Below, one piece after another: positions 1 through 64,000 of a stretch of DNA of 64,000 bases. The DNA is from Acidimicrobiales bacterium. Lineage in GTDB: Bacteria; Actinomycetota; Acidimicrobiia; Acidimicrobiales; Bog-793. Under the pieces are notes generated by a model. It was not told where the DNA came from. It made no database searches and saw only the letters and a list, made by a program, of their open reading frames with translations. A program made the position numbers and the translations under genes. Positions within the stretch are counted from its first letter, which is position 1, and each line of letters starts with the position of its first letter. The stretch is taken from the NCBI GenBank assembly GCA_049514105.1, contig JBEKVJ010000001.1, positions 5,954-69,953 on the forward strand, read 5' to 3'.

Positions 1-310
1 TCCGCTGTTGCGTCTCATGCCCCTTAAGGAGGAAGGCTTCGGTCTCGACACCGAAGTGAGTGCCGAATTGCTGCGCCGAGGCTTTCGTCCCTTCGAGGTT
101 CCGGTGAGCTACGTTGGGCGCTCTCGCGAAGAGGGAAAAAAGATTCGGTTGTCCGACGCCTTTCGATGCTTTGAAGTGCTCGTCAGGGTCAGGTTGCGCG
201 GACGTACGCGATACGGGATTCGGGACAAGTCGCTTCTTCCAAGTGTCTCGGAGTCAATGCTCTCAGAGACGACGGTGTTGTCCGAGGTCGCAAACGCAAT
301 GGACATGTGA
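1..310 (+). CDS. Glycosyltransferase family 2, C-terminal fragment (5' end outside window)
   Basis: The frame is open from the window edge to the stop at 308-310. The translation ...EEGFGLDTEVSAELLRRGFRPFEVPVSYVGRSREEGKKI... resembles the C-terminal part of Dpm1-like GT2 enzymes. It is the first gene of a same-strand glycan operon. Confidence 0.55.
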   Translation, partial: PLLRLMPLKEEGFGLDTEVSAELLRRGFRPFEVPVSYVGRSREEGKKIRLSDAFRCFEVLVRVRLRGRTRYGIRDKSLLPSVSESMLSETTVLSEVANAMDM

Positions 311-328
311 ATCGGACAAACTTGCAAG

Positions 329-1546
329 GTGGCGATGGCCAGTCCGAAGGCGAGGATGTCGGTCGCAGTCGTAACGGACGCGCTCCATCCGTACCATCGC
401 GGTGGCAAGGAGATGCGTTACTTCCAGTTACTTTGCCGCTTGCAGTCGTCGTTCGACGTTCACGTTTACACCATGCACTGGTGGCCTGAACGCTCGAGGA
501 TCAGGCGAGACCAGGGCATCGAGTACGAAGCCATTTGCCCACTGTTTGAGCTGTACAAAGGGACTCGAAGATCGATGCTGCAGGCGATTGTCTTTGCGAT
601 CGCCTGTCTTCGGCTGGTCGGCAAGCGATTCGATGTTGTGGAGGCCGACCACATGCCCTACCTGCAGCTTTACACTCTGCGAGTCGTGACGAGCCTAAGA
701 CGACGGCCCCTTGTCGTCACATGGAACGAGGTCTGGGGCCCGGAGTACTGGCGTACGTACCTCGGCTCAGTATCTGGGACTCTCGCCTGGTGGATCGAGC
801 GGACGGCTATGAGGTTGCCGAATCAGATTCTTGCGGTGTCGCCAGGTACGGCGGACCGGTTGAAGGCTTACCTCGGGGACTCCGCGCCAATTCGCCTGAT
901 TCCCAACGCTGTGGACCTCGCCTTGATTCAACAAGTCGAACCCGCTGACCCAAGTGAGGCGTCTGACCTCTTGTTTGTCGGGCGCTTGCTGGAACACAAG
1001 GGTGTCAACCTTCTTATTGACGCGATGGCTCTGCTCAGGACCGATTCTCCGGCCCGGCTGTTGATCGTCGGGGACGGTCCCGAGAAGGCCAATCTCGAGA
1101 AGAAGGTAGCGGAGATGGGCTTGGCGAATATGGTGCGCTTCCGCTCGGACGTCAAGGACAACTCCGAAGTCTTCGCTCTGATGAAAGCCGCTCGAGTTTT
1201 CGTCTTTCCCTCGCTTCGCGAAGGTTTTGGCATCGCGCCCCTCGAAGCACTCGCCTGTGGCACGAGCGTCGTGACGACCTCTCATCCTGACAACCTGGCG
1301 CGTCATCTAGTAGCGCGGTCCGACCGGGGCTATGTCACCGAACCGACGGCGCACGCCCTCGCCAACGGCATCAAGAGAGCCCTGGACGACCTGACCTCGG
1401 GCAGCCGGCCGGTCGAGACTTGGATCGAGGAGTTCGACTGGAGCACTGTCGCGGGCGAGTACGTAGAGGCTCTAAACTTTGCCGTCGCGGGTTCCACCGC
1501 GGCAAGTGAGGGTGGTCGGGCGGCCTCGGCCAGCCAGCAGATCTGA
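329..1546 (+). CDS. Glycosyltransferase, GT-B fold (GT4-like)
   Basis: 405-aa ORF with the typical GT4 C-terminal motifs LLFVGRLLEHKGV... and FPSLREGFGIAPLEALACGTSVVTT. Confidence 0.85.
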   Translation: MAMASPKARMSVAVVTDALHPYHRGGKEMRYFQLLCRLQSSFDVHVYTMHWWPERSRIRRDQGIEYEAICPLFELYKGTRRSMLQAIVFAIACLRLVGKRFDVVEADHMPYLQLYTLRVVTSLRRRPLVVTWNEVWGPEYWRTYLGSVSGTLAWWIERTAMRLPNQILAVSPGTADRLKAYLGDSAPIRLIPNAVDLALIQQVEPADPSEASDLLFVGRLLEHKGVNLLIDAMALLRTDSPARLLIVGDGPEKANLEKKVAEMGLANMVRFRSDVKDNSEVFALMKAARVFVFPSLREGFGIAPLEALACGTSVVTTSHPDNLARHLVARSDRGYVTEPTAHALANGIKRALDDLTSGSRPVETWIEEFDWSTVAGEYVEALNFAVAGSTAASEGGRAASASQQI

Positions 1547-1561
1547 TTTCGGGGCGACTAT

Positions 1562-3322
1562 ATGGCGCACTCACTATCAGCTCAACCGGACCGCCTTGCT
1601 GGGCGTTCCGCGTCTCCACGCGTGACGGTTGTTTTGCTCCCCGGGGCGTCGGACTGGGCTGAGGCCACGGCGGTCACTCTCGAGACACTCGCTTCACAGA
1701 CACTGTCGGCGCAGTACGAGATCGTAAGTTCCGTTACTGTCGACCCCGCGCAAATCTCTAGGACCCTTGGCGATCGCGTTGTCAGTTCCACGAGCGCCGG
1801 AACCGGTCCGCCTGACCTCAGACGATGTAGCGCTGAGTGGGTGGCGCTGGTTGCCGCTGGCGACCGATGGCCGACAGATCGGCTCGCGACGGCTTTCGAA
1901 GCATCCGAAGGCGTCGATGTCTTTTATAGCGATGTGAGCCTGGTCGGGCCAGGGCGCTCCGAAAGGAGAACACTAGGGGAGTTCTTCCCAGTTCCACCCC
2001 CAGAGGAGTTGTTCGACGGACTCCTCGACCAACTGTGCCTGCCCCGTTCCTCCGCGATAGTTCGCAGGGCGGCATGGGATCTGGTCAAACCCACTGATGG
2101 TGTCGGAAACGCCTGGGACCTCGACCTTTGGCTGCAGCTGTACGCAGAGGGCTGCACCTTTCGTCGACTCGATGAGGCTCTGCCGGTGGTCGAGTATCCC
2201 AAAGCATGGACCCAGGTGGAGCGCTTGAAATTCCTCGTCGGTTCGGTGGCGGCTTACCGCGCGCTCGCCAACCGTGGCGGTGCTCAGGCTAAACGAGCGC
2301 AGCAGAGGCAGTCCGATGCGCTTTCGGAGCTTCTCATTTTCAGCCGGTACCAGGGCCTCGCGCCTCGGGACCGCCTTTCGGTCCTTGCCGTACCTGAAGT
2401 CCGGCGGTCGATGCCCACCGCCGTCGCGCAGCTCGCTGCGGGACTGATGCCCGGCGTGATCAGACACTACCGACCGGGGCTTGTGAACTTCCGCCCTCGC
2501 ACTCCGACGCTTGACTTCCTGGCGAAGCGCCCGCTTCACGACTGTTCATTTCTCTCAGATTCTCTCTGCAGCCGTACTCCACTCGTGACGATTGCCATAC
2601 CCTGCTACAACCACGGACGCTTCCTTGCGGGGGCAGTCAACAGTGCTCTCAACCAGACATACCCGAAAATTGAGATTGTTGTCGTCGACGACGGCTCTAC
2701 AGACGAGACACCGCAGGTCGTAGCCGGATTCGGAGCCTCGATCCGGGGGTTCCGGCACGACAACGCCGGGGCTGCGGCCACATACAATTTCGCCGCCAGC
2801 GTCGCCAGTGGCGAATATCTCGTTTACCTCGACGCGGACGACGAGCTCCACCCGCTCTACGTGCAAGAGCTGCTCGGAGCTTTCTGTGATCGAGAAGGCG
2901 ACGATTCTCTGGGGTTCGTCTACTGCCAGATGCAGCTATTCGAGCGCGAGCGGCGAATAACCTGGTACCCGGATTTCAATCTAACGGTGCTCGGCTATGG
3001 TAACTATGTGAATTCGGCGGCGCTTTTGCGGAGCCGAGCCCTGCGCGACGCCTCGTTCGATCCGACGTTCGCGGGTACGGAAGACTGGGATTTCTTCCTC
3101 ACTCTTACCGACCACGGATGGACTGGGCAGCTTGTCGACCTGCCCTTGTTGCGGTACCGGACACATGCTGACGAGGGAAGCAGAAACGACCGTATGCGAT
3201 CGCGCAAGCGTCACCGTACTTTGCTTTCCCAAATAGCGCAGAAGCACAGCGGCTTGCCGCGTCAGCCCATCGTGCGGCGAGGCCTCGGTTTCGACTCTTA
3301 CGTACGAACCGGCGCGCGATGA
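1562..3322 (+). CDS. Two-domain glycosyltransferase family 2
   Basis: 586-aa ORF. The C-terminal half has the GT2 signature VTIAIPCYNHGRFLAGAVNSALNQTYPKIEIVVVDDGSTDET...YLDADDE. The N-terminal half is a degenerate GT-A-like domain. Confidence 0.8.
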   Translation: MAHSLSAQPDRLAGRSASPRVTVVLLPGASDWAEATAVTLETLASQTLSAQYEIVSSVTVDPAQISRTLGDRVVSSTSAGTGPPDLRRCSAEWVALVAAGDRWPTDRLATAFEASEGVDVFYSDVSLVGPGRSERRTLGEFFPVPPPEELFDGLLDQLCLPRSSAIVRRAAWDLVKPTDGVGNAWDLDLWLQLYAEGCTFRRLDEALPVVEYPKAWTQVERLKFLVGSVAAYRALANRGGAQAKRAQQRQSDALSELLIFSRYQGLAPRDRLSVLAVPEVRRSMPTAVAQLAAGLMPGVIRHYRPGLVNFRPRTPTLDFLAKRPLHDCSFLSDSLCSRTPLVTIAIPCYNHGRFLAGAVNSALNQTYPKIEIVVVDDGSTDETPQVVAGFGASIRGFRHDNAGAAATYNFAASVASGEYLVYLDADDELHPLYVQELLGAFCDREGDDSLGFVYCQMQLFERERRITWYPDFNLTVLGYGNYVNSAALLRSRALRDASFDPTFAGTEDWDFFLTLTDHGWTGQLVDLPLLRYRTHADEGSRNDRMRSRKRHRTLLSQIAQKHSGLPRQPIVRRGLGFDSYVRTGAR

Positions 3323-4059
3323 GCCTCCTAGTACGACTGAAGCGGACCCATCCGACAGAGGCTCCTACTGGCAAGCAGGCTCCTTTGGTCCTGATTTCTC
3401 CGCATCTCGACGACGCCGTATTCAGTTGCTCCCAGGTGCTCTTGGCTCATCCCGGCACAACGGTTATTAGCGTATTTGCAGGACGCCCCCCTGACGGTCG
3501 CTGGAGCGAGTGGGACGAGAAGTGTTTCTTACCTGGGCAAGACCCGATGACAGTCCTGCGGGAGGAGGATCGACAGGCACTCCAGTGTCTAGGCGCGACG
3601 CCAGTTCATCTGCCGTTCCTCGATGTCGAATACGGAACCACTTACGAGATCGAAGAGATCGCGGATGCGATCGCGGCGCAGCTGGATGCCCTTGGCCCTG
3701 AGTCGGTGCTTATCCCGCTCGGGATCCAGCACCTAGACCACGTCACAACGCACAGAGCGGTCGTTCGTCTGATCCGGGAACGTCCACAGATCCGATGGAT
3801 CATCTACGAGGAGCTTCCATACCGGCTCGAATACGCGGAATACCGCCAGACCCAAGTGCGTGAACTGCTTGAAGGGGGATTTCGGCTGTCCGAGCTTGCC
3901 TTGCCCCGTAATCTGAGCACGCGGCCAAAGTTACGCGCGATCCACAAATACGAGTCTCAGTGCAAGGCCATGGGCAGGAAGAGGATCCGGCTGGCTCTGC
4001 TGGACGAACGGTATTGGGAGGTTTCGGTAGTGGGAGATACCGAGGCGGTCGGCCCGTGA
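3319..4059 (+). CDS. PIG-L/LmbE-family deacetylase
   Basis: 246-aa ORF with the N-terminal motif LVLISPHLDDAVFSC and a later HLDH, as in LmbE-like N-acetylglucosaminyl deacetylases. It shares an ATGA start/stop overlap with the upstream GT2. Confidence 0.7.
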   Translation: MSLLVRLKRTHPTEAPTGKQAPLVLISPHLDDAVFSCSQVLLAHPGTTVISVFAGRPPDGRWSEWDEKCFLPGQDPMTVLREEDRQALQCLGATPVHLPFLDVEYGTTYEIEEIADAIAAQLDALGPESVLIPLGIQHLDHVTTHRAVVRLIRERPQIRWIIYEELPYRLEYAEYRQTQVRELLEGGFRLSELALPRNLSTRPKLRAIHKYESQCKAMGRKRIRLALLDERYWEVSVVGDTEAVGP

Positions 4060-4152
4060 GCAAGCCTTGGTCAGCCAATAAGACTCCTCCGTCGCCTCGA
4101 TGACAGACCCGTTCGCACCCGAGCCAACTGTCCCAGAGGAAGCAGCTCCCGG

Positions 4153-5355
4153 ATGTTAGAGACGGCGACTTCGAACCGTTCGGGAGTTCGAAGGGCGAAG
4201 CGGAAGCACCTCCGAGGTTTTAAGCGCAACGCCAGCCGGCTGGCGGGCGGACTCGTTGTTCTCGGGCTCGTCTGTTTCGGCGTGGTGGCAACGAGCACGA
4301 CATTGGCCAGGAAGGACGTAGGTGTCTCCACTGGCCCCCCGACCGTCCCTGGGTCCACGACGATGCCGGTTTCCACTCGGCCTTCGACTGTTCCCACTAC
4401 TACGGTCTTTCCGGTGGTTGGATCCGGCGGATCTGACCGGCCTCCAGGCCTCGTACAAGCCGGTGACTCCAAGACAGCGTGCATTTCCGGTGGACCGGGT
4501 CCGGGTTTGCGCGAGGTAGAGAGGATCACAGGGATCACCTACAACTGCATCGAGACCTACACCGACGTCGACCACACATGGGCCTCTTGGGTCAATCCCT
4601 GGATCGCGAGTCCCGCCCAGCCCTTTATCGCCTGGGTGGCAGCTGATCCCACCCACCGTCAGCTTATTGACACCCAGAATCTCATTCCCGATAGCGAGGA
4701 GAGTAACGCCAGCTGGACAGCGGAGTGCGCTGCCGGTGCCTTCAATGCTTACGCCAAGGAATTCGCGGCAAATATGGTTACAGCTGGCTTCGGCTACTCG
4801 GTAATCCGCCTGGGCCACGAGATGAACGGCACTTGGGAGAACGACAGCCTCGGGGCCAACGTGACTCAGTGGCGACTGTGGGCGCAATGCTTCGCTCAAG
4901 AGGTCACGGCGATGCGGTCGGTTTCGAGCGCCCACTTTCTCTTCGAGTGGAATGTCAACGAGGGCTACCGTGTCATTCCGCTTGCTGATTACTACCCGGG
5001 CAACGCCTACGTTGACATCATCGGTCTTAGTTTCTACGATCAAAGTGGAAATCCGTTGCCTCCAGTTGGCAACTCGCGCAGGTGGCAAGCACTCGTAAGC
5101 GAGCCAATGGGGCTAGATCAGGTTTATGCGTTCGCAGTGCAACATGGCAAGCCGTTCAGCCTCCCCGAATGGGGCACGGTGACGACCCAGGGTGACGACG
5201 GAAACTACGTGGCGAACGTGGGCGCTTTCGTCACTGGCAACGACGTCGCCTATCAGGCGTGGTTCAATGCCGGAGATCTGAAGATCTTTCCGCTCAGTCC
5301 GACCCAGGACCCACGCTCAGTCGCCGCGTATGTGCGGACCATGCCGCGCGGGTGA
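4153..5355 (+). CDS. Membrane-anchored GH26-like glycoside hydrolase (paralog 1)
   Basis: 400 aa. It has a basic N-terminus plus a TM segment (LAGGLVVLGLVCFGVVA) and a Pro/Thr/Ser linker. The catalytic-domain motifs IRLGHEMNGTW, YYPGNAYVDIIGLSFYD and FSLPEWGT are reminiscent of GH26 mannanase-type enzymes. It is about 70% identical by eye to ORF 16065..17654. Confidence 0.7.
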   Translation: MLETATSNRSGVRRAKRKHLRGFKRNASRLAGGLVVLGLVCFGVVATSTTLARKDVGVSTGPPTVPGSTTMPVSTRPSTVPTTTVFPVVGSGGSDRPPGLVQAGDSKTACISGGPGPGLREVERITGITYNCIETYTDVDHTWASWVNPWIASPAQPFIAWVAADPTHRQLIDTQNLIPDSEESNASWTAECAAGAFNAYAKEFAANMVTAGFGYSVIRLGHEMNGTWENDSLGANVTQWRLWAQCFAQEVTAMRSVSSAHFLFEWNVNEGYRVIPLADYYPGNAYVDIIGLSFYDQSGNPLPPVGNSRRWQALVSEPMGLDQVYAFAVQHGKPFSLPEWGTVTTQGDDGNYVANVGAFVTGNDVAYQAWFNAGDLKIFPLSPTQDPRSVAAYVRTMPRG

Positions 5356-5418
5356 CCACAACAGCTTCGACCTGATCGCGGGTGCCAGAACCGAGCACGG
5401 CGCGAAGGAACGTAATAC

Positions 5419-6096
5419 TTAGGGTTTCGTGGCTCGGATGCCAACAAGGCATGGCCAGTAAGGGTCGTTAAGCCGCCAAGCGCGCTGTGGCAGATCCTCA
5501 ACAGCCATACCGCACCAGATGCCGATTCCCACCAAGGCGTTTCCATAAGGTGTGACGGAGACCTCCCAAGAGAGATCAGCAAACAACGCCGAAGCACCTG
5601 CGGGCAGGAATCGCCAGTAGTCGATACCGTCCCCCCCAGCTGGTTCTTCGCGTCCCAAGCAGGCGACCGTAAGGAGCGCGGTTCCACCAGCGGCAAGGAT
5701 ACGATGCAACTCGCATACGCCCCGGCGCGGGTCACGGAGAAATGACAGCGTCTCCGTCACAACAGCACAGTCGTAGGACGCGTCTGGCACCATATTAAGA
5801 TCTTGGAGGTCTCCCACTACATTCGCACGGTGGTTGTCAACATCGATATCTAGGACGTCGAACCTGGTAACTCGATCACCGCCGAATCGGCGAAGATAGG
5901 AATCATCCCTTATCTCGATACAACGGCCTCGGATATACTCTCTGTTCTGCGCCAGGAATTGCTCGATATAGCGTCGGTCTGCCGGTTGTCCACGATCGAA
6001 GCCATACACAGTACTCAAGGGATGTGTGCGCATCGTTGCGAGATACAAGCGAGAGCGGAATTGAAAAATCCGCGAGATTCGTTGCCGCAAACTCAT
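5419..6096 (-). CDS. Class I SAM-dependent methyltransferase
   Basis: 225 aa with the methyltransferase-fold pattern ...RCIEIRDD...DVLDID...YDCAVVTETLSFLRDP...LHRILAAGGTALLTV. Confidence 0.65.
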   Translation of the reverse strand: MSLRQRISRIFQFRSRLYLATMRTHPLSTVYGFDRGQPADRRYIEQFLAQNREYIRGRCIEIRDDSYLRRFGGDRVTRFDVLDIDVDNHRANVVGDLQDLNMVPDASYDCAVVTETLSFLRDPRRGVCELHRILAAGGTALLTVACLGREEPAGGDGIDYWRFLPAGASALFADLSWEVSVTPYGNALVGIGIWCGMAVEDLPQRAWRLNDPYWPCLVGIRATKP

Positions 6097-6103
6097 GAGC
6101 TCA

Positions 6104-7234
6104 TCAGTCTCCCGAGTTTCTGACAGCCTCTAGAACGACACCGAACTCCTCTTCGGTTAGGGCGTGTGCAATCGGGAGGCTAAAGCACCTCGTAGCTAAG
6201 TCCTCGGCAAGTGGCGTTGGCGAGGCTGCCATTCCTGGTAGCGAGGACAAAGCGTACGGATAGAACCTGCGGGTCTCGACGTCGTGCTGCCGCAGGCGGT
6301 CCTGCAGTGTTCCCCTCATCGCTTCATCGTATGCCGACACGGTAAACTGATGGAACACGTGCCGTGGAGAAATCTGATCGTCCAGTCTTGAGGCTTCAGG
6401 CGGAACAGTTACCGAATTCGGCCAAGCCTCGATGCATGCATCGGCGAGCTGACGGGCGCGATCGCGCCGACGCTGCGTGAACTCAGCCAACATCGGCATC
6501 TGAGTCAGTGCGAGCGCGGCGCCTAATTCGTTCATCCTGTAGTTCAAGCCGATCAATCGCCGCCCGTCCACTTCAATCGTCTGGTGGTCGGCGAGCGCGC
6601 GCACCCGGTCGGTTATCTGGGTATTCGGTGAGACAACGACTCCCCCCTCTCCAGCAAAGACATTCTTGGTCGCGTACAGCGAGAAGGTTGTCACATCCGC
6701 TCGGCGTCCAATCGGCTCTCCCACACTGTCGTGGGCGCCAACTGCCTGAGCAGCATCCTCGATGACAACCAGTCCGTGCTGTCGAGCAGTGGCGATTGCT
6801 TCGTCAGTTCCTGCGGTGTTTCCGAACAGGTCGACAACTACGAGCGCTCGAGCTTGCGGGTATCGCCGGATCGCGTCCGCAAGAGCGCTGTCGTCGATGT
6901 TGTACGAGTCCGGGCTGATGTCTACCGCGACAACCCGGCACCCAAGAGCGAGGAAGGCGTTGGCTGTACTGGCAAACGAGAACCCTGAAACCAGTACGGT
7001 GTCATCAGGAGCAATGCCGGTGGCCATGCCTGCGAGAACAAGCGCGACAGTGCCGTTCGCGACAGCGACGGCATTCTCAGCACGCGTAACGGCTAAGAAA
7101 CTCTGCTCAAGCGCAGTGATACAGGGACCGCGAGCTACGACTCCACTCTTGAGCGTGGCAGCGACGGCATCGAGACCGCTGGCCGACACTCGTACTGGGT
7201 TGCTGTTGATCATTCGTGGAGCTCCTTGAGTCAT
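6104..7234 (-). CDS. DegT/DnrJ/EryC1/StrS-family sugar aminotransferase (PLP-dependent)
   Basis: 376 aa. It has the FSLYATKN motif (PLP-lysine region) and GxxGDxxxFSF-like architecture, and sits next to the oxidoreductase. Confidence 0.9.
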   Translation of the reverse strand: MTQGAPRMINSNPVRVSASGLDAVAATLKSGVVARGPCITALEQSFLAVTRAENAVAVANGTVALVLAGMATGIAPDDTVLVSGFSFASTANAFLALGCRVVAVDISPDSYNIDDSALADAIRRYPQARALVVVDLFGNTAGTDEAIATARQHGLVVIEDAAQAVGAHDSVGEPIGRRADVTTFSLYATKNVFAGEGGVVVSPNTQITDRVRALADHQTIEVDGRRLIGLNYRMNELGAALALTQMPMLAEFTQRRRDRARQLADACIEAWPNSVTVPPEASRLDDQISPRHVFHQFTVSAYDEAMRGTLQDRLRQHDVETRRFYPYALSSLPGMAASPTPLAEDLATRCFSLPIAHALTEEEFGVVLEAVRNSGD

Positions 7235-7271
7235 TGTCTCGATTAGCCGAGTAGTCAGTTGGGCTCATCAC

Positions 7272-8249
7272 TTACCGTGTTGGGTCCGCCTCCATTATCA
7301 TCGCACTTGCAGCATCGGCGATAAACGACACAGCTAGTGCACTTTGAGGTGTCGCGAGCATTGGATCGGGTCCGCCACTCAGGCTCGCAAGAAGTGCCTT
7401 GAGTTCGTCGGCCAGAGGCTCGCGAGTTCGTGGCGCGAGACGCATTCCGAGGTCATGGGGTGAGACCGTGGCGAACGCGGCCAGCTCGCCGTCGTCGAAC
7501 GACTGGGACGGGCTCTTTAGGACGTCCATGTGCTGGCCGAGGAGATCGGCGACAAGGTATGCCTTCTCCGTCAGTACCGAGATCGTCCGTTCCCGGCGCG
7601 CCGCCATCCTGCTCGACTCGATGCCGACGGTCAGATCATCAGAGCGAAGGAGTAGCTGTGCGGTGTGAATCTGTCCAGTGGAGTGGTCGACACGACCGCC
7701 AGCTCCCAGCAGCCGCGGCGCGGCATTCAGGTTACAAACCAAGTCGATGTCATGCACCGATAGGTCATGGATCACGTCCGCGTCTTGCGGCTCCGAAGCG
7801 GGAATACCGAATCGCTTCATGACCATCGATATGGGACCTCCGATCACACCCGAGCGCATAACGTCACCGAGCAGCCGCACTACCGGGTTGAAGCGTTCGA
7901 CGTAGCCTACAAACAGCGCAGTTCCTGTCGAATTCATGAGCTCGATCAGAGCTTCCCCCTGAGCAAAGTCTGCGGCGATCGGCTTCTCAACAAGGGTCGG
8001 CACGTTGCGCCTTAGCAGCGTTTCTACGATCTCGGCATGCGTTGTCGTAGGTGACGCCACGATGGCGGCGTCGTAACCGGAGTACTCAAGGGCGGTAGCC
8101 AGATCAGTAAAGTGTTTGCCGGCACCAGTCCTTGTAGCGAATCTCGGATCCACGGTCACTATCAGCTGTGCGAGATCGAACCGCAATGCGACGTCGAGAT
8201 GCCGGTGGCCTTGGCGGCCATAGCCGACAATAAGAAGGCTGTCAATCAA
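7272..8249 (-). CDS. Gfo/Idh/MocA-family NAD(P)-dependent sugar oxidoreductase
   Basis: 325 aa. It has an N-terminal Rossmann motif LLIVGYGRQGHRH and an EKP motif (LVEKPIA). Pairing with a DegT aminotransferase is typical of 3-amino-sugar pathways (WbpB/WbpE-like). Confidence 0.85.
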   Translation of the reverse strand: MIDSLLIVGYGRQGHRHLDVALRFDLAQLIVTVDPRFATRTGAGKHFTDLATALEYSGYDAAIVASPTTTHAEIVETLLRRNVPTLVEKPIAADFAQGEALIELMNSTGTALFVGYVERFNPVVRLLGDVMRSGVIGGPISMVMKRFGIPASEPQDADVIHDLSVHDIDLVCNLNAAPRLLGAGGRVDHSTGQIHTAQLLLRSDDLTVGIESSRMAARRERTISVLTEKAYLVADLLGQHMDVLKSPSQSFDDGELAAFATVSPHDLGMRLAPRTREPLADELKALLASLSGGPDPMLATPQSALAVSFIADAASAMIMEADPTR

Positions 8250-8312
8250 TTCAGAACCTCCGATCGAAACGTAGATGGTGGTTGTCGCGCTCGGACGTGC
8301 AAGCTTGTCTCA

Positions 8313-9827
8313 TCACGCTTGCTTGCGCTGGGCCACCTGCTGGCGCAGCATGCCGATATAAGTTGAGCGCTCCTGAGAGTCCAGCATGACCGAAAGGCCG
8401 AAACACACGGCGAACACTCCCGCAGAGGCTGTCAAGAGCACGAGCAGATTAGAGAACTCTTTAGGACCCGCCGCTACCAGTCGGAGAATCCCGTACACGG
8501 CCGCATTGACAGCGACGGGTAAAGCGAGGCGGCGCAAAAGCCGGGAGTAGGGAAGCTCGATCAGTCGGCAGGCTAGGGGTATGTAGATGCCGAGCGCCAT
8601 CACAGTCAGCGGGATGGTAGTGCCCAGTGCCACGCCGAGAATTCCCATCCGCTTGGCGAGAATGACGCTCAGGATCAGATTCGCAGCGGCCTCTGCGAGG
8701 GAAAGGAGCGAGATAAGCCGGTAGCGGTTGAGAGCCAGTACGACTTGATTCGCGGCACCCTCCAGCGCGGCTAACAGGTAGCCGATTGAGAGAACGACGA
8801 GGGTCGAGAGGGAGCTTTCGAAGGAGCGACCGACCCAAAGCGCGAGTAGCTGTCGGCCCCATAGGGCGAACACCACGACGCCTGGCATGGCCACAGCCGC
8901 GACTAGACGCGTGGCTTCGAGCAGCAGTCTTCGTAGGTCATCCATCGCACCTTGGGCCCGCAGCGACGCCGCGGCCGTGAGCGACACCATGTTGAACTGG
9001 TCGCCGGCAGTCTGGAGCGTTGACGCCGGACCGAGCGCCACTTGGAAGGACGCGACCGCAGAGGTACCGATCACAGCGCCGACGACGATGTTGTCCGTGC
9101 TGAAAATGAGATGTGAAGCAAAATTCATTAGGAAGATCCAGACGCTCATGGAGAACATCTGTCGGGTTATGGCCCAGCTGAACTTTCCCTGACGGACTTT
9201 CACCCCGAATCGCTTGCGTGAATGGCGGATCTTGGCACAGAAGCCGACGACGTTGAGGGCGGCCGTCAAGGAGACCAATGCCACAATGCCGAAGCCAGCT
9301 AGCAGGAGTACCATGCCGACACCTACCTGCAGCGCCTGGGTCAGAATTCCGAGGACGTTCATGTACCGGTAGTCACCGTGTGCCTGATGCACCGCTGTGT
9401 AAATCGCCGAAGGAAATGACACACCGATTCCGAGGGCGGCGATGGCCAGTGTGGTCTGGAAGAGATGCAGGTTCTCTCCAGATACCTTGAACAGTCCACC
9501 AACGAAGGGCTCCATCCCGAGGAGCACGGCGAATACGACCGCCCCGATCGCGACGAACATGGCGATGGCATTGCGGACGATAGTTGTTATCTCATCGGTC
9601 GGACCGGCGTGGGCGCGCTCGGCAACCATCTTCATCACCGTGATGCCGATGCCGAGGTCGAGAAGATTCGAGTACGAGATAATCGAGGTTGTGAGGACGA
9701 GTATCCCGAACCGGGCGTGGCTCAGCCGGTGTACCACGAACGCTGTGTAGGCAAACCCCGTGATGGTTATGAAGCCTGTGCCCAAGTAATTATAGAGGAT
9801 GCTACTGACGACCTTTGAGGCCTTCAT
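8313..9827 (-). CDS. Wzx-like oligosaccharide/polysaccharide flippase (MOP superfamily)
   Basis: 504 aa and multi-TM throughout, with an N-terminus typical of polysaccharide biosynthesis flippases (SILYNYLGTGFITITGF...). Confidence 0.8.
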   Translation of the reverse strand: MKASKVVSSILYNYLGTGFITITGFAYTAFVVHRLSHARFGILVLTTSIISYSNLLDLGIGITVMKMVAERAHAGPTDEITTIVRNAIAMFVAIGAVVFAVLLGMEPFVGGLFKVSGENLHLFQTTLAIAALGIGVSFPSAIYTAVHQAHGDYRYMNVLGILTQALQVGVGMVLLLAGFGIVALVSLTAALNVVGFCAKIRHSRKRFGVKVRQGKFSWAITRQMFSMSVWIFLMNFASHLIFSTDNIVVGAVIGTSAVASFQVALGPASTLQTAGDQFNMVSLTAAASLRAQGAMDDLRRLLLEATRLVAAVAMPGVVVFALWGRQLLALWVGRSFESSLSTLVVLSIGYLLAALEGAANQVVLALNRYRLISLLSLAEAAANLILSVILAKRMGILGVALGTTIPLTVMALGIYIPLACRLIELPYSRLLRRLALPVAVNAAVYGILRLVAAGPKEFSNLLVLLTASAGVFAVCFGLSVMLDSQERSTYIGMLRQQVAQRKQA

Positions 9828-10053
9828 CGCGTCTATACAGCCTTGTTAGATTCCACACGACTGGCAAGCGACGACGACGCCGAGAGTGGCTGTAAACCAG
9901 TGGGTCGAGCCACCCGATCGCAACCAAGAGCTTGCGAGCCGGAAGGGAGTTGCGACGATGACCATTCAAGGCCCGACGGCTCGCCCTTGTTTTCGGTGCT
10001 GGCACAATGGCGTCGCGACCCAACGGACTGTTTGGTTGCCGCTTCGCGTACTC

Positions 10054-12339
10054 TCATCGATTGAACACCGCGGTTGACCCGGTCGAGTAGACGACATTGA
10101 AATACTGATCAAGGAACCTCGAGGGAAAGACGAGGTCAAGTACCCCCGAGTTGGTCTGACCCCACGTGCGATCTCCGACGACGTTAGTCGTTGACGCGAA
10201 GATCCAAGCGTTCCGATCGATAGTACGCGGCGTGACATCGTTGAAGACGGCGGTGCGGAGATCGGTGAATTGGTCCAGTCGAAGCTGGGCGTAGTAGTCC
10301 GCGTAAATTATCCTTTGCTTCGGCACGGCGCTCGCGAGCCACTGCGCCGTGAACTCCTCCTGTTCGGTCGTGTAGAGGCGAGCGTGATCTTCGCCGTTGT
10401 TGTACAGAATAAAAGGTGGATCGCCGCCAGTGACCGGTGTGGCAAGACCGGAGTTGCTTACGAAGGCGACTAGCAACACCATACTAAAGCCCCCGAACAG
10501 CACAAAATGTGTCAACGGTCGCGACTTCAACTCCTTCACCAGCATTTCGACGAAAGCCGCTTCGAGAAGCGCAAGGATGAAGAGGCATTGAAGAAAGAGG
10601 CGCGAAGAGTTGTAGTCGGCTGCGAGCGTTCCGCTGAGTCGACTCGCGGTGAGAACGAAGAGCGAGGCGAGTCCCATAGTCCCCATAATGCGCAACAGGC
10701 GGCCTCCTCGTCGACGCAACGCGAACAGGAGGGAGCTCAGAACAGCAAGTGCGTTTATACCCTGTTGCACTAGCAACTCAGCGTCACTGAGGAGAGCAGC
10801 TATCGCCGGAGCATGATCATCGATCTTGGCCGGTGTCGCGGCTCGAAGGTTGTACTCCGGGCGTTGCGCGGCAGCGAGTGGAACGAGGAAACTCAGGTTG
10901 TGGGCGTAGTAGGCGGCAATCGAGCTCTGGTAGTCGGACGGCGACGAGGGTGCTTCCCGGGGTCCGTTGAAGTACGCGCTGATGATGTTCTCGCCGCGGG
11001 TACGTCCTGGAAGCAGGTTGATACCAGTTTGGCGTAGTGACTCGGCGACGTCGCTGACGTTGCTCCCCGAATGGGTGGCAGGTACGTACCAGATAAAGGC
11101 CGACACGGTCATGACACCAGCGGCGACGAGCCATGGTCTGACCCGAAGCGGTGTTCTCTTCGTCCTGGCTACAGTGACGGCCAGTAACGATGCCAATAGG
11201 CAAAGCAGAATGGCAATATACGTCGTCGAGTAGTGGCACACGACGAGCGTCACCCCGAGTACAGATATCAGCGCGCGCTGCGGCCGCCGCCGCAAGGAGT
11301 TGTCGAGCAGAGCGCCGATGATGCCCGCGAAGATCAGTAATGCCAACTCCTGCCTGGCGATCTCAGGCTGCTGCTCGAAGAAGTACGACTGAGCTATCAC
11401 GACCGCGGCAGCGAGGAAAGCTGCACGGCGGGAGAGAAAACGCGTTCCCAGCGAGAACACTGCAACCGGGAAGAGTGCGAAAAGGGCGGGATAGCCGAGC
11501 TTGAAGATCCAGACATCTTGGCCGCCGATCAATGCGTGAAGCGAAGCCGGGAGCACCGTCAGGCTGAGCATGGCCTGGTAAGGATCCAAGTGGCCAAAGT
11601 GCCAGACTCCTTCGACCACGGTTCGGTGGAAGTCGAAGTACTCCGAGTTGATGTCGAAGCCGATGACGTAGGAGCTGCGCATGCTGGTGAGAAGCATCAG
11701 GGCGAGACCACTGCCGTAGAGGAGGAAGTTGATCTCCTGGTTGTGCATCTTGTTCGCTGTGACCACGCACACTGGGATCATGACTGCGACGGCTATGAGG
11801 ACCACGAAACAAAGGGTGTTGCCATCGCCGTTGTCGAGCCTCACGGCGGCGGCGACAGCGATGGCAGGCAGGATCAAGGGCCAAAGCCACCGCGCGCGTC
11901 TGACGATGTCGGAGGCGCGCAACTCATGAATGTCAGTCGCGTGGCGCCCGCACAAAGCGAGTCCGACCAGTGCGAGATTCAGCCCGACGAACAATGGCAA
12001 TCGCCGGAGGGGCTCATGTACACCCAGGACCGGGCCGACGATATCCACCGCGAGGGAAGTGGCGACAAGTACTGCTACGGACGCGCAAGGCAGGTACGCG
12101 ATGTACCGACGAACTGACCTAGCAGGGATCTTCAGTGCCCGGAGGAGCAGCTGGCCTGGAAGTGCTGAGAGCAGGAGAGCGGAGACGGCCCGTGACAGCC
12201 AGAGGGAGTTGGCGGCGACAGCCACATCCAAGAGGGCGAGCTCAACGAGCCACCTGGGCGGCGGCGTTCGCCATTGCTCAGAAGTTAGGCGCAGAGGCCA
12301 CGTTGGCGACCACTTGTTCCTCACCGTCGGCCACGACAC
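10054..12339 (-). CDS. Large polytopic membrane protein with C-terminal soluble domain (possible DUF2206-like; polymerase or GT-C-type candidate)
   Basis: 761-aa ORF with many hydrophobic segments over about 640 aa and then a hydrophilic C-terminal domain. No recognised catalytic motif is present. Its position in the glycan cluster suggests a role in polymerisation or transfer. Confidence 0.6.
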   Translation of the reverse strand: MSWPTVRNKWSPTWPLRLTSEQWRTPPPRWLVELALLDVAVAANSLWLSRAVSALLLSALPGQLLLRALKIPARSVRRYIAYLPCASVAVLVATSLAVDIVGPVLGVHEPLRRLPLFVGLNLALVGLALCGRHATDIHELRASDIVRRARWLWPLILPAIAVAAAVRLDNGDGNTLCFVVLIAVAVMIPVCVVTANKMHNQEINFLLYGSGLALMLLTSMRSSYVIGFDINSEYFDFHRTVVEGVWHFGHLDPYQAMLSLTVLPASLHALIGGQDVWIFKLGYPALFALFPVAVFSLGTRFLSRRAAFLAAAVVIAQSYFFEQQPEIARQELALLIFAGIIGALLDNSLRRRPQRALISVLGVTLVVCHYSTTYIAILLCLLASLLAVTVARTKRTPLRVRPWLVAAGVMTVSAFIWYVPATHSGSNVSDVAESLRQTGINLLPGRTRGENIISAYFNGPREAPSSPSDYQSSIAAYYAHNLSFLVPLAAAQRPEYNLRAATPAKIDDHAPAIAALLSDAELLVQQGINALAVLSSLLFALRRRGGRLLRIMGTMGLASLFVLTASRLSGTLAADYNSSRLFLQCLFILALLEAAFVEMLVKELKSRPLTHFVLFGGFSMVLLVAFVSNSGLATPVTGGDPPFILYNNGEDHARLYTTEQEEFTAQWLASAVPKQRIIYADYYAQLRLDQFTDLRTAVFNDVTPRTIDRNAWIFASTTNVVGDRTWGQTNSGVLDLVFPSRFLDQYFNVVYSTGSTAVFNR

Positions 12340-12857
12340 GTGAGCCAGAGGGTGATACGTGCGGACGAATGCTCGACCGAGACGCTAAGGCGAGTTCGCT
12401 TCCCTGAGCAACTGATTCGGACACTACGCACTATGAGGTCAGTTCGGTTCGCGGTCACGACAGAATCGCCTGAAGTTAGTGATTTACCTGTTGGCCCATA
12501 TACCCGCCAATACAACGAGTGACTCCTCGACCCTACGTAGCCGAGCGCGAAGCGGACGGTTAGCCGTCCGGAAGCTGGCAGTGCAGAAGGCAGAGCTCGT
12601 GCGTCAGGGAAGTACAACTCAACGAATGAATCACTTGGGCGAGTCAACCCGGCTGCTTGGAGAACAGAGTGACCGAACCCGGTTTGGGCGACGAGGAGGA
12701 GGACTATGAGGATCCCGCCGAGCCACATTCCGCCTTTGCGCGACCGCGGTGGATCAGGGTCGGTCACGCGGTAGGAGAAAGAGGTGGATGCGTAGAATCT
12801 CGAGCTTCGCGAGCTCATGGCCGACGAGACTCGCTCTGGAGGGCGCGGTCGGCTCAC
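12321..12857 (-). CDS. Small single-pass membrane protein, unknown function
   Basis: 178-aa ORF with one TM (MWLGGILIVLLLVAQTGF) followed by a beta-rich soluble part. Its 3' end overlaps the start of the 761-aa gene by 19 nt. The true start may be internal. Confidence 0.45.
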   Translation of the reverse strand: MSRPRPPERVSSAMSSRSSRFYASTSFSYRVTDPDPPRSRKGGMWLGGILIVLLLVAQTGFGHSVLQAAGLTRPSDSFVELYFPDARALPSALPASGRLTVRFALGYVGSRSHSLYWRVYGPTGKSLTSGDSVVTANRTDLIVRSVRISCSGKRTRLSVSVEHSSARITLWLTCRGRR

Positions 12858-13130
12858 CTACCGCGCCCTCCTGGTCGTCGCGCACCGGCCAGACGGGTAT
12901 CGCCCGCAAGTCTGTTCCGGCTTAGCTTCCCGCTCGAGAGGCCCGATCGTCTGGGAGGTTGAAGTGTCATCAGTTGCGAGTACCGGCTCGTTGTTTCTCC
13001 TTGGTGACGTCTGACGATGTTAGGTGCCGACGGCCGCCTCGAGGGACCAGGCAAGCTAGCCCGCCGCCCTTGGAGTACGAGCCTCTGTCTGGCGGACTCG
13101 CTGCGACGGTAGCTACGAGCTGACCGATGG

Positions 13131-14168
13131 CTAGCTACCAAATGAGCGCCACAAACCGGTGACGAATCCGATATTCAAGTTCGCTTCTTCGGCGAGCTTC
13201 AAGTAGCAATCAAGGAGCGGCACGAGAGAATGTCGCTGCAACGCGCTCCTGCAACCCTTTGAATATAGCATCTGAGGGAGTAGGAGAGCACATATCAACC
13301 GCACTGCTCGACCGCGCGACCAGGCTAGCAATCCCGCGATGAGTATCGGGAATGGGAACACTGTAGGGGGGAGATCGTTGCGTTTGCAGTACAGCCTGGC
13401 CGCGCCCATGCCGTACGAGCGACAGCGGCGGAGCAGGGCTCGCGGGTCAGTATCGAAGTGATGCTTGATAACCGCGGAAGGCTCGAAGCGAAGTGCGCCG
13501 GGTCCGTACTCATCGCTGATCCGCAGGCAAAGATCGAGGTCTTCACCGCCCTCATCGCTGTGAAAGCCCTCGTCAAAACCGCCCAACTGACGAAGGGCTT
13601 TAGCGCGGAAGGCGCCATTGGCAGTGGCGAAGGCATGAACTGAACGCGCGCCGGTGGGGGAGAAACGCGCGTTGCGAAGCAGATACAAGCCGAATCGATA
13701 CGCAACTGTCCTCTTTGTGGCCAAATCAATCTCGAGCGGAGCCAGTGGGTTATTGCGGTCGAGATAACCGTTGAAGAACCCTTCATTCGAGGCCGGTAGC
13801 GCTAGCCCTCCGATGCCGACTACTTCTTCCGTGAATCCGCCCAGTAAGCGCTCGGCCCATTCCGGTTCAGGCTCACAGTCGTCGTCGAGCGTCGCGACTA
13901 TAGGGGCTCGCGCTGCGGTGATCCCGGTGTTTCGTGCGGCCGCAAGTCCGCGGTTTACTGGGTGGCGAATCACCTCGGCGCCGTACGTTGCTCCGACCTC
14001 GGCACTGTTATCGGTCGAGCCGTCGTCAACAAGGATGAGCTGAAGCTCTGCTCCAAGTGACTGCTGTCGGACAGCAGCGAGACAGTTGTGGAGCCTCTCT
14101 GCTCCATTCAAGGTACAAACAACGACGCTGATGCGCGGAGCGCCAGCTGCTGACGATTCGGCGTCCAC
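13131..14168 (-). CDS. Glycosyltransferase family 2
   Basis: 345 aa with ISVVVCTLNGAERLHNCLAAVRQQS...LILVDDGSTDNS...LDDD. Confidence 0.85.
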   Translation of the reverse strand: MDAESSAAGAPRISVVVCTLNGAERLHNCLAAVRQQSLGAELQLILVDDGSTDNSAEVGATYGAEVIRHPVNRGLAAARNTGITAARAPIVATLDDDCEPEPEWAERLLGGFTEEVVGIGGLALPASNEGFFNGYLDRNNPLAPLEIDLATKRTVAYRFGLYLLRNARFSPTGARSVHAFATANGAFRAKALRQLGGFDEGFHSDEGGEDLDLCLRISDEYGPGALRFEPSAVIKHHFDTDPRALLRRCRSYGMGAARLYCKRNDLPPTVFPFPILIAGLLAWSRGRAVRLICALLLPQMLYSKGCRSALQRHSLVPLLDCYLKLAEEANLNIGFVTGLWRSFGS

Positions 14169-14506
14169 GCTCGAGCCCTCCTCGACATTAGTGGAATCGG
14201 AACACTGACTTCGGAGAACAACAGTAGTGAACCAGCCAGCGAGCCCGGAGACACTGCCCTATCCGAGACCGGAAATGGCAAGCCGCACACTGGGTCACCA
14301 GTTCGCAATCGCAAACCGGAGGTCGGTCGTGCTCCGAAAAGGCTGGCGTAGATGACGGCTCACGGCCATCCGCCTGTGTGTGCGAGCGCGGCGTTCGACG
14401 GCGGCAGTGTCACGAGTCCGCGAGCGGGAGATCGCGACTAAGCGAATCGGGCACGATCTCATCGGCCTGCACGAGCTGGTACTCGGACCTTTAGCGAGCC
14501 CCAGGT

Positions 14507-15478
14507 TCACTTACCTGTTGTGGGCTCGGAGTTGAGGCAGAAGTGGACGACGCCGACCGCCCGTCCCGCAAAGTACGCCGCGATCAGGCCCGCGTTGACG
14601 ACAACCGCCCCTACGTAGCGCTTGCGATAGCCGGGTGGCCCTGAGGCGGCAAACCGGCCGTGCAAATGCAATTCGCTGGTCGCGACGAGGTACGCCGGCA
14701 AAAAAAGCCTAGCGACGAACCGAGCCCTCGATCGAGTGAGCAGAGTGATGGCGACGATGGCGAGCATGCCCACGAAGGCGAAGTCGGGCGGCCGGAACTC
14801 GTGATAACGGAAGAGCTGACGTGATGCGCCGCGTCCACTCTCGTACAACCACATCACCGAAGCAGCCAGTGATTTGTGTTCGGAATGCTCAACTTCGAGC
14901 CCCGGAATACAAGCGAGCCTGAAGCCACGAGCTAACAGCTGATGGTTGATATCGACGTCCTCTCCCTCCCGGAGACCTCGGTCGAACATTACGTGCTCAA
15001 ATACTCGGCGCTTGTATAGGCCGTTGTTGCCCGTAATTGCAGTTGTTGCCTTTGCCCCCAGAGCTGTTAGCCGAAACGTGTTGTAAACATAAGTTACGTC
15101 ACCGTCTGGCACTGCAGTCCCCCCGACGACGTCATATTCATTGAGGCTTTGCAGACAGATCTCGAGCCAGCTCGGCGGCAGGCAGATGTCGGCGTCCACC
15201 ATAGCGACGAGCTCACCTGTCGAGGCCTGAACGCCTGCCGCTCTAGCTGCTCCGCGACCAGCGTTTTCTTGTTCAACAAGGCGGAGCGCGGCAATCTCCA
15301 TTTGCATATCACGCACTACGTCGGCGGTGGCGTCTGTCGAACCATCATCGACGATGATGATCTCGTGGTCCACGAGGCCAATCTGCGCTTCAATGGACTC
15401 CAGGCAGCGACGGATATGGCGCTCTTCGTTATAGGCGATGACGACAAAAGAGATCACAGGAAAAGAACCACAATTCAC
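14507..15478 (-). CDS. Glycosyltransferase family 2 with C-terminal TM segments
   Basis: 323 aa with ISFVVIAYNEERHIRRCLESIEAQ...IIIVDDGSTDAT...VDAD and a GTG start. Confidence 0.85.
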   Translation of the reverse strand: MNCGSFPVISFVVIAYNEERHIRRCLESIEAQIGLVDHEIIIVDDGSTDATADVVRDMQMEIAALRLVEQENAGRGAARAAGVQASTGELVAMVDADICLPPSWLEICLQSLNEYDVVGGTAVPDGDVTYVYNTFRLTALGAKATTAITGNNGLYKRRVFEHVMFDRGLREGEDVDINHQLLARGFRLACIPGLEVEHSEHKSLAASVMWLYESGRGASRQLFRYHEFRPPDFAFVGMLAIVAITLLTRSRARFVARLFLPAYLVATSELHLHGRFAASGPPGYRKRYVGAVVVNAGLIAAYFAGRAVGVVHFCLNSEPTTGK

Positions 15479-15513
15479 CTCACTGACTCGGTTATTCGAG
15501 GATTTCGAGTCGC

Positions 15514-15555
15514 CAGACTATGCCAGTACCTAATCAGACTATGCCAGTACTTAAT
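15514..15555. repeat. 21-bp direct tandem repeat x2 in a divergent intergenic region
   Basis: cagactatgccagtacCtaat / cagactatgccagtacTtaat, back to back with one mismatch. It lies 36 bp upstream of the GT2 start at 15478 (minus strand). Confidence 0.9.
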
Positions 15556-16064
15556 CTGGCCATTAGCGCCCGCGTTTGGAGATCATACCGATACCAGCCC
15601 GTCGTGCGCGACCAAGAGAAACCGTTGGCGGTGACACGCAAACGAGCTCGCAGCCCCCTCGTCGGCGCTCAAGTCTATGCACGAGCATCGCCCGTCGGAA
15701 CAGAACGGCGTGCCTCTGCATTCAGTAGCGCCTCCGGTAGAAACCTCATCCACGGTAGCGACGCGTCCGGGCCGCGGCCATCGACGGACTAGTTGCAGTG
15801 CCCCCCTAGCTAAACGCGGTGCCTGAGTGCTTTTTCGCCACCTTCGCGTCGTCGATCGAGACGTTGGACGAGCTGCCTCTCAGCTGTCTGGTTTGGCTCG
15901 GAGCAGGGACGCGCAAGCGGGAGTTCATCCTGGTGACCACGCTAAGTGGTATAGTTACTACGGAGAGTGCTTGGGCTAGCGCCTAGACATCATGAACGCG
16001 GAGAGTGGTGTTACAAGCGCGCTAAGTGCTCAACTGACCTAGGAAATGCGCCGATATCTGTGGC

Positions 16065-17654
16065 ATGCGAGGGAATGCGGAGTCACGGTCTAGGAAGTCG
16101 TCCGGAACGAGCGTCAACGGAGATCGGGCTCGAAACTCTCCCGGCAACGGGCGGCAGGTGGTCGCTTATCGTTCCGGAGAGTATTTCCACGGCACAGCGA
16201 CGATCTATCGGCGTCGGGCGCTTGCAGGTGGCCTTGTCGCTGCGCTCGCCATAGCGGCGATCGTCAACTCGGTGATTGTCTCTGGTACCTCCGGGGCAAC
16301 ATCGCATTCGAGCACGCCGCAAAAGGCTCGCCCTGTCGCCACGAGGTTGCACGTGGTTGCCCCCCAGAAGCTGATGAGCGTCCTAACGTCGAACACCACA
16401 CGGAGGTTGCGTGTGGTCCCCACGCAGGTCAGGCCAGCAAGCCTCGGTTCTGCGTTCGCCACAGCGGGCCGTTCGACTTTGGTGACCAGTCGCCCGACTT
16501 CGGGGCGCGGACACGGGTTCCGCCGGCCAACTACTACGACTCTGCCGCCGACTACGACAACCGATCCGCCGACTACCACGACACGCCCGCCGACCACGAC
16601 GACGGATCCGCCGACTACCACGACCGATCCACCTACAACCACGACGCGCCCGCCGACCACGACGACTCTGCCGCCGACCACGACGACTCTGCCGCCTACT
16701 ACGACGACCGATCCGCCGACGACGACTACGCCGCCCTCGGGCAGCAATCAGTCCGGACTGGTTCAGTCGGGTGCCACGAAGCTCAAGTGCATCTCGGATG
16801 GTCCTGCTCAGCTTGCGCAGGACCTGCTGTACACAGGTGTTACTTACAACTGCATCGAAACCTTCAGCGACGCTGACCCGGCGTGGTCCGACTGGGTGGA
16901 TCCATGGATCGCCCGCTCAAGTGCCCCATTCCCTGCGTGGGTCGCGGCCGACCCCACGGGCCACCAGTTGATCGATACCCAGAACCTGATTCCTGACAGC
17001 GAAGCGAGTAACGCCAACTGGACGGCCGAATGCGCTGCTGGCGACTACAACACCTATGCCACCGAATTCGCCACGAATATGGTGGCAGCCGGCCTGGGCT
17101 ACACAATCATCCGGCTCGGTCACGAGATGAACGGCACTTGGTACAACGACTCCCTCGGAGATACTCAGGCAGCATGGACGCAGTGGGGTCAATGCTTCGC
17201 CCAGGAAGTCACGGCGATGCGGGCCGTACCGGGCGCCCACTTCCTATTCGACTGGAATGTCAACGAGAACTACCGCGACATTCCGCTCGCGGACTTCTAT
17301 CCTGGGAACGCCTATGTCGACATCATCGGTGTCGACGCCTACGATCAAACTGGCGTTTCGATTCCACTCGTTGGGCAATCCGGCCGCTTTGCTGCGCTGG
17401 CGGGCGAACCCGACGGTCTCTATGCCGTGGAGGCGTTTGCTTCCGCACACGGCAAGCCTCTCAGCATCCCGGAGTGGGGCACCGTCTCGACGCAAGGTGA
17501 CGATCCCGATTACGTGACCAACATTGGGAACTTCATCGCCTCGCACGACGTTGCCTATCAGTCCTGGTTCAATGCGGGCGATGACAACATCTACCAGCTG
17601 AACCCCGCACAGGACCCTCTCTCGGTCGCCGCGTATATCGCGGCGTTCGGCTAG
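16065..17654 (+). CDS. Membrane-anchored GH26-like glycoside hydrolase with PTTTT-repeat linker (paralog 2)
   Basis: 529 aa with a TM (LAGGLVAALAIAAIVNSVIV) and ten PPTTTT[D/R/L] units. The catalytic domain has IRLGHEMNGTW, FYPGNAYVDIIGVDAYD and LSIPEWGT. The start is uncertain; an in-frame GTG lies at 16158. Confidence 0.75.
   Translation: MRGNAESRSRKSSGTSVNGDRARNSPGNGRQVVAYRSGEYFHGTATIYRRRALAGGLVAALAIAAIVNSVIVSGTSGATSHSSTPQKARPVATRLHVVAPQKLMSVLTSNTTRRLRVVPTQVRPASLGSAFATAGRSTLVTSRPTSGRGHGFRRPTTTTLPPTTTTDPPTTTTRPPTTTTDPPTTTTDPPTTTTRPPTTTTLPPTTTTLPPTTTTDPPTTTTPPSGSNQSGLVQSGATKLKCISDGPAQLAQDLLYTGVTYNCIETFSDADPAWSDWVDPWIARSSAPFPAWVAADPTGHQLIDTQNLIPDSEASNANWTAECAAGDYNTYATEFATNMVAAGLGYTIIRLGHEMNGTWYNDSLGDTQAAWTQWGQCFAQEVTAMRAVPGAHFLFDWNVNENYRDIPLADFYPGNAYVDIIGVDAYDQTGVSIPLVGQSGRFAALAGEPDGLYAVEAFASAHGKPLSIPEWGTVSTQGDDPDYVTNIGNFIASHDVAYQSWFNAGDDNIYQLNPAQDPLSVAAYIAAFG
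16527..16736 (+). repeat. In-frame 21-nt tandem repeat encoding (P)PTTTT[D/R/L] x about 10
   Basis: Read directly: ...ccgccgactacgacaaccgat ccgccgactaccacgacacgc ccgccgaccacgacgacggat... It gives the protein stretch TTTTLPPTTTTDPPTTTTRPPTTTTDPPTTTTDPPTTTTRPPTTTTLPPTTTTLPPTTTTDPPTTTTPP. Confidence 0.9.
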
Positions 17655-17850
17655 AGGCAGCCATCCGGTTCCTCGAGGGCACCGATTCTCGGTGCACTCC
17701 CGACTGGCAACTCATGGAGTTGTCGAGCCAGGCTCAGCGTCACCCTTGCGGCGATTGCGACGCCCGATCGGTAGTGGCATCCCCTGGCGACAATTGAGCT
17801 AGTCGAGACTTGGCAAACACAGTGTCGACTCGTTGGTTCGACTCAGTGAC

Positions 17851-18408
17851 CTACAGCTCGGTGTGTTCGCGGGTTCGAAGCAGGAAAACCACGAGGAACG
17901 CCACGAGCACCGCGGCAGCTGTTCCAACTGCGAGAGCGGCGGGGCCGCTTCCGACGGCAAGACTACGCGTTGACACTGCTTCGTAGGACAGCGCCCCTGA
18001 GCCGAAAGCCACACCGAGCACCCAAGCCAAGCTCCAGTGGCCGCGAACGCGACGCTCGACGTGGCCAATCGAAACGAGCGAACCATCTGCGACCTCAAAC
18101 GCGCAGAACAGGATGCCTCCCGACATAGCGAGGAAGCTTGCCCGAGATCCGGAGGTGTTGTGCGCCGCGCTGGTCACCACAGCCGCGCCGACTAGCACGA
18201 GACCCGTGGCCATCGTGCGGTGGCGCCTCGCCGCGAACGGCCTGGAAAGCCCGAACGCGAAGGTCACGACGCCAGCGACACCGGCTAACGCCACAGCGGC
18301 AGCCTGGGCCGGTGCAGAGCGGCTGACGGCCCACGCAACAACGCCTGAGATCGCGAGGATCGACAGGGCGATGCCGACGAAAGGCCGTGGTGTTTCGAAC
18401 TTTGTCAT
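17851..18408 (-). CDS. Multi-pass membrane protein, last gene of the MoxR operon
   Basis: There are several hydrophobic segments. The start was chosen at MTKFETPRPF, which gives an ATGA overlap with the DUF58 stop (18405-18408). Confidence 0.6.
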   Translation of the reverse strand: MTKFETPRPFVGIALSILAISGVVAWAVSRSAPAQAAAVALAGVAGVVTFAFGLSRPFAARRHRTMATGLVLVGAAVVTSAAHNTSGSRASFLAMSGGILFCAFEVADGSLVSIGHVERRVRGHWSLAWVLGVAFGSGALSYEAVSTRSLAVGSGPAALAVGTAAAVLVAFLVVFLLRTREHTEL

Positions 18409-19655
18409 CTCACGGCACGCCCTCGCGCGCGACGCCGCCAAGTGGCAAGCGCACTGAGGGGTGCTTCCAATGGTTCACCATCGCGCCAGGCGACCACTGG
18501 GACGCCGCGACGCCCGAACTGTCTTCGCATTTCTGCGCGGTCGAGCTCTAGTAATCGTGAGGCGATCTCGCCGGCGGGAGATGACGGTTCTTCCGGGCCG
18601 CCGACGGTCTCGATCACAGCAAGGTCGACACCTCGCGCACGGATCGTCGCGAGCGCATTCAGCATCCGAGAGTCGTCGAGAGGGCTGATCGCGACCACCA
18701 AGCCGGTCGACGGCAACGTGCGAGAGGGGATGGTCTCAGCGCTCTTCCAGGCATAGGAGTGGTGCCACTGTGTAGCCGTGAGCGCGGCAACGAGCCGTTC
18801 AAGCTGCACCTGTCCCATGGCTGGCTCGACCCAGTGCAGCACACCACCGAAAGCTACGAGCCCAACACGGTCGTGGCGGGCGAGGTAAGCGGCCGCCAAA
18901 CCCGTGGCGGCACGTACCTGACGAGCCAGTAGAACAGCTGAGAAGGTGTCGACCAGCACGATGAGATCCGTGCTCCGCTCGGGATGGTGCAAGTTCACAT
19001 ACGGCTGTCCAGTTCGGGCTGTGACACGCCAATTCAGCCTGCCTGGTGCGCCCGCACAGAAGGGCCTCACTTCGGCGAACTCAATGCCGTCTCCAGGCTG
19101 GCGTGCGAGTCGATCACCGGCCGTCGCCCGCACCTCCAGCGCCCGCACGAGGCTTCGCACGGTGCCGAGCGCCGGTCTCACCTCCAGCTGAATCTTGCCG
19201 CCCGCAAGGTCCGATCTCACGAGCAGGCCAAATAGGCCCGGGACGCGCACCTTGGCTGGTCCGATCACGAACCGGCCGAAACGATTGGCCGTGAAGGGCA
19301 ACTCGATCAGCTGAGGGGTATCGACGTTCAGGCGGAGCGCCCACACTGTCGTGCCTTTGGAGCTCAGGCCAGCGGGGATGTTCAGCGCGATGTCGCAACG
19401 CGGCACCGTAACCGGCGTGATCAACTCGACGGAGACGGTCGCTTGCCCCCCCTCGACGAGCTGGGACTGGTCGACACTGAGGCGAATATCCGGCAAAGGA
19501 GCGACGGGGACCAGGATGCCTATAAACAAGGCGAACGCGAAAGGCGCCGCAAGGGCGACGATCGACGCCTCTCCGAGTACAACCGCGGCGAGTATCCCGA
19601 TTCCAGCGAGGGCAGCGTAGGCCACAACCTTCGGGGTCGCGCCCGGTACGCTCAC
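18405..19655 (-). CDS. DUF58-family protein (VWA-like, N-terminal TM segments)
   Basis: 416 aa with two N-terminal TM helices and the DUF58-type core ...LIVLVDTF...DRVGLVAFGGVLHWVEP... It lies immediately downstream of MoxR with a GTGA overlap. Confidence 0.8.
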   Translation of the reverse strand: MSVPGATPKVVAYAALAGIGILAAVVLGEASIVALAAPFAFALFIGILVPVAPLPDIRLSVDQSQLVEGGQATVSVELITPVTVPRCDIALNIPAGLSSKGTTVWALRLNVDTPQLIELPFTANRFGRFVIGPAKVRVPGLFGLLVRSDLAGGKIQLEVRPALGTVRSLVRALEVRATAGDRLARQPGDGIEFAEVRPFCAGAPGRLNWRVTARTGQPYVNLHHPERSTDLIVLVDTFSAVLLARQVRAATGLAAAYLARHDRVGLVAFGGVLHWVEPAMGQVQLERLVAALTATQWHHSYAWKSAETIPSRTLPSTGLVVAISPLDDSRMLNALATIRARGVDLAVIETVGGPEEPSSPAGEIASRLLELDRAEMRRQFGRRGVPVVAWRDGEPLEAPLSALATWRRRARGRAVR

Positions 19656-20644
19656 GAATCCTCAGCTACAGGTACCGGCACGGAGTCAAGGCATTGGGCA
19701 ACAAGCTCTTCTGGTCGGCTGCCTCGAAGCCAGAGGTCCGGCAAGAGCGTTAACCGGTGGGCTAGGCAAGCAACGGCGAGGGATTTGATGTCATCGGGAA
19801 GCACGAATTCGCGTTCATCCAGGGCAGCACGGGCTCGCGCCGAAAGCAGCAGCGCAAGCGAGCCGCGGGGGCTGGCTCCAACTTCGACACCCGCGAGGGA
19901 CCGTGTCGCACGGACCACGTCGACGAGGTACCGGCCGACTGGCTCGGCGATCTCTACGCGCTCGACCACAGCGCGCATGGCGAGGACGGTTTTGGCGTCG
20001 CAGACCCGTTCGAGGTCAACCTCTTCGCGTCCGCGGTCCGCTCGACGCTTGATCACGTCCCACTCTGCGTCGCGGTCCGGGTAGCCGACCGGGACGCGAA
20101 GCAGAAAACGGTCGAGTTGTGCCTCTGGAAGGGGGTACGTCCCTTCGTACTCGATCGGGTTCTGGGTCGCCACCACGGCGAAGGGCGACGGCAGAGTGTG
20201 CGTGACACCGTCTGCGGTCACCTGTTGCTCTTGCATCGCCTCGAGCAACGCCGCTTGGGTCTTCGGAGGAGCACGGTTGATCTCATCGCCGAGCACGAGG
20301 TTTGCGAAAACTGGTCCGGGTCGGAATACGAGCTCCCCGCGAGCCTGGTTGAAGACGCCAGAGCCTGTCAGGTCAGCCGGCATGAGGTCTGGGGTGAATT
20401 GGATTCTGGACATTTCCAAGCCAAGGACTCGCGCGAGAGAGCGCACAATGAGCGTCTTGGCAAGTCCGGGCACGTCTTCGAGGAGGACATGGCCCCCAGC
20501 CAGCACGCCGATGAGCACGAGAGAGATCGTCTCGCCTTTGCCGACGACCGCATGCTCTACCTCCGCGACGACGTCCTTGGCAATGCGGGCGACGTCGGCG
20601 ATGCCGAGCGAGCCGGCCGAGTCTTGGGTCTGAGCGGCTGTCAT
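19652..20644 (-). CDS. moxR: MoxR-family AAA+ ATPase
   Basis: 330 aa with GHVLLEDVPGLAKTLIVRSLARVLG...RIQFTPDLMPADLTG...VLGDEINRAPPKTQAALLEAMQE...ATQNPIE, the classic MoxR signature. Confidence 0.95.
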   Translation of the reverse strand: MTAAQTQDSAGSLGIADVARIAKDVVAEVEHAVVGKGETISLVLIGVLAGGHVLLEDVPGLAKTLIVRSLARVLGLEMSRIQFTPDLMPADLTGSGVFNQARGELVFRPGPVFANLVLGDEINRAPPKTQAALLEAMQEQQVTADGVTHTLPSPFAVVATQNPIEYEGTYPLPEAQLDRFLLRVPVGYPDRDAEWDVIKRRADRGREEVDLERVCDAKTVLAMRAVVERVEIAEPVGRYLVDVVRATRSLAGVEVGASPRGSLALLLSARARAALDEREFVLPDDIKSLAVACLAHRLTLLPDLWLRGSRPEELVAQCLDSVPVPVAEDS

Positions 20645-21162
20645 CGATCTCCTTCAAGCGCCTCGAGCACTCCGACGAATCTACGCACCCGCGATAGAGG
20701 AACGCCGCGAGCGAAACGATCGGTTGGAGGCTCGATGTAAGGGTCGACTAGCTCGAAGGCATCGGCGCCCAGCAGATCCGCGGCTCGCTCCCTGTCCGAG
20801 AGCGCGACACCCTTGCGAGCGAGGCACGCGCTCGCGATCTGCACGAGCCTCGGGCGCGTCTGGGCATAGAAGTCGCCGGCAGTCGAAGCACCGAAACGCA
20901 GCGATCGCTCGATCGACAGGAGGTCAGCCGTGCGAGCATCGGGAGGCTCGTCGGCCCCCCCGGGCGGCCTAGTTCGAGGCGGCGTCTCGACAGCCGTGGA
21001 GAGCGCGATCGATCCAGCGCCGATACCGAGCAAACCGAAGGCGCCGGCTGCAGCGCGCTCGAGCACAGCGGGGTGGGGCGCTCCGACTCCAAGCGCGATG
21101 GCTAGAGCAACTCCTACCAGGGCCGCGATCGTCAGGAAACCGACTGCGAGCGCCCGCGTCAA
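20641..21162 (-). CDS. Small membrane protein, unknown function (MoxR operon)
   Basis: 173 aa with two N-terminal hydrophobic segments. It has a TTG start in a TTGA overlap with the upstream stop and an ATGA overlap with moxR. Confidence 0.55.
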   Translation of the reverse strand: MTRALAVGFLTIAALVGVALAIALGVGAPHPAVLERAAAGAFGLLGIGAGSIALSTAVETPPRTRPPGGADEPPDARTADLLSIERSLRFGASTAGDFYAQTRPRLVQIASACLARKGVALSDRERAADLLGADAFELVDPYIEPPTDRFARGVPLSRVRRFVGVLEALEGDR

Positions 21163-22121
21163 CGTATTGTCCTGACGGGCAGCGTATTTTTCAACGCACC
21201 GAGCGCCGCGATCGCGTCGTACCGCATCGACTCGTTGACTGGTTGTCGACTGTATCGAGCCCGCTCGAACAACCCCGTGAGCGAGATCGCCGGCGTAGCG
21301 GCGGCCGCGGTCACCACGAGCATCCGGCGGAGATACTCTGCCGGCGTCTCGCTAGTCCGGCGCTCAGGGCCGTGCCTCGATCCGATATCGAGCAGCTGCA
21401 GATAGCACGCGATCACCGCGCGACGCGGATCAGGTTCAATGCCCGGGTCCGGCACAAACAGACCGTCGAGCTGCGAACTCAGAGCGTCTGGTTCTGAGCC
21501 CGTGAACTCGAACACTTGAGCCGTGTCTGCTTCAGACCCGACAGGACGAAATCTGTGCAAGGCGCGTCGCCACCCCATCGAGTGCACGAGCCGCGTAAGG
21601 ATGAGGACGACAACGATGCCTACGACGAGTCCGGAGGTCGTAAATGACGCGGCGGCGTTGAGGGGCAGTGAATTCACCGTGGAGGTTCCCGGTGAAAGCG
21701 CCCCTTCCCTCAGTCCCAGTGGGGGCTGGACATGTCGCTGGTGGGCGGCGAGCGCGGCCAGGAACGTAAGGCCCGCGAAAACCGCCAGCAGCCCTCCGGC
21801 TGCCAGGATTGGGGAGTGTCTTTGCGCCTCGGAGCTGTCAAGGCTTCTCCGATGTCTCGTGACGAGGCCCCAGAACAAAAGGGCGAGCGAAGCGATCCCA
21901 GCCAATCCGGCGAAGGTGATGAGCACGCTCAGCAGTATTGACGCCGGCCCACGACGTAGCTGAGAGGTCCCGGCCCCATGTAATGCCGAGGCTCCCATGA
22001 CAGCGAGCACAATGAGGAAACTCGGCAAGACCACACCGGCGGCCACCCTTGCCGGGAGCATCGTTGACCGCTTAGGCGTAGGGAGATTGCCACCGTTAGA
22101 TCGCGAATGCACCGTGGACAT
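21159..22121 (-). CDS. DUF4129-domain membrane protein
   Basis: The C-terminus ...ETPAEYLRRM...LTGLFERARYSRQPV... matches the DUF4129 pattern, and TM segments lie upstream. The ORF-track start (22301) would overlap the neighbouring gene. Starts at M61 (22121) or M81 (22061) are more plausible. Confidence 0.65.
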   Translation of the reverse strand: MSTVHSRSNGGNLPTPKRSTMLPARVAAGVVLPSFLIVLAVMGASALHGAGTSQLRRGPASILLSVLITFAGLAGIASLALLFWGLVTRHRRSLDSSEAQRHSPILAAGGLLAVFAGLTFLAALAAHQRHVQPPLGLREGALSPGTSTVNSLPLNAAASFTTSGLVVGIVVVLILTRLVHSMGWRRALHRFRPVGSEADTAQVFEFTGSEPDALSSQLDGLFVPDPGIEPDPRRAVIACYLQLLDIGSRHGPERRTSETPAEYLRRMLVVTAAAATPAISLTGLFERARYSRQPVNESMRYDAIAALGALKNTLPVRTIR

Positions 22122-22276
22122 TCTAAGGGTGGGCCTCGCTGGCTGAGAGCTTGGCCGATCTCTAGGTGTCGTTGCCGAACTACTGACTTCGAGAGAAGGC
22201 CTGCATTGCGATCGGGACGAACCTGTCAAAGGCCGCCCGGATTCTGTGGTGGCTGGCGTCCGCCACAACAACAGCG

Positions 22277-24172
22277 TCAGGCCATGATCTCCTCGACGCA
22301 CCTCTGTGCGTCCACGAAGGCCCTGAGGCGGCTCTTCGGTGACGGGATGTAATGGGTGAAGTATCGAACGCCTTCAGTGAGAGAGCCGAACACCCAAATT
22401 CTATGCGCAGGCTGACCCCAGGAGTCGATCGGGTGGAACGACTCGTTCAAGGCGATGCTGCCCACCTCGGTGCTGCCGTAGCTGAGGGGCTGGAGCCTTC
22501 CGTCCTGCCAGAGTCTCCTAAGCAGGCTCGAAGTCGAACGGGAGATTGTCGGGTTCTCGAGGTGCCCACGTATCAGCCAATCCACGTGTTCGCAATACGG
22601 CTCGTCGAAGCGCCTGGAGCTCAACTCGAACCCACCTGCCCGATCCTCGTTCACGACGGGCGAGGGCCCGAAGGGAATCGTGACGAGCCCCGCGTCTATG
22701 AGCGCGAGGAGCTGTTTGGAGCGCAGCGGTGGAGGTCCTGCCACAAGGTGGTTAACCCTGGTCTTGATGTTGTCGCGAAAGTCGAGGTATGACTCGAGCG
22801 TCAGTCCTTTGAACTCGACGACCAGTCGCATGAGTTCGCGCATATGACGGAGCACCTCATAGGCAGATTTCACCGGGGCAGAACCGCCGCGGAGGGCCTC
22901 ACCGAGGTCGGCCTCGACAATCGAGTAGATCTGGGATCCGTAGTCCTTGGTGGAGACGTAGTTGCTGTGCGGCCCGAACAAGTGCCGAGCGGGGTCGAAC
23001 TCGCCGTAGTTGGCGGAAACCTTGCGCACTAGCGACTGGTAGGACCCGTCGCTCCAGGCCCGCCCGAGCCGCTTGCGTACTTCATCGCACGCAGAAGGAC
23101 CCTCGGTGATGAGGGCCGACTGGGAGTAGTAACGGATCTGCATCTCGGCGAGTATCATCGGCAACACAGCAGAACGGAAGTCAATCTGACGCCTTGGCCG
23201 GCCGGTACCGAGCCCGCCCTGAATGGCTCCGATCGCCTGCCTGGAGCAGACGACCGCCTCGTACTCGTCGCTCTCGTCCACGGTCGCGATCGCCTTGGCG
23301 GCATAAGGGACGCCGCTGCGCGAGAAGAGGCGAATCGCTGGTTCCTCGCCCGATCTCATGTAGTGGAACTGCTCTCCGCGTTCTACGTACGAGCCACCTC
23401 TTCCCACAGTCAGAGCCGTCAGGACATCTACAGCGGCGAGACCCATGCCTTCGATGGCGACTTTGGCGTCACGTGGGATCGTGTTTGCGAAGCGGCTTAC
23501 AGGATAAGGCCTTGCCACGAGGGCCTGGTTTGTGGGTGGCTGGACGTTGTCGGTGTGGCCAGAGGTCAAGATGACATGATCAACCTCGAACTGCTCGCCG
23601 TTTCCCAACAGAACGCACTCGCGTCCAGTAGAGCGGGCCAGAACGTTGACTGCTTCGGCCCGGTGGTGGACGATCTCAACCTTTGAGGGAGCCGACGCGA
23701 CGAGCTTTTGGTAGAACCACTGTAGGTATTCACCCATGATCCGCAGCGGGACATAATCCTGCGGACTCACCGGCCGGCCCTCGGGGCGGATTCGGCAGCT
23801 ATTGCCCACCCACCGATGACCAGATTCGGCCAACCACCCGTAGAGCCCGAGAGCGTATTCGGGGGACGGCCCGGCATCTTGCCACGGGTAAAGGGAAACC
23901 TGCCCGCAAGGAGTGTTTAGGGTCAGGTAGTCCGGCTGGTCAGAAGCGTAGATGCCAGACCCCGGCATCCCGGGCTCGACCACGTGCACGCGGACAGGTC
24001 CCCACTGTGAGCGCGAATTCGTGATTATGCGCTCAAGGAAGCTCAAGCCCCAGGGACCAAGCCCGACAATTGCGACTTCCGTCAAAACGTGCTGCTCCGG
24101 CGCAAGAGCACGGGCTGAGCCTACTACCACATCCACCGGATCGGGACATTCTCGGTTCCCAATCGAACGCAC
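22277..24172 (-). CDS. FAD/NAD(P)-binding domain protein (large, uncharacterised oxidoreductase family)
   Basis: 631 aa with an N-terminal dinucleotide-binding motif VAIVGLGPWGLSFLERI and a second ...VAIEGMGLAAVDV... Confidence 0.7.
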   Translation of the reverse strand: MRSIGNRECPDPVDVVVGSARALAPEQHVLTEVAIVGLGPWGLSFLERIITNSRSQWGPVRVHVVEPGMPGSGIYASDQPDYLTLNTPCGQVSLYPWQDAGPSPEYALGLYGWLAESGHRWVGNSCRIRPEGRPVSPQDYVPLRIMGEYLQWFYQKLVASAPSKVEIVHHRAEAVNVLARSTGRECVLLGNGEQFEVDHVILTSGHTDNVQPPTNQALVARPYPVSRFANTIPRDAKVAIEGMGLAAVDVLTALTVGRGGSYVERGEQFHYMRSGEEPAIRLFSRSGVPYAAKAIATVDESDEYEAVVCSRQAIGAIQGGLGTGRPRRQIDFRSAVLPMILAEMQIRYYSQSALITEGPSACDEVRKRLGRAWSDGSYQSLVRKVSANYGEFDPARHLFGPHSNYVSTKDYGSQIYSIVEADLGEALRGGSAPVKSAYEVLRHMRELMRLVVEFKGLTLESYLDFRDNIKTRVNHLVAGPPPLRSKQLLALIDAGLVTIPFGPSPVVNEDRAGGFELSSRRFDEPYCEHVDWLIRGHLENPTISRSTSSLLRRLWQDGRLQPLSYGSTEVGSIALNESFHPIDSWGQPAHRIWVFGSLTEGVRYFTHYIPSPKSRLRAFVDAQRCVEEIMA

Positions 24173-24253
24173 GTCGTCGCCCTATTACCACGGAGAGTGA
24201 GCATAAGCTACTGGCGTCAGGAAAGGCGCTCGGGGCCACAGGATGGCTAGAAT

Positions 24254-25390
24254 TTGCCAATGCCCCCCGAAAAGCCACATTGGTCGCATCTATACCGGGA
24301 GGTCGTAACTTCCGGTCTTTGCACAGGGTGTTCGGCGTGCGTTGTCGTTTGCCCATATGACGTTCTTGGCTACGACGACCAAAGAGGCGTCTACCACCCC
24401 TTCCACGTCCCCGAGATGGGCGGAGCCGACGACTGCGTTCACGGTGAGAAGGGCTGCACCCTCTGCACGCGGGCCTGCCCGCGCTTTCGCGCCTGGGAGC
24501 CAGAGGTCGACACTTTCCTTTTTGGCCGCGATCGCACGGAGGACGAGATCTACGGGGTAGCTCAGGATGTGCTCCTCGCTCGGGCCACAGACCCGGAGGT
24601 AATGGCCGCGGGCCAGGACGGGGCCCTTGTCTCGGCGCTGTTGATATGGGCGCTTGAGCATGACGTCATCGACGCCGCGCTCGTGTCTGAAGTCGAAGGT
24701 GACGGCACGAGCTGGAAGGCTGTGCCCGGCGTTGCCCGCAACCGCGCCGAAGTGCTCGCGGCGGCAGGGTCGCGCTATACCTACTCGGCCAACCCCCTTG
24801 CCTATGTGGCAGCAACTGATGCAGGCGCGGAGAGGATTGCCCTTGTGGGCATGGGCTGCCAGGCCTCGGCGCCGGCGATCATGTCGGCGCGAAAGGCGGG
24901 CAAGGTCGCGCGACGTTTCGTGCTGACTATAGGGCTGTTGTGCTCGAAGACCTTCGACGACGCGATTTTCCCGGAGCTGTTTGAGGCGCGCTACGGCTTG
25001 GCCCGCGAGGACATTGTGAAGATGAACATTAAGGGCATCTTCCAGGTCTGGACCCGCGACGGCGAGCTACACGAGATCCCGCTCAAAGAGGCACACGAGT
25101 GGACCCGGGAAGGCTGCAAGCACTGCCCTGACTTCGCTGCTGAGCACGCCGACATTTCCACCGGCGGAATCGGGACTTTCCCCCGCTGGACCCTGACGAT
25201 GGTCCGCACCGACAAGGGGCGCGAGCTGATCTCAGCCATGCAGGCCGCCGGCGCCATAGAGACTCGGCGCGCCTTCGACGAGGATCCTGACGCTGTGGCG
25301 CTCTTGCGCAAGCTGTCCCGGGTGAGCCGCCGGCGCTGGCCTGAAGACGCCGAACCGGCTCCGCGCAGGATCCCGGTCGCGAGCGCCTGA
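24254..25390 (+). CDS. FrhB/FdhB-family protein (coenzyme F420 hydrogenase/dehydrogenase beta-subunit-like, 4Fe-4S)
   Basis: 378 aa with the ferredoxin-type cluster CTGCSACVVVCPYDVL...CTLCTRACP. The remainder is FrhB-like ...QDGALVSALL...IALVGMGCQA...CKHCPDFAAEHADISTGGIG. Confidence 0.8.
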   Translation: MPMPPEKPHWSHLYREVVTSGLCTGCSACVVVCPYDVLGYDDQRGVYHPFHVPEMGGADDCVHGEKGCTLCTRACPRFRAWEPEVDTFLFGRDRTEDEIYGVAQDVLLARATDPEVMAAGQDGALVSALLIWALEHDVIDAALVSEVEGDGTSWKAVPGVARNRAEVLAAAGSRYTYSANPLAYVAATDAGAERIALVGMGCQASAPAIMSARKAGKVARRFVLTIGLLCSKTFDDAIFPELFEARYGLAREDIVKMNIKGIFQVWTRDGELHEIPLKEAHEWTREGCKHCPDFAAEHADISTGGIGTFPRWTLTMVRTDKGRELISAMQAAGAIETRRAFDEDPDAVALLRKLSRVSRRRWPEDAEPAPRRIPVASA

Positions 25391-25410
25391 GGGCCTTTTC
25401 GAAAAAGAGC

Positions 25411-26121
25411 TCAGGCGCTGAGGACGCGGGCACGAGCAAGCAGCTCGTCGAACATCTTTGCAGTGAGCAACCCCGTGAATACGTTCCTCTGACTCGGATG
25501 GTAAGAGCACAACAATGTGCGCGGAGGCACTGCGCCGAAGGGCGGCAGTGCCAGTTCGAGCCCGTGAGCAAAGCGCTCGCGTCGTAGCCTCTGACCGCCT
25601 CTCACTTCTGGCAGGCGCCAGAGCGCCTCGTAGGCGAAAGCACCGAGGGCGAGCAGTACGCGCGCTGATGTGAGCTCGTGCAGCTCCGCGGAGAGATAGC
25701 AGGCGCACGTGTCGCGCTCTAGAGGCGTCGGCTTGTTTGCTGGCGGGGCACAACGCACGGCCGCCGTCACCCAAGCTCCAGCCAGCTCGAGCCCATCATC
25801 GACCGAGCGGCTGAGCGTCTGGTTGGCGAACCCGGCGCGGTGCAAGGCGGCGAACAAGAAGTCACCCGAGCGGTCCCCGGTGAACATCCGTCCGGTGCGG
25901 TTTCCGCCGTTGGCCGCCGGTGCGAGGCCTACGACGACGAGCCTGGCATCGGGATCGCCGAAGCCTCGTAGCGGGCGTGCCCAGTACGCCTCGCCGGCGT
26001 GCGACGCAGGTGGTTTGGAGGCTACTAGGGCCCGCCAGGCCACCAACCTGGGACAACGCTTGCAGGTGGCCACTTCGCGGCCTAACTGTTCCAGACGCCA
26101 GACGGCCGATCGCACGATCAA
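25411..26121 (-). CDS. Uracil-DNA glycosylase, family 5 (UdgB-like)
   Basis: 236 aa with CKRCPRLVAWR... and GLAPAANGGNRTGRMFTGDRSGDFLF, which fits the family-5 rather than the family-4 motif. Confidence 0.8.
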   Translation of the reverse strand: MIVRSAVWRLEQLGREVATCKRCPRLVAWRALVASKPPASHAGEAYWARPLRGFGDPDARLVVVGLAPAANGGNRTGRMFTGDRSGDFLFAALHRAGFANQTLSRSVDDGLELAGAWVTAAVRCAPPANKPTPLERDTCACYLSAELHELTSARVLLALGAFAYEALWRLPEVRGGQRLRRERFAHGLELALPPFGAVPPRTLLCSYHPSQRNVFTGLLTAKMFDELLARARVLSA

Positions 26122-26130
26122 AAGGCTACG

Positions 26131-26799
26131 GTGTCAGTCGTGCCGTCATCTCGTCGCAAACCACCTCGCTCGACAGTGGTCTGCCTCGTGCGCCATGGAT
26201 CGACGGCCACCACCGGCAAGGTGCTTCCTGGGCGAGCACGGGGCCTGCACCTGTCTGAGCAGGGTCGCGCCGAGGCTGCCAAGGCAGGCGAAGCCCTCTC
26301 ATCGATCTCTGTTGCGGCCCTTTACTCGTCTCCTCTGGAGCGGACGCGCGAGACAGCTCTGGCTATCTCCGCCCACGTGGCTCGGCCCGTTGTGGCCGAG
26401 CGCGGCCTCATCGAGTGCGATTTCGGTACCTGGACGGGCGAGAGCCTCGCCCAGCTGTGCAAGCTGCCCGAGTGGCAGACGGTTCAACGCTGGCCGTCCG
26501 GATTCCGCTTTCCAGGTGGTGAGTCGTTCGTCGAGCTCCAGTCCCGGCTCACCGACACGATCGCGATGATTCGCGACGGTCATCCCGGTGAGGTCGTCGT
26601 GGCCGTCTCACACGCAGATTGCATAAAGGTCGTGCTGGCGAGCGTCCTCGGCGTGCCCCTCGACCTTTTCCAGCGCATCGTCGTCGCCCCCTGTTCGATC
26701 TCGACGATCGTCTACGGCCCTGGAGGACCGGCGGTGCTCGCCATGGGCGTGACAAGCGGCCCTGCCGGTCTTGTGCCGACGCGGGAGATGTCGAGGTGA
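26131..26799 (+). CDS. Histidine-phosphatase/phosphoglycerate-mutase-family protein (MSMEG_4193-type putative phosphomutase)
   Basis: 222 aa with the RHG motif (VCLVRHGST), ...SSPLERTRETA... and a late H (VAVSHAD). It is the first gene of the conserved actinobacterial trio. Confidence 0.85.
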   Translation: MSVVPSSRRKPPRSTVVCLVRHGSTATTGKVLPGRARGLHLSEQGRAEAAKAGEALSSISVAALYSSPLERTRETALAISAHVARPVVAERGLIECDFGTWTGESLAQLCKLPEWQTVQRWPSGFRFPGGESFVELQSRLTDTIAMIRDGHPGEVVVAVSHADCIKVVLASVLGVPLDLFQRIVVAPCSISTIVYGPGGPAVLAMGVTSGPAGLVPTREMSR

Positions 26800-27362
26800 G
26801 CGACGATTTCGAGCTGGCCAACCCTGACAGGGTGACCATTGGGACAGTCGGCCCTGTGGGTGAGCGCGTCTTCCTCTTGCAAGTGCGCGAGGGCGTCTTC
26901 ATAAGAACGCTGAAGCTGGAGAAGGCTCAGGTCTCCGCCTTGGCTCGTTTCCTCGGTCGGATGCTCGCCGAGCTGGAGCGTCCGGGCGAGCTGCCCTCTG
27001 GCAGCGAGCTCGCGCTCGAGCCCTTCGCCGAGCCCGACTTCGTTGTGCGCTCCCTCGGCGTCAGCTACGACGAGGATCTTGATCGCATCATCCTCGTCGC
27101 CGAGGAGATCGACCGAACTGAGCCGGAAGCCGATGTCGAAGCGCTCTTCGGCCTCGCCGATGAACTCGAGCTTGAGATCGAGGAGGACGCCGGTTCGAGT
27201 GTTCGCGTCTCGATAACTCGAGAACAAGCCGCCGCACTGGCCATCCGCGGGACAGAGCTTGTCGAGGCAGGCAGGCCCCCCTGCCCGCTATGCGGGTACC
27301 CGCTCGATGCGAGAGGCCACGTGTGCCCGAGGACGAACGGCCACCGCCCGCCGCTGACCTGA
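26796..27362 (+). CDS. DUF3090-family protein
   Basis: The GTG start forms a GTGA overlap with the upstream stop. It has VSDDFELANPDRVTIGTVGPVGERVFLLQ... and a C-terminal CPLCGYPLDARGHVCPRTNGH zinc-ribbon-like motif. The longer ORF-track extension (from 26619) overlaps the phosphatase and was not used. Confidence 0.75.
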   Translation: MSDDFELANPDRVTIGTVGPVGERVFLLQVREGVFIRTLKLEKAQVSALARFLGRMLAELERPGELPSGSELALEPFAEPDFVVRSLGVSYDEDLDRIILVAEEIDRTEPEADVEALFGLADELELEIEEDAGSSVRVSITREQAAALAIRGTELVEAGRPPCPLCGYPLDARGHVCPRTNGHRPPLT

Positions 27363-28063
27363 ACGGGCCTGCCTGGCTGGAGCTGCTTGCCAGAGGAGAC
27401 CTCGAGATCCTAGGCAGGCTGCCGTGGAGCTCGAATTATTCGTTCCTCGCGGCGGTGCGCCAGGACGAGACCGACGAACGCGCTGTCTACAAGCCCGGGC
27501 GCGGCGAGCGTCCGCTGTGGGACTATCCCGGAGGGCTGTTTCGTCGGGAGGTGGCGGCCTACGCGCTGTCAGCTGCACTCGGTATTGATGTCGTGCCGGA
27601 GACCGTCCTACGTCACGACGGGCCACACGGTGAGGGGTCTCTGCAGCGCTTTGTCGACGCTGATTTCGCGGAGCACTACTTCACCTTGTTGAATGAGCCC
27701 GTCTACCATCCCCAGCTCCGCAGAATCGCGGCTTTTGACCTGCTCATCAACAACGGCGACCGCAAAGGTGGTCATCTTTTGAAAGACCTCGAAGGGCGGA
27801 TTTGGGGAATTGACCACGGTCTGTGCTTTCACGAAGAGGCGAAGCTGCGCACAGTGATGTGGGACTTTGCCGGCGAGGAGCTGCCCGCAGAGATGCTCTC
27901 TGCCTGTGAGGTCGTAGTCGAGGCGATCCCGGATACAGTCGCAGCGCTCCTCGAGCAAGACGAGTGTCAGGCCCTCAAGCGACGGGCAGTGTCGCTGCTT
28001 CGAAAGCGCCGGTTCCCCGCGCCGCGAGAGGATTACAGGGCCTATCCCTGGCCGCTGGTCTAG
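27323..28063 (+). CDS. SCO1664-family protein (PI3/PI4-kinase-like fold)
   Basis: It has ...LEILGRLPWSSNYSFLAAV...AVYKPGRGERPLWD...NNGDRKGGHLL...IWGIDHGLCF, a kinase-like catalytic/DxG pattern. The start is uncertain; the in-frame GTG at 27323 was chosen, while the ORF track begins at 27290. Confidence 0.7.
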   Translation: MPEDERPPPAADLNGPAWLELLARGDLEILGRLPWSSNYSFLAAVRQDETDERAVYKPGRGERPLWDYPGGLFRREVAAYALSAALGIDVVPETVLRHDGPHGEGSLQRFVDADFAEHYFTLLNEPVYHPQLRRIAAFDLLINNGDRKGGHLLKDLEGRIWGIDHGLCFHEEAKLRTVMWDFAGEELPAEMLSACEVVVEAIPDTVAALLEQDECQALKRRAVSLLRKRRFPAPREDYRAYPWPLV

Positions 28064-28198
28064 AACGCACGGCTCGCGTGTCAAGGACAATTGCGACCGT
28101 GGTTGCGGAGGCGCCAATGGCGGGCTGCGCGCGTCGATGGCAGGGATCGTCAGCAACGGCTTTGCCGACTGGCAAGCTAGTGGCCAGGAGGTCCGGCT

Positions 28199-29218
28199 GT
28201 GTCAGTGGGATCAGTTGACAAGATGCGCGACGAATCCGGCGCGCTCGCCAGTGTCTCAATCGTCCTGCCTGTCCTAAACGAGGCCGCCCAACTTGACCGC
28301 TGCCTGAGATCGGTCGTTAGGCAGAGCTATCCCGCCATCACGGAAATTGTCGTAGCCGACGGCGGTTCCAGCGACGAGACGCGCTCTGTCGCGTCCTCAT
28401 TTCCCAAGGTCGTCGTGGTCGACAACCCAAGGCGCATCCGTCCGGCTGGTCTGAACGCCGCGATCGCGGCCGCCTCGGGCGAGGTCATCGTACGCGTCGA
28501 CGCCCGAACCGCCCTCGCCCCGGACTACGTGGAGCGCTGCGTCGCAGCTCTCCAGCACTCCGGGGCTGGCATCGTCGGCGGGCAGATGCGTTATGAGGCT
28601 CATGACGCCCGCCAACGCGGCATTGTCGCGGCGATGACCTCACGCATCGGCGCGGGGCCGGCGGCTTTCCGGCGCGAGGGCGGTGCCCCGCGCTTTGTCG
28701 ACACCGTTTATCTCGGTGCCTACATGGCCGGCACGATTCGCGAGATGGGCGGTTACGACGAATGGTCGGGCGGCAACGAGGACGCCGAGCTCGCCTGGCG
28801 GGCTCGGGACTTTGGTGGCGTATACCTTGATCCTTCGATCAAGTCTTTCTATCTAGGTCGCGACGGGCTCGGGCCGCTGGCGCGGCAGTTCTATCGCTAT
28901 GGCCACAATCGAGCCCGCACCATCCGCAAGCACCCTCGGTCAATCTCCTACCGACAGCTCGCTGTGCCCGCGCTTTTCGTCGGTCTGGTCAGCCCGTGGC
29001 GGCGCCAGGTCATGGCCGCCTACCTTTCGCTCGTCCTCGGTCGCGGTGTTGTCGAGCTCGTGAGCGATCCTCCCGCGGTCCCGACTTTGCTTGCCTCCTT
29101 CCCTACGATGCACGCTGCTTGGGGACTGGGATTCGCGCGAGGCATCGCAAAAAGGTTTGGACGTGAAGCCGAGATTCCCTCTGGTGTGGCGGGAACTGCC
29201 ATACGCTTCCCATCGTGA
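28199..29218 (+). CDS. Glycosyltransferase family 2
   Basis: 339 aa with VSIVLPVLNEAAQLDRCLRSVVRQSYPAITEIVVADGGSSDET...VDAR. Confidence 0.85.
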   Translation: MSVGSVDKMRDESGALASVSIVLPVLNEAAQLDRCLRSVVRQSYPAITEIVVADGGSSDETRSVASSFPKVVVVDNPRRIRPAGLNAAIAAASGEVIVRVDARTALAPDYVERCVAALQHSGAGIVGGQMRYEAHDARQRGIVAAMTSRIGAGPAAFRREGGAPRFVDTVYLGAYMAGTIREMGGYDEWSGGNEDAELAWRARDFGGVYLDPSIKSFYLGRDGLGPLARQFYRYGHNRARTIRKHPRSISYRQLAVPALFVGLVSPWRRQVMAAYLSLVLGRGVVELVSDPPAVPTLLASFPTMHAAWGLGFARGIAKRFGREAEIPSGVAGTAIRFPS

Positions 29219-29928
29219 ACGACACGCTCGGTGCGTCATCTTCAGGAACTCCGCTCGTCATAGTGGGTGCAGGAGGGCACGGTCGGGAAGTTCTCGACGT
29301 CGTTCGGGCGGTGAACTCGGCCACACCCACGTGGGACCTTCTCGGGTTTGTCGCGGACGGAGGCGGCGACCTAGAGGAGATCGAGGCTCTAGGGGTCTCG
29401 TTTCTGGGGCCTATAAGCGAACTTGAGGTCGACCGAGGCTATGGCAAAGACAAACTAGGCGCTCCGCGCTTTGTCGTCGCCATCGGAGCGGGCGCAGTTC
29501 GACGATCAATCGACGAGAGGCTCACGAAAGCAGGTTTGGTGCCAGCAAGCGTCATCCATCCGTCTGCAACCGTCGGTGCTCACTGCGAACTCGCACCAGG
29601 AGTTGTCATTGTCGCTGGCGCGCGTGTGACGACGAACGTTCGTCTCGGCCGCCACGTTCACCTGAACCTGAATTCCACTGTCAGCCATGACAGCGTCCTC
29701 GGCGACTACGTAACCATAAGCTCAGGCGTGAATATCTCAGGACGAGTGACACTCGGCGCAGGTGTCGACTGCGGCGCAGGCTCAACGGTTCTTCCAGGCG
29801 TACACATTGGCAGTGGCACCCGAGTTGGCGCTGGCGCTGTTGTTACGAAGGACTGTCCGCCAGACTGCACGATGGTCGGTGTACCTGCGCACCCGTTGCC
29901 ACAATCAGCGCAAGGAGGCTCCTGCTAA
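29215..29928 (+). CDS. NeuD/PglD-family sugar N-/O-acetyltransferase (left-handed beta-helix)
   Basis: 237 aa with a GTG start in a GTGA overlap, an N-terminal LVIVGAGGHGREVLDVV, and C-terminal hexapeptide repeats (IGxxxxIxxGxxV...). Confidence 0.85.
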   Translation: MNDTLGASSSGTPLVIVGAGGHGREVLDVVRAVNSATPTWDLLGFVADGGGDLEEIEALGVSFLGPISELEVDRGYGKDKLGAPRFVVAIGAGAVRRSIDERLTKAGLVPASVIHPSATVGAHCELAPGVVIVAGARVTTNVRLGRHVHLNLNSTVSHDSVLGDYVTISSGVNISGRVTLGAGVDCGAGSTVLPGVHIGSGTRVGAGAVVTKDCPPDCTMVGVPAHPLPQSAQGGSC

Positions 29929-31019
29929 GCCTGCAGAGCTCCAACCACTAGCTCGCAAATATGATCCACTTCCTCGAGGGCAAGATCCGCGTAGAGGGGG
30001 ATACATAGCAATTTGAGGTGGAGGTTGTCAGTGGCCGGATAGCCGCCAGAGCCAGAGTATCGTTCGTAGGCGGGCATGGTGTGTAGTGGCACAAAGTAAC
30101 GTTTGGACTGGACATCCGCGGCACGCAACGCTCCCTGTACTGCTTCCCGCCGATCGCCGGTTCCTAAGTCGATGGCCAGGTCCTTAAATGTGGATCGATC
30201 TTCGTTTCGGACTTGCTGCCAGCCGACTAGGCCGTCGAGCCGCTCGTGATATCGAGCCAGTAGGCCGAGTCGCTGTTCAAGCAATGGCTCGATGAAATCG
30301 AGTTCCAAAGTGCCGAGCGCTGCATGCAATTCGGATAGCTTGCCGTTCAGTCCAGGGGAACGGGAGATGTAGTCATTTTGGAATCCATAGGCACGCAAGT
30401 AAGTGATCCGCTCTGCGAGTTCAGGGTCGTGTGTGGCGATTAGGCCGCCCTCGCCCGTCGTGACCAGCTTGGTTCCGCTGAAGCTGAAAATCTCGGCGTC
30501 ACCAAAGCCGCCAACCTTCGTTCCGCCGCGCGTACTACCGTAAGCGTGCGCGGCGTCGAAAACGAGTCGGGAGCCGTGAGCATCGGCTGCAGACCTTAGA
30601 GAGTCGACGTCGCACGGGTTTCCAAAGACATGTGTAGCAAGGACTACGCCCGGCGGTTGGCCGCGCATGGCAAGGGTCAAGGAGTCTTGGCTCATGTTGA
30701 ACGTCAAGGGGTCTACGTCGACAAGTCTGGGCGTTAGCCCAGCCCAGATAGCAGCATTCACCGTCGAGTTGAACGTGAAGTCCGAGATGAAGCAGGGCGC
30801 CCCGTCCGGGAGACCAAGCGACTTTAGCGTGACGATCATACCGATATCGCAGGAAACAACGGCCCGTGTCTCGGGGACCTTGAGATAGTCCGCCGCCTGT
30901 TGCTCGAAAATCTGGGAGAACTCGGAGAAGTTCGAGAGCATCCTCGTTTCCCAGATGCGCTCGAGCAACGTAACGTACTCCTCTAGTGGCGGTAGCCAAG
31001 GACGGACGATCGGGATCAC
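29925..31019 (-). CDS. DegT/DnrJ/EryC1/StrS-family sugar aminotransferase
   Basis: 364 aa with ...AEIFSFSGTKLVTTGEGG... (PLP-Lys motif). Its 3' end overlaps the convergent acetyltransferase by 4 nt. Confidence 0.9.
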   Translation of the reverse strand: MIPIVRPWLPPLEEYVTLLERIWETRMLSNFSEFSQIFEQQAADYLKVPETRAVVSCDIGMIVTLKSLGLPDGAPCFISDFTFNSTVNAAIWAGLTPRLVDVDPLTFNMSQDSLTLAMRGQPPGVVLATHVFGNPCDVDSLRSAADAHGSRLVFDAAHAYGSTRGGTKVGGFGDAEIFSFSGTKLVTTGEGGLIATHDPELAERITYLRAYGFQNDYISRSPGLNGKLSELHAALGTLELDFIEPLLEQRLGLLARYHERLDGLVGWQQVRNEDRSTFKDLAIDLGTGDRREAVQGALRAADVQSKRYFVPLHTMPAYERYSGSGGYPATDNLHLKLLCIPLYADLALEEVDHICELVVGALQA

Positions 31020-31669
31020 TTGGCTGCCTCTACGATCAGCAGTGAGTCAGGCCGGCGCTCGAGCCCTCTGAGTTCAGGGTGGTCTGACTGTCCCCACTCC
31101 TGAGTCGTGACCTCAGAAAAACCCGCCTCGTTCAACCTCAATGTCAGCTCGTCGATGTCGTACACGTACAGATGCTCCCACGATCGCAGGGCGAAGTTGA
31201 GCATCCGGGCCGGAGTGTCGATCATCGAACAACCCGGGTCCCGCAACCAGGCCTGGTCTTTCCAGTCACCCAGATAATGGTCCACGAGGTAGCGCAAATC
31301 AGGCATCGCTATGCGCATCACGCCGCCAGGAGAGAGAGCATTTCGGCAGTCGACGAGAAGCTGAACCCCATGCTCGAGGCTGAGGTGTTCGAAGACGTGC
31401 TCGGAGAAGATGAACGCGATCGATGATGCAGGAGCAGGGAAGCCGTAGCGCAGGTCGACGCGAAGATCAGGCTTGACGGCGCTGTCGATATCGACGTTTA
31501 CCCAGTTCACGAGGCGGACAGGTCCGCATCCCAGGTGGACCTTTGCTCCCTCGGACAATCCAGCGCTCCGAAGATATCTTTTTGTCCGGCTTCTCCGGAG
31601 TCTGCGGAGGGCGGTTCTCGTGATGGCCCGGCCGCGACGCCGTAGGCGCGCCATGGACGGTAGTCGCAT
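31016..31669 (-). CDS. SAM-dependent methyltransferase
   Basis: It has KVHLGCGPVRLVNWVNVDID...IFSEHVFEHL...LSPGGVMRIAMPD. The start was moved to MRLPSMARL (31669) because the ORF-track start (31759) would overlap the upstream GT2 by 73 nt. Confidence 0.7.
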   Translation of the reverse strand: MRLPSMARLRRRGRAITRTALRRLRRSRTKRYLRSAGLSEGAKVHLGCGPVRLVNWVNVDIDSAVKPDLRVDLRYGFPAPASSIAFIFSEHVFEHLSLEHGVQLLVDCRNALSPGGVMRIAMPDLRYLVDHYLGDWKDQAWLRDPGCSMIDTPARMLNFALRSWEHLYVYDIDELTLRLNEAGFSEVTTQEWGQSDHPELRGLERRPDSLLIVEAAK

Positions 31670-31686
31670 CAGCCTCTCCGATCCGG

Positions 31687-32553
31687 CTACAGATAGTGCC
31701 GGTAGGTAACGTGCTCCACGAAACCCATCTTGACTCCGGCGGCTTGCATGCGCTGCCATAGGTTCCAGTCTGCTGGTTCAGCCAGCTTCCAGCTGTTCTC
31801 GTTGTGGTGAAAGAACCGAAGCCCTCCGGCGTAGAGGACAGATCCGTGGCTTATGTGGCCGCGCGCGAGCGGCGACCTTCCCACGTCCTCCCAAATGCCA
31901 GGTTCAAGCTCCATCGCAGCTTTGCTCCACACGAACTCGAGTCTGCGCGAGCGGGCCTCGCGAAGCAGGACTTCTACATGATCGTCGGTGATCTCGTCGT
32001 CATCGTCGCACGGTGCAATCCAGGCCCCCCGAGCGATCGCGAGCGCCGCATTCATTGGCACCGTTCCCGCCACCATCCATCGCAGTGTCGGGTCCGTAGG
32101 GTAAAGGCCACGCTCGGCGAGGTTGAAAAAGCGAAGCCGAGGATCCTTTACCGACATAACGGCGCGTTCGGTGGCATCGTCGCAGTGGTCTCCCACCACG
32201 AGAATTTCGAGCCGGCCATAGGTCTGGCGGACCGCGGATGCGATGGCTCGTTCAGCGACAAGAGGGCCACGGTTGTAAGTGGCGATCCGTACGGTGACAA
32301 GAGGTTCGGCTTCGTCACTGGCAGCCCAGCACACGTCATCGTCGCCGCGAGCCTGGGCCAATAACCGTCGTTCATCGGTCGTTTCGATACCCCTCCGAAC
32401 AACCTCGCTAAGGTACTGCGCGGGGGCCCTTTTCAGGTAAGGCAGTCGCTTGTGTCGGTAGTGCCACGTGCTACGGGCAAAACCCCTCACGAACGACGGC
32501 GCGCCGTCGCGCCGGTGGGTGAAGGAGGGAGACTCCCATGTCTTGGTCGACAT
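31687..32553 (-). CDS. Glycosyltransferase family 2
   Basis: 288 aa with VTVRIATYNRGPLVAERAIASAVRQTYGRLEILVVGDHCDDATE...CDDDDE. Confidence 0.8.
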   Translation of the reverse strand: MSTKTWESPSFTHRRDGAPSFVRGFARSTWHYRHKRLPYLKRAPAQYLSEVVRRGIETTDERRLLAQARGDDDVCWAASDEAEPLVTVRIATYNRGPLVAERAIASAVRQTYGRLEILVVGDHCDDATERAVMSVKDPRLRFFNLAERGLYPTDPTLRWMVAGTVPMNAALAIARGAWIAPCDDDDEITDDHVEVLLREARSRRLEFVWSKAAMELEPGIWEDVGRSPLARGHISHGSVLYAGGLRFFHHNENSWKLAEPADWNLWQRMQAAGVKMGFVEHVTYRHYL

Positions 32554-32609
32554 GCAACTAGCATGCCAGCCGGCTCACGGGTCGCGGTGTCTCATGATCA
32601 TCCCGATGA

Positions 32610-34163
32610 TCAGAGGGTCCTCGCGTCGCGGATCATTGTCGCCAAGATAGAACGCCCACCGTGACGAAGCAGCAAGAGTCCGAGGGCGAAGCTGACGCCG
32701 CCGCCGAGCGCGACGCCCACAAGAAGTCGGCTCCAAGTGGCACCGAGTTGGAGCGCCGGGGCCGATGCAAGCGCAGCGATGGCACCGCCGACGATTATCG
32801 ATCCAAGTGCCTCCAGGACAGTCTGGCGCGCCGCTCCCGTTGAGAACTCCTCGCGTACCAGGTAGGGAAAGATGACGACGTTTGATACCACAATTGTGAC
32901 CAAAGTGGCGTAGGCGGCTCCGATCGGACCTATGACTATGGCGAAGACAACCGTAAGGGCGAGATTTGCGGCTGCTTCTGTGGCTACCAGCCACACGAAG
33001 CGCTTCTGACGACCGCGCGCTATCAGCAGAAGACTGAGTCCGTGAACGGGGACATTCGCCAACCAGACGCAACAAAACACCACGAGAACGGTTTCACCGA
33101 GATGGGACGCGCGGCCAGTAACGACTGCGATGACATCGACGCGTAGAACGATCACTGTCGCGAACATCGCGCCAGAGATAAACGCGGCTACGCGCGTCAA
33201 AAAGCGTGTAGCGCTCTCTTGGCCATCGCTGTCGCGGGTGCCGGCGAGGTGGGGAAATACCGTGTCATAGCCCGTGAAGAGCAGCGTGATCGCTTGCGAC
33301 GGCACGATCGATCCGGCGCGGTATAGGCCGACGGCGGCCGCAGTCGCGACGGCCCCAACCACTACTAGGTCGGTCGCGGAAATGACCTGTCCGGAGACCG
33401 ATAAGACCAGAAGAGGAGCAGAGAATGACGCGACTCGACGAATGTCGACCCAGCCAATCCTTCGCGGGAGAGTCCGGAACCAGCGTTCGTGCCGTCGGGT
33501 CCACCAGCCACAATAGCCTTGGCAGACGACAACACTTGCCAGCAGACCGGCGCCAAGGGCGACTAGATGTAGAGAATTTATTGTCGCGACGACGATCGCG
33601 ATCTCGACTGCCGTTCCGGCAAGACCCCCGATTGCGGGAACGTGGAACTGACGTCGTCCGGCAGGGATGCCAGCAAACGAGGAGCTGGCCAGGTTCAATG
33701 CAACCGAAAGCCCGACGAGAAACACCAATAGGGGGACGTGCCTACCTGCGATGGACCGGTACCTGCCGAAAGCGACCACCAAGGTCACGATGCACGTGGC
33801 CGCGAAAACTGCGAGGCCCCACGCGACGTAGGTCGTGTGCGCAGCCTCCACATCGTTTCGGGCGCGATGTCGCTCGTCTTCCTGGAAGGACGCGGAGTCT
33901 CGCGCTGTAGCTCTGATGACCAGGAGCCTCAGACCGAAGTCGACAGTGCCGAAGACACCAAGGACGGTCGCCACGAGAGCGTAGATGCCGTAAGTGGACG
34001 CGCCGAGGTGTCTGAAGGAGAAGGCGAGCAAGTAAAGACCACCCAACACTGATGCTCCTGCATTCAGGTACAACCACGCGGCGTTACGACCAAGGCCCGT
34101 GACCTGTAGGGCTCCGGCTTGTGAACCTTCATCCGGTCCGGAGGGCGGGGGAAGCGCAGTCAA
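32610..34163 (-). CDS. Wzx-like oligosaccharide flippase (MOP superfamily)
   Basis: 517 aa and multi-TM, with a flippase-type N-terminus ...GLGRNAAWLYLNAGASVLGG... It has a TTG start as drawn, and the start is uncertain. Confidence 0.75.
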   Translation of the reverse strand: MTALPPPSGPDEGSQAGALQVTGLGRNAAWLYLNAGASVLGGLYLLAFSFRHLGASTYGIYALVATVLGVFGTVDFGLRLLVIRATARDSASFQEDERHRARNDVEAAHTTYVAWGLAVFAATCIVTLVVAFGRYRSIAGRHVPLLVFLVGLSVALNLASSSFAGIPAGRRQFHVPAIGGLAGTAVEIAIVVATINSLHLVALGAGLLASVVVCQGYCGWWTRRHERWFRTLPRRIGWVDIRRVASFSAPLLVLSVSGQVISATDLVVVGAVATAAAVGLYRAGSIVPSQAITLLFTGYDTVFPHLAGTRDSDGQESATRFLTRVAAFISGAMFATVIVLRVDVIAVVTGRASHLGETVLVVFCCVWLANVPVHGLSLLLIARGRQKRFVWLVATEAAANLALTVVFAIVIGPIGAAYATLVTIVVSNVVIFPYLVREEFSTGAARQTVLEALGSIIVGGAIAALASAPALQLGATWSRLLVGVALGGGVSFALGLLLLRHGGRSILATMIRDARTL

Positions 34164-34167
34164 CTTA

Positions 34168-34222
34168 CGATCGGGGCTCTCGTCGTCAGCTGACGGTCCG
34201 CTGTCGACGAGAGCCCCGATCG
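34168..34222. promoter_or_regulatory. Perfect 18-bp inverted repeat (19-nt spacer) abutting the flippase start
   Basis: cgatcggggctctcgtcg (34168-34185) ... cgacgagagccccgatcg (34205-34222) are exact reverse complements. No flanking T-tract is present on either strand. Confidence 0.8.
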
Positions 34223-34835
34223 GAGTCTGCCGTTGGCAGCTGTCCCAAGAATGCCTGCATCGCCAAAGAGTGTAGGGGCTGGTCTCGAGGATGGGGCGAA
34301 CCGATCGCCGCCATTCTTACCGAAATCGTGCCTCGTCTCATTTCGGAACGTTCGTTCACTGTTCAAAGGCCTAGAGGAGAGAGCTAGGTTCACTACGACG
34401 CCAAAGAGCGGAACCAGGCAAATGACCACGAGCCATACGTCCAGCCTCTGCGCATCTGGTCTGCCAGTCGGAGTCCGGAGCCATCCTAAATGCATATAGT
34501 CTCCACGGAACGAAATCTGCAGATGAGTACACTTCCCCCGTGTGCGACTTGACGAACATCTTGGCGCGTACGGGTAGCGGCGATCAGGGGCAGGAATTCG
34601 GACCTGACTTTGTGCTGGGAATGACTTGAACTGGCGCGTTCGTATCGGCTGGTACGAGGGCAGACAGCGTGCCGCCTTGAGGCTGGTTTCAGCCGCGCGC
34701 CGGTGGTACTACGCGAGCAGCGATGGGCGTGCCGGCGATCCAAGTAATGATCCTGCACGTCCCACCAAGGCTGCGTCGCCAGGCGCTGCTGGATCGAAGC
34801 TCGCAGGTCCGCTCGGAAACAGCCGCCGCGTAGCG

Positions 34836-36575
34836 ATGTCGCTATGGGCCTCAGTTCGTCGCCGCCGATACCCGTTGGACGCCGGAGCAGACCGCGTCCG
34901 TTATGAACAGTGGCTTGTCGCGCGTGGCGACGAAGTGCTGCTGCCGGAGCGAACCCTTGAGGTCATCTCGTCGAGAGTCCGCCCGGACTCTGAAGGCCAG
35001 CCCCTGTTCAGCATTGTTGTGCCCGTTTTCCGGCCGCCGCTCTGGGGTCTGGAGAGGTGCGTCACCTCAGTGCTATCCCAGCCATTCGATGATTTCGAGT
35101 TCAAGCTCTGTGATGACTGCGGCGGAGACGGAGAGGTCCTCGCGCTGTTGCGCCGCTGTGAGGCAATTGATAGCCGGATCGAGGTCATCGTTTCTGAGCA
35201 CAACGAAGGAATTGCCAATGCAACCAACCGCGCTCTAGCTGCCTCAACGGGGCAGTACATCATATTTCTCGATCACGACGACGAGTTGGCCGGCGACGCC
35301 CTCGAAGTCATCGCTGCAGCGATAAGAGACCGGCCCGAGACAGACGTCCTGTATAGCGACTCCGACAAGATCTCAGCCGATGGCCGCCGCTTCGCTCCCG
35401 CATTCAAGCCGGCCTGGTCGCCGGATCTTTTGTGTTCAGGCATGTACTTCGGCCACGTTCTGGTCGTGCGCCGCGCTCTTGTCGAGAAGGTCGGAGGTCT
35501 ACGAAGTAGTTACGACGGCAGCCAGGATCACGATCTTGCGCTTCGCGTAACCGAGATCGCCGGATCGGTAGTGCATATCCCTCGCATTCTGTATCACTGG
35601 AGATCAGGGACCGGTTCGGCCGCGACGGATCCATTGGCGAAGCCTTGGGCGCGAGAAGCAGGCCGATCCGCGGTCGCCGAAGCCCTGCTCCGGCGCGGCG
35701 AGCAGGCAACTGTAGAGCAGGACCCGAGGTCAATCGGGCGGTACCACTGCTCTCGTCATCTGGCATCTGGAACAGTGGTCACGATCGCGCCGATCTTGCG
35801 GGCCCCGGCATCGCCAGCAGGCATCGGGCGCGTTGTGCGCGATTGGGAGGGTCGCTCCCGGGACTTGGTCGCCACTGCTGGCATGGCTGTCAACCTGGGG
35901 GATGTAATCCTTGAAGAAGGTGATTGGGCGCTTTCTTGGGCATCGAGGGCGAGCGCGGCTCTGCGGGCTGCTCGAACGGATCTGGTCGTTCTCATTGACC
36001 CGCTCTTGTTGCCGCTTTCACGCCAGTGGGCCAGAGAGCTCGTCGTGCTCGCAGATCGACCTGGCGTAGGTGCCACCGGTGGATGTGTGGTCGAGGGATC
36101 CCATATTGTCGGCGCAGGGCTAGTGGCTGGGCTAGGAGGTTTAGTCGGACCTGTCCTCGCGGGCCTTCCGGCGCTTCGTCCCGGCTATCAGGCGATGGCG
36201 ATAGTGCAGCGGGAGGTCTCTGCTCTCGGGGCTGAATGCATCCTGGTACGCCGCGACGCCGCGGCGATCTTAGAGAAGCTCCCGCTATCACTATCAGCCG
36301 AGCTGGCCGTGGCCGCGCTTTGTTTCACGCTGCGCCGCAACGGTGAACGAGTCCTCTACGAGCCGGCTGCCCGGTTCAAACTTCCCAAATTCCATCGCCA
36401 AACCCCACCCCGACAGCTCGGTCACAGCATGCAACTGAGCGAAGTCGAATGGTTTCGGAGCGAGTTCGCATCCGAGCTCGCCGAGGCCGACCCCTACTAC
36501 CACCCAGCTCTGTGCCTGGACGATCCCTATTGTCGTCTCGGGTCCGCCGGGGTCGAGCTCCCATTGTTCAGATGA
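34836..36575 (+). CDS. Two-domain glycosyltransferase family 2
   Basis: It has FSIVVPVFRPPLWGLERCVTSVLSQPFDDFEFKLCDDCG...FLDHDDE...DHDL. The start was taken at MSLWASVRRRRYP (34836). The ORF-track extension from 34626 has no GT-like sequence. Confidence 0.8.
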   Translation: MSLWASVRRRRYPLDAGADRVRYEQWLVARGDEVLLPERTLEVISSRVRPDSEGQPLFSIVVPVFRPPLWGLERCVTSVLSQPFDDFEFKLCDDCGGDGEVLALLRRCEAIDSRIEVIVSEHNEGIANATNRALAASTGQYIIFLDHDDELAGDALEVIAAAIRDRPETDVLYSDSDKISADGRRFAPAFKPAWSPDLLCSGMYFGHVLVVRRALVEKVGGLRSSYDGSQDHDLALRVTEIAGSVVHIPRILYHWRSGTGSAATDPLAKPWAREAGRSAVAEALLRRGEQATVEQDPRSIGRYHCSRHLASGTVVTIAPILRAPASPAGIGRVVRDWEGRSRDLVATAGMAVNLGDVILEEGDWALSWASRASAALRAARTDLVVLIDPLLLPLSRQWARELVVLADRPGVGATGGCVVEGSHIVGAGLVAGLGGLVGPVLAGLPALRPGYQAMAIVQREVSALGAECILVRRDAAAILEKLPLSLSAELAVAALCFTLRRNGERVLYEPAARFKLPKFHRQTPPRQLGHSMQLSEVEWFRSEFASELAEADPYYHPALCLDDPYCRLGSAGVELPLFR

Positions 36576-37546
36576 GCGCGTCGACTTCCATCTGTCTGTG
36601 CACATACAACGGTGCCGAGTATCTGTCCGAGCAGCTTGCTTCCATCTCTGCACAGACCCGGCCGCCCGATGAAGTCATCATCGGTGACGACGGGTCGAAG
36701 GACGGCACTGTCGAGGTGGTCGAGCGTTGGGCGTCGTCGGTATCTGTCGCTGTTTCAATCGAGACTCGAGCCGTTCCACTCGGCCGTGTCGCCAATCTCG
36801 AAAGCGTCCTTCGCCGCGCAAGGTCCGACATAGTGTTCATTTGCGATCAGGACGACCGATGGCGTCCCGAGAAGATGGAGCAGATGACCCGTGTTCTCGA
36901 GAGCGCCCCCGCATCGGCCGGTGCATTCTGCGATTCCGCTCTGATCGACGAAGCGGGTAATCCTCTGGCGGGATCGCTGTGGCGAACGCTGCGATTCGGA
37001 GTTGCCGAACAGGCATCCGTCGCCACTGGCGCCGGTTTCGAGGTGCTGCTGAGACGAAACGTTGTTGCTGGCCACGCGCTTGGCTTTAGGCGGGACAAAC
37101 TCGACTTGCTGCTACCCATTCCGGAAATTGCCCACGCTGATTGGTGGCTCGCGCTCGGCCTGCTCATAGACGGGGGCCTCGTGCCTTTAAGTGACGAGCT
37201 CGTGGAGTATCGGCTCCATGGCGCCAATTCCGTTGGGCTCAGGAGCCGAACCAGCCTTGCTCGCCGGATCACAGCCACTAATCCCAGAGCGCGCTCCATT
37301 ACAGACGCAGCGCTTCTCGAGGAATTCCGGCTCCGCCTCGAACGTGCCCGTCCCGGCTCGCTGAACGACCGAGACTGCGACGCCTTACAGGCCAAGATCG
37401 CTCACTCGCTGTTTAGGGCCTCGTTGTCAAGTTCTCGATTGGGTCGGATCGTGCCCGCCCTAAGAGCACTTGCCTCCGGGGACTACCGACACTGGTCGAA
37501 CGGCTGGCAGAGCGCGTTTGTCGACGTTCTAGGTCCTGCGCGATGA
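36572..37546 (+). CDS. Glycosyltransferase family 2
   Basis: There is an ATGA overlap with the upstream stop. It has MSASTSICLCTYNGAEYLSEQLASISAQTRPPDEVIIGDDGSKDGT...CDQDD. Confidence 0.85.
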   Translation: MSASTSICLCTYNGAEYLSEQLASISAQTRPPDEVIIGDDGSKDGTVEVVERWASSVSVAVSIETRAVPLGRVANLESVLRRARSDIVFICDQDDRWRPEKMEQMTRVLESAPASAGAFCDSALIDEAGNPLAGSLWRTLRFGVAEQASVATGAGFEVLLRRNVVAGHALGFRRDKLDLLLPIPEIAHADWWLALGLLIDGGLVPLSDELVEYRLHGANSVGLRSRTSLARRITATNPRARSITDAALLEEFRLRLERARPGSLNDRDCDALQAKIAHSLFRASLSSSRLGRIVPALRALASGDYRHWSNGWQSAFVDVLGPAR

Positions 37547-38439
37547 ACTCCTCGGAAGACCAGCCGTCGATGTGCGCCATTGCCGCCGTCATCGTCAACT
37601 ACAACGCGGGGGACGCTCTCAGCGAGTGTGTCGCAAGCTTGGAGCGAGAGCACGTCCGAGAGATCGTTGTCGTGGACAACGGGTCGACCGATGGTTCACT
37701 TGACTGCCTTCCTGCAAGGTTCCCAGAGGTAAGAGTGCTGCATACGGGCCGGAACCTCGGATACGGCGGCGGAGTCAACTTCGGTGCTCATGAAGTCGGG
37801 GGGGATCTGATTCTCGTTTGCAATCCCGACCTCCAGATTCAAACCGGGGCCGTGAACGCCCTGCTTAGCCGCATTGAAAGGGATCAGTCGCTGGGACTGG
37901 TCGGGCCGGCGCTGGTCGGCATCGACCGAGGCCCGCACCCGTCCGGACGAGCGTTCCCAACGGTGCGTCGCTCGAGCCTGCAAGCGGCCCTCGGCGTGTT
38001 GGCTCCCGGGAGCACGTACAGCAGGCGCTACCGAGAAGCGAACCGCGCCCGGGCCGCCACTGGCATCGTCGATTGGGTGACCGGTGCCTGTTTTCTAGTC
38101 CGACGAGAAGCCTTCGATGCCGTCGGCGGGTTTGACGACCGCTACTTCATGTACGTGGAGGAAGTGGACCTGTGCTGGCGGCTGACACAGGCCGGATGGC
38201 GCATTGGCTACGAGTCGTCGGCTCACGTGCTGCATCTTGCAGGCGTCTCGACCGCTGCCGCCCCGTTTAGGATGATCGCTGCTCACCACTGGTCGTTGTG
38301 GCGATTCGCCCGCCGAACCACGAGTGGTTCCGACCGGCTGTTGCTTCCTTTCGTGGCTGTCGGGATCGCTCTTCGCTTCTCGGTCGTGTGTCTTCGCCGA
38401 CTCGTGGCCGCGGTCGCCAAGCCCAGTCGCCGGAGGTAG
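37543..38439 (+). CDS. Glycosyltransferase family 2 (WbbL/rhamnosyltransferase-like)
   Basis: There is an ATGA overlap. It has AAVIVNYNAGDALSECVASLEREHVREIVVVDNGSTDGS...GACFLVRREAFDAVGGFDDRYFMYVEEVDLCWR. Confidence 0.85.
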   Translation: MNSSEDQPSMCAIAAVIVNYNAGDALSECVASLEREHVREIVVVDNGSTDGSLDCLPARFPEVRVLHTGRNLGYGGGVNFGAHEVGGDLILVCNPDLQIQTGAVNALLSRIERDQSLGLVGPALVGIDRGPHPSGRAFPTVRRSSLQAALGVLAPGSTYSRRYREANRARAATGIVDWVTGACFLVRREAFDAVGGFDDRYFMYVEEVDLCWRLTQAGWRIGYESSAHVLHLAGVSTAAAPFRMIAAHHWSLWRFARRTTSGSDRLLLPFVAVGIALRFSVVCLRRLVAAVAKPSRRR

Positions 38440-38458
38440 CACTTCTAGGCGAGCGGGC

Positions 38459-39826
38459 TTAGCGCGCCTTGTCCTCGAAGACGGTTCGCAGCGTTCGGCC
38501 GATGATCTGAAGGTCCAGGGCCAGGCTTTGGTGGCGGAGGTAGAAGAACTCGTACTGCAGCTTCTCGAGAGCGTCTAGGTCGCTAGCTCCGTAGTCATAG
38601 TTGATCTGCGCCCATCCCGTGATGCCAGGTCGTACGAGATGGCGGAGGTCGTAGAAGGGGATGGTCTTGGCGAGGAGCTCTACGTAGTGCGGTTGCTCCG
38701 GTCGCGGACCGACGATCGACAAGTCGTGACGAAGGACGTTCCACATTTGCGGCAACTCGTCGACATGAAGACGCCTGAGCATTCGCCCGACGTTGCCCAG
38801 CCGAGGATCGTGGGCAGCGGTCCAAGTCGACGAGGCGCTCCCAGGGGGCATGGTCCGGAACTTGTGAATCATGAAGATGACTCCGCTCTTGCCGACACGA
38901 GGTTGACTGTAGAAGAGGGGACCACGATTGCCGAACAGGTTTGCTGCTGCGACGAGCGGAACGGTCATGGCGAGAGCCACCATTCCGACCAGCGCGATCA
39001 CAAGGTCCAAGAAACGTTTGCTACGTGCGTAGGATGGCCGGTGAATCTCGTTGATGTCGAATAGAAGCGAAATGCGCTCGAGCTCCGAGATCGGTAGCTT
39101 GCCCAGCCAGACGTCATAGAACAGCGACAGGGTCCGGATTCGGATCCCCTTCGAATGGAGCTCGGCTGCCTGGGTGACTATCTCCTCGCGCTGTTGGGCT
39201 TCGCGATCGAGCACCAACAGATTGGCGTTGGAGGATTTCATGAGTTGTGCGAGAGGCCGAGCCTGCTCGGGCGTGGGCATCATTTCTTCGGATCGCGCCA
39301 TTGCCACGAGCTGGGCTGGGCGCTCAGTATGTTCTGTCGTGTCGCGGGCCAGGCGCTCAGCTTCTTCGCCGGCGATTATCGCCACAACCCGATCCTGGCT
39401 AGCTCGTCGGCGCTCGGTCGCGCTCGAAAGCTGGGAGACAAGCATGAAGACGGGTAAGAGGATGGCTGATGCGACGAAAACGACAAAGCGCGGGAGGAGT
39501 TGGGCGCCCGTGAAGAGCTGAAGTACCGAGATAATGACATCGGCGGCTACCAGAGCAGCAGTGGCCCTGGCGAAGCTCCGTGTAAGACGCCCACCGACGT
39601 CCGGTAGCCCGGCAGCGTAGCTAGTCGCTCCGATCAAGGCGATGAAAACCAGGATCCACCCGAAACGTGGTTCTTCAGTTAGAGAATAAACATGCCGAGC
39701 TACATAGTGTGAATGAACAGCTTCGGTCGCGATGACGACGGCTAGCGTCAAGACGGGAAGGAGCCACTTGACCGGACGACTCATCACAGACCATTCAACC
39801 TCAGTTGAGGTCGTCAACGGTGCCAA
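38459..39826 (-). CDS. Polyprenyl-phosphate glycosyl-1-phosphate transferase (WbaP/EPS-type initiating sugar transferase)
   Basis: 455 aa with N-terminal TM helices and a central regulatory-type domain. The C-terminal bacterial sugar-transferase core is KRFLDLVIALVG...PLFYSQPRVGKSGVIFMIHKFRTM...DELPQMWNVLRHDLSIVGPRPE. Confidence 0.9.
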   Translation of the reverse strand: MAPLTTSTEVEWSVMSRPVKWLLPVLTLAVVIATEAVHSHYVARHVYSLTEEPRFGWILVFIALIGATSYAAGLPDVGGRLTRSFARATAALVAADVIISVLQLFTGAQLLPRFVVFVASAILLPVFMLVSQLSSATERRRASQDRVVAIIAGEEAERLARDTTEHTERPAQLVAMARSEEMMPTPEQARPLAQLMKSSNANLLVLDREAQQREEIVTQAAELHSKGIRIRTLSLFYDVWLGKLPISELERISLLFDINEIHRPSYARSKRFLDLVIALVGMVALAMTVPLVAAANLFGNRGPLFYSQPRVGKSGVIFMIHKFRTMPPGSASSTWTAAHDPRLGNVGRMLRRLHVDELPQMWNVLRHDLSIVGPRPEQPHYVELLAKTIPFYDLRHLVRPGITGWAQINYDYGASDLDALEKLQYEFFYLRHQSLALDLQIIGRTLRTVFEDKAR

Positions 39827-39863
39827 TCAGCCTGCTGGTGAACCCGCGCCCGAAACGCTGCCT

Positions 39864-41696
39864 TTGCACAATGCCTCGTTTGGAGTCCGGTCCAGCACTG
39901 TTACCGGCCTTGGTGCGTTCGCCGCCATCGGCGCGGCCGTACTTTGCCTGGCGGTCTCGCCGAAGGTGAACTCGGGTACCTTCACGCCGAAATTCGCGGT
40001 ACTCCTTATCTTTGCCGCTGTCGGTGTCGTTCCTCTGGTACGTCTCGTGAAGACGGCCTCGCCCCTGCGGTGGCCGGCGACGGCCGCGGTGGCCTTTCTC
40101 GCCGTGGCGCTTGTTTCCGCGCTCGTATCACCCTCGCCCAACATCGGAATCTTTGGGCTTTACCTGTGGGGTACGGGCTGGTTGTTCTGGCTCGGGGTAG
40201 CCGGCGCGTTCGCGATTGGAGCGTCCCTTGGACAGCATGATCGGCAGTGGCTTTTTGCCGGGCTGGCCTTTGGTGCACTCGCCAGCGCAGCCGTGGCGGT
40301 CTTTCAGATCGTCGCGAACCCCCAGATTGGGGGCCTAACTCTATACGACGGCACACAGGCAGACGCAGCCCTTGGGAATCCGATTCACCTCGAGGCTCTT
40401 CTGCTTGGTGGACTGGCGCTCATACTGGGAAGGGCATGTCGCGCTCCACTGCGTTGGGCGGCAGCGGTCTTGCTCCTCTCGGTCGGGCTCGAGTTCACCT
40501 TTGAGCGTTTTGCCATCGTTGTCCTCGCCGGTCTGATTCTCTACGCCTTGTATTCCTACGGCGCCCGTCGCGGAGGCGTCTTTGCGCTCCTGGTCTGCGG
40601 AGGTTATGCGATCGCCTACCTCAGCGGAGGAGCTGGCCTCAGCTCGCGTGTGACATCGGGCACGACTGAGACGACATTTGGGGCGAGGATACGGATTTGG
40701 TGGGCGGCTGGCCACTACGTGCTGCACCACCCTCTGCTCGGAGCCGGCCCAGGTCAGACCCGAACCGCACTTGACTCGACCGCCACGCTTTCCTTCTTCC
40801 AGCATGTCCTGGTTGGTCGCGTCCTCGCGGACAGTCATGACGTTTTCGTCGAGGTTGCGGTGACGACCGGCCTGCTCGGTTTGGCTTGTTTCCTTGTCTG
40901 GTTGTTCGGCCTGGTCAGGAAGTCTGCGCGATGTGGCTTCCTTGGGTTCGCGGCTGCGCTGATCGCGGTGAACCTGGTGGAACCGCTCAACATAGCCATC
41001 CTCCCGCTCGCGTTCCTGGCCCTCGGAGCTGCCACGGCACTACGCCGAGACGTCCCACATGTACGAGCCGCTCCAGCTCCCCAACTCGAGCCCCAACCTG
41101 TGAGTTCATCCTCGGGTGCCGCGGCGACGGAGCGCTCCACGGCTCCCTACGCAGCCATCACGACCTTCGCAGTCGTGGCGATAGCGCTGTTGGTGGGAGT
41201 GACCATGGTGCTCGGGGACGCTGACATGGCTCGGGGCACGGACTATCGCCAAGGCCAGGTATTCAGTCTCTCAACCACCAAGAATGCCAGCACCCTCTTG
41301 CCCTACTGGCCCGATTCGGCGCTCGAGGTTGCCCAGGTCGAAGCTTACGAAAGCCTGACACCGGCCTCTGTCGATCTGAGGATTCTGGCAGAGTCACGGA
41401 ACTGGACCGCTGTTGCCGCAAGCCGGGACTCGCGGAACCCCCACATCTGGGTTCTGTTGGGCAGTGCCGATCTCGAGCTCAAGCAATACCAGCAGGCCCG
41501 AGTCGCTTACCTCCACGCCCTGTCGTGCGATCGGTGGTACACCCAAGCATTTGAGGGACTTGGGGCCGTGGCCGAGGCTCAACGGGACTGGACCCAGGCC
41601 GTCCATTGGTACCGGACCGCTCTGGTGACAGCTGAACTCGACCCTCTGATATCGGCTTCCATCAAAGGTTCTCTGCTTCGAGTGGAGCAACATTGA
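39864..41696 (+). CDS. Wzy_C/O-antigen-ligase-family polytopic membrane protein with C-terminal TPR-like domain
   Basis: It has multiple TM segments. The signature RIRIWWAAGHYVLHHPLLGAGPGQ...SHDVFVEVAVTTGLLGL is typical of the WaaL/Wzy/PglL family. The C-terminus has TPR-like repeats (LGSADLELKQYQQARVAYLHALS...AFEGLGAVAEAQRDWTQAVHWYRTAL). The ORF-track start (39732) overlaps the divergent transferase gene, so the start is probably at or after 39827, for example the TTG at 39864. Confidence 0.75.
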   Translation: MHNASFGVRSSTVTGLGAFAAIGAAVLCLAVSPKVNSGTFTPKFAVLLIFAAVGVVPLVRLVKTASPLRWPATAAVAFLAVALVSALVSPSPNIGIFGLYLWGTGWLFWLGVAGAFAIGASLGQHDRQWLFAGLAFGALASAAVAVFQIVANPQIGGLTLYDGTQADAALGNPIHLEALLLGGLALILGRACRAPLRWAAAVLLLSVGLEFTFERFAIVVLAGLILYALYSYGARRGGVFALLVCGGYAIAYLSGGAGLSSRVTSGTTETTFGARIRIWWAAGHYVLHHPLLGAGPGQTRTALDSTATLSFFQHVLVGRVLADSHDVFVEVAVTTGLLGLACFLVWLFGLVRKSARCGFLGFAAALIAVNLVEPLNIAILPLAFLALGAATALRRDVPHVRAAPAPQLEPQPVSSSSGAAATERSTAPYAAITTFAVVAIALLVGVTMVLGDADMARGTDYRQGQVFSLSTTKNASTLLPYWPDSALEVAQVEAYESLTPASVDLRILAESRNWTAVAASRDSRNPHIWVLLGSADLELKQYQQARVAYLHALSCDRWYTQAFEGLGAVAEAQRDWTQAVHWYRTALVTAELDPLISASIKGSLLRVEQH

Positions 41697-41881
41697 TGGT
41701 GTGAAGTAGGCCAACGATGGGCTCGCGCTGCGGAGCGCCGGAGGAGCAGCGAGAGCAGAGTTTGATGCCAGCACCTCGACTAGGCCTAAGACTCCGGAAG
41801 GCACAATCCGCTAAAGTTCCTGACGGTGCTGTCGATACTTTACTCGGTAGTACTTTCATTGACCCGAGGGAGGAAAGCTTC

Positions 41882-42466
41882 ATGAGAAATGTTGAGAGGC
41901 TGCGTGCACGGCGCCTCCAGATAGAGGAAGCAGGCGAGCAAGGCTTTACACTTATCGAACTGCTCGTCGTCTTGCTCATCATCGGCATCCTGTTAGCGAT
42001 CGCGATCCCGACGTTCTTGTCGGTGACCAAGACCGCGAACAACACCGCCGCCCAGTCGAACCTGCAGACGGCGCTCACGGGTGCCAAGACCTACTTCGAG
42101 GCGGCGAATCAGACCTACGTTGGCATCAACGGTGGCCCGCAGAACGCCGCGGTTTCGACCATAACCGCCATTGACACCGGCCTCACCTATGTCACCGGCA
42201 CGACAGCGTCGACAGCGTCGAACACTATCTCGGTCTACGCTGTGCCTTCGAGCACCGGAAGCGACATTGTGTTGGCCGCCTACTCAGCCGGCACGAAGGA
42301 GTGTTGGGCCATCGAGGACAACACAGCAGCTGGATACGATGTATTCGGCGGGACCGGCGTCGGCACAACCTACGCCGTGTGGAGGACCGGACAGTCCTCG
42401 ACGACTTGCAAGGGCAGTCAAACTGCTCCAACTCAAACCAGCACTACGGGTTTCCCAGCCGCATAA
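41882..42466 (+). CDS. pilA: Type IV pilin (prepilin with class III signal peptide)
   Basis: The ATG is preceded by GGGAGG (41866-41871). It has a 21-aa leader MRNVERLRARRLQIEEAGEQG, then FTLIELLVVLLIIGILLAIAIPTF (G-1/F+1/E+5). A C-terminal Cys pair (KECW...TTCKG) is followed by a Ser/Thr-rich tail. Confidence 0.9.
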   Translation: MRNVERLRARRLQIEEAGEQGFTLIELLVVLLIIGILLAIAIPTFLSVTKTANNTAAQSNLQTALTGAKTYFEAANQTYVGINGGPQNAAVSTITAIDTGLTYVTGTTASTASNTISVYAVPSSTGSDIVLAAYSAGTKECWAIEDNTAAGYDVFGGTGVGTTYAVWRTGQSSTTCKGSQTAPTQTSTTGFPAA

Positions 42467-42531
42467 CGAACTAGAGCATCCCTGCCTCGATTGCCTCTGG
42501 GACGGCGGGTCGAGCAGGAGATGAGGTTATG

Positions 42532-42569
42532 AGAACCCCCCGTGACCGTTGGCCACGGGGGGTTCTTTT
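42532..42569 (+). terminator. Rho-independent terminator of the pilin gene
   Basis: agaaccccccgtg (42532-42544) pairs perfectly with cacggggggttct (42554-42566). The loop is 9 nt and is followed by ttt(g). It lies 66 nt after the pilin stop. Confidence 0.8.
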
Positions 42570-43788
42570 GTCGTTGCGGCTCGCGCAGTGTCAATGCCGC
42601 ATGGCCGACTAAGCATTCTCCGCGTACCCTAACAGGACAGTGTGTCGATCGACTGGGCCGGAAGCTCTTAAATCCTTGGCGAAGCGACAGAGACCCGCAA
42701 TTGCAGCCCAATACATCACGTCAGGAGGCGCTCAGCAGCCTTCTGGGGAGCAGTGTTCGATCTCTCCGATGAGGCTGCGTCGTCACGTGCAGCGACTCGC
42801 GAGGAAAGCCAAGGGATGTGAGAGACGAGATCCTTGCTGCCATTGCACCGGAGCCTCGCGCGGAACCAACTCAGGCGAAGAGTCTCGTCACAGAGAACCG
42901 CGGAATGACAAGCTCTACGCGTTTGACTGGGAGCGCAAGCCCAGATCCTCAAGGGACGGTGTCGTTGCTGCCAAGCGACGCAGCCGGCGTGCAGCAGCGC
43001 TCATAGCTGGTAGTTCGAAACGCTGAAAGCCAGTTCACGCCCTTGGTCTGGCGCAAGAGTATTGTCTCTCGCTCGGCCCATTCGAGGCGCCCGTCGGGTA
43101 GTGATCTAGATCTCCTGTTGCCAGCGTTTGGAAGACGAGTGAGACGATCTCGAGAATCTCAATCTTCGTTCGACACGGGTCGGCTGTCGCTTTTCGAGGA
43201 GGAAGTGCTCTTTGTTTTGAATCGTCGGCGGGATAGACGTCAGGAGCTGACTCCTTGGCGAACAGAGCCGAGGTTCTCGTCGGATGGGTAACCGAGGTGC
43301 AGTTCCGAACTACACCCGCTCGTACCCGCGGTCGTCAACTCGGCACCGGAGAGGAGGAGCTCTCTTATCCGATAGAGCGGGTCTTCGTCCTGCGGCGCCC
43401 GGTCAATCGTTGTGTACACGACTCGAGCCGTCTGCAGATCACGGGCTCGTTGTCGGGACTCGATTCGTGTGGTGCTCGTGTCATCGAGGATGACGACGCG
43501 TTGCGGAGCGCATGGTCTTGCAGCGGGCGGACAAGGAAGGCGGCCTCCACCAGGTCCGCGCCGCCACCTCCCGCAAGCTAATCCACCCGGCGCTTCTCCT
43601 CAGGCCAGTTGGGACTCAGAGACTGGGAGGCGACGCTCGCATTTGAATGCGACGAGCTGGTTATCTGGTCGGCGAACAGGCTGGACCGCGGGTTGACCGA
43701 AGCTCAATGCGGGCTGCAGACACGCCGGACCACCGACGCGCAACGCCATCCAATGTTCTTACAAACGGCCGCATGCAGCATGCAGAGC

Positions 43789-44400
43789 TCAGGTTGTCCC
43801 CGTTGGTGCTACATAGGTCGTGTAGGCCGTTGCAGTCAGGGCCATGCTGTATGGCTGTCCGTCACCAGCGGCCAGGATGTTGGCGGCGGTGCTCGTTGGC
43901 GCGAGGCTCACAGAGTCGATTGTCATGAGCCGCTTCATTTTGTAAAAGCGGTTCAGGAAGCTAAACACATCACTGTGGGTCCCGGAGAGGGCGAAAGTGA
44001 CGCTGATGTTCGACAAGCCGGGCGTACCGCTGGGCGTGGGGCTGTCTGCTGGTGTGACCGACGAGAGATTGCAACCGGTCTGATTTGCAAGGGTGTTGAG
44101 CGAGTCGACGATCCCAGGGGGATCCTCTGTCGGAGGTATCGCAGTCGTCACCTTCTTTAGGAAGGGGAGCTCTTTCAGGACGAGCTTCCTCTCCGCCTTC
44201 AAGGACGTCAGCTCCGCGTTCAACTGGCTCACGGTCGTCTGATCAGCTGCGATTTGCGAGTTGACCGTGGCGAGTTTGTTGCTCTCGGGTGTCATCCAGG
44301 CGAACCACCAGATGATGAGAAGAAGGATCACACTTCCGGTGATTATCAGCACGACCTTGGATTTCAGAAGATCGAGATTTATAGCTCTAAGTCCGCTCAT
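43789..44400 (-). CDS. pilO: PilO-like type IV pilus assembly protein
   Basis: 203 aa with an N-terminal TM (VVLIITGSVILLLIIWWFAW), a coiled-coil (NSQIAADQTTVSQLNAELTSLKAERK) and an alpha/beta C-terminal domain. It lies immediately after the PilM-N gene with a 1-nt overlap. Confidence 0.7.
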   Translation of the reverse strand: MSGLRAINLDLLKSKVVLIITGSVILLLIIWWFAWMTPESNKLATVNSQIAADQTTVSQLNAELTSLKAERKLVLKELPFLKKVTTAIPPTEDPPGIVDSLNTLANQTGCNLSSVTPADSPTPSGTPGLSNISVTFALSGTHSDVFSFLNRFYKMKRLMTIDSVSLAPTSTAANILAAGDGQPYSMALTATAYTTYVAPTGTT

Positions 44401-46094
44401 TATGGCACCTTGAATTCGTTGGCCCTGATCGACGTGACTTCGCCAGTTACTCCGACGGTGGCGGAGAATGTGACGCTTGGTGACGTTACCTCTGTAATCC
44501 CACTGAAGCCGTTGACGGTGAGCTTCCCCGAACCGTCAACGGAGTAGTACCAGCTCCGGAAGTAGGGGTATCCAGCCGACGACGCGAGAGACAGGTTTAG
44601 AGTCGCGATCTGGGTCTCGGAGGGTGGAAGTACTACCGCTGCCGGGGCGCCGGCGGTTGTGGCGGGAATCGTACGAGGAACGATCGCCGCCGAGAAGGTC
44701 GAGATGGTGCCACCACTCGGCGTTGAGTGCCTCAGGGCAGCTATCACGCCGGGCCAGTAGACCTCGTCGTTCACGATCGGGTTGCTGACTGCCGACAAGT
44801 CGACGATCTCGGATCGCTCCTGTTGCACCTTGTTGTACTTCGGTATCTGAATCCTGACCGCCGTGATCTGGTTCTGGAGGCTCGCGACCTGATTCTCCGC
44901 GTCGTGCACCTTGAGGAAGCGGAGGGCACCGAGTGCGACCATGACCAGAACAATGAACACGGCGACGAGCATGAGAGTGCGCTCGAGTTGCTTGCGCTTG
45001 CGCCCCAGGATCACCTCAGGTGGGAGAAGATCGAGCTCCTTGACGTCCTTCGATCCCTGGATCGCAAGACCAACCACAACGGCCACCGAGGCGTCCAAGC
45101 GGCGGATTTCCTCGGTCGGCAGATGGAGTCGCGAGCAGTCGATCTGGTTCAGGACGCTGCCGATGAACACCGGCAGGCGAAGCTGCTGTTGCAGTTGCTC
45201 AGCGAAGCCGTAGAGACGGGACCCGCCACCGGTGATTACGACGCGGCGAACGGGGCTACGACCCGTCAATGTCGCGTAATAGTCGATCGAGCTGCGGAGC
45301 TCGCCAATCAATGACATGGCGGCGTCGCGGGCGGCTCCGATGGCGGTATGAATGTGCGGAGCTGCCCCATCCAGGTTCTGCTTCAACGATTCGGCGTCTG
45401 CAAGGGGCAGGTCAAGTACGCCGGCGATGGCGGCGGTGATCGTGTCGCCACCTTCAGCGATGGTTCTCACGAAGTGCGGGACTCCGTTTTCGTGCACAGC
45501 AACCGTCGTGAGGTCGGCACCGACCGAGACAATTGCCTCAGGGCCATCTATCGCCGTCTCAGTGCTGAAAAGGGCCCGGATTATCGCGGAGGACGTCGGC
45601 TCAATGCTGACCGGGACGAGTCCGGCCGCGGTCGCAACCTCGACCAGGGGATCGACCAAGTCGCGATGGGCCGCTGCCACAAGAACGCGCCTTTCGGGCA
45701 TTCCGTTGGGGCCGACGGTCTCCTCGAGCGGTCGCGCGGAGATGAGAGCCTTGTCGATCGCGAACGGGATGACGTCGAGGGCCTGAAGGCGCACTGCAGA
45801 ATCGATTTCCGCGTCTGGCAGAAGCGGCATCTCGAGCTCTCGGGTTATCGCGCGAAGACCTGCGATTCCCAGATGCACATCCCCGGCGGTGAACCCGCCT
45901 TCTTTCATGCAGCGTTCCAGCGCGACGCGGACGACGCCTTGCTCGAGGATGACTCCATCGATCACGGCCTGCGGAGGAAGAGCCACCTGGCCAAGCCGGA
46001 TCAGCTCTGGGCGCCCATGCCCAGTCACGACTTCGGCCATGCGCACCGCGCTGCTGCTGATTTCGACACTCACGCGCCGCGTAACCATCACCAT
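44400..46094 (-). CDS. pilM: PilM-PilN fusion protein (actin-like ATPase domain + TM/coiled-coil PilN-like domain)
   Basis: 564 aa. Residues 1 to about 350 are PilM-like (...VVITGGGSRLYGFAEQLQQQL...). These are followed by LLPPEVILGRKRKQLERTLMLVAVFIVLVMVALGAL, a coiled coil and a periplasm-type domain as in PilN. The start may be 2 codons downstream. Confidence 0.85.
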   Translation of the reverse strand: MVMVTRRVSVEISSSAVRMAEVVTGHGRPELIRLGQVALPPQAVIDGVILEQGVVRVALERCMKEGGFTAGDVHLGIAGLRAITRELEMPLLPDAEIDSAVRLQALDVIPFAIDKALISARPLEETVGPNGMPERRVLVAAAHRDLVDPLVEVATAAGLVPVSIEPTSSAIIRALFSTETAIDGPEAIVSVGADLTTVAVHENGVPHFVRTIAEGGDTITAAIAGVLDLPLADAESLKQNLDGAAPHIHTAIGAARDAAMSLIGELRSSIDYYATLTGRSPVRRVVITGGGSRLYGFAEQLQQQLRLPVFIGSVLNQIDCSRLHLPTEEIRRLDASVAVVVGLAIQGSKDVKELDLLPPEVILGRKRKQLERTLMLVAVFIVLVMVALGALRFLKVHDAENQVASLQNQITAVRIQIPKYNKVQQERSEIVDLSAVSNPIVNDEVYWPGVIAALRHSTPSGGTISTFSAAIVPRTIPATTAGAPAAVVLPPSETQIATLNLSLASSAGYPYFRSWYYSVDGSGKLTVNGFSGITEVTSPSVTFSATVGVTGEVTSIRANEFKVP

Positions 46095-46326
46095 GCTCCT
46101 GACGCTGAGAATGAACTCGCAGTGTTATCAATATCGAGAATCATGCTAGCTGTTCGCTTTCCGAACGGTTGGGACCCAAATCGACCCCACACTTCGCGTA
46201 AGGCCCTCTACTAACACACTCAACATGCACACAGTTTCCATCGGCTTTCTGGCGACATTTCTTGAGTCGATGAACATCGGCAGTTCCACAGGGCCGTCTT
46301 GAGATTGGCTCCGCATGCAAGCGAGC

Positions 46327-47562
46327 TCAAGCGTTCGGCGACTGGAGAAGCTTGACGTAGTCGAACATCGGCAGGTACAGGCTGATGACGATGGCACCGA
46401 TGCACGCACCCATGAATAGGATGATCAACGGCTCGAGAATCGACGTCAGGCTGTCGACTGTCGCGTTCACCTCGTTGTCGTAGAACGTAGCCACCTTGTC
46501 AAGCATCTCGTCGAGCGCACCCGACTCCTCACCGGTCTCAACCATCTGGGTCAGCATGATGGGCATGACCGGATACTGAGCGAGGATCGTCGAGAGGTTC
46601 TTTCCCTCTCGAACGCCGTCTTGGGCCCCGATCAGCGCATCCGCGACGACCTGGTTACCGGCGTTCACGGCAACTATGTCGAGTGCCTCTATGACCGGCA
46701 CGCCTGCTGAAAGCAAGGACGAGAACGTAGTGCAGAAACGGGCGAGCGCCACCTTGTGCGAGAGCGGACCGAACACAGGTGGCCGCAGCTTGAAGGCGTC
46801 CCACTTTCTCCTGCCGCTCGGCGTCGCGATCCAACGGCGCATCAGGAACACAACCAGCACGATCGTCGCTATGACCGCTAGAAGCCAGACGCTAGCCACC
46901 ACATTCGAGATCGCGATGACGATCCGGGTCGGGAGCGGCAGCTGCCCGTTCAAGGTGGTGAACAGCCTCTTGAAGATCGGGACGATGAAGATCATCATCG
47001 CTGTCACGATCACGATGACGGCACAGAAAACGATCGTCGGATAAGCCATGGCGGAGCGGACCTTCTGGCGGAGCTCGACCTGCTTTTCAAGGGTTGACGA
47101 GAGCTTGAGGAGCACCGAGTCCAGCTGGCCCCCGACCTCTCCGGCTCGAACCATCGCTATGTACAGCGGCGGGAAAATCTTGGGGAGCTTCTCGAGCGAA
47201 GTAGACAATGACGAGCCCTGCTCGACATCTTGGCGCACCTGGAGCATTGCTTCTCGCAGGGGCTTGGACTCGATCTGATCGGCGAGGACGCCGAGAGCCC
47301 TCACGAGCGTCAGCCCTGCCGCAACCATGGTTGCCAGCTGACGGCTCATGAGCGCGACGTCTTTGAGGGCTACGCGGTCGGTGACCCCGGGTATCGTGAT
47401 CTCTCGTCTCAAGTTGAGAGAGACGGGTTTGATCTCGACGGGCGCGTATCCCATGTCCCGCAGGCGTGCCGCGACCAAGGGGACGCTGTCGGCTTCTAGC
47501 TGGCCCTTGACCAGCCTGCCGTCCGCGTCGCGGACCTTGTAGTCATAGGTAGTCGTTGGCAT
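46327..47562 (-). CDS. pilC: Type IV pilus platform protein PilC (GspF family)
   Basis: 411 aa with duplicated GspF-domain architecture (...REAMLQVRQDVEQGSSLSTSLEK... / ...LIGAQDGVREGKNLSTILAQ...) and three TM regions. Confidence 0.9.
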   Translation of the reverse strand: MPTTTYDYKVRDADGRLVKGQLEADSVPLVAARLRDMGYAPVEIKPVSLNLRREITIPGVTDRVALKDVALMSRQLATMVAAGLTLVRALGVLADQIESKPLREAMLQVRQDVEQGSSLSTSLEKLPKIFPPLYIAMVRAGEVGGQLDSVLLKLSSTLEKQVELRQKVRSAMAYPTIVFCAVIVIVTAMMIFIVPIFKRLFTTLNGQLPLPTRIVIAISNVVASVWLLAVIATIVLVVFLMRRWIATPSGRRKWDAFKLRPPVFGPLSHKVALARFCTTFSSLLSAGVPVIEALDIVAVNAGNQVVADALIGAQDGVREGKNLSTILAQYPVMPIMLTQMVETGEESGALDEMLDKVATFYDNEVNATVDSLTSILEPLIILFMGACIGAIVISLYLPMFDYVKLLQSPNA

Positions 47563-47594
47563 GGATCAGTCTCCCAAATCCTGCGACATGATGA

Positions 47595-49469
47595 TCAACG
47601 GTGTCTCAGATAGTCGCGAAGCTCACTTGGATCGTGGCATCGATCGAAGGCCATCGCCTCGGTGATGCTACCTGCTTGGACAGCTTTGGCTAGACCCTGG
47701 TCCATTGTCTGCATACCGTTGGCCGCCCCGGTCTGGATCAGAGAGTAAATCTGGTGTGTCTTCGCGCTCCGGATGAGGTTGCGAATAGCGGGATTGCAGA
47801 GCATCACTTCTGCGACAGGCGTGCGGCCGAACCCGCTGGCGCTCAGCACGAGCTGCTGGGTGACGACGGCTTCCAATGACCCGGCAAGCTGGATTCTTAT
47901 CTGGTCTTGCTGGGCGCTCGGGAAGACGTCAATGATGCGGTCGATCGTCTGAGGAGCGTCCTGGGTGTGCAAGGTGGCGAAGACGAGGTGACCGGTCTCG
48001 GCGGCCGTAAGGGCCGTGGCGATGGTCTCGGTGTCGCGCATCTCGCCAATGAGGATCACGTCAGGGTCCTGACGCAGCACGTGGCGCAACGCCTCGGCGA
48101 ACGACTTCGTATCCGTGCCCACCTCGCGTTGGTTGACGATTGAGCGGTTGTGGGTGTGGAGGAACTCGATCGGGTCCTCGACGGTCACAATGTGGAGCGG
48201 CTTGGACTGGTTGATTATGTTGATCAACGACGCCAGCGTCGTCGACTTTCCAGATCCCGTCGGTCCTGTCACGAGCACGAGGCCTCGGCGCAGCTCCGCG
48301 AGTGTGGGAACGACAGCCGGCAGACCGAGTGTGTCAAAGGGCGGTATCTCGTGGGGGATTGCCCGCATGACAGCGCCGATCGAACCGCGTTGTTGGAAGA
48401 GATTGACCCGAAATCGCCCCACGCCCATGATCGTGTGGGCCGTATCCAGCTCTTTTTCTGCCTCGAACCGCTCACGCAATCCCTGGGTCAGGACCCGATA
48501 GACCATCTCGCGGATCTGCTCGTTGTCGATACGCTGCAGGCCCTCGATCGGTCGAAGGGATCCGTCGATTCGGATAGCCGGAGGAAGCTGGTTGGCCAGA
48601 TGCAAGTCGGATGCACCGTTGCGAACTGCGTAGGTGAGCAGCTCGTCGATGTCTAGCGTGCCATCAGGATTGTACGTGGGCACGAACGGCTCCATGTTTG
48701 GCATGCCGCCGGAACCGCCCGGCAAGTTCGTCCGCCTGACGTCAATGGCATAGTCGCCCTGCCAATCGTCCGCGTCGTAGCGGGGCTCAGCCGAGCCGTT
48801 CGAGGACACGTCGTACCCGATCTGGGCACCGGCCATGACGGGCTCGTGGATCTGCGCCGGCATGCTCGCGACGGGTTCGGGAACTGGTATCAGGCCCGGG
48901 CTGGCAACGACTGTCGAAACTGGCACCGTCGGAAAGGACGTAGTCTGCGGTTCTGGTGCTGCCGGCGGTGGTGTCGGTGCCGGTGTCGCGGCGGTTTCCT
49001 CGCTCGGCGACAGGCGCGGATATACAGCGTTCATGAGATGCTCGAGTGCGATCGGGTCGGCCAGAACACAGCCTGCGACCTCGATTCCCAAGAAAGCGGA
49101 CACTTCGCGTTGCTGGGAGATATCGAGCGGCTCAGCGGCCGCAAGCGTTAGGCATCCGGCTTCAAGCTTGTAACCGATCACCGTCAGCTCGCGGGCGAAA
49201 AGCTCAGGCACGAGACGAAATGCTTCACCCATTGGCCGGCTTGCGGAAATGTCAACAGAGGGGACTCCGGATATCCGGGAGAGCTCAGCCAATGTCGCGG
49301 CCGAGTCCACAAGGCCGCGGTCCGCCAGTACCGCTGCCACGGGTCGTCCGGTCGAACCAGCCTCTGAGAGCATGGCGACGGCGGTATCGCCCTGAACGCG
49401 ACCAGAGCTGACCAAGGTCTCGGCGAGACGCTTGGACCATTCTGTAGGTGACCTGCGGTCGGCGCTCAT
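47595..49469 (-). CDS. PilT-type (retraction-like) hexameric ATPase with about 270-aa N-terminal extension containing a T2SSE_N/GSPII-like domain
   Basis: The C-terminal 350 aa are PilT-like: SDLHLANQLPPAIRIDGSL...LVLVTGPTGSGKSTTLASLINIIN...IVTVEDPIEFLH...DPDVILIGEMRDTETIATALTAAETGHLVFATLHT. The N-terminus (LAETLVSSGRV...VDIS...LVPELFARE...LTLAAAEPLD) resembles the PilB N-domain. It overlaps pilB by 4 nt. Confidence 0.85.
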   Translation of the reverse strand: MSADRRSPTEWSKRLAETLVSSGRVQGDTAVAMLSEAGSTGRPVAAVLADRGLVDSAATLAELSRISGVPSVDISASRPMGEAFRLVPELFARELTVIGYKLEAGCLTLAAAEPLDISQQREVSAFLGIEVAGCVLADPIALEHLMNAVYPRLSPSEETAATPAPTPPPAAPEPQTTSFPTVPVSTVVASPGLIPVPEPVASMPAQIHEPVMAGAQIGYDVSSNGSAEPRYDADDWQGDYAIDVRRTNLPGGSGGMPNMEPFVPTYNPDGTLDIDELLTYAVRNGASDLHLANQLPPAIRIDGSLRPIEGLQRIDNEQIREMVYRVLTQGLRERFEAEKELDTAHTIMGVGRFRVNLFQQRGSIGAVMRAIPHEIPPFDTLGLPAVVPTLAELRRGLVLVTGPTGSGKSTTLASLINIINQSKPLHIVTVEDPIEFLHTHNRSIVNQREVGTDTKSFAEALRHVLRQDPDVILIGEMRDTETIATALTAAETGHLVFATLHTQDAPQTIDRIIDVFPSAQQDQIRIQLAGSLEAVVTQQLVLSASGFGRTPVAEVMLCNPAIRNLIRSAKTHQIYSLIQTGAANGMQTMDQGLAKAVQAGSITEAMAFDRCHDPSELRDYLRHR

Positions 49470-51910
49470 ACGACCACCCGCAGAATTTCCTCCAGGCTCG
49501 TTATGCCGAGCGCTGCTTTGCGCAATCCGTCATGACGCAATGGAACCATCCCCTGTTCGAGGGCTAAATGTTGTATGTCATCGTTCGAGCTGTGGGCGAT
49601 AATTGCCCTCTCGAGTTCTTCGTCAATAAGTAGGAGTTCCTGAAGGGCAATTCGGCCGCGGTACCCCGTTCTGCTGCAGGCCTGGCACCCGACGGCGCGA
49701 CGGAAGCGGACCTTTCCGTTCGGGGGCTCGTCGGCCTCGGTGAACCCGATCAGCTCGAGGTCCTCGGCGGTCGGGGAAAACTCCTCGAAGCAGTTTTCAC
49801 ACAGTTGGCGGGCTAGTCGTTGAGCCAGCACACAGTCCAAGGCCGAGCCGACGAGGAAAGGCTCGACGCCCATTTCGACAAGTCGCATCGGCGTGCCGGC
49901 CGCGTCATTGGTGTGAAGGCTCGAAAGGACCAGGTGGCCTGTGAGAGCTGCCTCGATGGCTATGACAGCAGTCTCGCGGTCTCTGATCTCGCCGACGAGC
50001 ACGACGTCGGGGTCCGAGCGCAGGATCGAGCGCAGGGCGTTAGCGAAGTGAAGGCCCGCCTTCGGGTTCACCTGCACCTGACTCACGCCACGTAGCTGAT
50101 ACTCGACCGGGTCCTCAACTGTGATGAGGTTGCGCTCGGGCGAGTTGAGCGCATTCAAGGTCGCGTAGAGTGTCGTGGACTTGCCTGAGCCAGTCGGTCC
50201 AGTTACGAGGATGGTGCCGTACGCCTTGCGGTAGGCGACCTCGTAACGCTTCTCGACAGTCGGCAGGAAGCCGAGCTGGGACAGCTGCAGGGATGCGCTC
50301 GACTTGTCGAGCACGCGAAGGACGATCTTCTCGCCGTGCACCGTCGGGAGGGTGGCCACGCGCAGGTCGATCTCACGCCGGCCGGCGGTGAGAGTGATGC
50401 GGCCGTCCTGGGGGATCCTGTGCTCTGCAATATCGAGACTCGCCATGACCTTAAGACGCGTCGTCACGCCACCTTGGATTGCCTTGGGGGACCGGGTCAC
50501 CTCGTGCAGCACGCCGTCGATGCGGAACCTGATCCGAAGATCGTCGGAGGTGGGCTCGATGTGGATGTCCGAGGCACGCTCTTGGAGGGCCTGGCGAAGT
50601 ATCAAGTTGACGTACTTGACGATCGGGGCGTCCTCGACGACAGCGTGAAGGTCGGTGAGTTCGGTGATCTTTGTCTCGTCACCGGCGGAGGTCTGCGAAG
50701 CAGCCGTCTGAGCGGCGAGGGTTGTCTCGCGGTCATGGCGATAGACCCGCGACAGGTACTCGGAGATCTGGCCCGCGCTGCACACCACGATGTGGACGTT
50801 GCCGAGCAGGGTGCGCAAGTCGTCGACGGCGAAGACGTCGGACGGGTTTGCCATCCCGATGATCGGCGTATCGCCGCGAAAACCTAGGGCGAGGACGCGG
50901 TGACGGCGCGCCAGCGCCTCGGGAATTAGCTTTGTCGCCTCGGGGTCAAGTGGTTGCTCGTTGAGGTCGACGAACTCCATGCCGCCCTCTGCGGCCGCAG
51001 CTCGTATCAGGTCCTCTTCAGAGACGAGGCCGAGCTCGCTCAAGATGTCGCCGAGAGACCTACCGGTCGCTGCCTGCTCTCTTAGGGCGGCCTCCATCTC
51101 CTCGCGCGTGACCTGGCCCGAGCTCACGAGAAGCTCTGCGAGCGCCGGCGTGCCCTTCTTCTCGATGACCGCAGCGACTTGAGCTGGGGGACTCTCAGCT
51201 TTGGCAGATGCGTTCAGAAGCTCCGAAGCGGCCTGGAGCGCGACCGCGTCCGCCTCCTCCTCGGAAGCCTCTTCGGCCCCGGCTGACTCGAGCGAGACGG
51301 CGAGCTCGGCTGCCTCGTCGGCTCCGAGATCGTCCTCCAAGGACGCAGGATCGGCGTCACTCACCGAGACGGCGCCTTCTGTCTCGGGGGGCGGCTGTAC
51401 CTCGGCGGCATCAGGCGGAGCAGGCGTCGTGGGCTCCTCTGACGCCTCCTCGGGAGCTGGGGGAGCTTCAGCGAGCGCAGTTGCGGACGGGCTCTTCATT
51501 GCGCCGTCCGATGTGCCGCGAAGCGTACGGGGATGAGCACTCGCCGCGTTGGTTTCGCTCCGGGCGTACATGCGCTCGACATAGGCGTCGATCTGAGACT
51601 CACATGCGACAACTGCGTGAATGTCGCGCCCGATCGTCGTGCGAAGGTCGTCCATGGCCATGACATCGTCCGGCCTGCCAACTGCGATGACCGGGGTGCC
51701 GAACTTCCATCCGACCGCCAGCGCGTGGTGACGACGGGCGGCCTGGTGTGGCAGCAATGATGTGGCTGCGGCATTGAGCGGATAGCGCTCGAGATCAACG
51801 TATTCAAGCCCGACCTCTTTCGCGAGAGCACGTGCTTCTGCCACCTCCGCCTTGGAGGGTGACACCTGGCGTCGAGCGGCGGTCGACGTGCTCTGTTCGG
51901 TGGTACTCAT
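49466..51910 (-). CDS. pilB: Type IV pilus extension ATPase PilB (GspE family) with two N-terminal T2SSE_N domains and an acidic linker
   Basis: 814 aa with Walker A ILVTGPTGSGKSTTLYATL and ...DPDVVLVGEIRDRETAVIAIEAALTGHLVLSSLHTN. A C-terminal tetracysteine CENC...CQAC is typical of PilB/GspE. Confidence 0.9.
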   Translation of the reverse strand: MSTTEQSTSTAARRQVSPSKAEVAEARALAKEVGLEYVDLERYPLNAAATSLLPHQAARRHHALAVGWKFGTPVIAVGRPDDVMAMDDLRTTIGRDIHAVVACESQIDAYVERMYARSETNAASAHPRTLRGTSDGAMKSPSATALAEAPPAPEEASEEPTTPAPPDAAEVQPPPETEGAVSVSDADPASLEDDLGADEAAELAVSLESAGAEEASEEEADAVALQAASELLNASAKAESPPAQVAAVIEKKGTPALAELLVSSGQVTREEMEAALREQAATGRSLGDILSELGLVSEEDLIRAAAAEGGMEFVDLNEQPLDPEATKLIPEALARRHRVLALGFRGDTPIIGMANPSDVFAVDDLRTLLGNVHIVVCSAGQISEYLSRVYRHDRETTLAAQTAASQTSAGDETKITELTDLHAVVEDAPIVKYVNLILRQALQERASDIHIEPTSDDLRIRFRIDGVLHEVTRSPKAIQGGVTTRLKVMASLDIAEHRIPQDGRITLTAGRREIDLRVATLPTVHGEKIVLRVLDKSSASLQLSQLGFLPTVEKRYEVAYRKAYGTILVTGPTGSGKSTTLYATLNALNSPERNLITVEDPVEYQLRGVSQVQVNPKAGLHFANALRSILRSDPDVVLVGEIRDRETAVIAIEAALTGHLVLSSLHTNDAAGTPMRLVEMGVEPFLVGSALDCVLAQRLARQLCENCFEEFSPTAEDLELIGFTEADEPPNGKVRFRRAVGCQACSRTGYRGRIALQELLLIDEELERAIIAHSSNDDIQHLALEQGMVPLRHDGLRKAALGITSLEEILRVVV

Positions 51911-52172
51911 TCCCTAATACCATCGGGCGCGCGGGAAGGTTTCTTTATTCGATCATTTTGATCTGTTGCCAACAGGCGCCTCCGTCCCTCCCGTCGAGCC
52001 GCGCGCGGGCGCGCTAAGCGGTCATAGCCGCGCGCTACGCGTTCAGGCTCGCTCGGATAGGGTACGCGAGGCGTAACCGCGGAACAAGCCGGGCAGGAGG
52101 GAAAGCCGTGCATCTGGTCGCAGTTCTCGTGTCGGCGCGAGCCCGTCCGGCCGAGGGGGCAATCGGACCCGG

Positions 52173-52946
52173 ATGTCCCCAACTGTAGAGGCCGTGGCCG
52201 GCGTGTTCGGCCTGGTCATCGGCTCTTTCGTAGGCGTCGTCGTCGACAGGGTCCCCCGTAAGGAGTCGATCGTCTCGCCGCCGTCGCACTGCGTTGCCTG
52301 CTCGGCGCCCATACGCGCCTACGACAACATCCCGGTCGTCTCCTACGTGCTGTTAAGGGGTCGGTGCCGGAGCTGTGGGGCGCATATCCCCCCGCGGGAT
52401 GCGTTGTTGGAAATTGGGACCGGGGCGCTGTTCGTCCTGATGGGCTGGCGACTGGCCTCGGTCTGGGAGTTGCCTGCGTTTTGCCTGCTCGCGGCAAGTT
52501 TCGTGGCGATCTCGGCTATCGATGCCGAACACATGCGAATTCCCTCTCCGATCGTGTACGCGACCGCGGCCCTCGGCGCGCCGCTCCTGGTCGTCGCCTC
52601 GGCTGGCACTCACCGCTGGACGGCGCTGCTCAGCGCGTTGATCGGCGGCGCGGCGGCTTTCGCGGCCTTCTTCGCGCTCTTTTTCGCGGTGCCGAAGGGT
52701 ATCGGCTTCGGCGATGTGCGCCTGGCGGGGCTGTGCGGGGGATTCCTCGGTTGGTTCGGCTACCGCTATGTGGTCGTGGGCTTCCTCGTCGGCTTCATAG
52801 TGGCAGGACTACCTGCTGTGGTTCTGCTCGCGATGCGAAAGGTGCAGCGCCGCACCCAAATTCCTTTCGGCCCGTTCCTGGCAGCCGGGACGATCATCAC
52901 GGTGCTCGTCGGACCCCCGCTTGTTCACGCCTGGGCGAGGATCTGA
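52173..52946 (+). CDS. pilD: Prepilin peptidase (A24 family, PilD)
   Basis: 257 aa with the N-terminal Cys motif PPSHCVACSAPIRAYDNIPVVSYVLLRGRCRSCGAHI and multi-TM A24 aspartyl protease motifs (...AIDAEH..., GIGFGDVRLAG). Confidence 0.9.
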   Translation: MSPTVEAVAGVFGLVIGSFVGVVVDRVPRKESIVSPPSHCVACSAPIRAYDNIPVVSYVLLRGRCRSCGAHIPPRDALLEIGTGALFVLMGWRLASVWELPAFCLLAASFVAISAIDAEHMRIPSPIVYATAALGAPLLVVASAGTHRWTALLSALIGGAAAFAAFFALFFAVPKGIGFGDVRLAGLCGGFLGWFGYRYVVVGFLVGFIVAGLPAVVLLAMRKVQRRTQIPFGPFLAAGTIITVLVGPPLVHAWARI

Positions 52947-52951
52947 TTGGC

Positions 52952-54052
52952 TCAGTACTTGGCGGCAGAGCCGACCAGGCCACGCTTTTGCAGCGCGACG
53001 CGTAGGTCGTGCGGGTTCGATGCTGCTTGAGTCGCCGAGCGAAGGTCGATCGTGCCCTGCTCGAGCAGGGAAACGAGCGCCTGGTCGAAGGTCTGCATGC
53101 CGTAGTACTCGCCCTCGCGGATGATCGAGGTGATGTCGCCGCCCTGTCCCGGCTCGATGATGCACTGCTGGATGCGGCCGTTGGCGATCATGATCTCGAG
53201 TGCTGGCACTCTTCCGGAGCCGTCCGCAGTCGGCACGAGACGCTGGCAAAGCGTGCCCTTAAGCGCCCCTGCCAAGCTAAGACGGGCTTGACGCTGCTGG
53301 GCGGAGGGGAAGAAGTCCACGATCCGGTTAACGGTCTCGACGCAGTCGATCGTATGCAGTGTGGCGAAGACCAAGTGGCCGGTCTCTGCGGCGCTGAGGG
53401 CGGTCTCGACAGTCTCGACGTCGCGCATCTCGCCGACGAGGATGACGTCGGGGTCCTCGCGAAGTGCCGAGCGAAGCGCCACGAGGAAACTCGAGGTGTC
53501 GAAACCCACTTCGCGTTGGCTGACAGCTGAAAGCTCGTCGCGGTGCAGGACCTCAATGGGGTCCTCGATGGTGACTATGTGGCACTCGCGTGTGTGGTTT
53601 ATGTGGTCGATCATTGCGGCGAGAGTGGTCGTCTTGCCGCAGCCTGTCGGACCGGTGACCAGTATCAGGCCACGTTGCTCGTCCGCGAGTCGACGGACCG
53701 CCTCGGGCAGGTTCAACTCGCCGAATGACCGAGCATGGGATCGCACGAGTCTGAAGACCATTCCGATCGTGCTGCGCTGGCGGTAGGCGTTCACGCGGAA
53801 GCGACCGAGGTCCGCAATCGAGTAGGCGAAGTCTGCCTCGTTGGTCTCCTCAAAGTGGTCCCAGGTCCGTTGTTGCATTATTTGTTTGGTGACCTGAACC
53901 ATGTCTTCTGCTTTGATAACGGGCGAATCGGCTATACGAGTCAGGTCGCCGTTGATCCGCATCCTTGGTGGGGAGCCCACTTTCAGGTGCAGATCGGAGC
54001 CATCCGCCGCGGCAAGACGGCGTAGCAAATTATCTAGATCTGAGCGCTCCAT
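52952..54052 (-). CDS. pilT: Type IV pilus retraction ATPase PilT (canonical length)
   Basis: It has SDLHLKVGSPPRMRINGDL...LILVTGPTGCGKTTTLAAMIDHIN...IVTIEDPIEVLH...DPDVILVGEMRDVETVETALSAAETGHLVFATLHT. The start was taken at MERSDLDNLL; the ORF track extends to 54079. Confidence 0.9.
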   Translation of the reverse strand: MERSDLDNLLRRLAAADGSDLHLKVGSPPRMRINGDLTRIADSPVIKAEDMVQVTKQIMQQRTWDHFEETNEADFAYSIADLGRFRVNAYRQRSTIGMVFRLVRSHARSFGELNLPEAVRRLADEQRGLILVTGPTGCGKTTTLAAMIDHINHTRECHIVTIEDPIEVLHRDELSAVSQREVGFDTSSFLVALRSALREDPDVILVGEMRDVETVETALSAAETGHLVFATLHTIDCVETVNRIVDFFPSAQQRQARLSLAGALKGTLCQRLVPTADGSGRVPALEIMIANGRIQQCIIEPGQGGDITSIIREGEYYGMQTFDQALVSLLEQGTIDLRSATQAASNPHDLRVALQKRGLVGSAAKY

Positions 54053-54185
54053 ACACATAGCGTCGCGCATATCACGCAAAGTGGCAAAATTTTCGCGCTG
54101 AGAGCACCCGTCCTCGTATCACACTCATCTGTTGAGCACCCCCGCGCGCTATCGTGCGGTGGGGCTAATGACAGGCTTGTAGTTC

Positions 54186-54215
54186 GTCCACAGGCTGTGG
54201 ACGAGGCCTGTGGAC
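54186..54215. promoter_or_regulatory. Palindrome GTCCACAG-g-CTGTGGAC plus a third CTGTGGAC copy between divergent pilT and dnaE
   Basis: Read directly: gtccacag g ctgtggac gaggc ctgtggac. It lies 47-76 nt upstream of the dnaE ATG (54262). Any regulatory role is inferred only. Confidence 0.4.
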
Positions 54216-54261
54216 AGGGAGTGGGCGAGCGGTGGTCGAGGCAAGCGAAGCTAGAGCGGAC

Positions 54262-57200
54262 ATGGGTAATTCCTTCGTCCACCTGCACACCCATACCGAA
54301 TACTCGATGCTCGACGGCGCGGCCCGTATCGGTGACCTGGTCGCGGCGGCGGTTGCGGACGGCCAGCCGGCGCTGGCGATCACAGACCACGGCAACATGT
54401 ACGGGGTCCTCGACTTCTACAAGGAGTGCCATGAGCGCGGCGTGACGCCGATCATCGGCACCGAGGCCTACATGGCGGCGCAGTCTCGCTACGAGCGGCC
54501 TGTGCGTCGGGGCCGCATCGACGACACGGGGGGTGAGGGCGACAGGGGCGAGAAGCTCTACTACCACCTGACCGTCCTCGCCGAGACGACCCAGGGCTAT
54601 CGCAACCTCATCAAGCTTTCCTCGGCCGCCTACCTCGAGGGCTATTACTACAAGCCGCGCGTCGACTGGGACCTGCTCGAGGCCCACCACGAGGGTCTCA
54701 TCGCCACCACTGGCTGTCTCGGAGGCGTCGTGGCTCAGGCGCTTTTGGCTGAGGACTTCGACCTTGCCTTGAGCCTTACCGGGCGTCTCCAGGACATCTT
54801 CGGCAAAGAGAGCCTCTTCGTCGAGCTGCAGGATCACGGGATCGCGGCTCAGCGCACGACCAATCCCGCCTTGATAAGGATCGCCCGGGCCGTCGGCGCC
54901 CCACTGCTTGCGACCAACGACAGCCATTACTGCAGGCGCGAGGACGCGGTCGCGCATGACGCCCTTTTATGTGTCCAGACCGGGGCGACGATCCATGACC
55001 CGAAGCGCTTCAAGTTCGAGGGCCAGGAGCACTACCTGAAAAGTGCCCGGGAGATGCGTCAGCTGTTCGCAGAGGTGCCAGAAGCCTGCGACAACACGCT
55101 TTGGGTAGCACAAAGGGCCCGAGTCGAGATCGAGCTCGGCAAGCCCGCTCTCCCGCAATTTCCTGTTCCCGACTCTTTTAGGAGAGACACCTACGAACAG
55201 TCAGCCGCCGACTACCTGGCTCATTTGACCTACGAGGGAGCCGCTGGCCGATATGGCAGCCCGATCCCGCCCGAGGTGGCCGAGAGGCTCGACTTTGAGC
55301 TGAGGGTCATCTCGGAGATGGGCTTTGCCGCCTACTTCCTTGTTGTCTGGGACATCATCCGCTACGCGAGGGACTCGGGGATCCGCGTCGGTCCCGGCCG
55401 CGGTTCGGCTGCGGGGTGCTGTGTCGCCTACTGCTTACGCATCGTCGACCTCGACCCGATCCGCTACGACCTTCTTTTCGAGCGTTTCTTGAACCCCGGG
55501 CGCAAGCAGATGCCCGACATAGACATGGACTTCGACGAGCGCCGTCGGGGCGAGATGATCCGCTATGTCGCAGATCGCTACGGCGCTGACCACGTCGCTC
55601 AGATCGTCACTTTCTCGACCATAAAGGCTCGGGCCGCGGTACGCGACGGCGCCCGCGTTCTCGGGTTGCCCTATGCCCTCGGCGACAAGATCGCCAAGGC
55701 CATGCCACCGCTCGTCATGGGCCGTGACACCCCGCTGCGGGCATGTTTTGAGCGCGTGGATGGTCACGAGGACGGCTACATGGCTGCGGCGGACCTGCGC
55801 GAGATGTACGAACAGGACCCTGATGCAAAGCTCGTGATCGATGTCGCCCGGGGCCTCGAGGGCCTCCGGCGCCAGGACGGCATCCATGCCGCCGCTGTTG
55901 TGATCACCCACGAGCCGCTCACCGAGTACCTCCCGGTGCAACGCAAGCCCGAGCCGGGTGCCGAGCCCGGCGACGCCCCGATCGTCACCCAGTACGAGAT
56001 GCACGGCGTCGAAGAGCTTGGTTTGTTGAAGATGGACTTTCTCGGGCTGCGCAACCTCTCGGTCATCGAGATGGCGCTCGACCTCATAGAGCAGACGACC
56101 GGCACGCGCCCTGACATAGACAACGTCGCGCTCGACGACGAGGCGACCCTCGAGATGCTGAGGCGGGGAGACTCCATCGGGGTCTTCCAGCTCGAGGGTG
56201 CCGCGATGCGCTCGACACTGCGTTCGTTGGCGCCCACGAGCTTCGACGACGTCGCCGCGCTTGTTGCTTTGTACCGGCCCGGCCCGATGGCCGCAAACAT
56301 GCACCGCGACTACCCGGACCTGAAGAACGGCCGCAAGCCCGTCACCTACCTCCACCCGGAGATGGAGGCGATCTTGGGGGACACATACGGGCTGATGCTC
56401 TACCAGGAGTCGGTGATGCGCGTGGCGCAGCGTTTCTCGGGCTACAGCCTCGAGGAAGCCGACAACTTGCGCAAGGCCTGCGGCAAGAAGAACCGTGAGC
56501 TGATTGCCGCCGAGCGGGTGAAGTTCATCGCTGGATCTGTCCGTCAGGGCTACGACGAAGCGCTCGGAAAACAGCTGTTCGACATCATCGAGCCTTTTGC
56601 CGACTATGCCTTCAACAAGTCCCACTCCTACGGCTATGGGCTCGTCGCCTACCAGACGGCCTGGTTGAAGGCGAACCACCCGACCGAGTACCTGGCCGCG
56701 TTGCTGTCGTCGGTGAAGGGCGACAAGGACAAGACCGCCGTTTACCTCGCCGAGTGTCGCACGCTAGGCATCGAGGTGAGGGTGCCGGACGTCAATGCCT
56801 CGACGTCCAACTTCACTCCGATACGGGCTACTGGCGACAGCCCCCAAGCAGCTGGGCGGGGCGTGATCATTTTCGGGCTTTCGGCCGTGCGCAACGTCGG
56901 CGAGGCCATCGTTGAGCACATCGTCGCAGCCCGGGACTGCGGGGGGCCCTTCACCGACTTCTACGACTTCTGCCGCCGGGTCGACCCGAGCTCCCTCAAC
57001 AACAGAGCCGTCGAGTCGCTCGTAAAAGCCGGGGCCTTCGACTCGCTCTGCCATCCGCGCAAAGGTCTTTGCCTCGCGTTCGAGGGCATCATCGAGCGCG
57101 CGCTCGTTCGTCGGCGCGAGTCCGAGCAAGGGATCACGACCTTGTTCTCTCTGCTCGACGACCAAGCCGGCTCGGCAACGGCCGAGGGTGCGTCGCCGGC

Positions 57201-57912
57201 GAGCTTCGACGGTACATGGGTGGCGATCCCTGGCCTCGAGTTCGACAAGGGCGAGCGGCTGGCATTCGAGAAAGAGATGCTCGGGCTGTACGTGAGCGAC
57301 CATCCCCTCATGGGCCTCGAGCAGTCACTTCGCAACGCCACCGAGGTGACCATCCGGGACCTGCTCGACGCAGCCGCCCCGGCCGATGACGCCCCGGGGG
57401 CCTTAGCCGGCGGGGGGGACCTGGCCGAGAGCTTCAGCATCACGACCGGCGGCGTCGTGACCTCCCTCGTCAGGCGCTACACACGCCGGGGCGAGGTCAT
57501 GGCCACCTTCGTTCTCGAAGACCTCGAGGCCGCGATCGACGTGATGGTCTTCCCGAAGACGATGATCGAGTACGGGGCTGTTCTCCAACAGGACGCCATT
57601 GTGGCCGTGCGGGGCCGGCTCGACCTGCGTGAGGACCAGCCCAAGCTCATCTGTCGCGATGTGCGTCGCCTCGAGCTGACCGCACCGGGCAACGAGCCGC
57701 CAGTCGAGGTCGTGCTGCCGCTCAACAGGCTGACGGACTCGCTCGTGCGCCAGATCCGCGACCTCGTGAGCGAGCATCCTGGTCCCTGCGCGGTCCACCT
57801 GCGTGTCGGCGAGAAAGTGCTCCGGCTCCCGCCTCAGTTCAACGTCAATCCTCGAGGTGGCCTCGTCGGCGCCCTGAAGGAGCTTTTGGGCACGTCTGCG
57901 GTCGCGCGCTGA
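54262..57912 (+). CDS. dnaE: DNA polymerase III alpha subunit (DnaE)
   Basis: It has an N-terminal PHP domain MGNSFVHLHTHTEYSMLDGA, ...PDIDMDF..., a polymerase core, an OB-fold and the C-terminus. It is about 1216 aa from the ATG at 54262 (the ORF track starts 10 codons upstream). Confidence 0.97.
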   Translation: MGNSFVHLHTHTEYSMLDGAARIGDLVAAAVADGQPALAITDHGNMYGVLDFYKECHERGVTPIIGTEAYMAAQSRYERPVRRGRIDDTGGEGDRGEKLYYHLTVLAETTQGYRNLIKLSSAAYLEGYYYKPRVDWDLLEAHHEGLIATTGCLGGVVAQALLAEDFDLALSLTGRLQDIFGKESLFVELQDHGIAAQRTTNPALIRIARAVGAPLLATNDSHYCRREDAVAHDALLCVQTGATIHDPKRFKFEGQEHYLKSAREMRQLFAEVPEACDNTLWVAQRARVEIELGKPALPQFPVPDSFRRDTYEQSAADYLAHLTYEGAAGRYGSPIPPEVAERLDFELRVISEMGFAAYFLVVWDIIRYARDSGIRVGPGRGSAAGCCVAYCLRIVDLDPIRYDLLFERFLNPGRKQMPDIDMDFDERRRGEMIRYVADRYGADHVAQIVTFSTIKARAAVRDGARVLGLPYALGDKIAKAMPPLVMGRDTPLRACFERVDGHEDGYMAAADLREMYEQDPDAKLVIDVARGLEGLRRQDGIHAAAVVITHEPLTEYLPVQRKPEPGAEPGDAPIVTQYEMHGVEELGLLKMDFLGLRNLSVIEMALDLIEQTTGTRPDIDNVALDDEATLEMLRRGDSIGVFQLEGAAMRSTLRSLAPTSFDDVAALVALYRPGPMAANMHRDYPDLKNGRKPVTYLHPEMEAILGDTYGLMLYQESVMRVAQRFSGYSLEEADNLRKACGKKNRELIAAERVKFIAGSVRQGYDEALGKQLFDIIEPFADYAFNKSHSYGYGLVAYQTAWLKANHPTEYLAALLSSVKGDKDKTAVYLAECRTLGIEVRVPDVNASTSNFTPIRATGDSPQAAGRGVIIFGLSAVRNVGEAIVEHIVAARDCGGPFTDFYDFCRRVDPSSLNNRAVESLVKAGAFDSLCHPRKGLCLAFEGIIERALVRRRESEQGITTLFSLLDDQAGSATAEGASPASFDGTWVAIPGLEFDKGERLAFEKEMLGLYVSDHPLMGLEQSLRNATEVTIRDLLDAAAPADDAPGALAGGGDLAESFSITTGGVVTSLVRRYTRRGEVMATFVLEDLEAAIDVMVFPKTMIEYGAVLQQDAIVAVRGRLDLREDQPKLICRDVRRLELTAPGNEPPVEVVLPLNRLTDSLVRQIRDLVSEHPGPCAVHLRVGEKVLRLPPQFNVNPRGGLVGALKELLGTSAVAR

Positions 57913-58114
57913 GCCCCCGGAGGGGCCCCCTGGCAGGTCGTCGCCTCGATCCCGTACACTGTTGGTGGTCCGAGCCGGGATGTGCACGCACAGGTGGCAT
58001 GTTGAGGCTCGGCGTCGCCATTAATGGCCAGCTTTTTCTGGGGCGGTCACGCACCGTTGTCCTAGATGGCCTGGGCGGCAGGGTGAGAGCGACGCACGGG
58101 AGCATTGGACGGTC

Positions 58115-58795
58115 ATGGCCATCGATATCGAGGTCGCTACGAAGGACTGTACGGCGCTCACTGACGCGGAACTGGCCGAGATGGCTGATATATCCGCGGC
58201 GGAGAGAGCCGGCTGGGAGGTCGGCTTCCTTTCCAAGCAGCGCGAGGACTGGGTGCTCGTCACCCAGGTACGTGAGCAGGGAAGGCTGCTGGGCTACGCC
58301 CTCGCGACCCTAGAACGCATCGGCGGCACGCCTAGCCTGCTCATCGGCGTGGCGGCCTTCACGCGGGGGCTCAATGCGAGCTACGCCCTCGACGCGGCGA
58401 TGCGCGACCTGTATCGGCGGGCCGTGCTCGCCTTCCCGGACGAGGACGTCCTCGTCGGGACCCGGTTCGCACAGGCCTGCGGTTTTCGTGCCTTTGCGGG
58501 GCTCGAGGACATCGTCCCGCGACCCGAGCACCGCGCGACCGGCGAAGAGCGCGCCTGGGGCCGCCGCCTCGCCAAGCGCTTCGGCGCCGACGGGAACTTA
58601 GACGACAGGACTTTCGTGCTTAAGGGCGACGGCGACGCCGGCGGTCTGTTGGACTTCGACCCGCAAAACCCGCCCTCTGAGTCCGATTCTTTATGTCTGC
58701 TGTTCGCGCCCGTCGATCCGCAAAGGCGCGACAGCCTCGTCGCCTTCGGGTGGGCCATGGCCGAGGCACTCGCTGCCAGCGCCCTTCCTCTCTGA
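58115..58795 (+). CDS. Hypothetical protein
   Basis: 226-aa ORF with genome-typical codon usage and no motif I can name with confidence. Confidence 0.5.
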   Translation: MAIDIEVATKDCTALTDAELAEMADISAAERAGWEVGFLSKQREDWVLVTQVREQGRLLGYALATLERIGGTPSLLIGVAAFTRGLNASYALDAAMRDLYRRAVLAFPDEDVLVGTRFAQACGFRAFAGLEDIVPRPEHRATGEERAWGRRLAKRFGADGNLDDRTFVLKGDGDAGGLLDFDPQNPPSESDSLCLLFAPVDPQRRDSLVAFGWAMAEALAASALPL

Positions 58796-58810
58796 GTCCG
58801 GCGCACCCGG

Positions 58811-59557
58811 CTAGGGCCTCGGGAGCACGCCCAGGACTAGCTTTGGAGCCTGCCCGCGGCGTGGAACGCCGAGGCCCACGACCAGGTAGCGCGGCTGTCC
58901 CCCGATCGCGCGCTCGACCGCCTCGCGAGCAAGCGTGCCTCCGCGCGACGGGCCGTCGATCTCAACTATGCGCTCGTCGGTCACCGGCAGACGGTGCTTG
59001 CGTTCCCCGAGGGTGAACTGGCACCAGGTACCGCTCGAGTCCCACGCGAACAGCGGTGTCCGGTCCGGGGCGACGACAGCGACCGAGGGGCGCGAACCGT
59101 CAAGGTCCTCGTAAGCGATCGACGGCCCGAGGAAGCCCAACAGCGGCCGGCGAGCGTCCACCGGCAGCAGTTCGCGCAGAATCCGTCGGACGGCCCGGCG
59201 CGACGGCCGGCCGACGAGCTCAGGGGCTTTGAGGACCATCACCGCCTCTGGCCGTGCCGGGTCGGATGGCTCGTCGTCATCGGCTAGCTCGATGTCGACC
59301 ACGTCGAGCTCCGGGCCGCTTGTCACCGTCGCGGGGCTGTGGCGGGCCTCCGCGGCCCCAAGGCGGGAGTCGGCGGGCACGACCGGCCAGCCCGAGGCGT
59401 GGCTGCGCACGACCGCACCAGTGGCGACATCGACGGCAACCCACTCCGGGCCCCGCGCAAGAAGGATGCAGCGGAGCACCTCACCGGGCCGATTAGCCCG
59501 CAGCGTCCCAGGCCCGCGATGTCGTGGCGAAGGGAGCCTGAGGTTGCGGTGCCTCAT
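58811..59557 (-). CDS. Hypothetical protein, translationally coupled to the DUF255 gene
   Basis: 248-aa ORF. Its ATG overlaps the upstream stop (TGATG, 1-nt overlap at 59557). No recognisable motif is present. Confidence 0.5.
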   Translation of the reverse strand: MRHRNLRLPSPRHRGPGTLRANRPGEVLRCILLARGPEWVAVDVATGAVVRSHASGWPVVPADSRLGAAEARHSPATVTSGPELDVVDIELADDDEPSDPARPEAVMVLKAPELVGRPSRRAVRRILRELLPVDARRPLLGFLGPSIAYEDLDGSRPSVAVVAPDRTPLFAWDSSGTWCQFTLGERKHRLPVTDERIVEIDGPSRGGTLAREAVERAIGGQPRYLVVGLGVPRRGQAPKLVLGVLPRP

Positions 59558-61578
59558 CAGAATCTCCCCGCCGAGCCCACGGCTGTCAACAGGTCCTCAA
59601 CATTTGCGACCGGGGCGAGGCAGGTACCGCGGCGGCACACATATCCGAGGCCCTCCTCACGCCCGTCCACGAGCGCGCCCGAACCCCAGGCCAACACGGC
59701 CAGGGGCCAAAACCGCGACCGGACGGCGCGAACGAGGTCGTCGCGCTCGCCCGTCACCACTACCTCGACCGGGCCGTCAGCGCAGAGCTCGCCCGCCCAG
59801 ATGAGCTCGGTCAGTGCGAGTGGGGCGGTCTCGAGCTCCGAGCTGGCCGCCTCGACGATGCGCTCTGCGGCCGATGAGAGCTCGTTCTTGCCGCTAAGGG
59901 CCCCGAGACGGGCGAGCGCTATGGCCGCGACGGACCCAGCCGTCGGCGTCACACCGTCGTGGGCATCGCGAGGTCGCACAAGGAGAGTTTCCCTGTCCGA
60001 CCCGGTCGTGTACAAAAAACCCCTCTCCGGATCGGCGAAAAGCTCGAGGAGCGCCTCTGCGATCTCGACAGCCTTGGAGGTCCAGGCGGGGTCCCCGCCG
60101 AGCTCGCCGAGGCGCGTGCAGCAGTCGACCAACCAGGCGTAGTCGGCGGCATAGCCCGGCAGGCTCGCCTGGCCCCGGCACCACGAGCGCAGCACGCGAC
60201 CGTCTTCGCGCTGGAGATGGGCGAGCAGGAACCTCGCGATCTCCTCCGCACCTTGTGCCCAGTCCGCCCTTCCGGTGGCTGCCGCGGCTTCGGCGAGTGT
60301 CGAGCACATCATGGCGTTCCACTCCGTGATGACCTTGTCGTCGAGGCCTGGCCGGACCCGCCCGGCGCGCGCCGCGAGAAGTCGGGCGCGGGCGTCTTCG
60401 ATCTCGGGTGGGCGCACGATGTCGCCGCGCCGCGCCCGGTGCAGGACCGTGCGGCCCTCGAAATTGCCTTGGGCGCTGACCCCGTACCATTCGGCCGCCG
60501 CCGCGCCTCGCGCCGGACCGAGCACCGAGGTCAGCTCGTCTGGCGACCAGAGGTAGTAACGGCCTTCTTCCCCCTCAGAGTCGGCGTCCTCGGCCGAGTA
60601 GAGGCCCCCGCCCTGATCTCGAAGCTCGCGAAGCACATAGGACAAGGTTTCGTCCAAGACCTGCAACAAGCGCGCGTCGCTGGTGAGCTGCCAGGCGTGG
60701 AGGTAAACACGGGCGATGAGCGCCTGGTCATAGAGCATCTTCTCGAAATGGGGCACCGACCAGCGCTGATCGACCGAGTAGCGGGCGAACCCACCGCCGA
60801 GATGGTCGTAGATTCCGCCCGAGGCCATGGCCTCCAAGGTGAGCTCGACCATCTCGAGAGCGCGCTTGTCGCCCGCACGGGCGTAGTGGCGGCAAAGCAG
60901 ATCCAACAGCAGGGGCTGGGGGAACTTCGGTGCAGAGCCGAACCCGCCGTCTTTCGGGTCGAAGATCGAGCTCAGCGCCTCGACGGCCCTGTTAGAGACG
61001 AGATTTGCCCACTCTTCGCGTTCAAGGCGGCTCACCCCGGTGGTGTGCGCCGGCACAGGCGGGCCGAGCCTGCTCGCGACCGCTTCGGAGAGGGCCTGTG
61101 CCCCTGTCATGACGTCGTGGCGTCGCGAGTCCCAGGCGTCCGAGACTGCCGCGAGGACCTGGCCGAACGAAGGCATACCGTGGCGGGCCGTGTCTGGGAA
61201 ATAGGTCCCGGCAAGAAACGGGAGGCCATCGGGGGTGGCGAAGATGCTCATCGGCCAGCCCCCCCGTCCCGTAGCCGCCTGTACGGCCTCCATGTAGATG
61301 GCGTCGAGGTCGGGGCGCTCCTCGCGGTCGACCTTGATGCTGACGAAATGTCGGTTCATCAACTCCGCGGTGACGGCATCGGCGAATGACTCGTGTCCCA
61401 TCACGTGGCACCAGTGGCACGACGAGTAGCCGATCGAGACGAACAGAGGGCGGTCCAGTTCCTTGGCGCGCGCGAGTGCCTCGTCGCCCCACGGGTACCA
61501 GTCGACCGGGTCAGAGGAGTGCTGGCGCAAATAAGGGCTTGTCTGGCCGGCGAGCCGGTTCAACTGCCCGTCCCCCAA
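59557..61578 (-). CDS. Thioredoxin-domain protein, DUF255/YyaL family (thioredoxin-like N-domain + (alpha/alpha)6 barrel)
   Basis: 673 aa with [52 protein letters not shown], the characteristic N-terminus of this family. Confidence 0.9.
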
Positions 61579-61599
61579 TCTCGACTTCGGAGAGATCTC

Positions 61600-62412
61600 A
61601 TGGCTGGGAATCTAAGGTCTTCGGCCATGGAGCTAGGTCTCGGTGGCAAGGTTGCTCTCGTCACGGGTGGGTCGCGCGGCATCGGCAAGGCGATCGCGGC
61701 CCGATTCGCCGAGGCGGGGGCGCGGGTGATGATCTCGTCTCGAAAAGCTGACGCTCTCGAAAAAGCCGCAGCCTCCATCGACGGAGAGGTCACCTGGTTC
61801 GTGGCCAACGTGGGCGACCGGGACAGTGCCACCGCCTGCGTGCAGGATTGTTTCGAGCGCCTGGGCGGCCTCGACGTCCTCGTCAACAACGCCGGCACGA
61901 GCCCCTACTTCGGGCCCCTAATGGGCCTCGACGACGCCCGTGCCAGAAAGACCGTGCAGGTCAACCAGGACGCCGTTCTTATGTGGACCCGCCTTGCCTG
62001 GCAAGCGGCAATGTCAAAGCGCGGAGGAAGCGTCATCAACCTGGCTTCGGTCGGCGGTCTTTCGGTCGAGGCGGGGATCGGCTGGTACAACGTCACCAAG
62101 GCCGCCGTCATCCACCTCACGCGCCAGCTCGCCTGGGAGCTTGGCCCCTCGGTGAGGGTCAACGCCCTCGCCCCGGGCCTTGTCAAGACCGACTTCGCCC
62201 GTGCGCTGTGGGAGGGAGCCGAAGACGCCATCGCCTCGCGCTTGCCGCTTTCGCGCTTAGGCGAGCCCGACGATGTCGCCAAGGCGGCACTGTTTCTCGC
62301 CTCGGACGCAGCGAGCTGGATAACTGGCCAGACCCTTGTCGTCGACGGGGGCGCCATGGTCATGCCGTCAGGCGGCCTCGGTGCCGGGGAGTTGGTCCCG
62401 GGGCGGGGCTGA
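61600..62412 (+). CDS. Short-chain dehydrogenase/reductase (SDR)
   Basis: It has [18 protein letters not shown]..., NNAG and YNVTKAA (YxxxK). An alternative start lies at 61627. The ORF-track extension from 61393 overlaps the divergent gene and was rejected. Confidence 0.9.
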
Positions 62413-62429
62413 AACCCGGGAGTCAGCTC

Positions 62430-63593
62430 TCAACCTGCGAGCGCCCGCGGGCCATCCAAAGCCCTGAGCGAGGCGCGGTCTAGTTTCCCGATCGCGCTGC
62501 GGGGCAGCTCGGCGACAAGGACGAGCTCACGGGGCGCGGCGTAGGGCGCCAGTTGCTCTTTGACTATCTCGCGCAGCTCGGCGAGCAGGCCTTCGGCTTC
62601 GAGGCGACCCTCGCAAGACGCGGGCACGACGTAGGCGACGAGACGCGATCCAAAAAGCGGGTCCGGCGTGTCGCCGACGGCGACCTCGGCCACGCCAAGG
62701 TGTGCGCGAAGCACCGCCTCGACCTGAGCTGGCCAGATGTTCTCTCCGCCAGAGATGACGGCATCGTCGAGCCGGCCATGGATCTCGAGTCGCCCTGACT
62801 CGTCCAAAGTGCCGGCATCGCCGGTGAGCAACCAGCCGTCAGCGGTCTTCGGGTCGGTGCCGTCCCGGTAGCAGCGAAGCAGCATCGGGCAGCGGAGCCG
62901 GATCTGGCCAGAGTCAACCTGCACCTGCACGCCCTCGAGGGCGAACCCGTCGTAGACGACTCCTGACCCGGTCTCTGTCATGCCGTAGGTCGCCACAGTG
63001 TTCGCCGGGCGGGGCGAGGGAGGCTCTTGGCCCCCGAGCAAGATGGTGCGGAACATCTCGGCTCCTTCGGGCCCGAGGCGGGTGAGGGCAGCAGGCACGA
63101 GGCTCACGAGCGTCGCGCCCCTCTCGAGCGCGGCGCGTTGTGCCTCCGCTGGCTCAAAGCGGGGCTGGATCTCTACCGGAGTCCCCGTCAGCATCGCCCT
63201 CGTGAGGACCGAGAGCCCGCCGACATGAGAGAGCGGCAGGCAGGCGAGCCAGCGGTCGCGCGACGCCTCGACACCGAGGCGGGCGCTCGTCGCGCGCGCA
63301 GAGGCCTCTACGGCGGCGTGAGTGAGGACCACACCTTTTGCCTCGCCGGTCGTCCCGCTCGTCGCGACAACAAGGGCGTCCCCGTCCTCAACCGGCTCGC
63401 CCGGGCGCGAGAAGGCCTCGCCTTCGGCATCGACCACGACCGAAGGCCGAAGTTTGTCGATCACTCGGCCCAAAGCGGCTGGCGAAAGCCGGGTGTCGAG
63501 TGGCAAGACGGCATCGCCGTCGTCCCAGGCACGCCGCAGCGCCTCTTTAAAGGCCACCCCAGCCGGCATCGCTAGGGCGACAAGGCGGCGCAC
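62430..63593 (-). CDS. menE: o-Succinylbenzoate-CoA ligase (AMP-dependent synthetase family)
   Basis: 387 aa with the AMP-binding motif [15 protein letters not shown], ...YGMTETG... and ...SGGENIWP... The short MenE-like size and divergent adjacency to menB support the call. Confidence 0.75.
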
Positions 63594-63643
63594 CCCCTAA
63601 GCCTAGAGGGAACAGGGCCCGGACCCGCATTAACGTGCAGCCG

Positions 63644-64000
63644 ATGGCCGAGCTCGATTGGACGACGAAAGGTGATTTCAGGGACATCGCCTACGAGAGC
63701 GCAGGCGGGATCGCGAAGCTGACGATATGTCGCCCCGAGGTGCGCAACGCCTTCAGGCCCCAGACGCTTTTCGAGCTCTCGCGGGCTTTCGACGAGGCGC
63801 GCGACGATCCGGAGATCGGCGTCGTGATCCTTACTGGCCAAGGCCCGGACGCGTTCTGCTCGGGCGGCGACCAGCGCATCCGCGGCGAAGACGGCTACAT
63901 CGGTGACGACGCCGTGGCCGCGCGCGGTATCGGTCGGCTGAACGTGCTCGATCTCCAGATCCAGATCCGCCGCCTGCCCAAGCCCGTCATCGCCATGGTC
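63644..64000 (+). CDS. menB: 1,4-Dihydroxy-2-naphthoyl-CoA synthase (MenB), N-terminal part; continues beyond window
   Basis: Own translation from the ATG at 63644: [45 protein letters not shown]...[21 protein letters not shown]...[18 protein letters not shown]. This shows crotonase-fold MenB signatures. Confidence 0.9.

Follow-up and report, generated by a model that had tools for sequence, protein, structure and literature searches.

The Wzy_C enzymes TfpO, TfpM, and PglS are encoded beside their pilin (PMC9829042, PMC12645811). In WaaL of Escherichia coli, an Arg/Arg/His set is reported to be essential, and it is conserved in PglL (PMC3643930); WsfB and PglL have been reported to carry a C-terminal TPR motif (review, PMC2943079). 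We compared these systems with a locus in a 64,000-nucleotide stretch of an Acidimicrobiales genome, hereafter the window, in which a Wzy_C protein with a C-terminal TPR domain is encoded directly upstream of a type IV pilin. This enzyme is probably a protein O-oligosaccharyltransferase (OTase) dedicated to, or at least including, the neighboring pilin.

The enzyme resembles TfpO (PilO; Pseudomonas aeruginosa 1244) and TfpM (Moraxellaceae) in its Wzy_C domain and in the position of its gene immediately beside that of the cognate type IV pilin. The resemblance may extend to an acceptor in the C-terminal segment after the disulfide loop and a glycan from an Und-PP-linked surface-glycan pathway (PMC9829042). 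However, TfpO and TfpM are proteins of 420–470 aa with no TPR domain, encoded downstream of the pilin, whereas the enzyme here is larger (610–654 aa), has a further TM helix as well as a TPR domain, and is encoded upstream. TfpO and TfpM also act on the C-terminal residue itself (Ser or Thr), with extra C-terminal residues blocking TfpO, and their hosts are unlike the monoderm actinobacterium considered here. By description, PglL (Neisseria) and PglS (Acinetobacter baylyi) share the Wzy_C core and the Arg/Arg/His set, have 520–620 aa and a larger C-terminal external region, and modify internal Ser residues in low-complexity Ala/Ser/Pro-rich segments resembling the pilin tail here. PglL is nevertheless a general OTase, the gene of which is unlinked to its substrates, unlike that of the enzyme here.

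WsfB (Paenibacillus alvei) and WsaB (Geobacillus stearothermophilus) are predicted S-layer O-oligosaccharyltransferases of Gram-positive bacteria, and the likeness lies in shared domains: Wzy_C plus a C-terminal TPR motif in a monoderm, although the TPR of WsaB is on a separate neighboring protein (PMC2943079). Their genes are also part of a glycan cluster that depends on Und-P and encodes an initiating enzyme of the WbaP type, but their target is an S-layer protein rather than a pilin, and their hosts are Firmicutes, not Actinomycetota. WaaL (Cupriavidus metallidurans, 7TPG; E. coli) matches the enzyme's predicted topology in its 12 TM helices and in the large external TM9–TM10 loop, and its catalytic-type Arg/His region can be aligned, but it has neither a 13th TM helix nor a TPR domain. 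WaaL joins O-antigen to lipid A-core, an acceptor absent from a monoderm actinobacterium. TfpW (P. aeruginosa group IV), which is required for pilin glycosylation, is likewise encoded beside pilA and is a polytopic glycosyltransferase of the membrane, its C-terminus forming a TPR domain in the periplasm (bioRxiv 10.1101/2020.04.19.049825). However, TfpW belongs with the ArnT/Emb-like GT-C enzymes, uses polyprenyl-P-arabinofuranose, and is not a Wzy_C protein; the resemblance (membrane core, TPR, and pilin adjacency) is therefore one of analogy, not of shared family.

Enzyme gene and predicted architecture

The enzyme gene and its parts are as follows.

39864..41696 (+): candidate pilin O-oligosaccharyltransferase, a Wzy_C/O-antigen-ligase-family membrane protein with a C-terminal TPR domain (ORF, Pfam Wzy_C and TPR_2, AF2 model)
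40461..40895 (+): Wzy_C domain, aa 200–344 (Pfam PF04932, E 9e-13)
40635..40841 (+): large extracytoplasmic loop, aa 258–326 (topology from hydropathy and AF2 helices)
41157..41213 (+): 13th TM helix, aa 432–450 (Kyte–Doolittle peak 2.58; AF2 helix 421–459)
41241..41693 (+): predicted extracytoplasmic TPR domain, aa ~460–610, ~4 helical hairpins (profile and Foldseek matches)

Both stretches by which an earlier note on this DNA had recognized the protein, RIRIWWAAGHYVLHHPLLGAGPGQ and SHDVFVEVAVTTGLLGL, are present in the long ORF 39732..41696 (+). The true start codon is uncertain among three candidates, which give proteins of 610 aa (TTG at 39864), 642 aa (39768), and 654 aa (39732). The NCBI gene model has 642 aa, corresponding to a TTG at 39768, with which the gene would run into the 5′ end of the divergently oriented WbaP gene. 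The protein is 100% identical to a database entry named [quoted passage not shown]. The polytopic Wzy_C-type protein proposed in that note was confirmed by Pfam (E about 1e-12; 48.5 bits versus a cutoff of 31.7), and Wzy_C was present in 22 of 22 family members scanned. Neither PglL_A (PF15864) nor Wzy_C_2 (PF11846), the sole proposed sequence signatures of OTases versus ligases, was found with Pfam in any of these 22 members, even at E ≤ 1, which weighs against the OTase reading.

The enzyme consists of a 12-TM Wzy_C/WaaL-like core, a cytoplasmic linker, the 13th TM helix, and an external TPR domain (AlphaFold model, pLDDT 82.8, pTM 0.84). For the membrane part, the WaaL ligase 7TPG was the only solved structure matched (E 2e-11). 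The large external loop is predicted to lie between TM9 and TM10, and its family-invariant residues are R262, R275, H288, G293-x-GPG297, D323, and H325 (alignments A1 and A2). The invariant R215, R262, R275, and H325 are at or within this loop, and the segment around R275 and H325 is aligned to RLkIW ... HaHN..vE in WaaL 7TPG. A disordered linker (aa 394–430; AF2 pLDDT < 50) precedes the 13th TM helix, which is predicted to carry the TPR domain to the outside. The C-terminal TPR-like region had also been noted earlier, and although TPR_2 alone is sub-threshold in the enzyme (25.9 bits versus 27 in Pfam), the domain is borne out by other comparisons. The family profile matches consensus TPR (CTPR) proteins and the OGT TPR domain in the PDB (per-repeat E ~1e-8), the C-terminal 150 residues of the AF2 model can be superposed on TPR proteins, natural as well as designed (Foldseek E 5e-5, TM 0.76–0.85), and TPR Pfam families were found in most of the 22 family members. 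With four TM helices between the external catalytic loop and the TPR domain, the prediction places both on the same, extracytoplasmic side of the membrane.

Some O-antigen polymerases belong to Pfam Wzy_C as well, and the enzyme might instead be the Wzy-type repeat-unit polymerase of the adjacent Wzx-dependent cluster, its adjacency to the pilin being a by-product of neighboring clusters. We regard this as unlikely: its closest solved relative is a ligase (7TPG), and Wzy proteins are not known to have an external TPR domain.

Pilin gene and its C-terminal tail

The pilin gene and its flanking signals are as follows.

41810..41881 (+): conserved region, the 72 bp before the pilin ATG (blastn)
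41882..42466 (+): type IV prepilin, 20-aa leader and 174-aa mature protein (N_methyl; NCBIfam pilin N-terminal models)
42302..42409 (+): disulfide-loop region, Cys121–Cys156 of the mature pilin (Cys count in 30 linked pilins)
42410..42463 (+): C-terminal tail KGSQTAPTQTSTTGFPAA, proposed glycan acceptor and docking region (alignment of 30 linked pilins)
42531..42567 (+): intrinsic terminator hairpin 3′ of the pilin gene (RNA fold −33.9 kcal/mol, z = −3.2)

With its start at ATG 41882, the pilin ORF lies 185 bp after the enzyme gene on the same strand; it contains an N_methyl motif (Pfam E 1.3e-7), and the cleavage site is EQG|FTLIE. When the six reading frames were scanned for the motif, no second prepilin was found in the window, in agreement with the description of this gene as the only pilin gene there. 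The 72-bp region is conserved at 74–83% identity at the same position in L001–L010, L030, and L034 (blastn), and the conserved block extends through the leader codons to 41941; the 72-bp region probably contains a separate promoter for the pilin, together with the 5′ UTR and RBS. No terminator-like site was found between the enzyme and pilin genes. The terminator downstream of the pilin has a 14-bp G+C-rich stem followed by UUUUGU, and its sequence is kept in L001–L004.

The mature pilin has exactly two Cys, at positions 121 and 156, and all 30 linked pilins also have exactly two, spaced 34–42 residues apart. A Cys loop followed by a Ser/Thr/Ala/Pro-rich tail had been described for this pilin, and both features held, but the string quoted as 15 aa long has 16 aa, and the tail after the second Cys, KGSQTAPTQTSTTGFPAA, has 18 aa, seven of them Ser/Thr. 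In the 30 linked pilins, the tails are 17–26 aa long, variable in sequence, and contain 3–10 Ser/Thr, and a terminal [ST]xGFPx(G/A) motif is present in nearly all (P172 invariant, F171 conserved in at least 90%; alignment A3). The last residue is Ala in the window's pilin, Gly or Ala in most linked pilins, and Ser in four, so any acceptor most likely lies inside the tail. Actinobacteria also O-mannosylate Ser/Thr-rich segments with PMT-type enzymes, and a Ser/Thr-rich tail alone therefore does not point to the enzyme.

Glycan genes and gene neighborhood in relatives

Upstream of the enzyme gene lie the following.

38459..39826 (−): WbaP/EpsB-like polyprenyl-phosphate glycosyl-1-phosphate transferase, initiating enzyme (Bac_transf E 4e-54; TIGR03025 E 6e-85)
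28199..38439 (no strand given): glycan assembly cluster B (Pfam and NCBIfam)

The WbaP gene, with a likely start at ATG 39784, is divergent from the enzyme gene. Cluster B comprises, in order, a GT2 (28199–29218), a PglD-like acetyltransferase, a DegT aminotransferase, a methyltransferase, a second GT2, a Wzx-like flippase (32610–34163), and three further GT2; Pfam and NCBIfam thus recovered the WbaP-type, Wzx-like, five GT2, DegT, PglD-like, and methyltransferase genes of the Und-P-linked oligosaccharide assembly set that the earlier note had listed. They also detected no polytopic polymerase candidate in cluster B besides the enzyme, as had been claimed. This gap suits a Wzy polymerase, and the same combination of PGT, glycosyltransferases, and flippase with no other polymerase candidate recurs at loci L035 and L038. 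On the other side, the ORFs scanned in the window included no Wzz/PCP chain-length regulator, no tyrosine kinase, and no LCP ligase.

The synteny set consisted of 34 evaluable relatives (35–80% identity), all of them Acidimicrobiales/Actinomycetota MAGs; every relative from the genome scan was an uncultured MAG. A major pilin was encoded within 2 kb of the enzyme gene in 25 of the 34 evaluable loci, down to 35% identity, and directly downstream on the same strand in 23. WbaP was adjacent and divergent in 23 of 36 loci (WbaP identity 52–85%), as might also be expected of a Wzy polymerase. In the window's own clade, the enzyme gene is always immediately upstream of the pilin and is flanked by both WbaP and pilin with equally tight linkage, and the discrimination between an OTase and a Wzy polymerase therefore rests on more distant relatives. 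Synteny across relatives had been named beforehand as a test, and it favors linkage to the pilin: five of the pilin-linked loci (L023, L026, L027, L029, and L037) lack WbaP in the flanks examined, and L020 is the only evaluable locus with WbaP but no pilin, an arrangement that a Wzy polymerase would explain. In L026, L027, and L029, the enzyme gene adjoins PilD, which argues against a polymerase. Of the five, L027 was covered by the Pfam flank scan; its enzyme gene is preceded by PilD and by a pilin-like ORF of 575 aa and followed by the major pilin, and the 10 largest flanking ORFs, which were those scanned, included no sugar gene within 10 kb. Four of five representatives of remote family members adjoin PilD, pilin, or PilMNO genes.

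The conservation of the enzyme also differs from that of the glycan genes. The gene content of cluster B is poorly conserved across related loci, and the WbaP–enzyme–pilin core is kept while the upstream glycan genes are replaced (methyltransferases, a UDP-glucose dehydrogenase, and an epimerase in L033; a region full of IS elements in L034; dTDP-sugar genes and a GT4 in L037). Between loci whose glycan genes differ almost entirely, the enzyme is 60–67% identical, whereas Wzy polymerases are typically repeat-unit-specific and highly divergent. The neighborhoods of relatives thus favor pilin glycosylation over the polymerase null with which the module had been paired.

In the neighbor-joining tree, all clades are pilin-linked except one derived subclade, and the basal split (L029 plus L024/L026/L027) is pilin-linked under midpoint rooting. 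The exception is a monophyletic eight-locus subclade in which a GT2 and the enzyme lie beside gpsA; no pilin was found within ~3–10 kb downstream or in the upstream flank examined, and the enzymes retain the TPR domain and catalytic residues. This retention would suit a general O-oligosaccharyltransferase or ligase acting mainly on other envelope proteins or a cell-wall polymer, with the pilin as at most one substrate among many, in the manner of Neisseria PglL or the second Acinetobacter OTase. One MAG also carries two paralogues, L020 adjoining WbaP and L026 adjoining PilD and pilin, recalling the pairs of pilin-specific and general OTases described in Acinetobacter in work cited by PMC12645811. 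Against such a general role, which we consider quite unlikely, stands the invariable position of the own-clade enzyme gene; tight enzyme–substrate gene linkage is a hallmark of dedicated, not general, OTases (PMC12645811). A point against the pilin OTase reading itself comes from L039, where no such enzyme was found in the 2.5 kb upstream of a GFP-tailed pilin.

Downstream of the pilin lies the pilus machinery.

43789..54079 (no strand given): type IV pilus machinery (Pfam)

It comprises PilO, a PilM–N fusion, PilC, a T2SSE/MshEN ATPase, PilB, PilD (52173–52946, +), and a PilT-sized ATPase (52952–54079), with two T2SSE ATPases besides the PilT-sized one. The glycan and pilus clusters are contiguous, and the pilin N-terminus gives weak matches, well short of the cutoffs, to the pseudopilin models HpsB (E 3e-4) and HpsC (E 9e-3), as would suit a polysaccharide secretion device like cyanobacterial Hps, in which the enzyme polymerizes or hands over the exported polysaccharide and the "pilin" is a pseudopilin. 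This is very improbable, because those matches do not extend beyond the generic N-terminal helix, the two-Cys loop is that of a major pilin, the machinery includes a PilT-sized ATPase along with a complete PilBCDMNO set, and the adjacency is specific to the pilin gene even in L035, where the pilus machinery genes lie elsewhere.

Proposed role in pilin glycosylation

The domain architecture, conserved catalytic-type residues, predicted topology, conserved neighborhood, and pilin tail features are what the analysis shows, and a pilin O-oligosaccharyltransferase would connect them as follows. Glycan synthesis would begin on undecaprenyl phosphate with the conserved WbaP-like enzyme and continue with the glycosyltransferases and sugar-modifying enzymes of cluster B, which vary between strains; the Wzx-like flippase would then turn the glycan to the external face of the membrane. 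The WaaL-like 12-TM core, which bears the Arg/Arg/His loop on its external side, would transfer the oligosaccharide en bloc to Ser/Thr of the tail after the disulfide loop while the N-terminal helix still anchors the pilin in the membrane. The TPR domain, tethered by the 13th TM helix, may dock the pilin, possibly via the C-terminal GFP motif; recognition of the protein substrate, a role suggested in the earlier note, is plausible for this domain, judging from its predicted position and from the GFP motif shared by the pilins. We infer the transfer reaction, the acceptor site, and the TPR–GFP docking from these features. The enzyme plausibly represents a new class of pilin-linked O-oligosaccharyltransferase, and, if so, a familiar mechanism would operate in an unstudied lineage, the uncultured soil actinobacteria.

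Gene content of the window

The gene singled out in the earlier note encodes a Wzy_C/O-antigen-ligase-family protein with a C-terminal TPR domain (hereafter the enzyme; its residues are counted from TTG 39864). The features that bear on its function are as follows.

ORF ending at 41696, + strand: enzyme; possible starts at 39732 (ATG), 39768 (TTG, the 642-aa NCBI model) and 39864 (TTG, the start chosen in the earlier note)
38459-39826, - strand: WbaP, a Bac_transf/WbaP-like polyprenyl-phosphate glycosyl-phosphate transferase, divergent from the enzyme gene
28199..38439: cluster B, with five GT2 genes, a PglD-like acetyltransferase, DegT, a methyltransferase and a Wzx-like flippase
41882-42466, + strand: prepilin gene (N_methyl E 1.3e-7; cleavage between EQG and FTLIELLVV; Cys121 and Cys156)
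43.8-54.1 kb: pilus machinery, with PilO, a PilM-N fusion, PilC, two large T2SSE ATPases, PilD and a PilT-sized ATPase
52173-52946: PilD (prepilin peptidase)

The earlier note was right in all substantive respects: both motifs that it quoted are present in the ORF ending at 41696, Pfam and NCBIfam recovered the cluster B genes that it listed, and its sole pilin neighbour is the prepilin gene, on the same strand 185 bp downstream of the enzyme. The window is part of a metagenome-assembled Acidimicrobiales genome, and an NCBI entry on a 120.5-kb contig, [quoted passage not shown], is 100% identical to the enzyme. If the TTG start at 39768 used by NCBI is right, the 5' end of the enzyme gene overlaps that of the divergent WbaP gene (window 39768-39826), and the TGRLITDHS motif conserved at the N-termini of the homologues may be a mere echo of the opposite strand, which encodes the conserved N-terminus of WbaP (MSRPVKW).

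Cluster B is bordered on the left by three conserved actinobacterial genes (26131-28063; an MSMEG_4193-family phosphomutase, TIGR03847 and the SCO1664 family). The glycan clusters of the related loci L035 and L038 are flanked by this neighbourhood too (DUF3090 and others), and cluster B is therefore a variable glycan island at a fixed chromosomal site. Its first GT2 gene (28199-29218) was considered as a possible GtrB/DPM1-like polyprenyl-phosphate sugar synthase, which would imply an Und-P-monosaccharide donor; NCBIfam gave generic GT2 matches only, and this identity was dropped. A second, separate glycan cluster (cluster A, 329-17654) contains GT4 and GT2 genes, a PIG-L deacetylase, a methyltransferase, DegT, a GFO/IDH/MocA oxidoreductase, two GH26-like proteins (4153-5355 and 16065-17654) and its own Wzx-like flippase (8313-9827). 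Its 761-aa DUF2206/PTPS-related polytopic membrane protein (10054-12339) may be the cluster A polymerase, and no initiating transferase was seen in cluster A.

Architecture of the enzyme and its family

The enzyme matches Wzy_C (PF04932) with 48.5-48.7 bits against a gathering cutoff of 31.7 (E 1e-12), and the Pfam match extends to 22 of 22 family members, with a best E of 1e-22. When the profile of A1, an alignment of 22 homologues with 42-80% identity, was searched against solved structures, the sole membrane protein matched was the O-antigen ligase WaaL (7TPG; E 1e-12, or 2e-11 for the membrane part alone). The match spans the region containing the invariant R275 and H325, which aligns with the RLkIW and HaHN region of 7TPG. 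R215, R262, R275 and H325 are invariant both in A1 and in a second enzyme alignment (A2), and R275 and H325 lie 50 residues apart, as in WaaL and PglL. An Arg/Arg/His set in or beside the large external loop is required in E. coli WaaL (R215, R288, H338) and conserved in PglL (R224, R298, H349) (PMC3643930); judged by spacing, R215, R275 and H325 of the enzyme correspond to this set.

Hydropathy and AF2 helices give a layout of 12 core transmembrane helices with a loop between TM9 and TM10 (258-326), a disordered linker (394-430), TM13 (432-450) and then the TPR region. This is the topology of the WaaL superfamily (~12 TM, large TM9-TM10 loop), with sidedness assigned from helix parity. The C-terminal TPR-like region described in the earlier note fell below threshold when the enzyme alone was compared with Pfam TPR_2, but the family profile matches consensus TPR proteins and the OGT TPR domain, and the C-terminus of the AlphaFold model (pLDDT 82.8, pTM 0.84) superposes on TPR structures. 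Because profile and model agree, the last 150 residues are a genuine TPR domain. Since four helices separate it from the external catalytic loop, this domain is predicted to lie outside the membrane, on the side on which the globular domain and tail of a membrane-anchored pilin would be expected.

An exhaustive HMM search of 1.84 billion cluster representatives (50% identity clusters) returned 603 with E <= 1e-30. The Wzy_C core is matched by all but one of the best 150, the majority of which have both domains at full length.

The pilin and its tail

The window pilin has the features of a type IVa-like major pilin, namely G(-1), F(+1), E(+5), a hydrophobic N-terminal helix and a C-terminal Cys pair, and PilD is present. 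Its Cys loop and Ser/Thr-rich tail were also recognized correctly in the earlier note: Cys121 and Cys156 are followed by the tail KGSQTAPTQTSTTGFPAA, which ends in ...TTGFPAA. Across 30 pilins linked to an enzyme gene (alignment A3), the N-terminal half is almost invariant and there are exactly two Cys, 34-42 residues apart. The tail after the second Cys varies in sequence and length (17-26 residues), but in every case Ser, Thr, Ala, Gly and Pro are abundant, with 3-10 Ser/Thr; nearly all of these tails share the conserved ending [ST]xGFPx(G/A). The last residue is Gly or Ala in 26 pilins and Ser in only four, so that a glycosylation site, if the pilin is glycosylated, would most likely lie inside the tail. 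Short C-terminal peptides are common ligands of TPR domains, and the conserved GFP end is therefore a reasonable candidate docking motif for the TPR domain of the enzyme.

The pilins beside remote relatives of the enzyme (L119 3577-4065, L121 5538-6266 and L125 7760-8284) also have a tail after the last Cys, ending in Trp (...ALPTW, ...SKTGW and ...EPNGW, respectively) and not in GFPxG; what the two groups have in common may be an aromatic motif at the C-terminus. Tandem arrays of two or three major-pilin genes occur downstream of the enzyme in L005/L033 (12540-14700), L023, L024 and L037, and their members differ chiefly in the tail, besides a few positions on the surface, pointing to either variation of the pilin or the co-assembly of several pilins. 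The neighbourhood of the enzyme in L024 (2277-2996 and 5605-7254), L026, L027 and L029 also codes for large minor-pilin-like proteins (225-246 aa and 517-550 aa). The smaller ones end in poly-Thr tracts (e.g., ...DTTTTTTSATTTTACPDAGAIT) and could be further glycan acceptors. No minor pilin was detectable in the window.

A strong terminator hairpin lies after the pilin gene. No regulatory RNA was revealed near the pilin when 41.5-44.0 kb was compared with Rfam, and a sigma-70 scan near it found no promoter-like site. The 1.2 kb from the terminator to pilO (42600-43788) is without a gene and contains, especially at 43221-43393, a degenerate remnant that resembles an ISL3-family transposase gene (blastn 71% over 180 bp); in L008/L034 this gene is found intact at the corresponding place. 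The pilin-pilO spacing among the loci ranges from ~0.2 to 4.8 kb (L030, ~1.4 kb; L001, 4.4 kb).

Co-occurrence of the enzyme with pilin and glycan genes

The earlier note had proposed asking whether the enzyme gene accompanies the pilin gene or the glycan cluster in related genomes. When the GTDB species were scanned, each represented by one genome, 32 loci were obtained, every one of them in an Acidimicrobiales/Actinomycetota MAG; the samples behind these MAGs include SPRUCE peat and Danish soil. Protein look-ups added three further contexts; window proteins were mapped onto each locus by tblastn and prepilins were found by motif. Together with the window there were 36 unique loci, 34 of which had enough downstream sequence to be evaluated. 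A major pilin lay within 2 kb of the enzyme in 25 of these 34, directly downstream on the same strand in 23, and WbaP was adjacent and divergent in 23 of 36. The discriminating loci, which have only one of the two partners, favour the pilin over the glycan cluster: five are linked to a pilin with WbaP absent from the flanks (L023, L026, L027, L029 and L037), versus one linked to WbaP without a pilin (L020). Moreover, the enzyme gene adjoins PilD in L026, L027 and L029. The enzyme of L027 has PilD and a 575-aa pilin-like ORF on its upstream side and the major pilin downstream, and the ten largest flanking ORFs scanned within 10 kb contain no sugar-related Pfam domains. Four of the five remote representatives looked up were next to PilD, prepilin or PilMNO genes (L119, L121, L122/L123 and L125; not L124).

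The eight loci with neither pilin nor WbaP (L012-L015, L019, L021, L022 and L031; L036 is the same locus as L012) have an enzyme of ~43% identity that keeps the TPR domain and the catalytic residues. In a neighbour-joining tree they form one monophyletic subclade that lies inside pilin-linked clades and has L023/L037, likewise linked to a pilin, as its sister. In this subclade the enzyme always follows an orthologue of the first GT2 of cluster B (28199-29218; 59-63% identity), and at the one annotated locus, L012, this GT2-enzyme pair lies in a housekeeping neighbourhood beside gpsA.

These data, together with the tail composition and the topology, suggest that the enzyme is probably a pilin, or pilin-inclusive, O-oligosaccharyltransferase. 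This reading is weakened by the subclade that lacks a pilin neighbour, by the linkage of the enzyme to WbaP and pilin alike within the window's own clade, and by the fact that all of its relatives are uncultured. A broader ligase or a general oligosaccharyltransferase seems quite unlikely, and polysaccharide export driven by the pilus very improbable.

L020 and L026 are two enzyme paralogues in a single MAG (CRr3G3H3I__bin_42). The L020 paralogue lies beside WbaP, with a Pro-Glu repeat protein downstream in place of a pilin, and the L026 paralogue lies between PilD and a pilin; the pair recalls, by analogy, species with one pilin-specific and one general oligosaccharyltransferase. A metagenome scan from the pilin side yielded two true full-length relatives among 80 loci, the patterns used (GFTLIELLV and VLLIIGILL) being generic for type IV pilins; the scan thus carries no statistical weight. 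One, L040, repeats the order WbaP-enzyme-pilin. L039 has a full-length pilin relative (2548-3141) with two Cys and the tail ...GPQTGGFPSS among Ig-like repeat proteins, and no Wzy_C gene was found in the 2.5 kb available upstream.

A conserved core amid variable glycan genes

Within the window's own clade, the enzymes are 60-67% identical (13 loci), except for the truncated L011 (75%), and the WbaP proteins are 75-85% identical. The 10 kb upstream of WbaP has little in common with cluster B, and several loci share WbaP alone. L030, which keeps three GT2 genes, is the only one of the 13 loci to share most of the glycosyltransferases of the window. The glycan region instead contains methyltransferases, a UDP-glucose dehydrogenase and an epimerase in L033, and dTDP-sugar genes and a GT4 in L037, and the transposase-riddled L034 has kept the enzyme and pilin, with WbaP in fragments.

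This pattern bears on the alternative that the enzyme is simply a Wzy polymerase. A polymerase specific for one repeat unit is not expected, from O-antigen loci, to stay conserved amid varying glycan genes, and the enzyme sequence does not co-vary with the glycosyltransferase set. A Wzy polymerase also has a chain-length regulator encoded in its cluster (Wzz/PCP, or in monoderms a CpsC/D-type kinase pair), but the Pfam-scanned ORFs of the window, all in its first 54 kb, contain no Wzz, PCP, tyrosine-kinase or LCP domain. Although L020, with WbaP and no pilin, is in its favour, we regard the polymerase reading as unlikely. Retention of the core while the glycan genes vary is the pattern that would be expected of a ligase or oligosaccharyltransferase reading only the reducing end set by the initiating transferase. 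A constant initiating transferase-enzyme-pilin core beside variable glycosyltransferase genes may thus serve as a rule for telling oligosaccharyltransferase-like from polymerase-like Wzy_C genes.

Comparison with known O-oligosaccharyltransferases

Four classes of Wzy_C O-oligosaccharyltransferase have been described, PglL, PglS, TfpO and TfpM, and the TfpO, TfpM and PglS genes adjoin those of their pilin substrates (PMC9829042, PMC12645811). PglL and PglS are marked by PglL_A (PF15864) and Wzy_C_2 (PF11846) flanking Wzy_C (PMC3643930, PMC12645811), whereas neither domain was matched in any of 22 enzyme-family members at E <= 1. TfpO and TfpM are proteins of 420-470 aa without an extra C-terminal domain (PMC9829042, Table 2), whereas the enzyme has 610-654 aa, with TM13 and a TPR domain of ~150 aa. 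It shares the gene adjacency of TfpO and TfpM, with a gap of 185 bp in the window, but the order, enzyme then pilin, is the reverse of that of tfpO and tfpM. The acceptor of both is the very last Ser or Thr of the pilin (PMC9829042), whereas the window pilin ends in Ala and 26 of 30 linked pilins in Gly or Ala. Because the PglL/PglS signature is absent and neither the size nor the likely acceptor position agrees with TfpO/TfpM, the enzyme is placed, on published class descriptions and Pfam signatures, as a Wzy_C/WaaL superfamily member outside all four classes. In its candidate function, it works most like a pilin-dedicated O-oligosaccharyltransferase.

There is precedent for its architecture. 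According to a review, the Gram-positive S-layer oligosaccharyltransferase WsfB and PglL have a C-terminal TPR motif, and a separate TPR protein is encoded beside WsaB (PMC2943079). TfpW, an unrelated GT-C enzyme, likewise joins a periplasmic TPR domain to a membrane core, and its gene lies next to pilA. We found no paper on pilin glycosylation in Acidimicrobiia.

It is conceivable, though doubtful, that the family constitutes a fifth class of bacterial O-oligosaccharyltransferase. Such a class would have a WaaL-like core, TM13 and an external TPR domain docking a C-terminal aromatic motif (GFP, or Trp in the remote relatives), and would decorate a variable Ser/Thr tail with strain-variable glycans built from one conserved WbaP-type starter; with ~600 clusters (50% identity, E <= 1e-30), it would have a wide distribution among the Acidimicrobiia of soil and peat. 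To our knowledge, pilin-linked O-oligosaccharyltransferases (TfpO, PglS and TfpM) are so far known from Proteobacteria only. The fifth class, if real, would give Actinomycetota their first en bloc system of pilin glycosylation and would supply a new tail "sequon" for glycoengineering. With each new class of pilin-linked oligosaccharyltransferase, the making of conjugate vaccines has gained another acceptor sequon and another glycan tolerance, and one from monoderm Actinomycetota, combining a fused TPR domain with a short tail motif that can be transferred, would enlarge this toolkit. It would also mean that abundant, uncultured Acidimicrobiia of soil and peat carry strain-variable glycans on their type IV pili, with a bearing on phage and predator evasion, adhesion and surface properties in soil and peat communities.

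Follow-up and report, generated by a model that had tools for sequence, protein, structure and literature searches.

A PilT-type ATPase with an N-terminal MshEN/GSPII domain in a type IV pilus cluster of Acidimicrobiales

Canonical PilTs are about 340–380 aa long and have no GSPII/N1 domain. A pilus locus in the 64,000-nucleotide stretch of Acidimicrobiales DNA analysed here (the window) encodes a much longer PilT-like protein, and the question is whether its N-terminal region is a genuine part of the protein, where it came from and what a motor of this kind would do with it. The protein, here called MshEN-PilT, has three parts: an MshEN/GSPII domain (aa 6–154), a linker (aa 155–270) and a PilT-family ATPase (aa 271–624).

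47595..49469, reverse strand: MshEN-PilT gene, 624 aa plus stop, ATG start (ORF list and translation)
49008..49454, reverse strand: MshEN/GSPII domain, aa 6–154 (AlphaFold2 model, Foldseek, dN/dS)
49269..49442, reverse strand: four-helix subdomain, aa 10–67, with two degenerate c-di-GMP motifs (AlphaFold2 model)
49008..49268, reverse strand: alpha/beta C-terminal MshEN subdomain, aa 68–154 (the part matched by Pfam)
48660..49007, reverse strand: disordered Pro-rich linker, aa 155–270 (full-length model, sequence)
47598..48659, reverse strand: PilT ATPase core (N2D + CTD), aa 271–624 (TIGR01420, PDB PilT match, pLDDT about 90)
48240..48266, reverse strand: Walker A GPTGSGKST, aa 402–410 (sequence reading)
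47766..47789, reverse strand: AIRNLIRS, aa 561–568, the AIRNLIRE motif of PilT type with one substitution

The first-pass annotation had described this ORF, its tetracysteine-free, PilT-like C-terminal part and a 4-nt overlap with pilB. All of these elements were found at the coordinates above, and the overlap can be read directly from the sequence, where the pilB stop and the MshEN-pilT start share 4 nt (...GTC GTA TGA / ATG AGC...). More than 100 clusters of full-length homologues (581–658 aa) carry both PF05157 and PF00437.

A wrong start codon, or a frameshift that merged two genes, would mean that the N-terminal region is not part of PilT, an explanation we find hardly credible. One JGI call of the identical protein does begin at Met80 (P0003, 545 aa), and GC periodicity by codon position is weak across aa 1–79. 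Against this, the ORF is single and uninterrupted in the window and in 41 genomes, its start codon is kept directly at the pilB stop, and residues 6–154 fold confidently as one domain (AlphaFold2 pLDDT 90). Even upstream of the alternative Met80, at aa 9–79, the dN/dS is 0.06–0.33. The conserved start, the intact ORFs of relatives and the dN/dS values effectively refute the artefact, and with it the earlier caution that the region might be untranslated.

Judged by its sequence, the core is that of an orthodox PilT-type motor. The PilT/PilU model TIGR01420 matches aa 274–616 with 483.7 bits (cut-off 319.1) over model positions 2–343 of 343, and all 49 MshEN-PilT family members tested match it too. 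The PilB model TIGR02538 gives 175.3 bits, below its equivalog cut-off of 675.65, so that the core does not group with PilB/GspE, as the first pass had allowed it might. The best PDB relatives are PilTs (6ojx with 386 bits, 2ewv, 3jvu); PilU scores 276 and PilB about 120 bits. Walker A (GPTGSGKST, 402), Asp box (EDPIE, 431), Walker B (DPDVILIGEMRD, 468) and His box (TGHLVFATLHT, 492) are all present. No CxxC of the zinc tetracysteine of the PilB CTD occurs in MshEN-PilT, and the only cysteines of the core are C558 and C611. The AIRNLIRE motif is PilT-specific and tells PilT from PilU. Across 49 aligned family members, R567 of this motif is invariant and R563, N564 and L565 are each at least 90% conserved; neither PilB nor the second PilT of the window has AIRNLIR. 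The dN/dS of the core is 0.02–0.11.

The gene lies in a complete pilus cluster (pilT2, pilD, pilB, MshEN-pilT, pilC, pilMN, pilO, pilin), the remaining members of which are:

52952..54052, reverse strand: second PilT/PilU-family ATPase (PilT2), canonical length 366 aa (TIGR01420, 453 bits)
52173..52946, forward strand: pilD, prepilin peptidase (PF06750, 108.9 bits; PF01478, 45.7 bits)
49466..51910, reverse strand: pilB, 814 aa (TIGR02538, 654 bits, just under the cut-off of 675.65)
46327..47562, reverse strand: pilC, platform protein T2SSF (PF00482, 220 bits)
44400..46094, reverse strand: pilM, 564 aa, PilM-PilN-like fusion (PF11104, 121 bits, aa 10–346)
43789..44400, reverse strand: pilO-like gene (PF04350, 29.2 bits)
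41717..42466, forward strand: type IV pilin (PF07963 N_methyl, 30.8 bits, aa 74–97)

PilB consists of a truncated MshEN N1 (aa 26–131) that lacks the four-helix half of the domain, a full MshEN N2 (aa 257–400) and an ATPase core with the tetracysteine pairs CENC and CQAC. The C-terminal extension of pilM is membrane-anchored, and the gene lies 3′ of pilC in every complete locus. The true start of the pilin is probably Met56 at 41882, which would give the leader MRNVERLRARRLQIEEAGEQG/FTLIELL. The ORFs of the pil cluster that were scanned included no PilZ-like gene, and an Rfam scan of the window gave no match. An ORF-poor stretch of 1.3 kb runs from the pilin gene to pilO and is not conserved in relatives.

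The canonical-length PilT that had been noticed at first pass is indeed a TIGR01420 protein; its best PDB match is T. thermophilus PilT (5fl3, 349 bits), and in relatives its gene is kept about 3.5 kb upstream of pilB. Such a conserved neighbour could be the real retraction motor, leaving MshEN-PilT to act as an extension or bifunctional motor through contacts of its MshEN domain. The GSPII/N1D has been described as separating extension from retraction ATPases (PMC11656802), and V. cholerae PilT, according to the title of one report, promotes both extension and retraction of MSHA pili (PMC9815625). We nevertheless consider an extension role very unlikely, given a full tetracysteine PilB directly upstream in every locus and a core that is far better as a PilT than as a PilB. 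AIRNLIR, moreover, is found on the MshEN-PilT core and missing from PilT2, which suggests that PilT2 is the more PilU-like, accessory motor.

The N-terminal domain is a genuine MshEN/T2SSE_N domain by sequence and by fold, and is homologous to the N2 domain of PilB. Pfam MshEN (PF05157) matches aa 68–152 with 38.6 bits (cut-off 23.1), phmmer aligns aa 12–121 with MshE-N (5htl, E 2e-5) and with PilF GSPII (E 7e-7), and BLASTP aligns aa 15–134 with aa 257–377 of PilB (N2) at 30% identity (E 1e-10). The likeness to PilB N2 first noted by eye is thus borne out, and the suspicion that the region might lack T2SSE_N similarity falls to the Pfam and fold matches. AlphaFold2 predicted the domain alone with a pLDDT of 90.4 and a pTM of 0.83; in the model, the helices of the four-helix subdomain span residues 10–21, 27–40, 44–50 and 56–67. 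The top Foldseek match is PilF GSPII-A (9g1w, TM 0.73, E 1.4e-8), with X. citri PilB-N (7lko, E 8e-8) second and MshE-N (5htl) next, each at a probability of 1.00 and with TM values of 0.59–0.73. Among sequences of 47–83% identity, 26 residues of the domain are invariant; those of the alpha/beta subdomain include D73, P79, A83, F84, P88, A92 and R93, as well as G99, Y100, E113, P114, L136, A137 and D138. With a dN/dS of 0.03–0.28 the domain is under purifying selection.

The c-di-GMP motif of MshEN is a tandem of 24-residue RLGxx(L/V/I)(L/V/I)xxG(L/V/I)(L/V/I)xxxxLxxxLxxQ repeats with a 5-residue spacing, and mutation of conserved motif residues markedly reduced c-di-GMP binding (Wang 2016, PMC5013675). 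The corresponding stretches of MshEN-PilT are RLAETLVSSGRVQGDTAVAMLSEA (motif 1, R14–A37) and PVAAVLADRGLVDSAATLAELSRI (motif 2, P43–I66). Aligned with MshE, G11, L25 and Q32 of motif 1 are replaced by A16, A30 and A37, and G40, L54 and Q61 of motif 2 by A45, T59 and I66. Half of the 12 ligand-contact positions have been replaced in this way, among them both glycines and both glutamines. R14, L15, L19, V20, G23, L34, G52 and L63 are kept. The NCBIfam model of the c-di-GMP motif, NF053729 (cut-off 38 bits), does not match MshEN-PilT even at E ≤ 10; it does match N2 of the neighbouring PilB over aa 257–306 with 49–53.5 bits, which passes the cut-off. A relaxed regular expression of the Wang 2016 motif was absent from 118 of 118 members of the clade. 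It gave no match in the sister clade either, a false negative there, where NF053729 does match, and we therefore relied on NF053729 and on the residue-by-residue reading. From these two we infer that MshEN-PilT's N-terminal domain does not bind c-di-GMP. Ahead of Arg14-Leu15 lies an invariant Trp11-Ser12, which might provide a ligand site of another kind.

The sister clade, made up of MshEN-PilTs with short linkers, looks different: 5 of 7 N-termini pass the NF053729 cut-off with 39.1–54.1 bits. Its taxonomic placement is based on a small number of NCBI names, which read "Acidimicrobiia bacterium". Across the whole MshEN-PilT family, NF053729 matches 25 of 49 members at E ≤ 0.01. These motif-bearing relatives, together with the complete MshEN fold and the eight motif residues kept in the window protein, would be expected if the domain of this protein were still a receptor of c-di-GMP, or of some related second messenger, and gated retraction directly. 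The case of PilF also speaks for such a receptor: its GSPII-B deviates from the consensus and still binds c-di-GMP at 6 nM, so motif rules are imperfect (PMC11731258). Of the GSPII domains of PilF, on the other hand, GSPII-A is the one that proved unable to bind c-di-GMP (PMC11731258), and it is this non-binding domain that is nearest in structure to that of MshEN-PilT. With both glycines and both glutamines gone, the further replacement of L25 by A and of L54 by T, no NF053729 match and the relaxed motif in none of the 118 close homologues, we regard a nucleotide receptor in the window protein as unlikely. The same losses make it unlikely that the motor shares the regulatory input of PilB, as had been suggested at first pass.

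The architecture and the gene order pilT2..pilB-pilT-pilC-pilMN were found in 41 of 41 genome loci of Acidimicrobiales, and both recur in two more distant clades. In a neighbour-joining tree (about 146 columns), the PilT-linked MshEN domains stand apart from all PilB-linked ones, including those of the neighbouring PilBs, with a bootstrap of only 62/100. That they form a group of their own points to one old fusion, and the fusion of MshEN with PilT is old and common to many Acidimicrobiia. Scored against the N-terminal domain, MshEN domains taken from foreign PilBs do as well as N2 of its own PilB; for this reason, and in view of the separate grouping, we rejected a recent copy of the adjacent PilB N2. 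The earlier proposal of domain shuffling from PilB therefore stands as far as homology to N2 is concerned, but a local or recent event does not fit a fusion shared by two deep Acidimicrobiia clades.

The linker contains TPAPTPPPAAPEPQTT, and with 22 prolines in 116 residues it is as Pro-rich as first described. In the full-length model the pLDDT falls below 50 at aa 155–232 and 240–255. Both the length and the sequence of the linker vary among homologues, and its dN/dS is 0.14–0.84. A long, flexible tether would allow the N-terminal domain to reach its own hexamer, and the domain might thus act within the motor, by autoinhibition or oligomerization or by pairing with N1 of PilB, rather than by docking to PilM or PilC. 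The extra, truncated MshEN N1 in the PilB of this clade fits such pairing, and a review of PilF couples N1D movements to the ATPase cycle (PMC11656802). MshEN-PilT, however, is also present in clades where PilB carries only one MshEN, which rules out pairing with N1 of PilB as its general role. Nor does the monomer model show confident packing of the domain against the core (pTM 0.57, with high pLDDT for both domains), and we consider a role confined to the motor quite unlikely.

We suggest instead, as the reading that is on balance probable, that MshEN-PilT is the retraction motor of its operon and carries, on a tether, a module for docking or regulation that is blind to c-di-GMP. The position of the gene between pilB and pilC supports this reading, and by analogy with GspE-GspL it is the PilM stator that the N1D of PilB is believed to contact (PMC11656802). 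In the model we propose, MshEN-PilT would be the operon-encoded retraction ATPase of the Acidimicrobiales type IVa pilus machine, with a Pro-rich tether, disordered and about 115 residues long, between its PilT core and a folded MshEN/GSPII domain of the type usually borne by the extension motors PilB, MshE and GspE. This domain would have lost c-di-GMP sensing and would serve instead in protein–protein docking or regulation, so that the retraction motor stays at the machine's cytoplasmic base, on the PilM-N ring or PilC. A PilT tethered in this manner would permit local exchange of PilB and PilT. We infer both the retraction role and the docking partner, and it is possible that PilB and MshEN-PilT have this partner, with PilM or PilC as candidates, in common. 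Two points weigh on the docking proposal. Canonical PilTs engage the machine without an MshEN domain, and docking is therefore not obviously needed; and since the sister clade retains the c-di-GMP motif, the ancestral role of a PilT-linked MshEN may have been nucleotide sensing and not docking.

The literature searched gave no earlier account of a PilT with an MshEN or GSPII domain, which is not proof that none exists; Wang 2016 (PMC5013675) does not mention PilT. An MshEN domain on PilT contradicts the published generalization that the domain marks extension motors. The role of MshEN/GSPII has been called poorly understood in a review, as the domain is invisible in most structures, and sub-lineages that have kept or lost the motif offer a comparative handle on whether it serves for docking, for signal input or for both; the same comparison bears on motor recruitment and exchange at the pilus base. 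A broader and more doubtful idea is that Acidimicrobiia moved MshEN to the retraction motor, where it became a c-di-GMP receptor in short-linker PilTs and a signal-blind tether to PilM-N or PilC in the window clade. If true, retraction, and not extension alone, would be gated by a second messenger, a mode of type IV pilus control not described so far, and between them the clades would provide a natural experiment on the role of N1D/GSPII in T4P/T2SS motors. There are consequences for annotation: the presence of MshEN, used as a criterion for PilB/GspE, would mislabel MshEN-PilTs, and at least one public gene call cuts the MshEN domain short. The hosts are abundant peat and soil Acidimicrobiales represented by MAGs only, and the finding thus informs on the surface behaviour of an uncultured group.

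Set beside known systems, the motor half of MshEN-PilT is familiar. PilT 6ojx has the same core from end to end (aa 273–621 on residues 23–371), and the PilTs of P. aeruginosa (3jvu), G. metallireducens (6ojx) and A. aeolicus (2ewv) have the same motor motifs and likewise no tetracysteine; what sets MshEN-PilT apart from such canonical PilTs is an N-terminal addition of about 270 residues, made up of a folded domain and a disordered linker. PilU, the PilT-dependent accessory retraction ATPase, is also a TIGR01420 protein, but MshEN-PilT is nearer to PilT (386 vs 276 bits) and keeps AIRNLIR, whereas PilT2 resembles PilU as a TIGR01420 member without AIRNLIRE. MshE (5htl), PilB and T. thermophilus PilF share the two-subdomain fold of the N-terminal domain (TM 0.62–0.73) and have it likewise N-terminal to a PilT/VirB11-class ATPase; in MshEN-PilT it sits on a PilT-type core, its tandem motifs are degenerate and its N-terminus is a family-specific, conserved EWSxRL. 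The closest parallel, PilF GSPII-A (9g1w), is also of MshEN type with a degenerate motif, but it belongs to an extension motor, where it comes first among three GSPII domains, and retains one near-perfect motif, while both are degenerate in MshEN-PilT. Precedents for docking at the base of the machine are GspE N1-GspL (4pht, 2bh1) and X. citri PilB-PilZ (7lko); GspL and PilZ are partners from other systems, and it is by analogy with them that MshEN-PilT may contact PilM-N.

A complete type IVa pilus cluster lies inside the window:

41717..42466, +, pilin
43789..44400, -, pilO
44400..46094, -, pilM-N fusion
46327..47562, -, pilC
47595..49469, -, MshEN-pilT, ATG start, 624 aa
49466..51910, -, pilB, 814 aa
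52173..52946, +, prepilin peptidase
52952..54052, -, second PilT, 366 aa

The first-pass annotation had described the 624-residue ORF as a PilT-type ATPase with an extra N-terminal domain; the ORF, its 4 nt overlap with pilB (ATGA) and the second, canonical-length PilT were all found as claimed, and the PilT-like core held up. Residues 274–616 cover the whole PilT/PilU family model TIGR01420 (483.7 bits, cut-off 319.1 bits), whereas the score is 175 bits with the PilB model and 157 bits with that for GspE, both of which have cut-offs above 600. The closest solved relatives are PilTs (G. metallireducens 6ojx, 386 bits, then 5zfq, 2ewv and 3jvu), with PilU (276 bits) and DotB and PilB (∼ 120 bits) below them. 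The protein carries Walker A (402), EDPIE (431), Walker B (468), His box (492) and AIRNLIRS (561) motifs; a CxxC pair was sought in its sequence and is absent, whereas the neighbouring PilB has CENC and CQAC. Domain architecture apart, all sequence criteria place MshEN-PilT in the PilT/PilU family, and its orthodox core, AIRNLIR motif and gene position between pilB and pilC identify it as the PilT of this pilus machine. An extension or bifunctional motor, which the rule that a GSPII/N1 domain marks extension ATPases would favour, is very unlikely given the model scores.

The Pfam MshEN model (PF05157) matches residues 68–152 with 38.6 bits (cut-off 23.1 bits). Searched on their own, the first 155 residues align over residues 12–121 with the N-domain of MshE in its crystal structure (E 2e-5), and they also match PilF GSPII (E 7e-7) and the N-termini of several PilBs; they therefore form a complete two-part MshEN domain rather than just the half modelled by Pfam. 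BLASTP recovered the alignment made by eye with N2, the second MshEN domain of PilB, at 30% identity (122 residues, E 1e-10). An AlphaFold2 model built from an alignment of 14 N-domains (pLDDT 90.4, pTM 0.83) places four helices (residues 10–67) before an alpha/beta unit (residues 81–153). The top Foldseek matches in the PDB were exclusively MshEN/GSPII domains: T. thermophilus PilF GSPII-A (TM 0.73), followed by the X. citri PilB N-domain (PilZ complex), MshE-N with c-di-GMP, PilF GSPII-B and XpsE-N. The linker is indeed Pro-rich (19% proline), and its length and sequence vary highly among homologues. In the full-length model both folded parts have pLDDT ∼ 90, residues 155–232 and 240–255 fall below 50 and the pTM is 0.57; MshEN-PilT is accordingly modelled as two independent domains joined by a disordered tether. 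That the N-domain regulates the motor from within would be allowed by the long flexible tether, but sits poorly with such independence and is distinctly unlikely.

One publicly deposited gene model for this same protein (P0003) starts at Met80, giving 545 aa and cutting the MshEN domain in half. This start is an annotation error, against which both selection and fold evidence speak. The N-terminal start position is identical in 23/23 aligned sequences, dN/dS against relatives is 0.03–0.28 for the N-domain, 0.14–0.84 for the linker and 0.02–0.11 for the core, and the stretch upstream of Met80 gives 0.06–0.33, so the N-terminus is not an untranslated extension. Invariant N-domain residues include W11, S12, L15, L19, G68, D73, P79, A83, F84, P88, A92, R93, G99, Y100, E113, P114, L136, A137, D138 and Y150. 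The best 120 matches in the protein collection are called PilT wherever named, measure 581–658 aa when full-length and, except for three truncated entries, combine PF05157 with PF00437. We therefore reject an artefact and, despite the shorter gene call, give it almost no credence.

Scanning with patterns from the MshEN-PilT N-domain, at one genome per species, gave 41 loci. All belong to MAGs of Acidimicrobiales or Acidimicrobiaceae, the majority of them obtained in peat and soil projects (best 95% identical). Every sufficiently long locus has the order pilT2 .. pilB(N1, N2, core) - MshEN-pilT - pilC - pilMN. The N-domain diverges faster (27–95% identity) than the core (66–97%). An N-domain-only query of 1.84 billion representatives returned 394 relatives; within the best 150, the proteins that combine it with a PilT-type core extend to more distant forms (547–621 aa), some named Acidimicrobiales. 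The survey also reached, via a partial match (P0226), a large sister clade with short linkers (510–548 aa; P0277–P0395; locus L042 7001-8560), whose N-terminus reads SRKLGELLVDR... and whose few named members are "Acidimicrobiia bacterium". Two distant MshEN-PilTs occupy the same pilB-pilT-pilC...pilM setting beside ordinary single-MshEN PilBs. As far as sampled within it, the fusion is a trait of the class Acidimicrobiia.

Shuffling of the domain from the adjacent PilB had been proposed; homology to N2 stands, but a recent local copy is disfavoured. A neighbour-joining tree (42 MshEN domains, 146 columns) separates all PilT-linked from all PilB-linked domains, the latter including neighbouring Acidimicrobiia PilBs (bootstrap 62/100), and domains of foreign PilBs score as high against the PilT N-domain as its own PilB N2. 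The simplest reading, with moderate support, would be that the fusion arose once, long ago, and that evolution was faster thereafter.

PilB itself is unusually long. Its N1 (aa 26–131) is a truncated MshEN from which the four-helix c-di-GMP half is missing, and an acidic spacer rich in Pro and Ala (∼ 120 residues) separates it from N2, a full MshEN with an intact c-di-GMP motif; more distant Acidimicrobiia (L042, L043) instead have ordinary 550–559 aa PilBs with one MshEN. PilM runs on into a long C-terminal region with a membrane anchor (564 aa overall, hydrophobic segment near aa 373–392). It is a PilM-PilN-type fusion, also present in L042 and L043 (559–578 aa). The second PilT, which all relatives also have ∼ 3.5 kb upstream of pilB, has Walker A GPTGCGKTT and GRIQQCIIE in place of AIRNLIRE; it looks PilU-like and may serve the system as an accessory motor. 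For the pilin, Met56 (41882) is a likelier start than that of the listed ORF, which has a 55-residue upstream extension; its 5' part is conserved in relatives in up to three copies (e.g. L012). Directly upstream, a gene for a membrane protein that resembles O-antigen ligases (Wzy_C) and has a TPR at its C-terminus (39732–41696, +) suggests pilin glycosylation. Between pilin and pilO (42467–43788, ∼ 1.3 kb) we found no ORF above 130 aa, no Rfam match and no nucleotide conservation in related loci. The cluster is flanked by dnaE (DNA polymerase III alpha subunit, 1226 aa; 54232–57912, +); a 307-aa ORF overlapping its start (54034–54957, -) matches nothing in Pfam and is unlikely to be a real gene.

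Mutating conserved MshEN motif residues markedly lowers c-di-GMP binding (Wang et al., PMC5013675). Aligned to MshE, the MshEN-PilT motifs read R14-L15-A16...A30...L34..A37 and P43-V44-A45...T59...L63..I66, with the Gly, the Gln and one Leu replaced in each motif. NF053729, the curated c-di-GMP motif model of NCBIfam (cut-off 38 bits), finds no match in this N-domain even at E ≤ 10, and scores 26 bits or nothing in its wider clade; PilB N2 reaches 53.5 bits, so the regulatory input once proposed to be common to both motors is unlikely to be shared by this copy. The domain is therefore MshEN by score and fold yet fails on the ligand motif. Its closest structural match, PilF GSPII-A, showed no c-di-GMP binding by ITC (PMC11731258), and on these three grounds we predict that the MshEN-PilT copy is not a binder. 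This stays a prediction because PilF GSPII-B binds at 6 nM although off consensus (PMC11731258), a precedent that also lends something to the otherwise unlikely idea that the N-domain still binds a nucleotide. Across the family 25/49 aligned members match NF053729 at E ≤ 0.01, and in the sister clade five of seven N-termini exceed the cut-off (39.1–54.1 bits) with two just below; members of the sister clade may bind c-di-GMP and are candidate c-di-GMP-binding retraction ATPases.

In public databases, automatic Pfam matches and PilT names already reveal the architecture. Our literature search for an MshEN-bearing PilT found no description, and the MshEN paper lists ATPase, glycosyltransferase and other fusion partners without mentioning PilT (PMC5013675); the architecture is not hidden, but appears undiscussed. 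It overturns the rule that GSPII/N1 domains mark extension and not retraction ATPases, and opens a poorly understood domain to comparative study, in uncultured organisms and with a mechanism that we so far infer. Since the ligand motif was lost yet purifying selection kept, the N-domain is by analogy most likely a protein-binding module. The ∼ 115-residue disordered tether would let the PilT hexamer remain bound close to the base of the machine at times when PilB sits there. An inferred PilB N1D–PilM contact has been described (PMC11656802), and further precedents for protein binding by such domains are GspE N1 with GspL and the PilB N-domain with PilZ.
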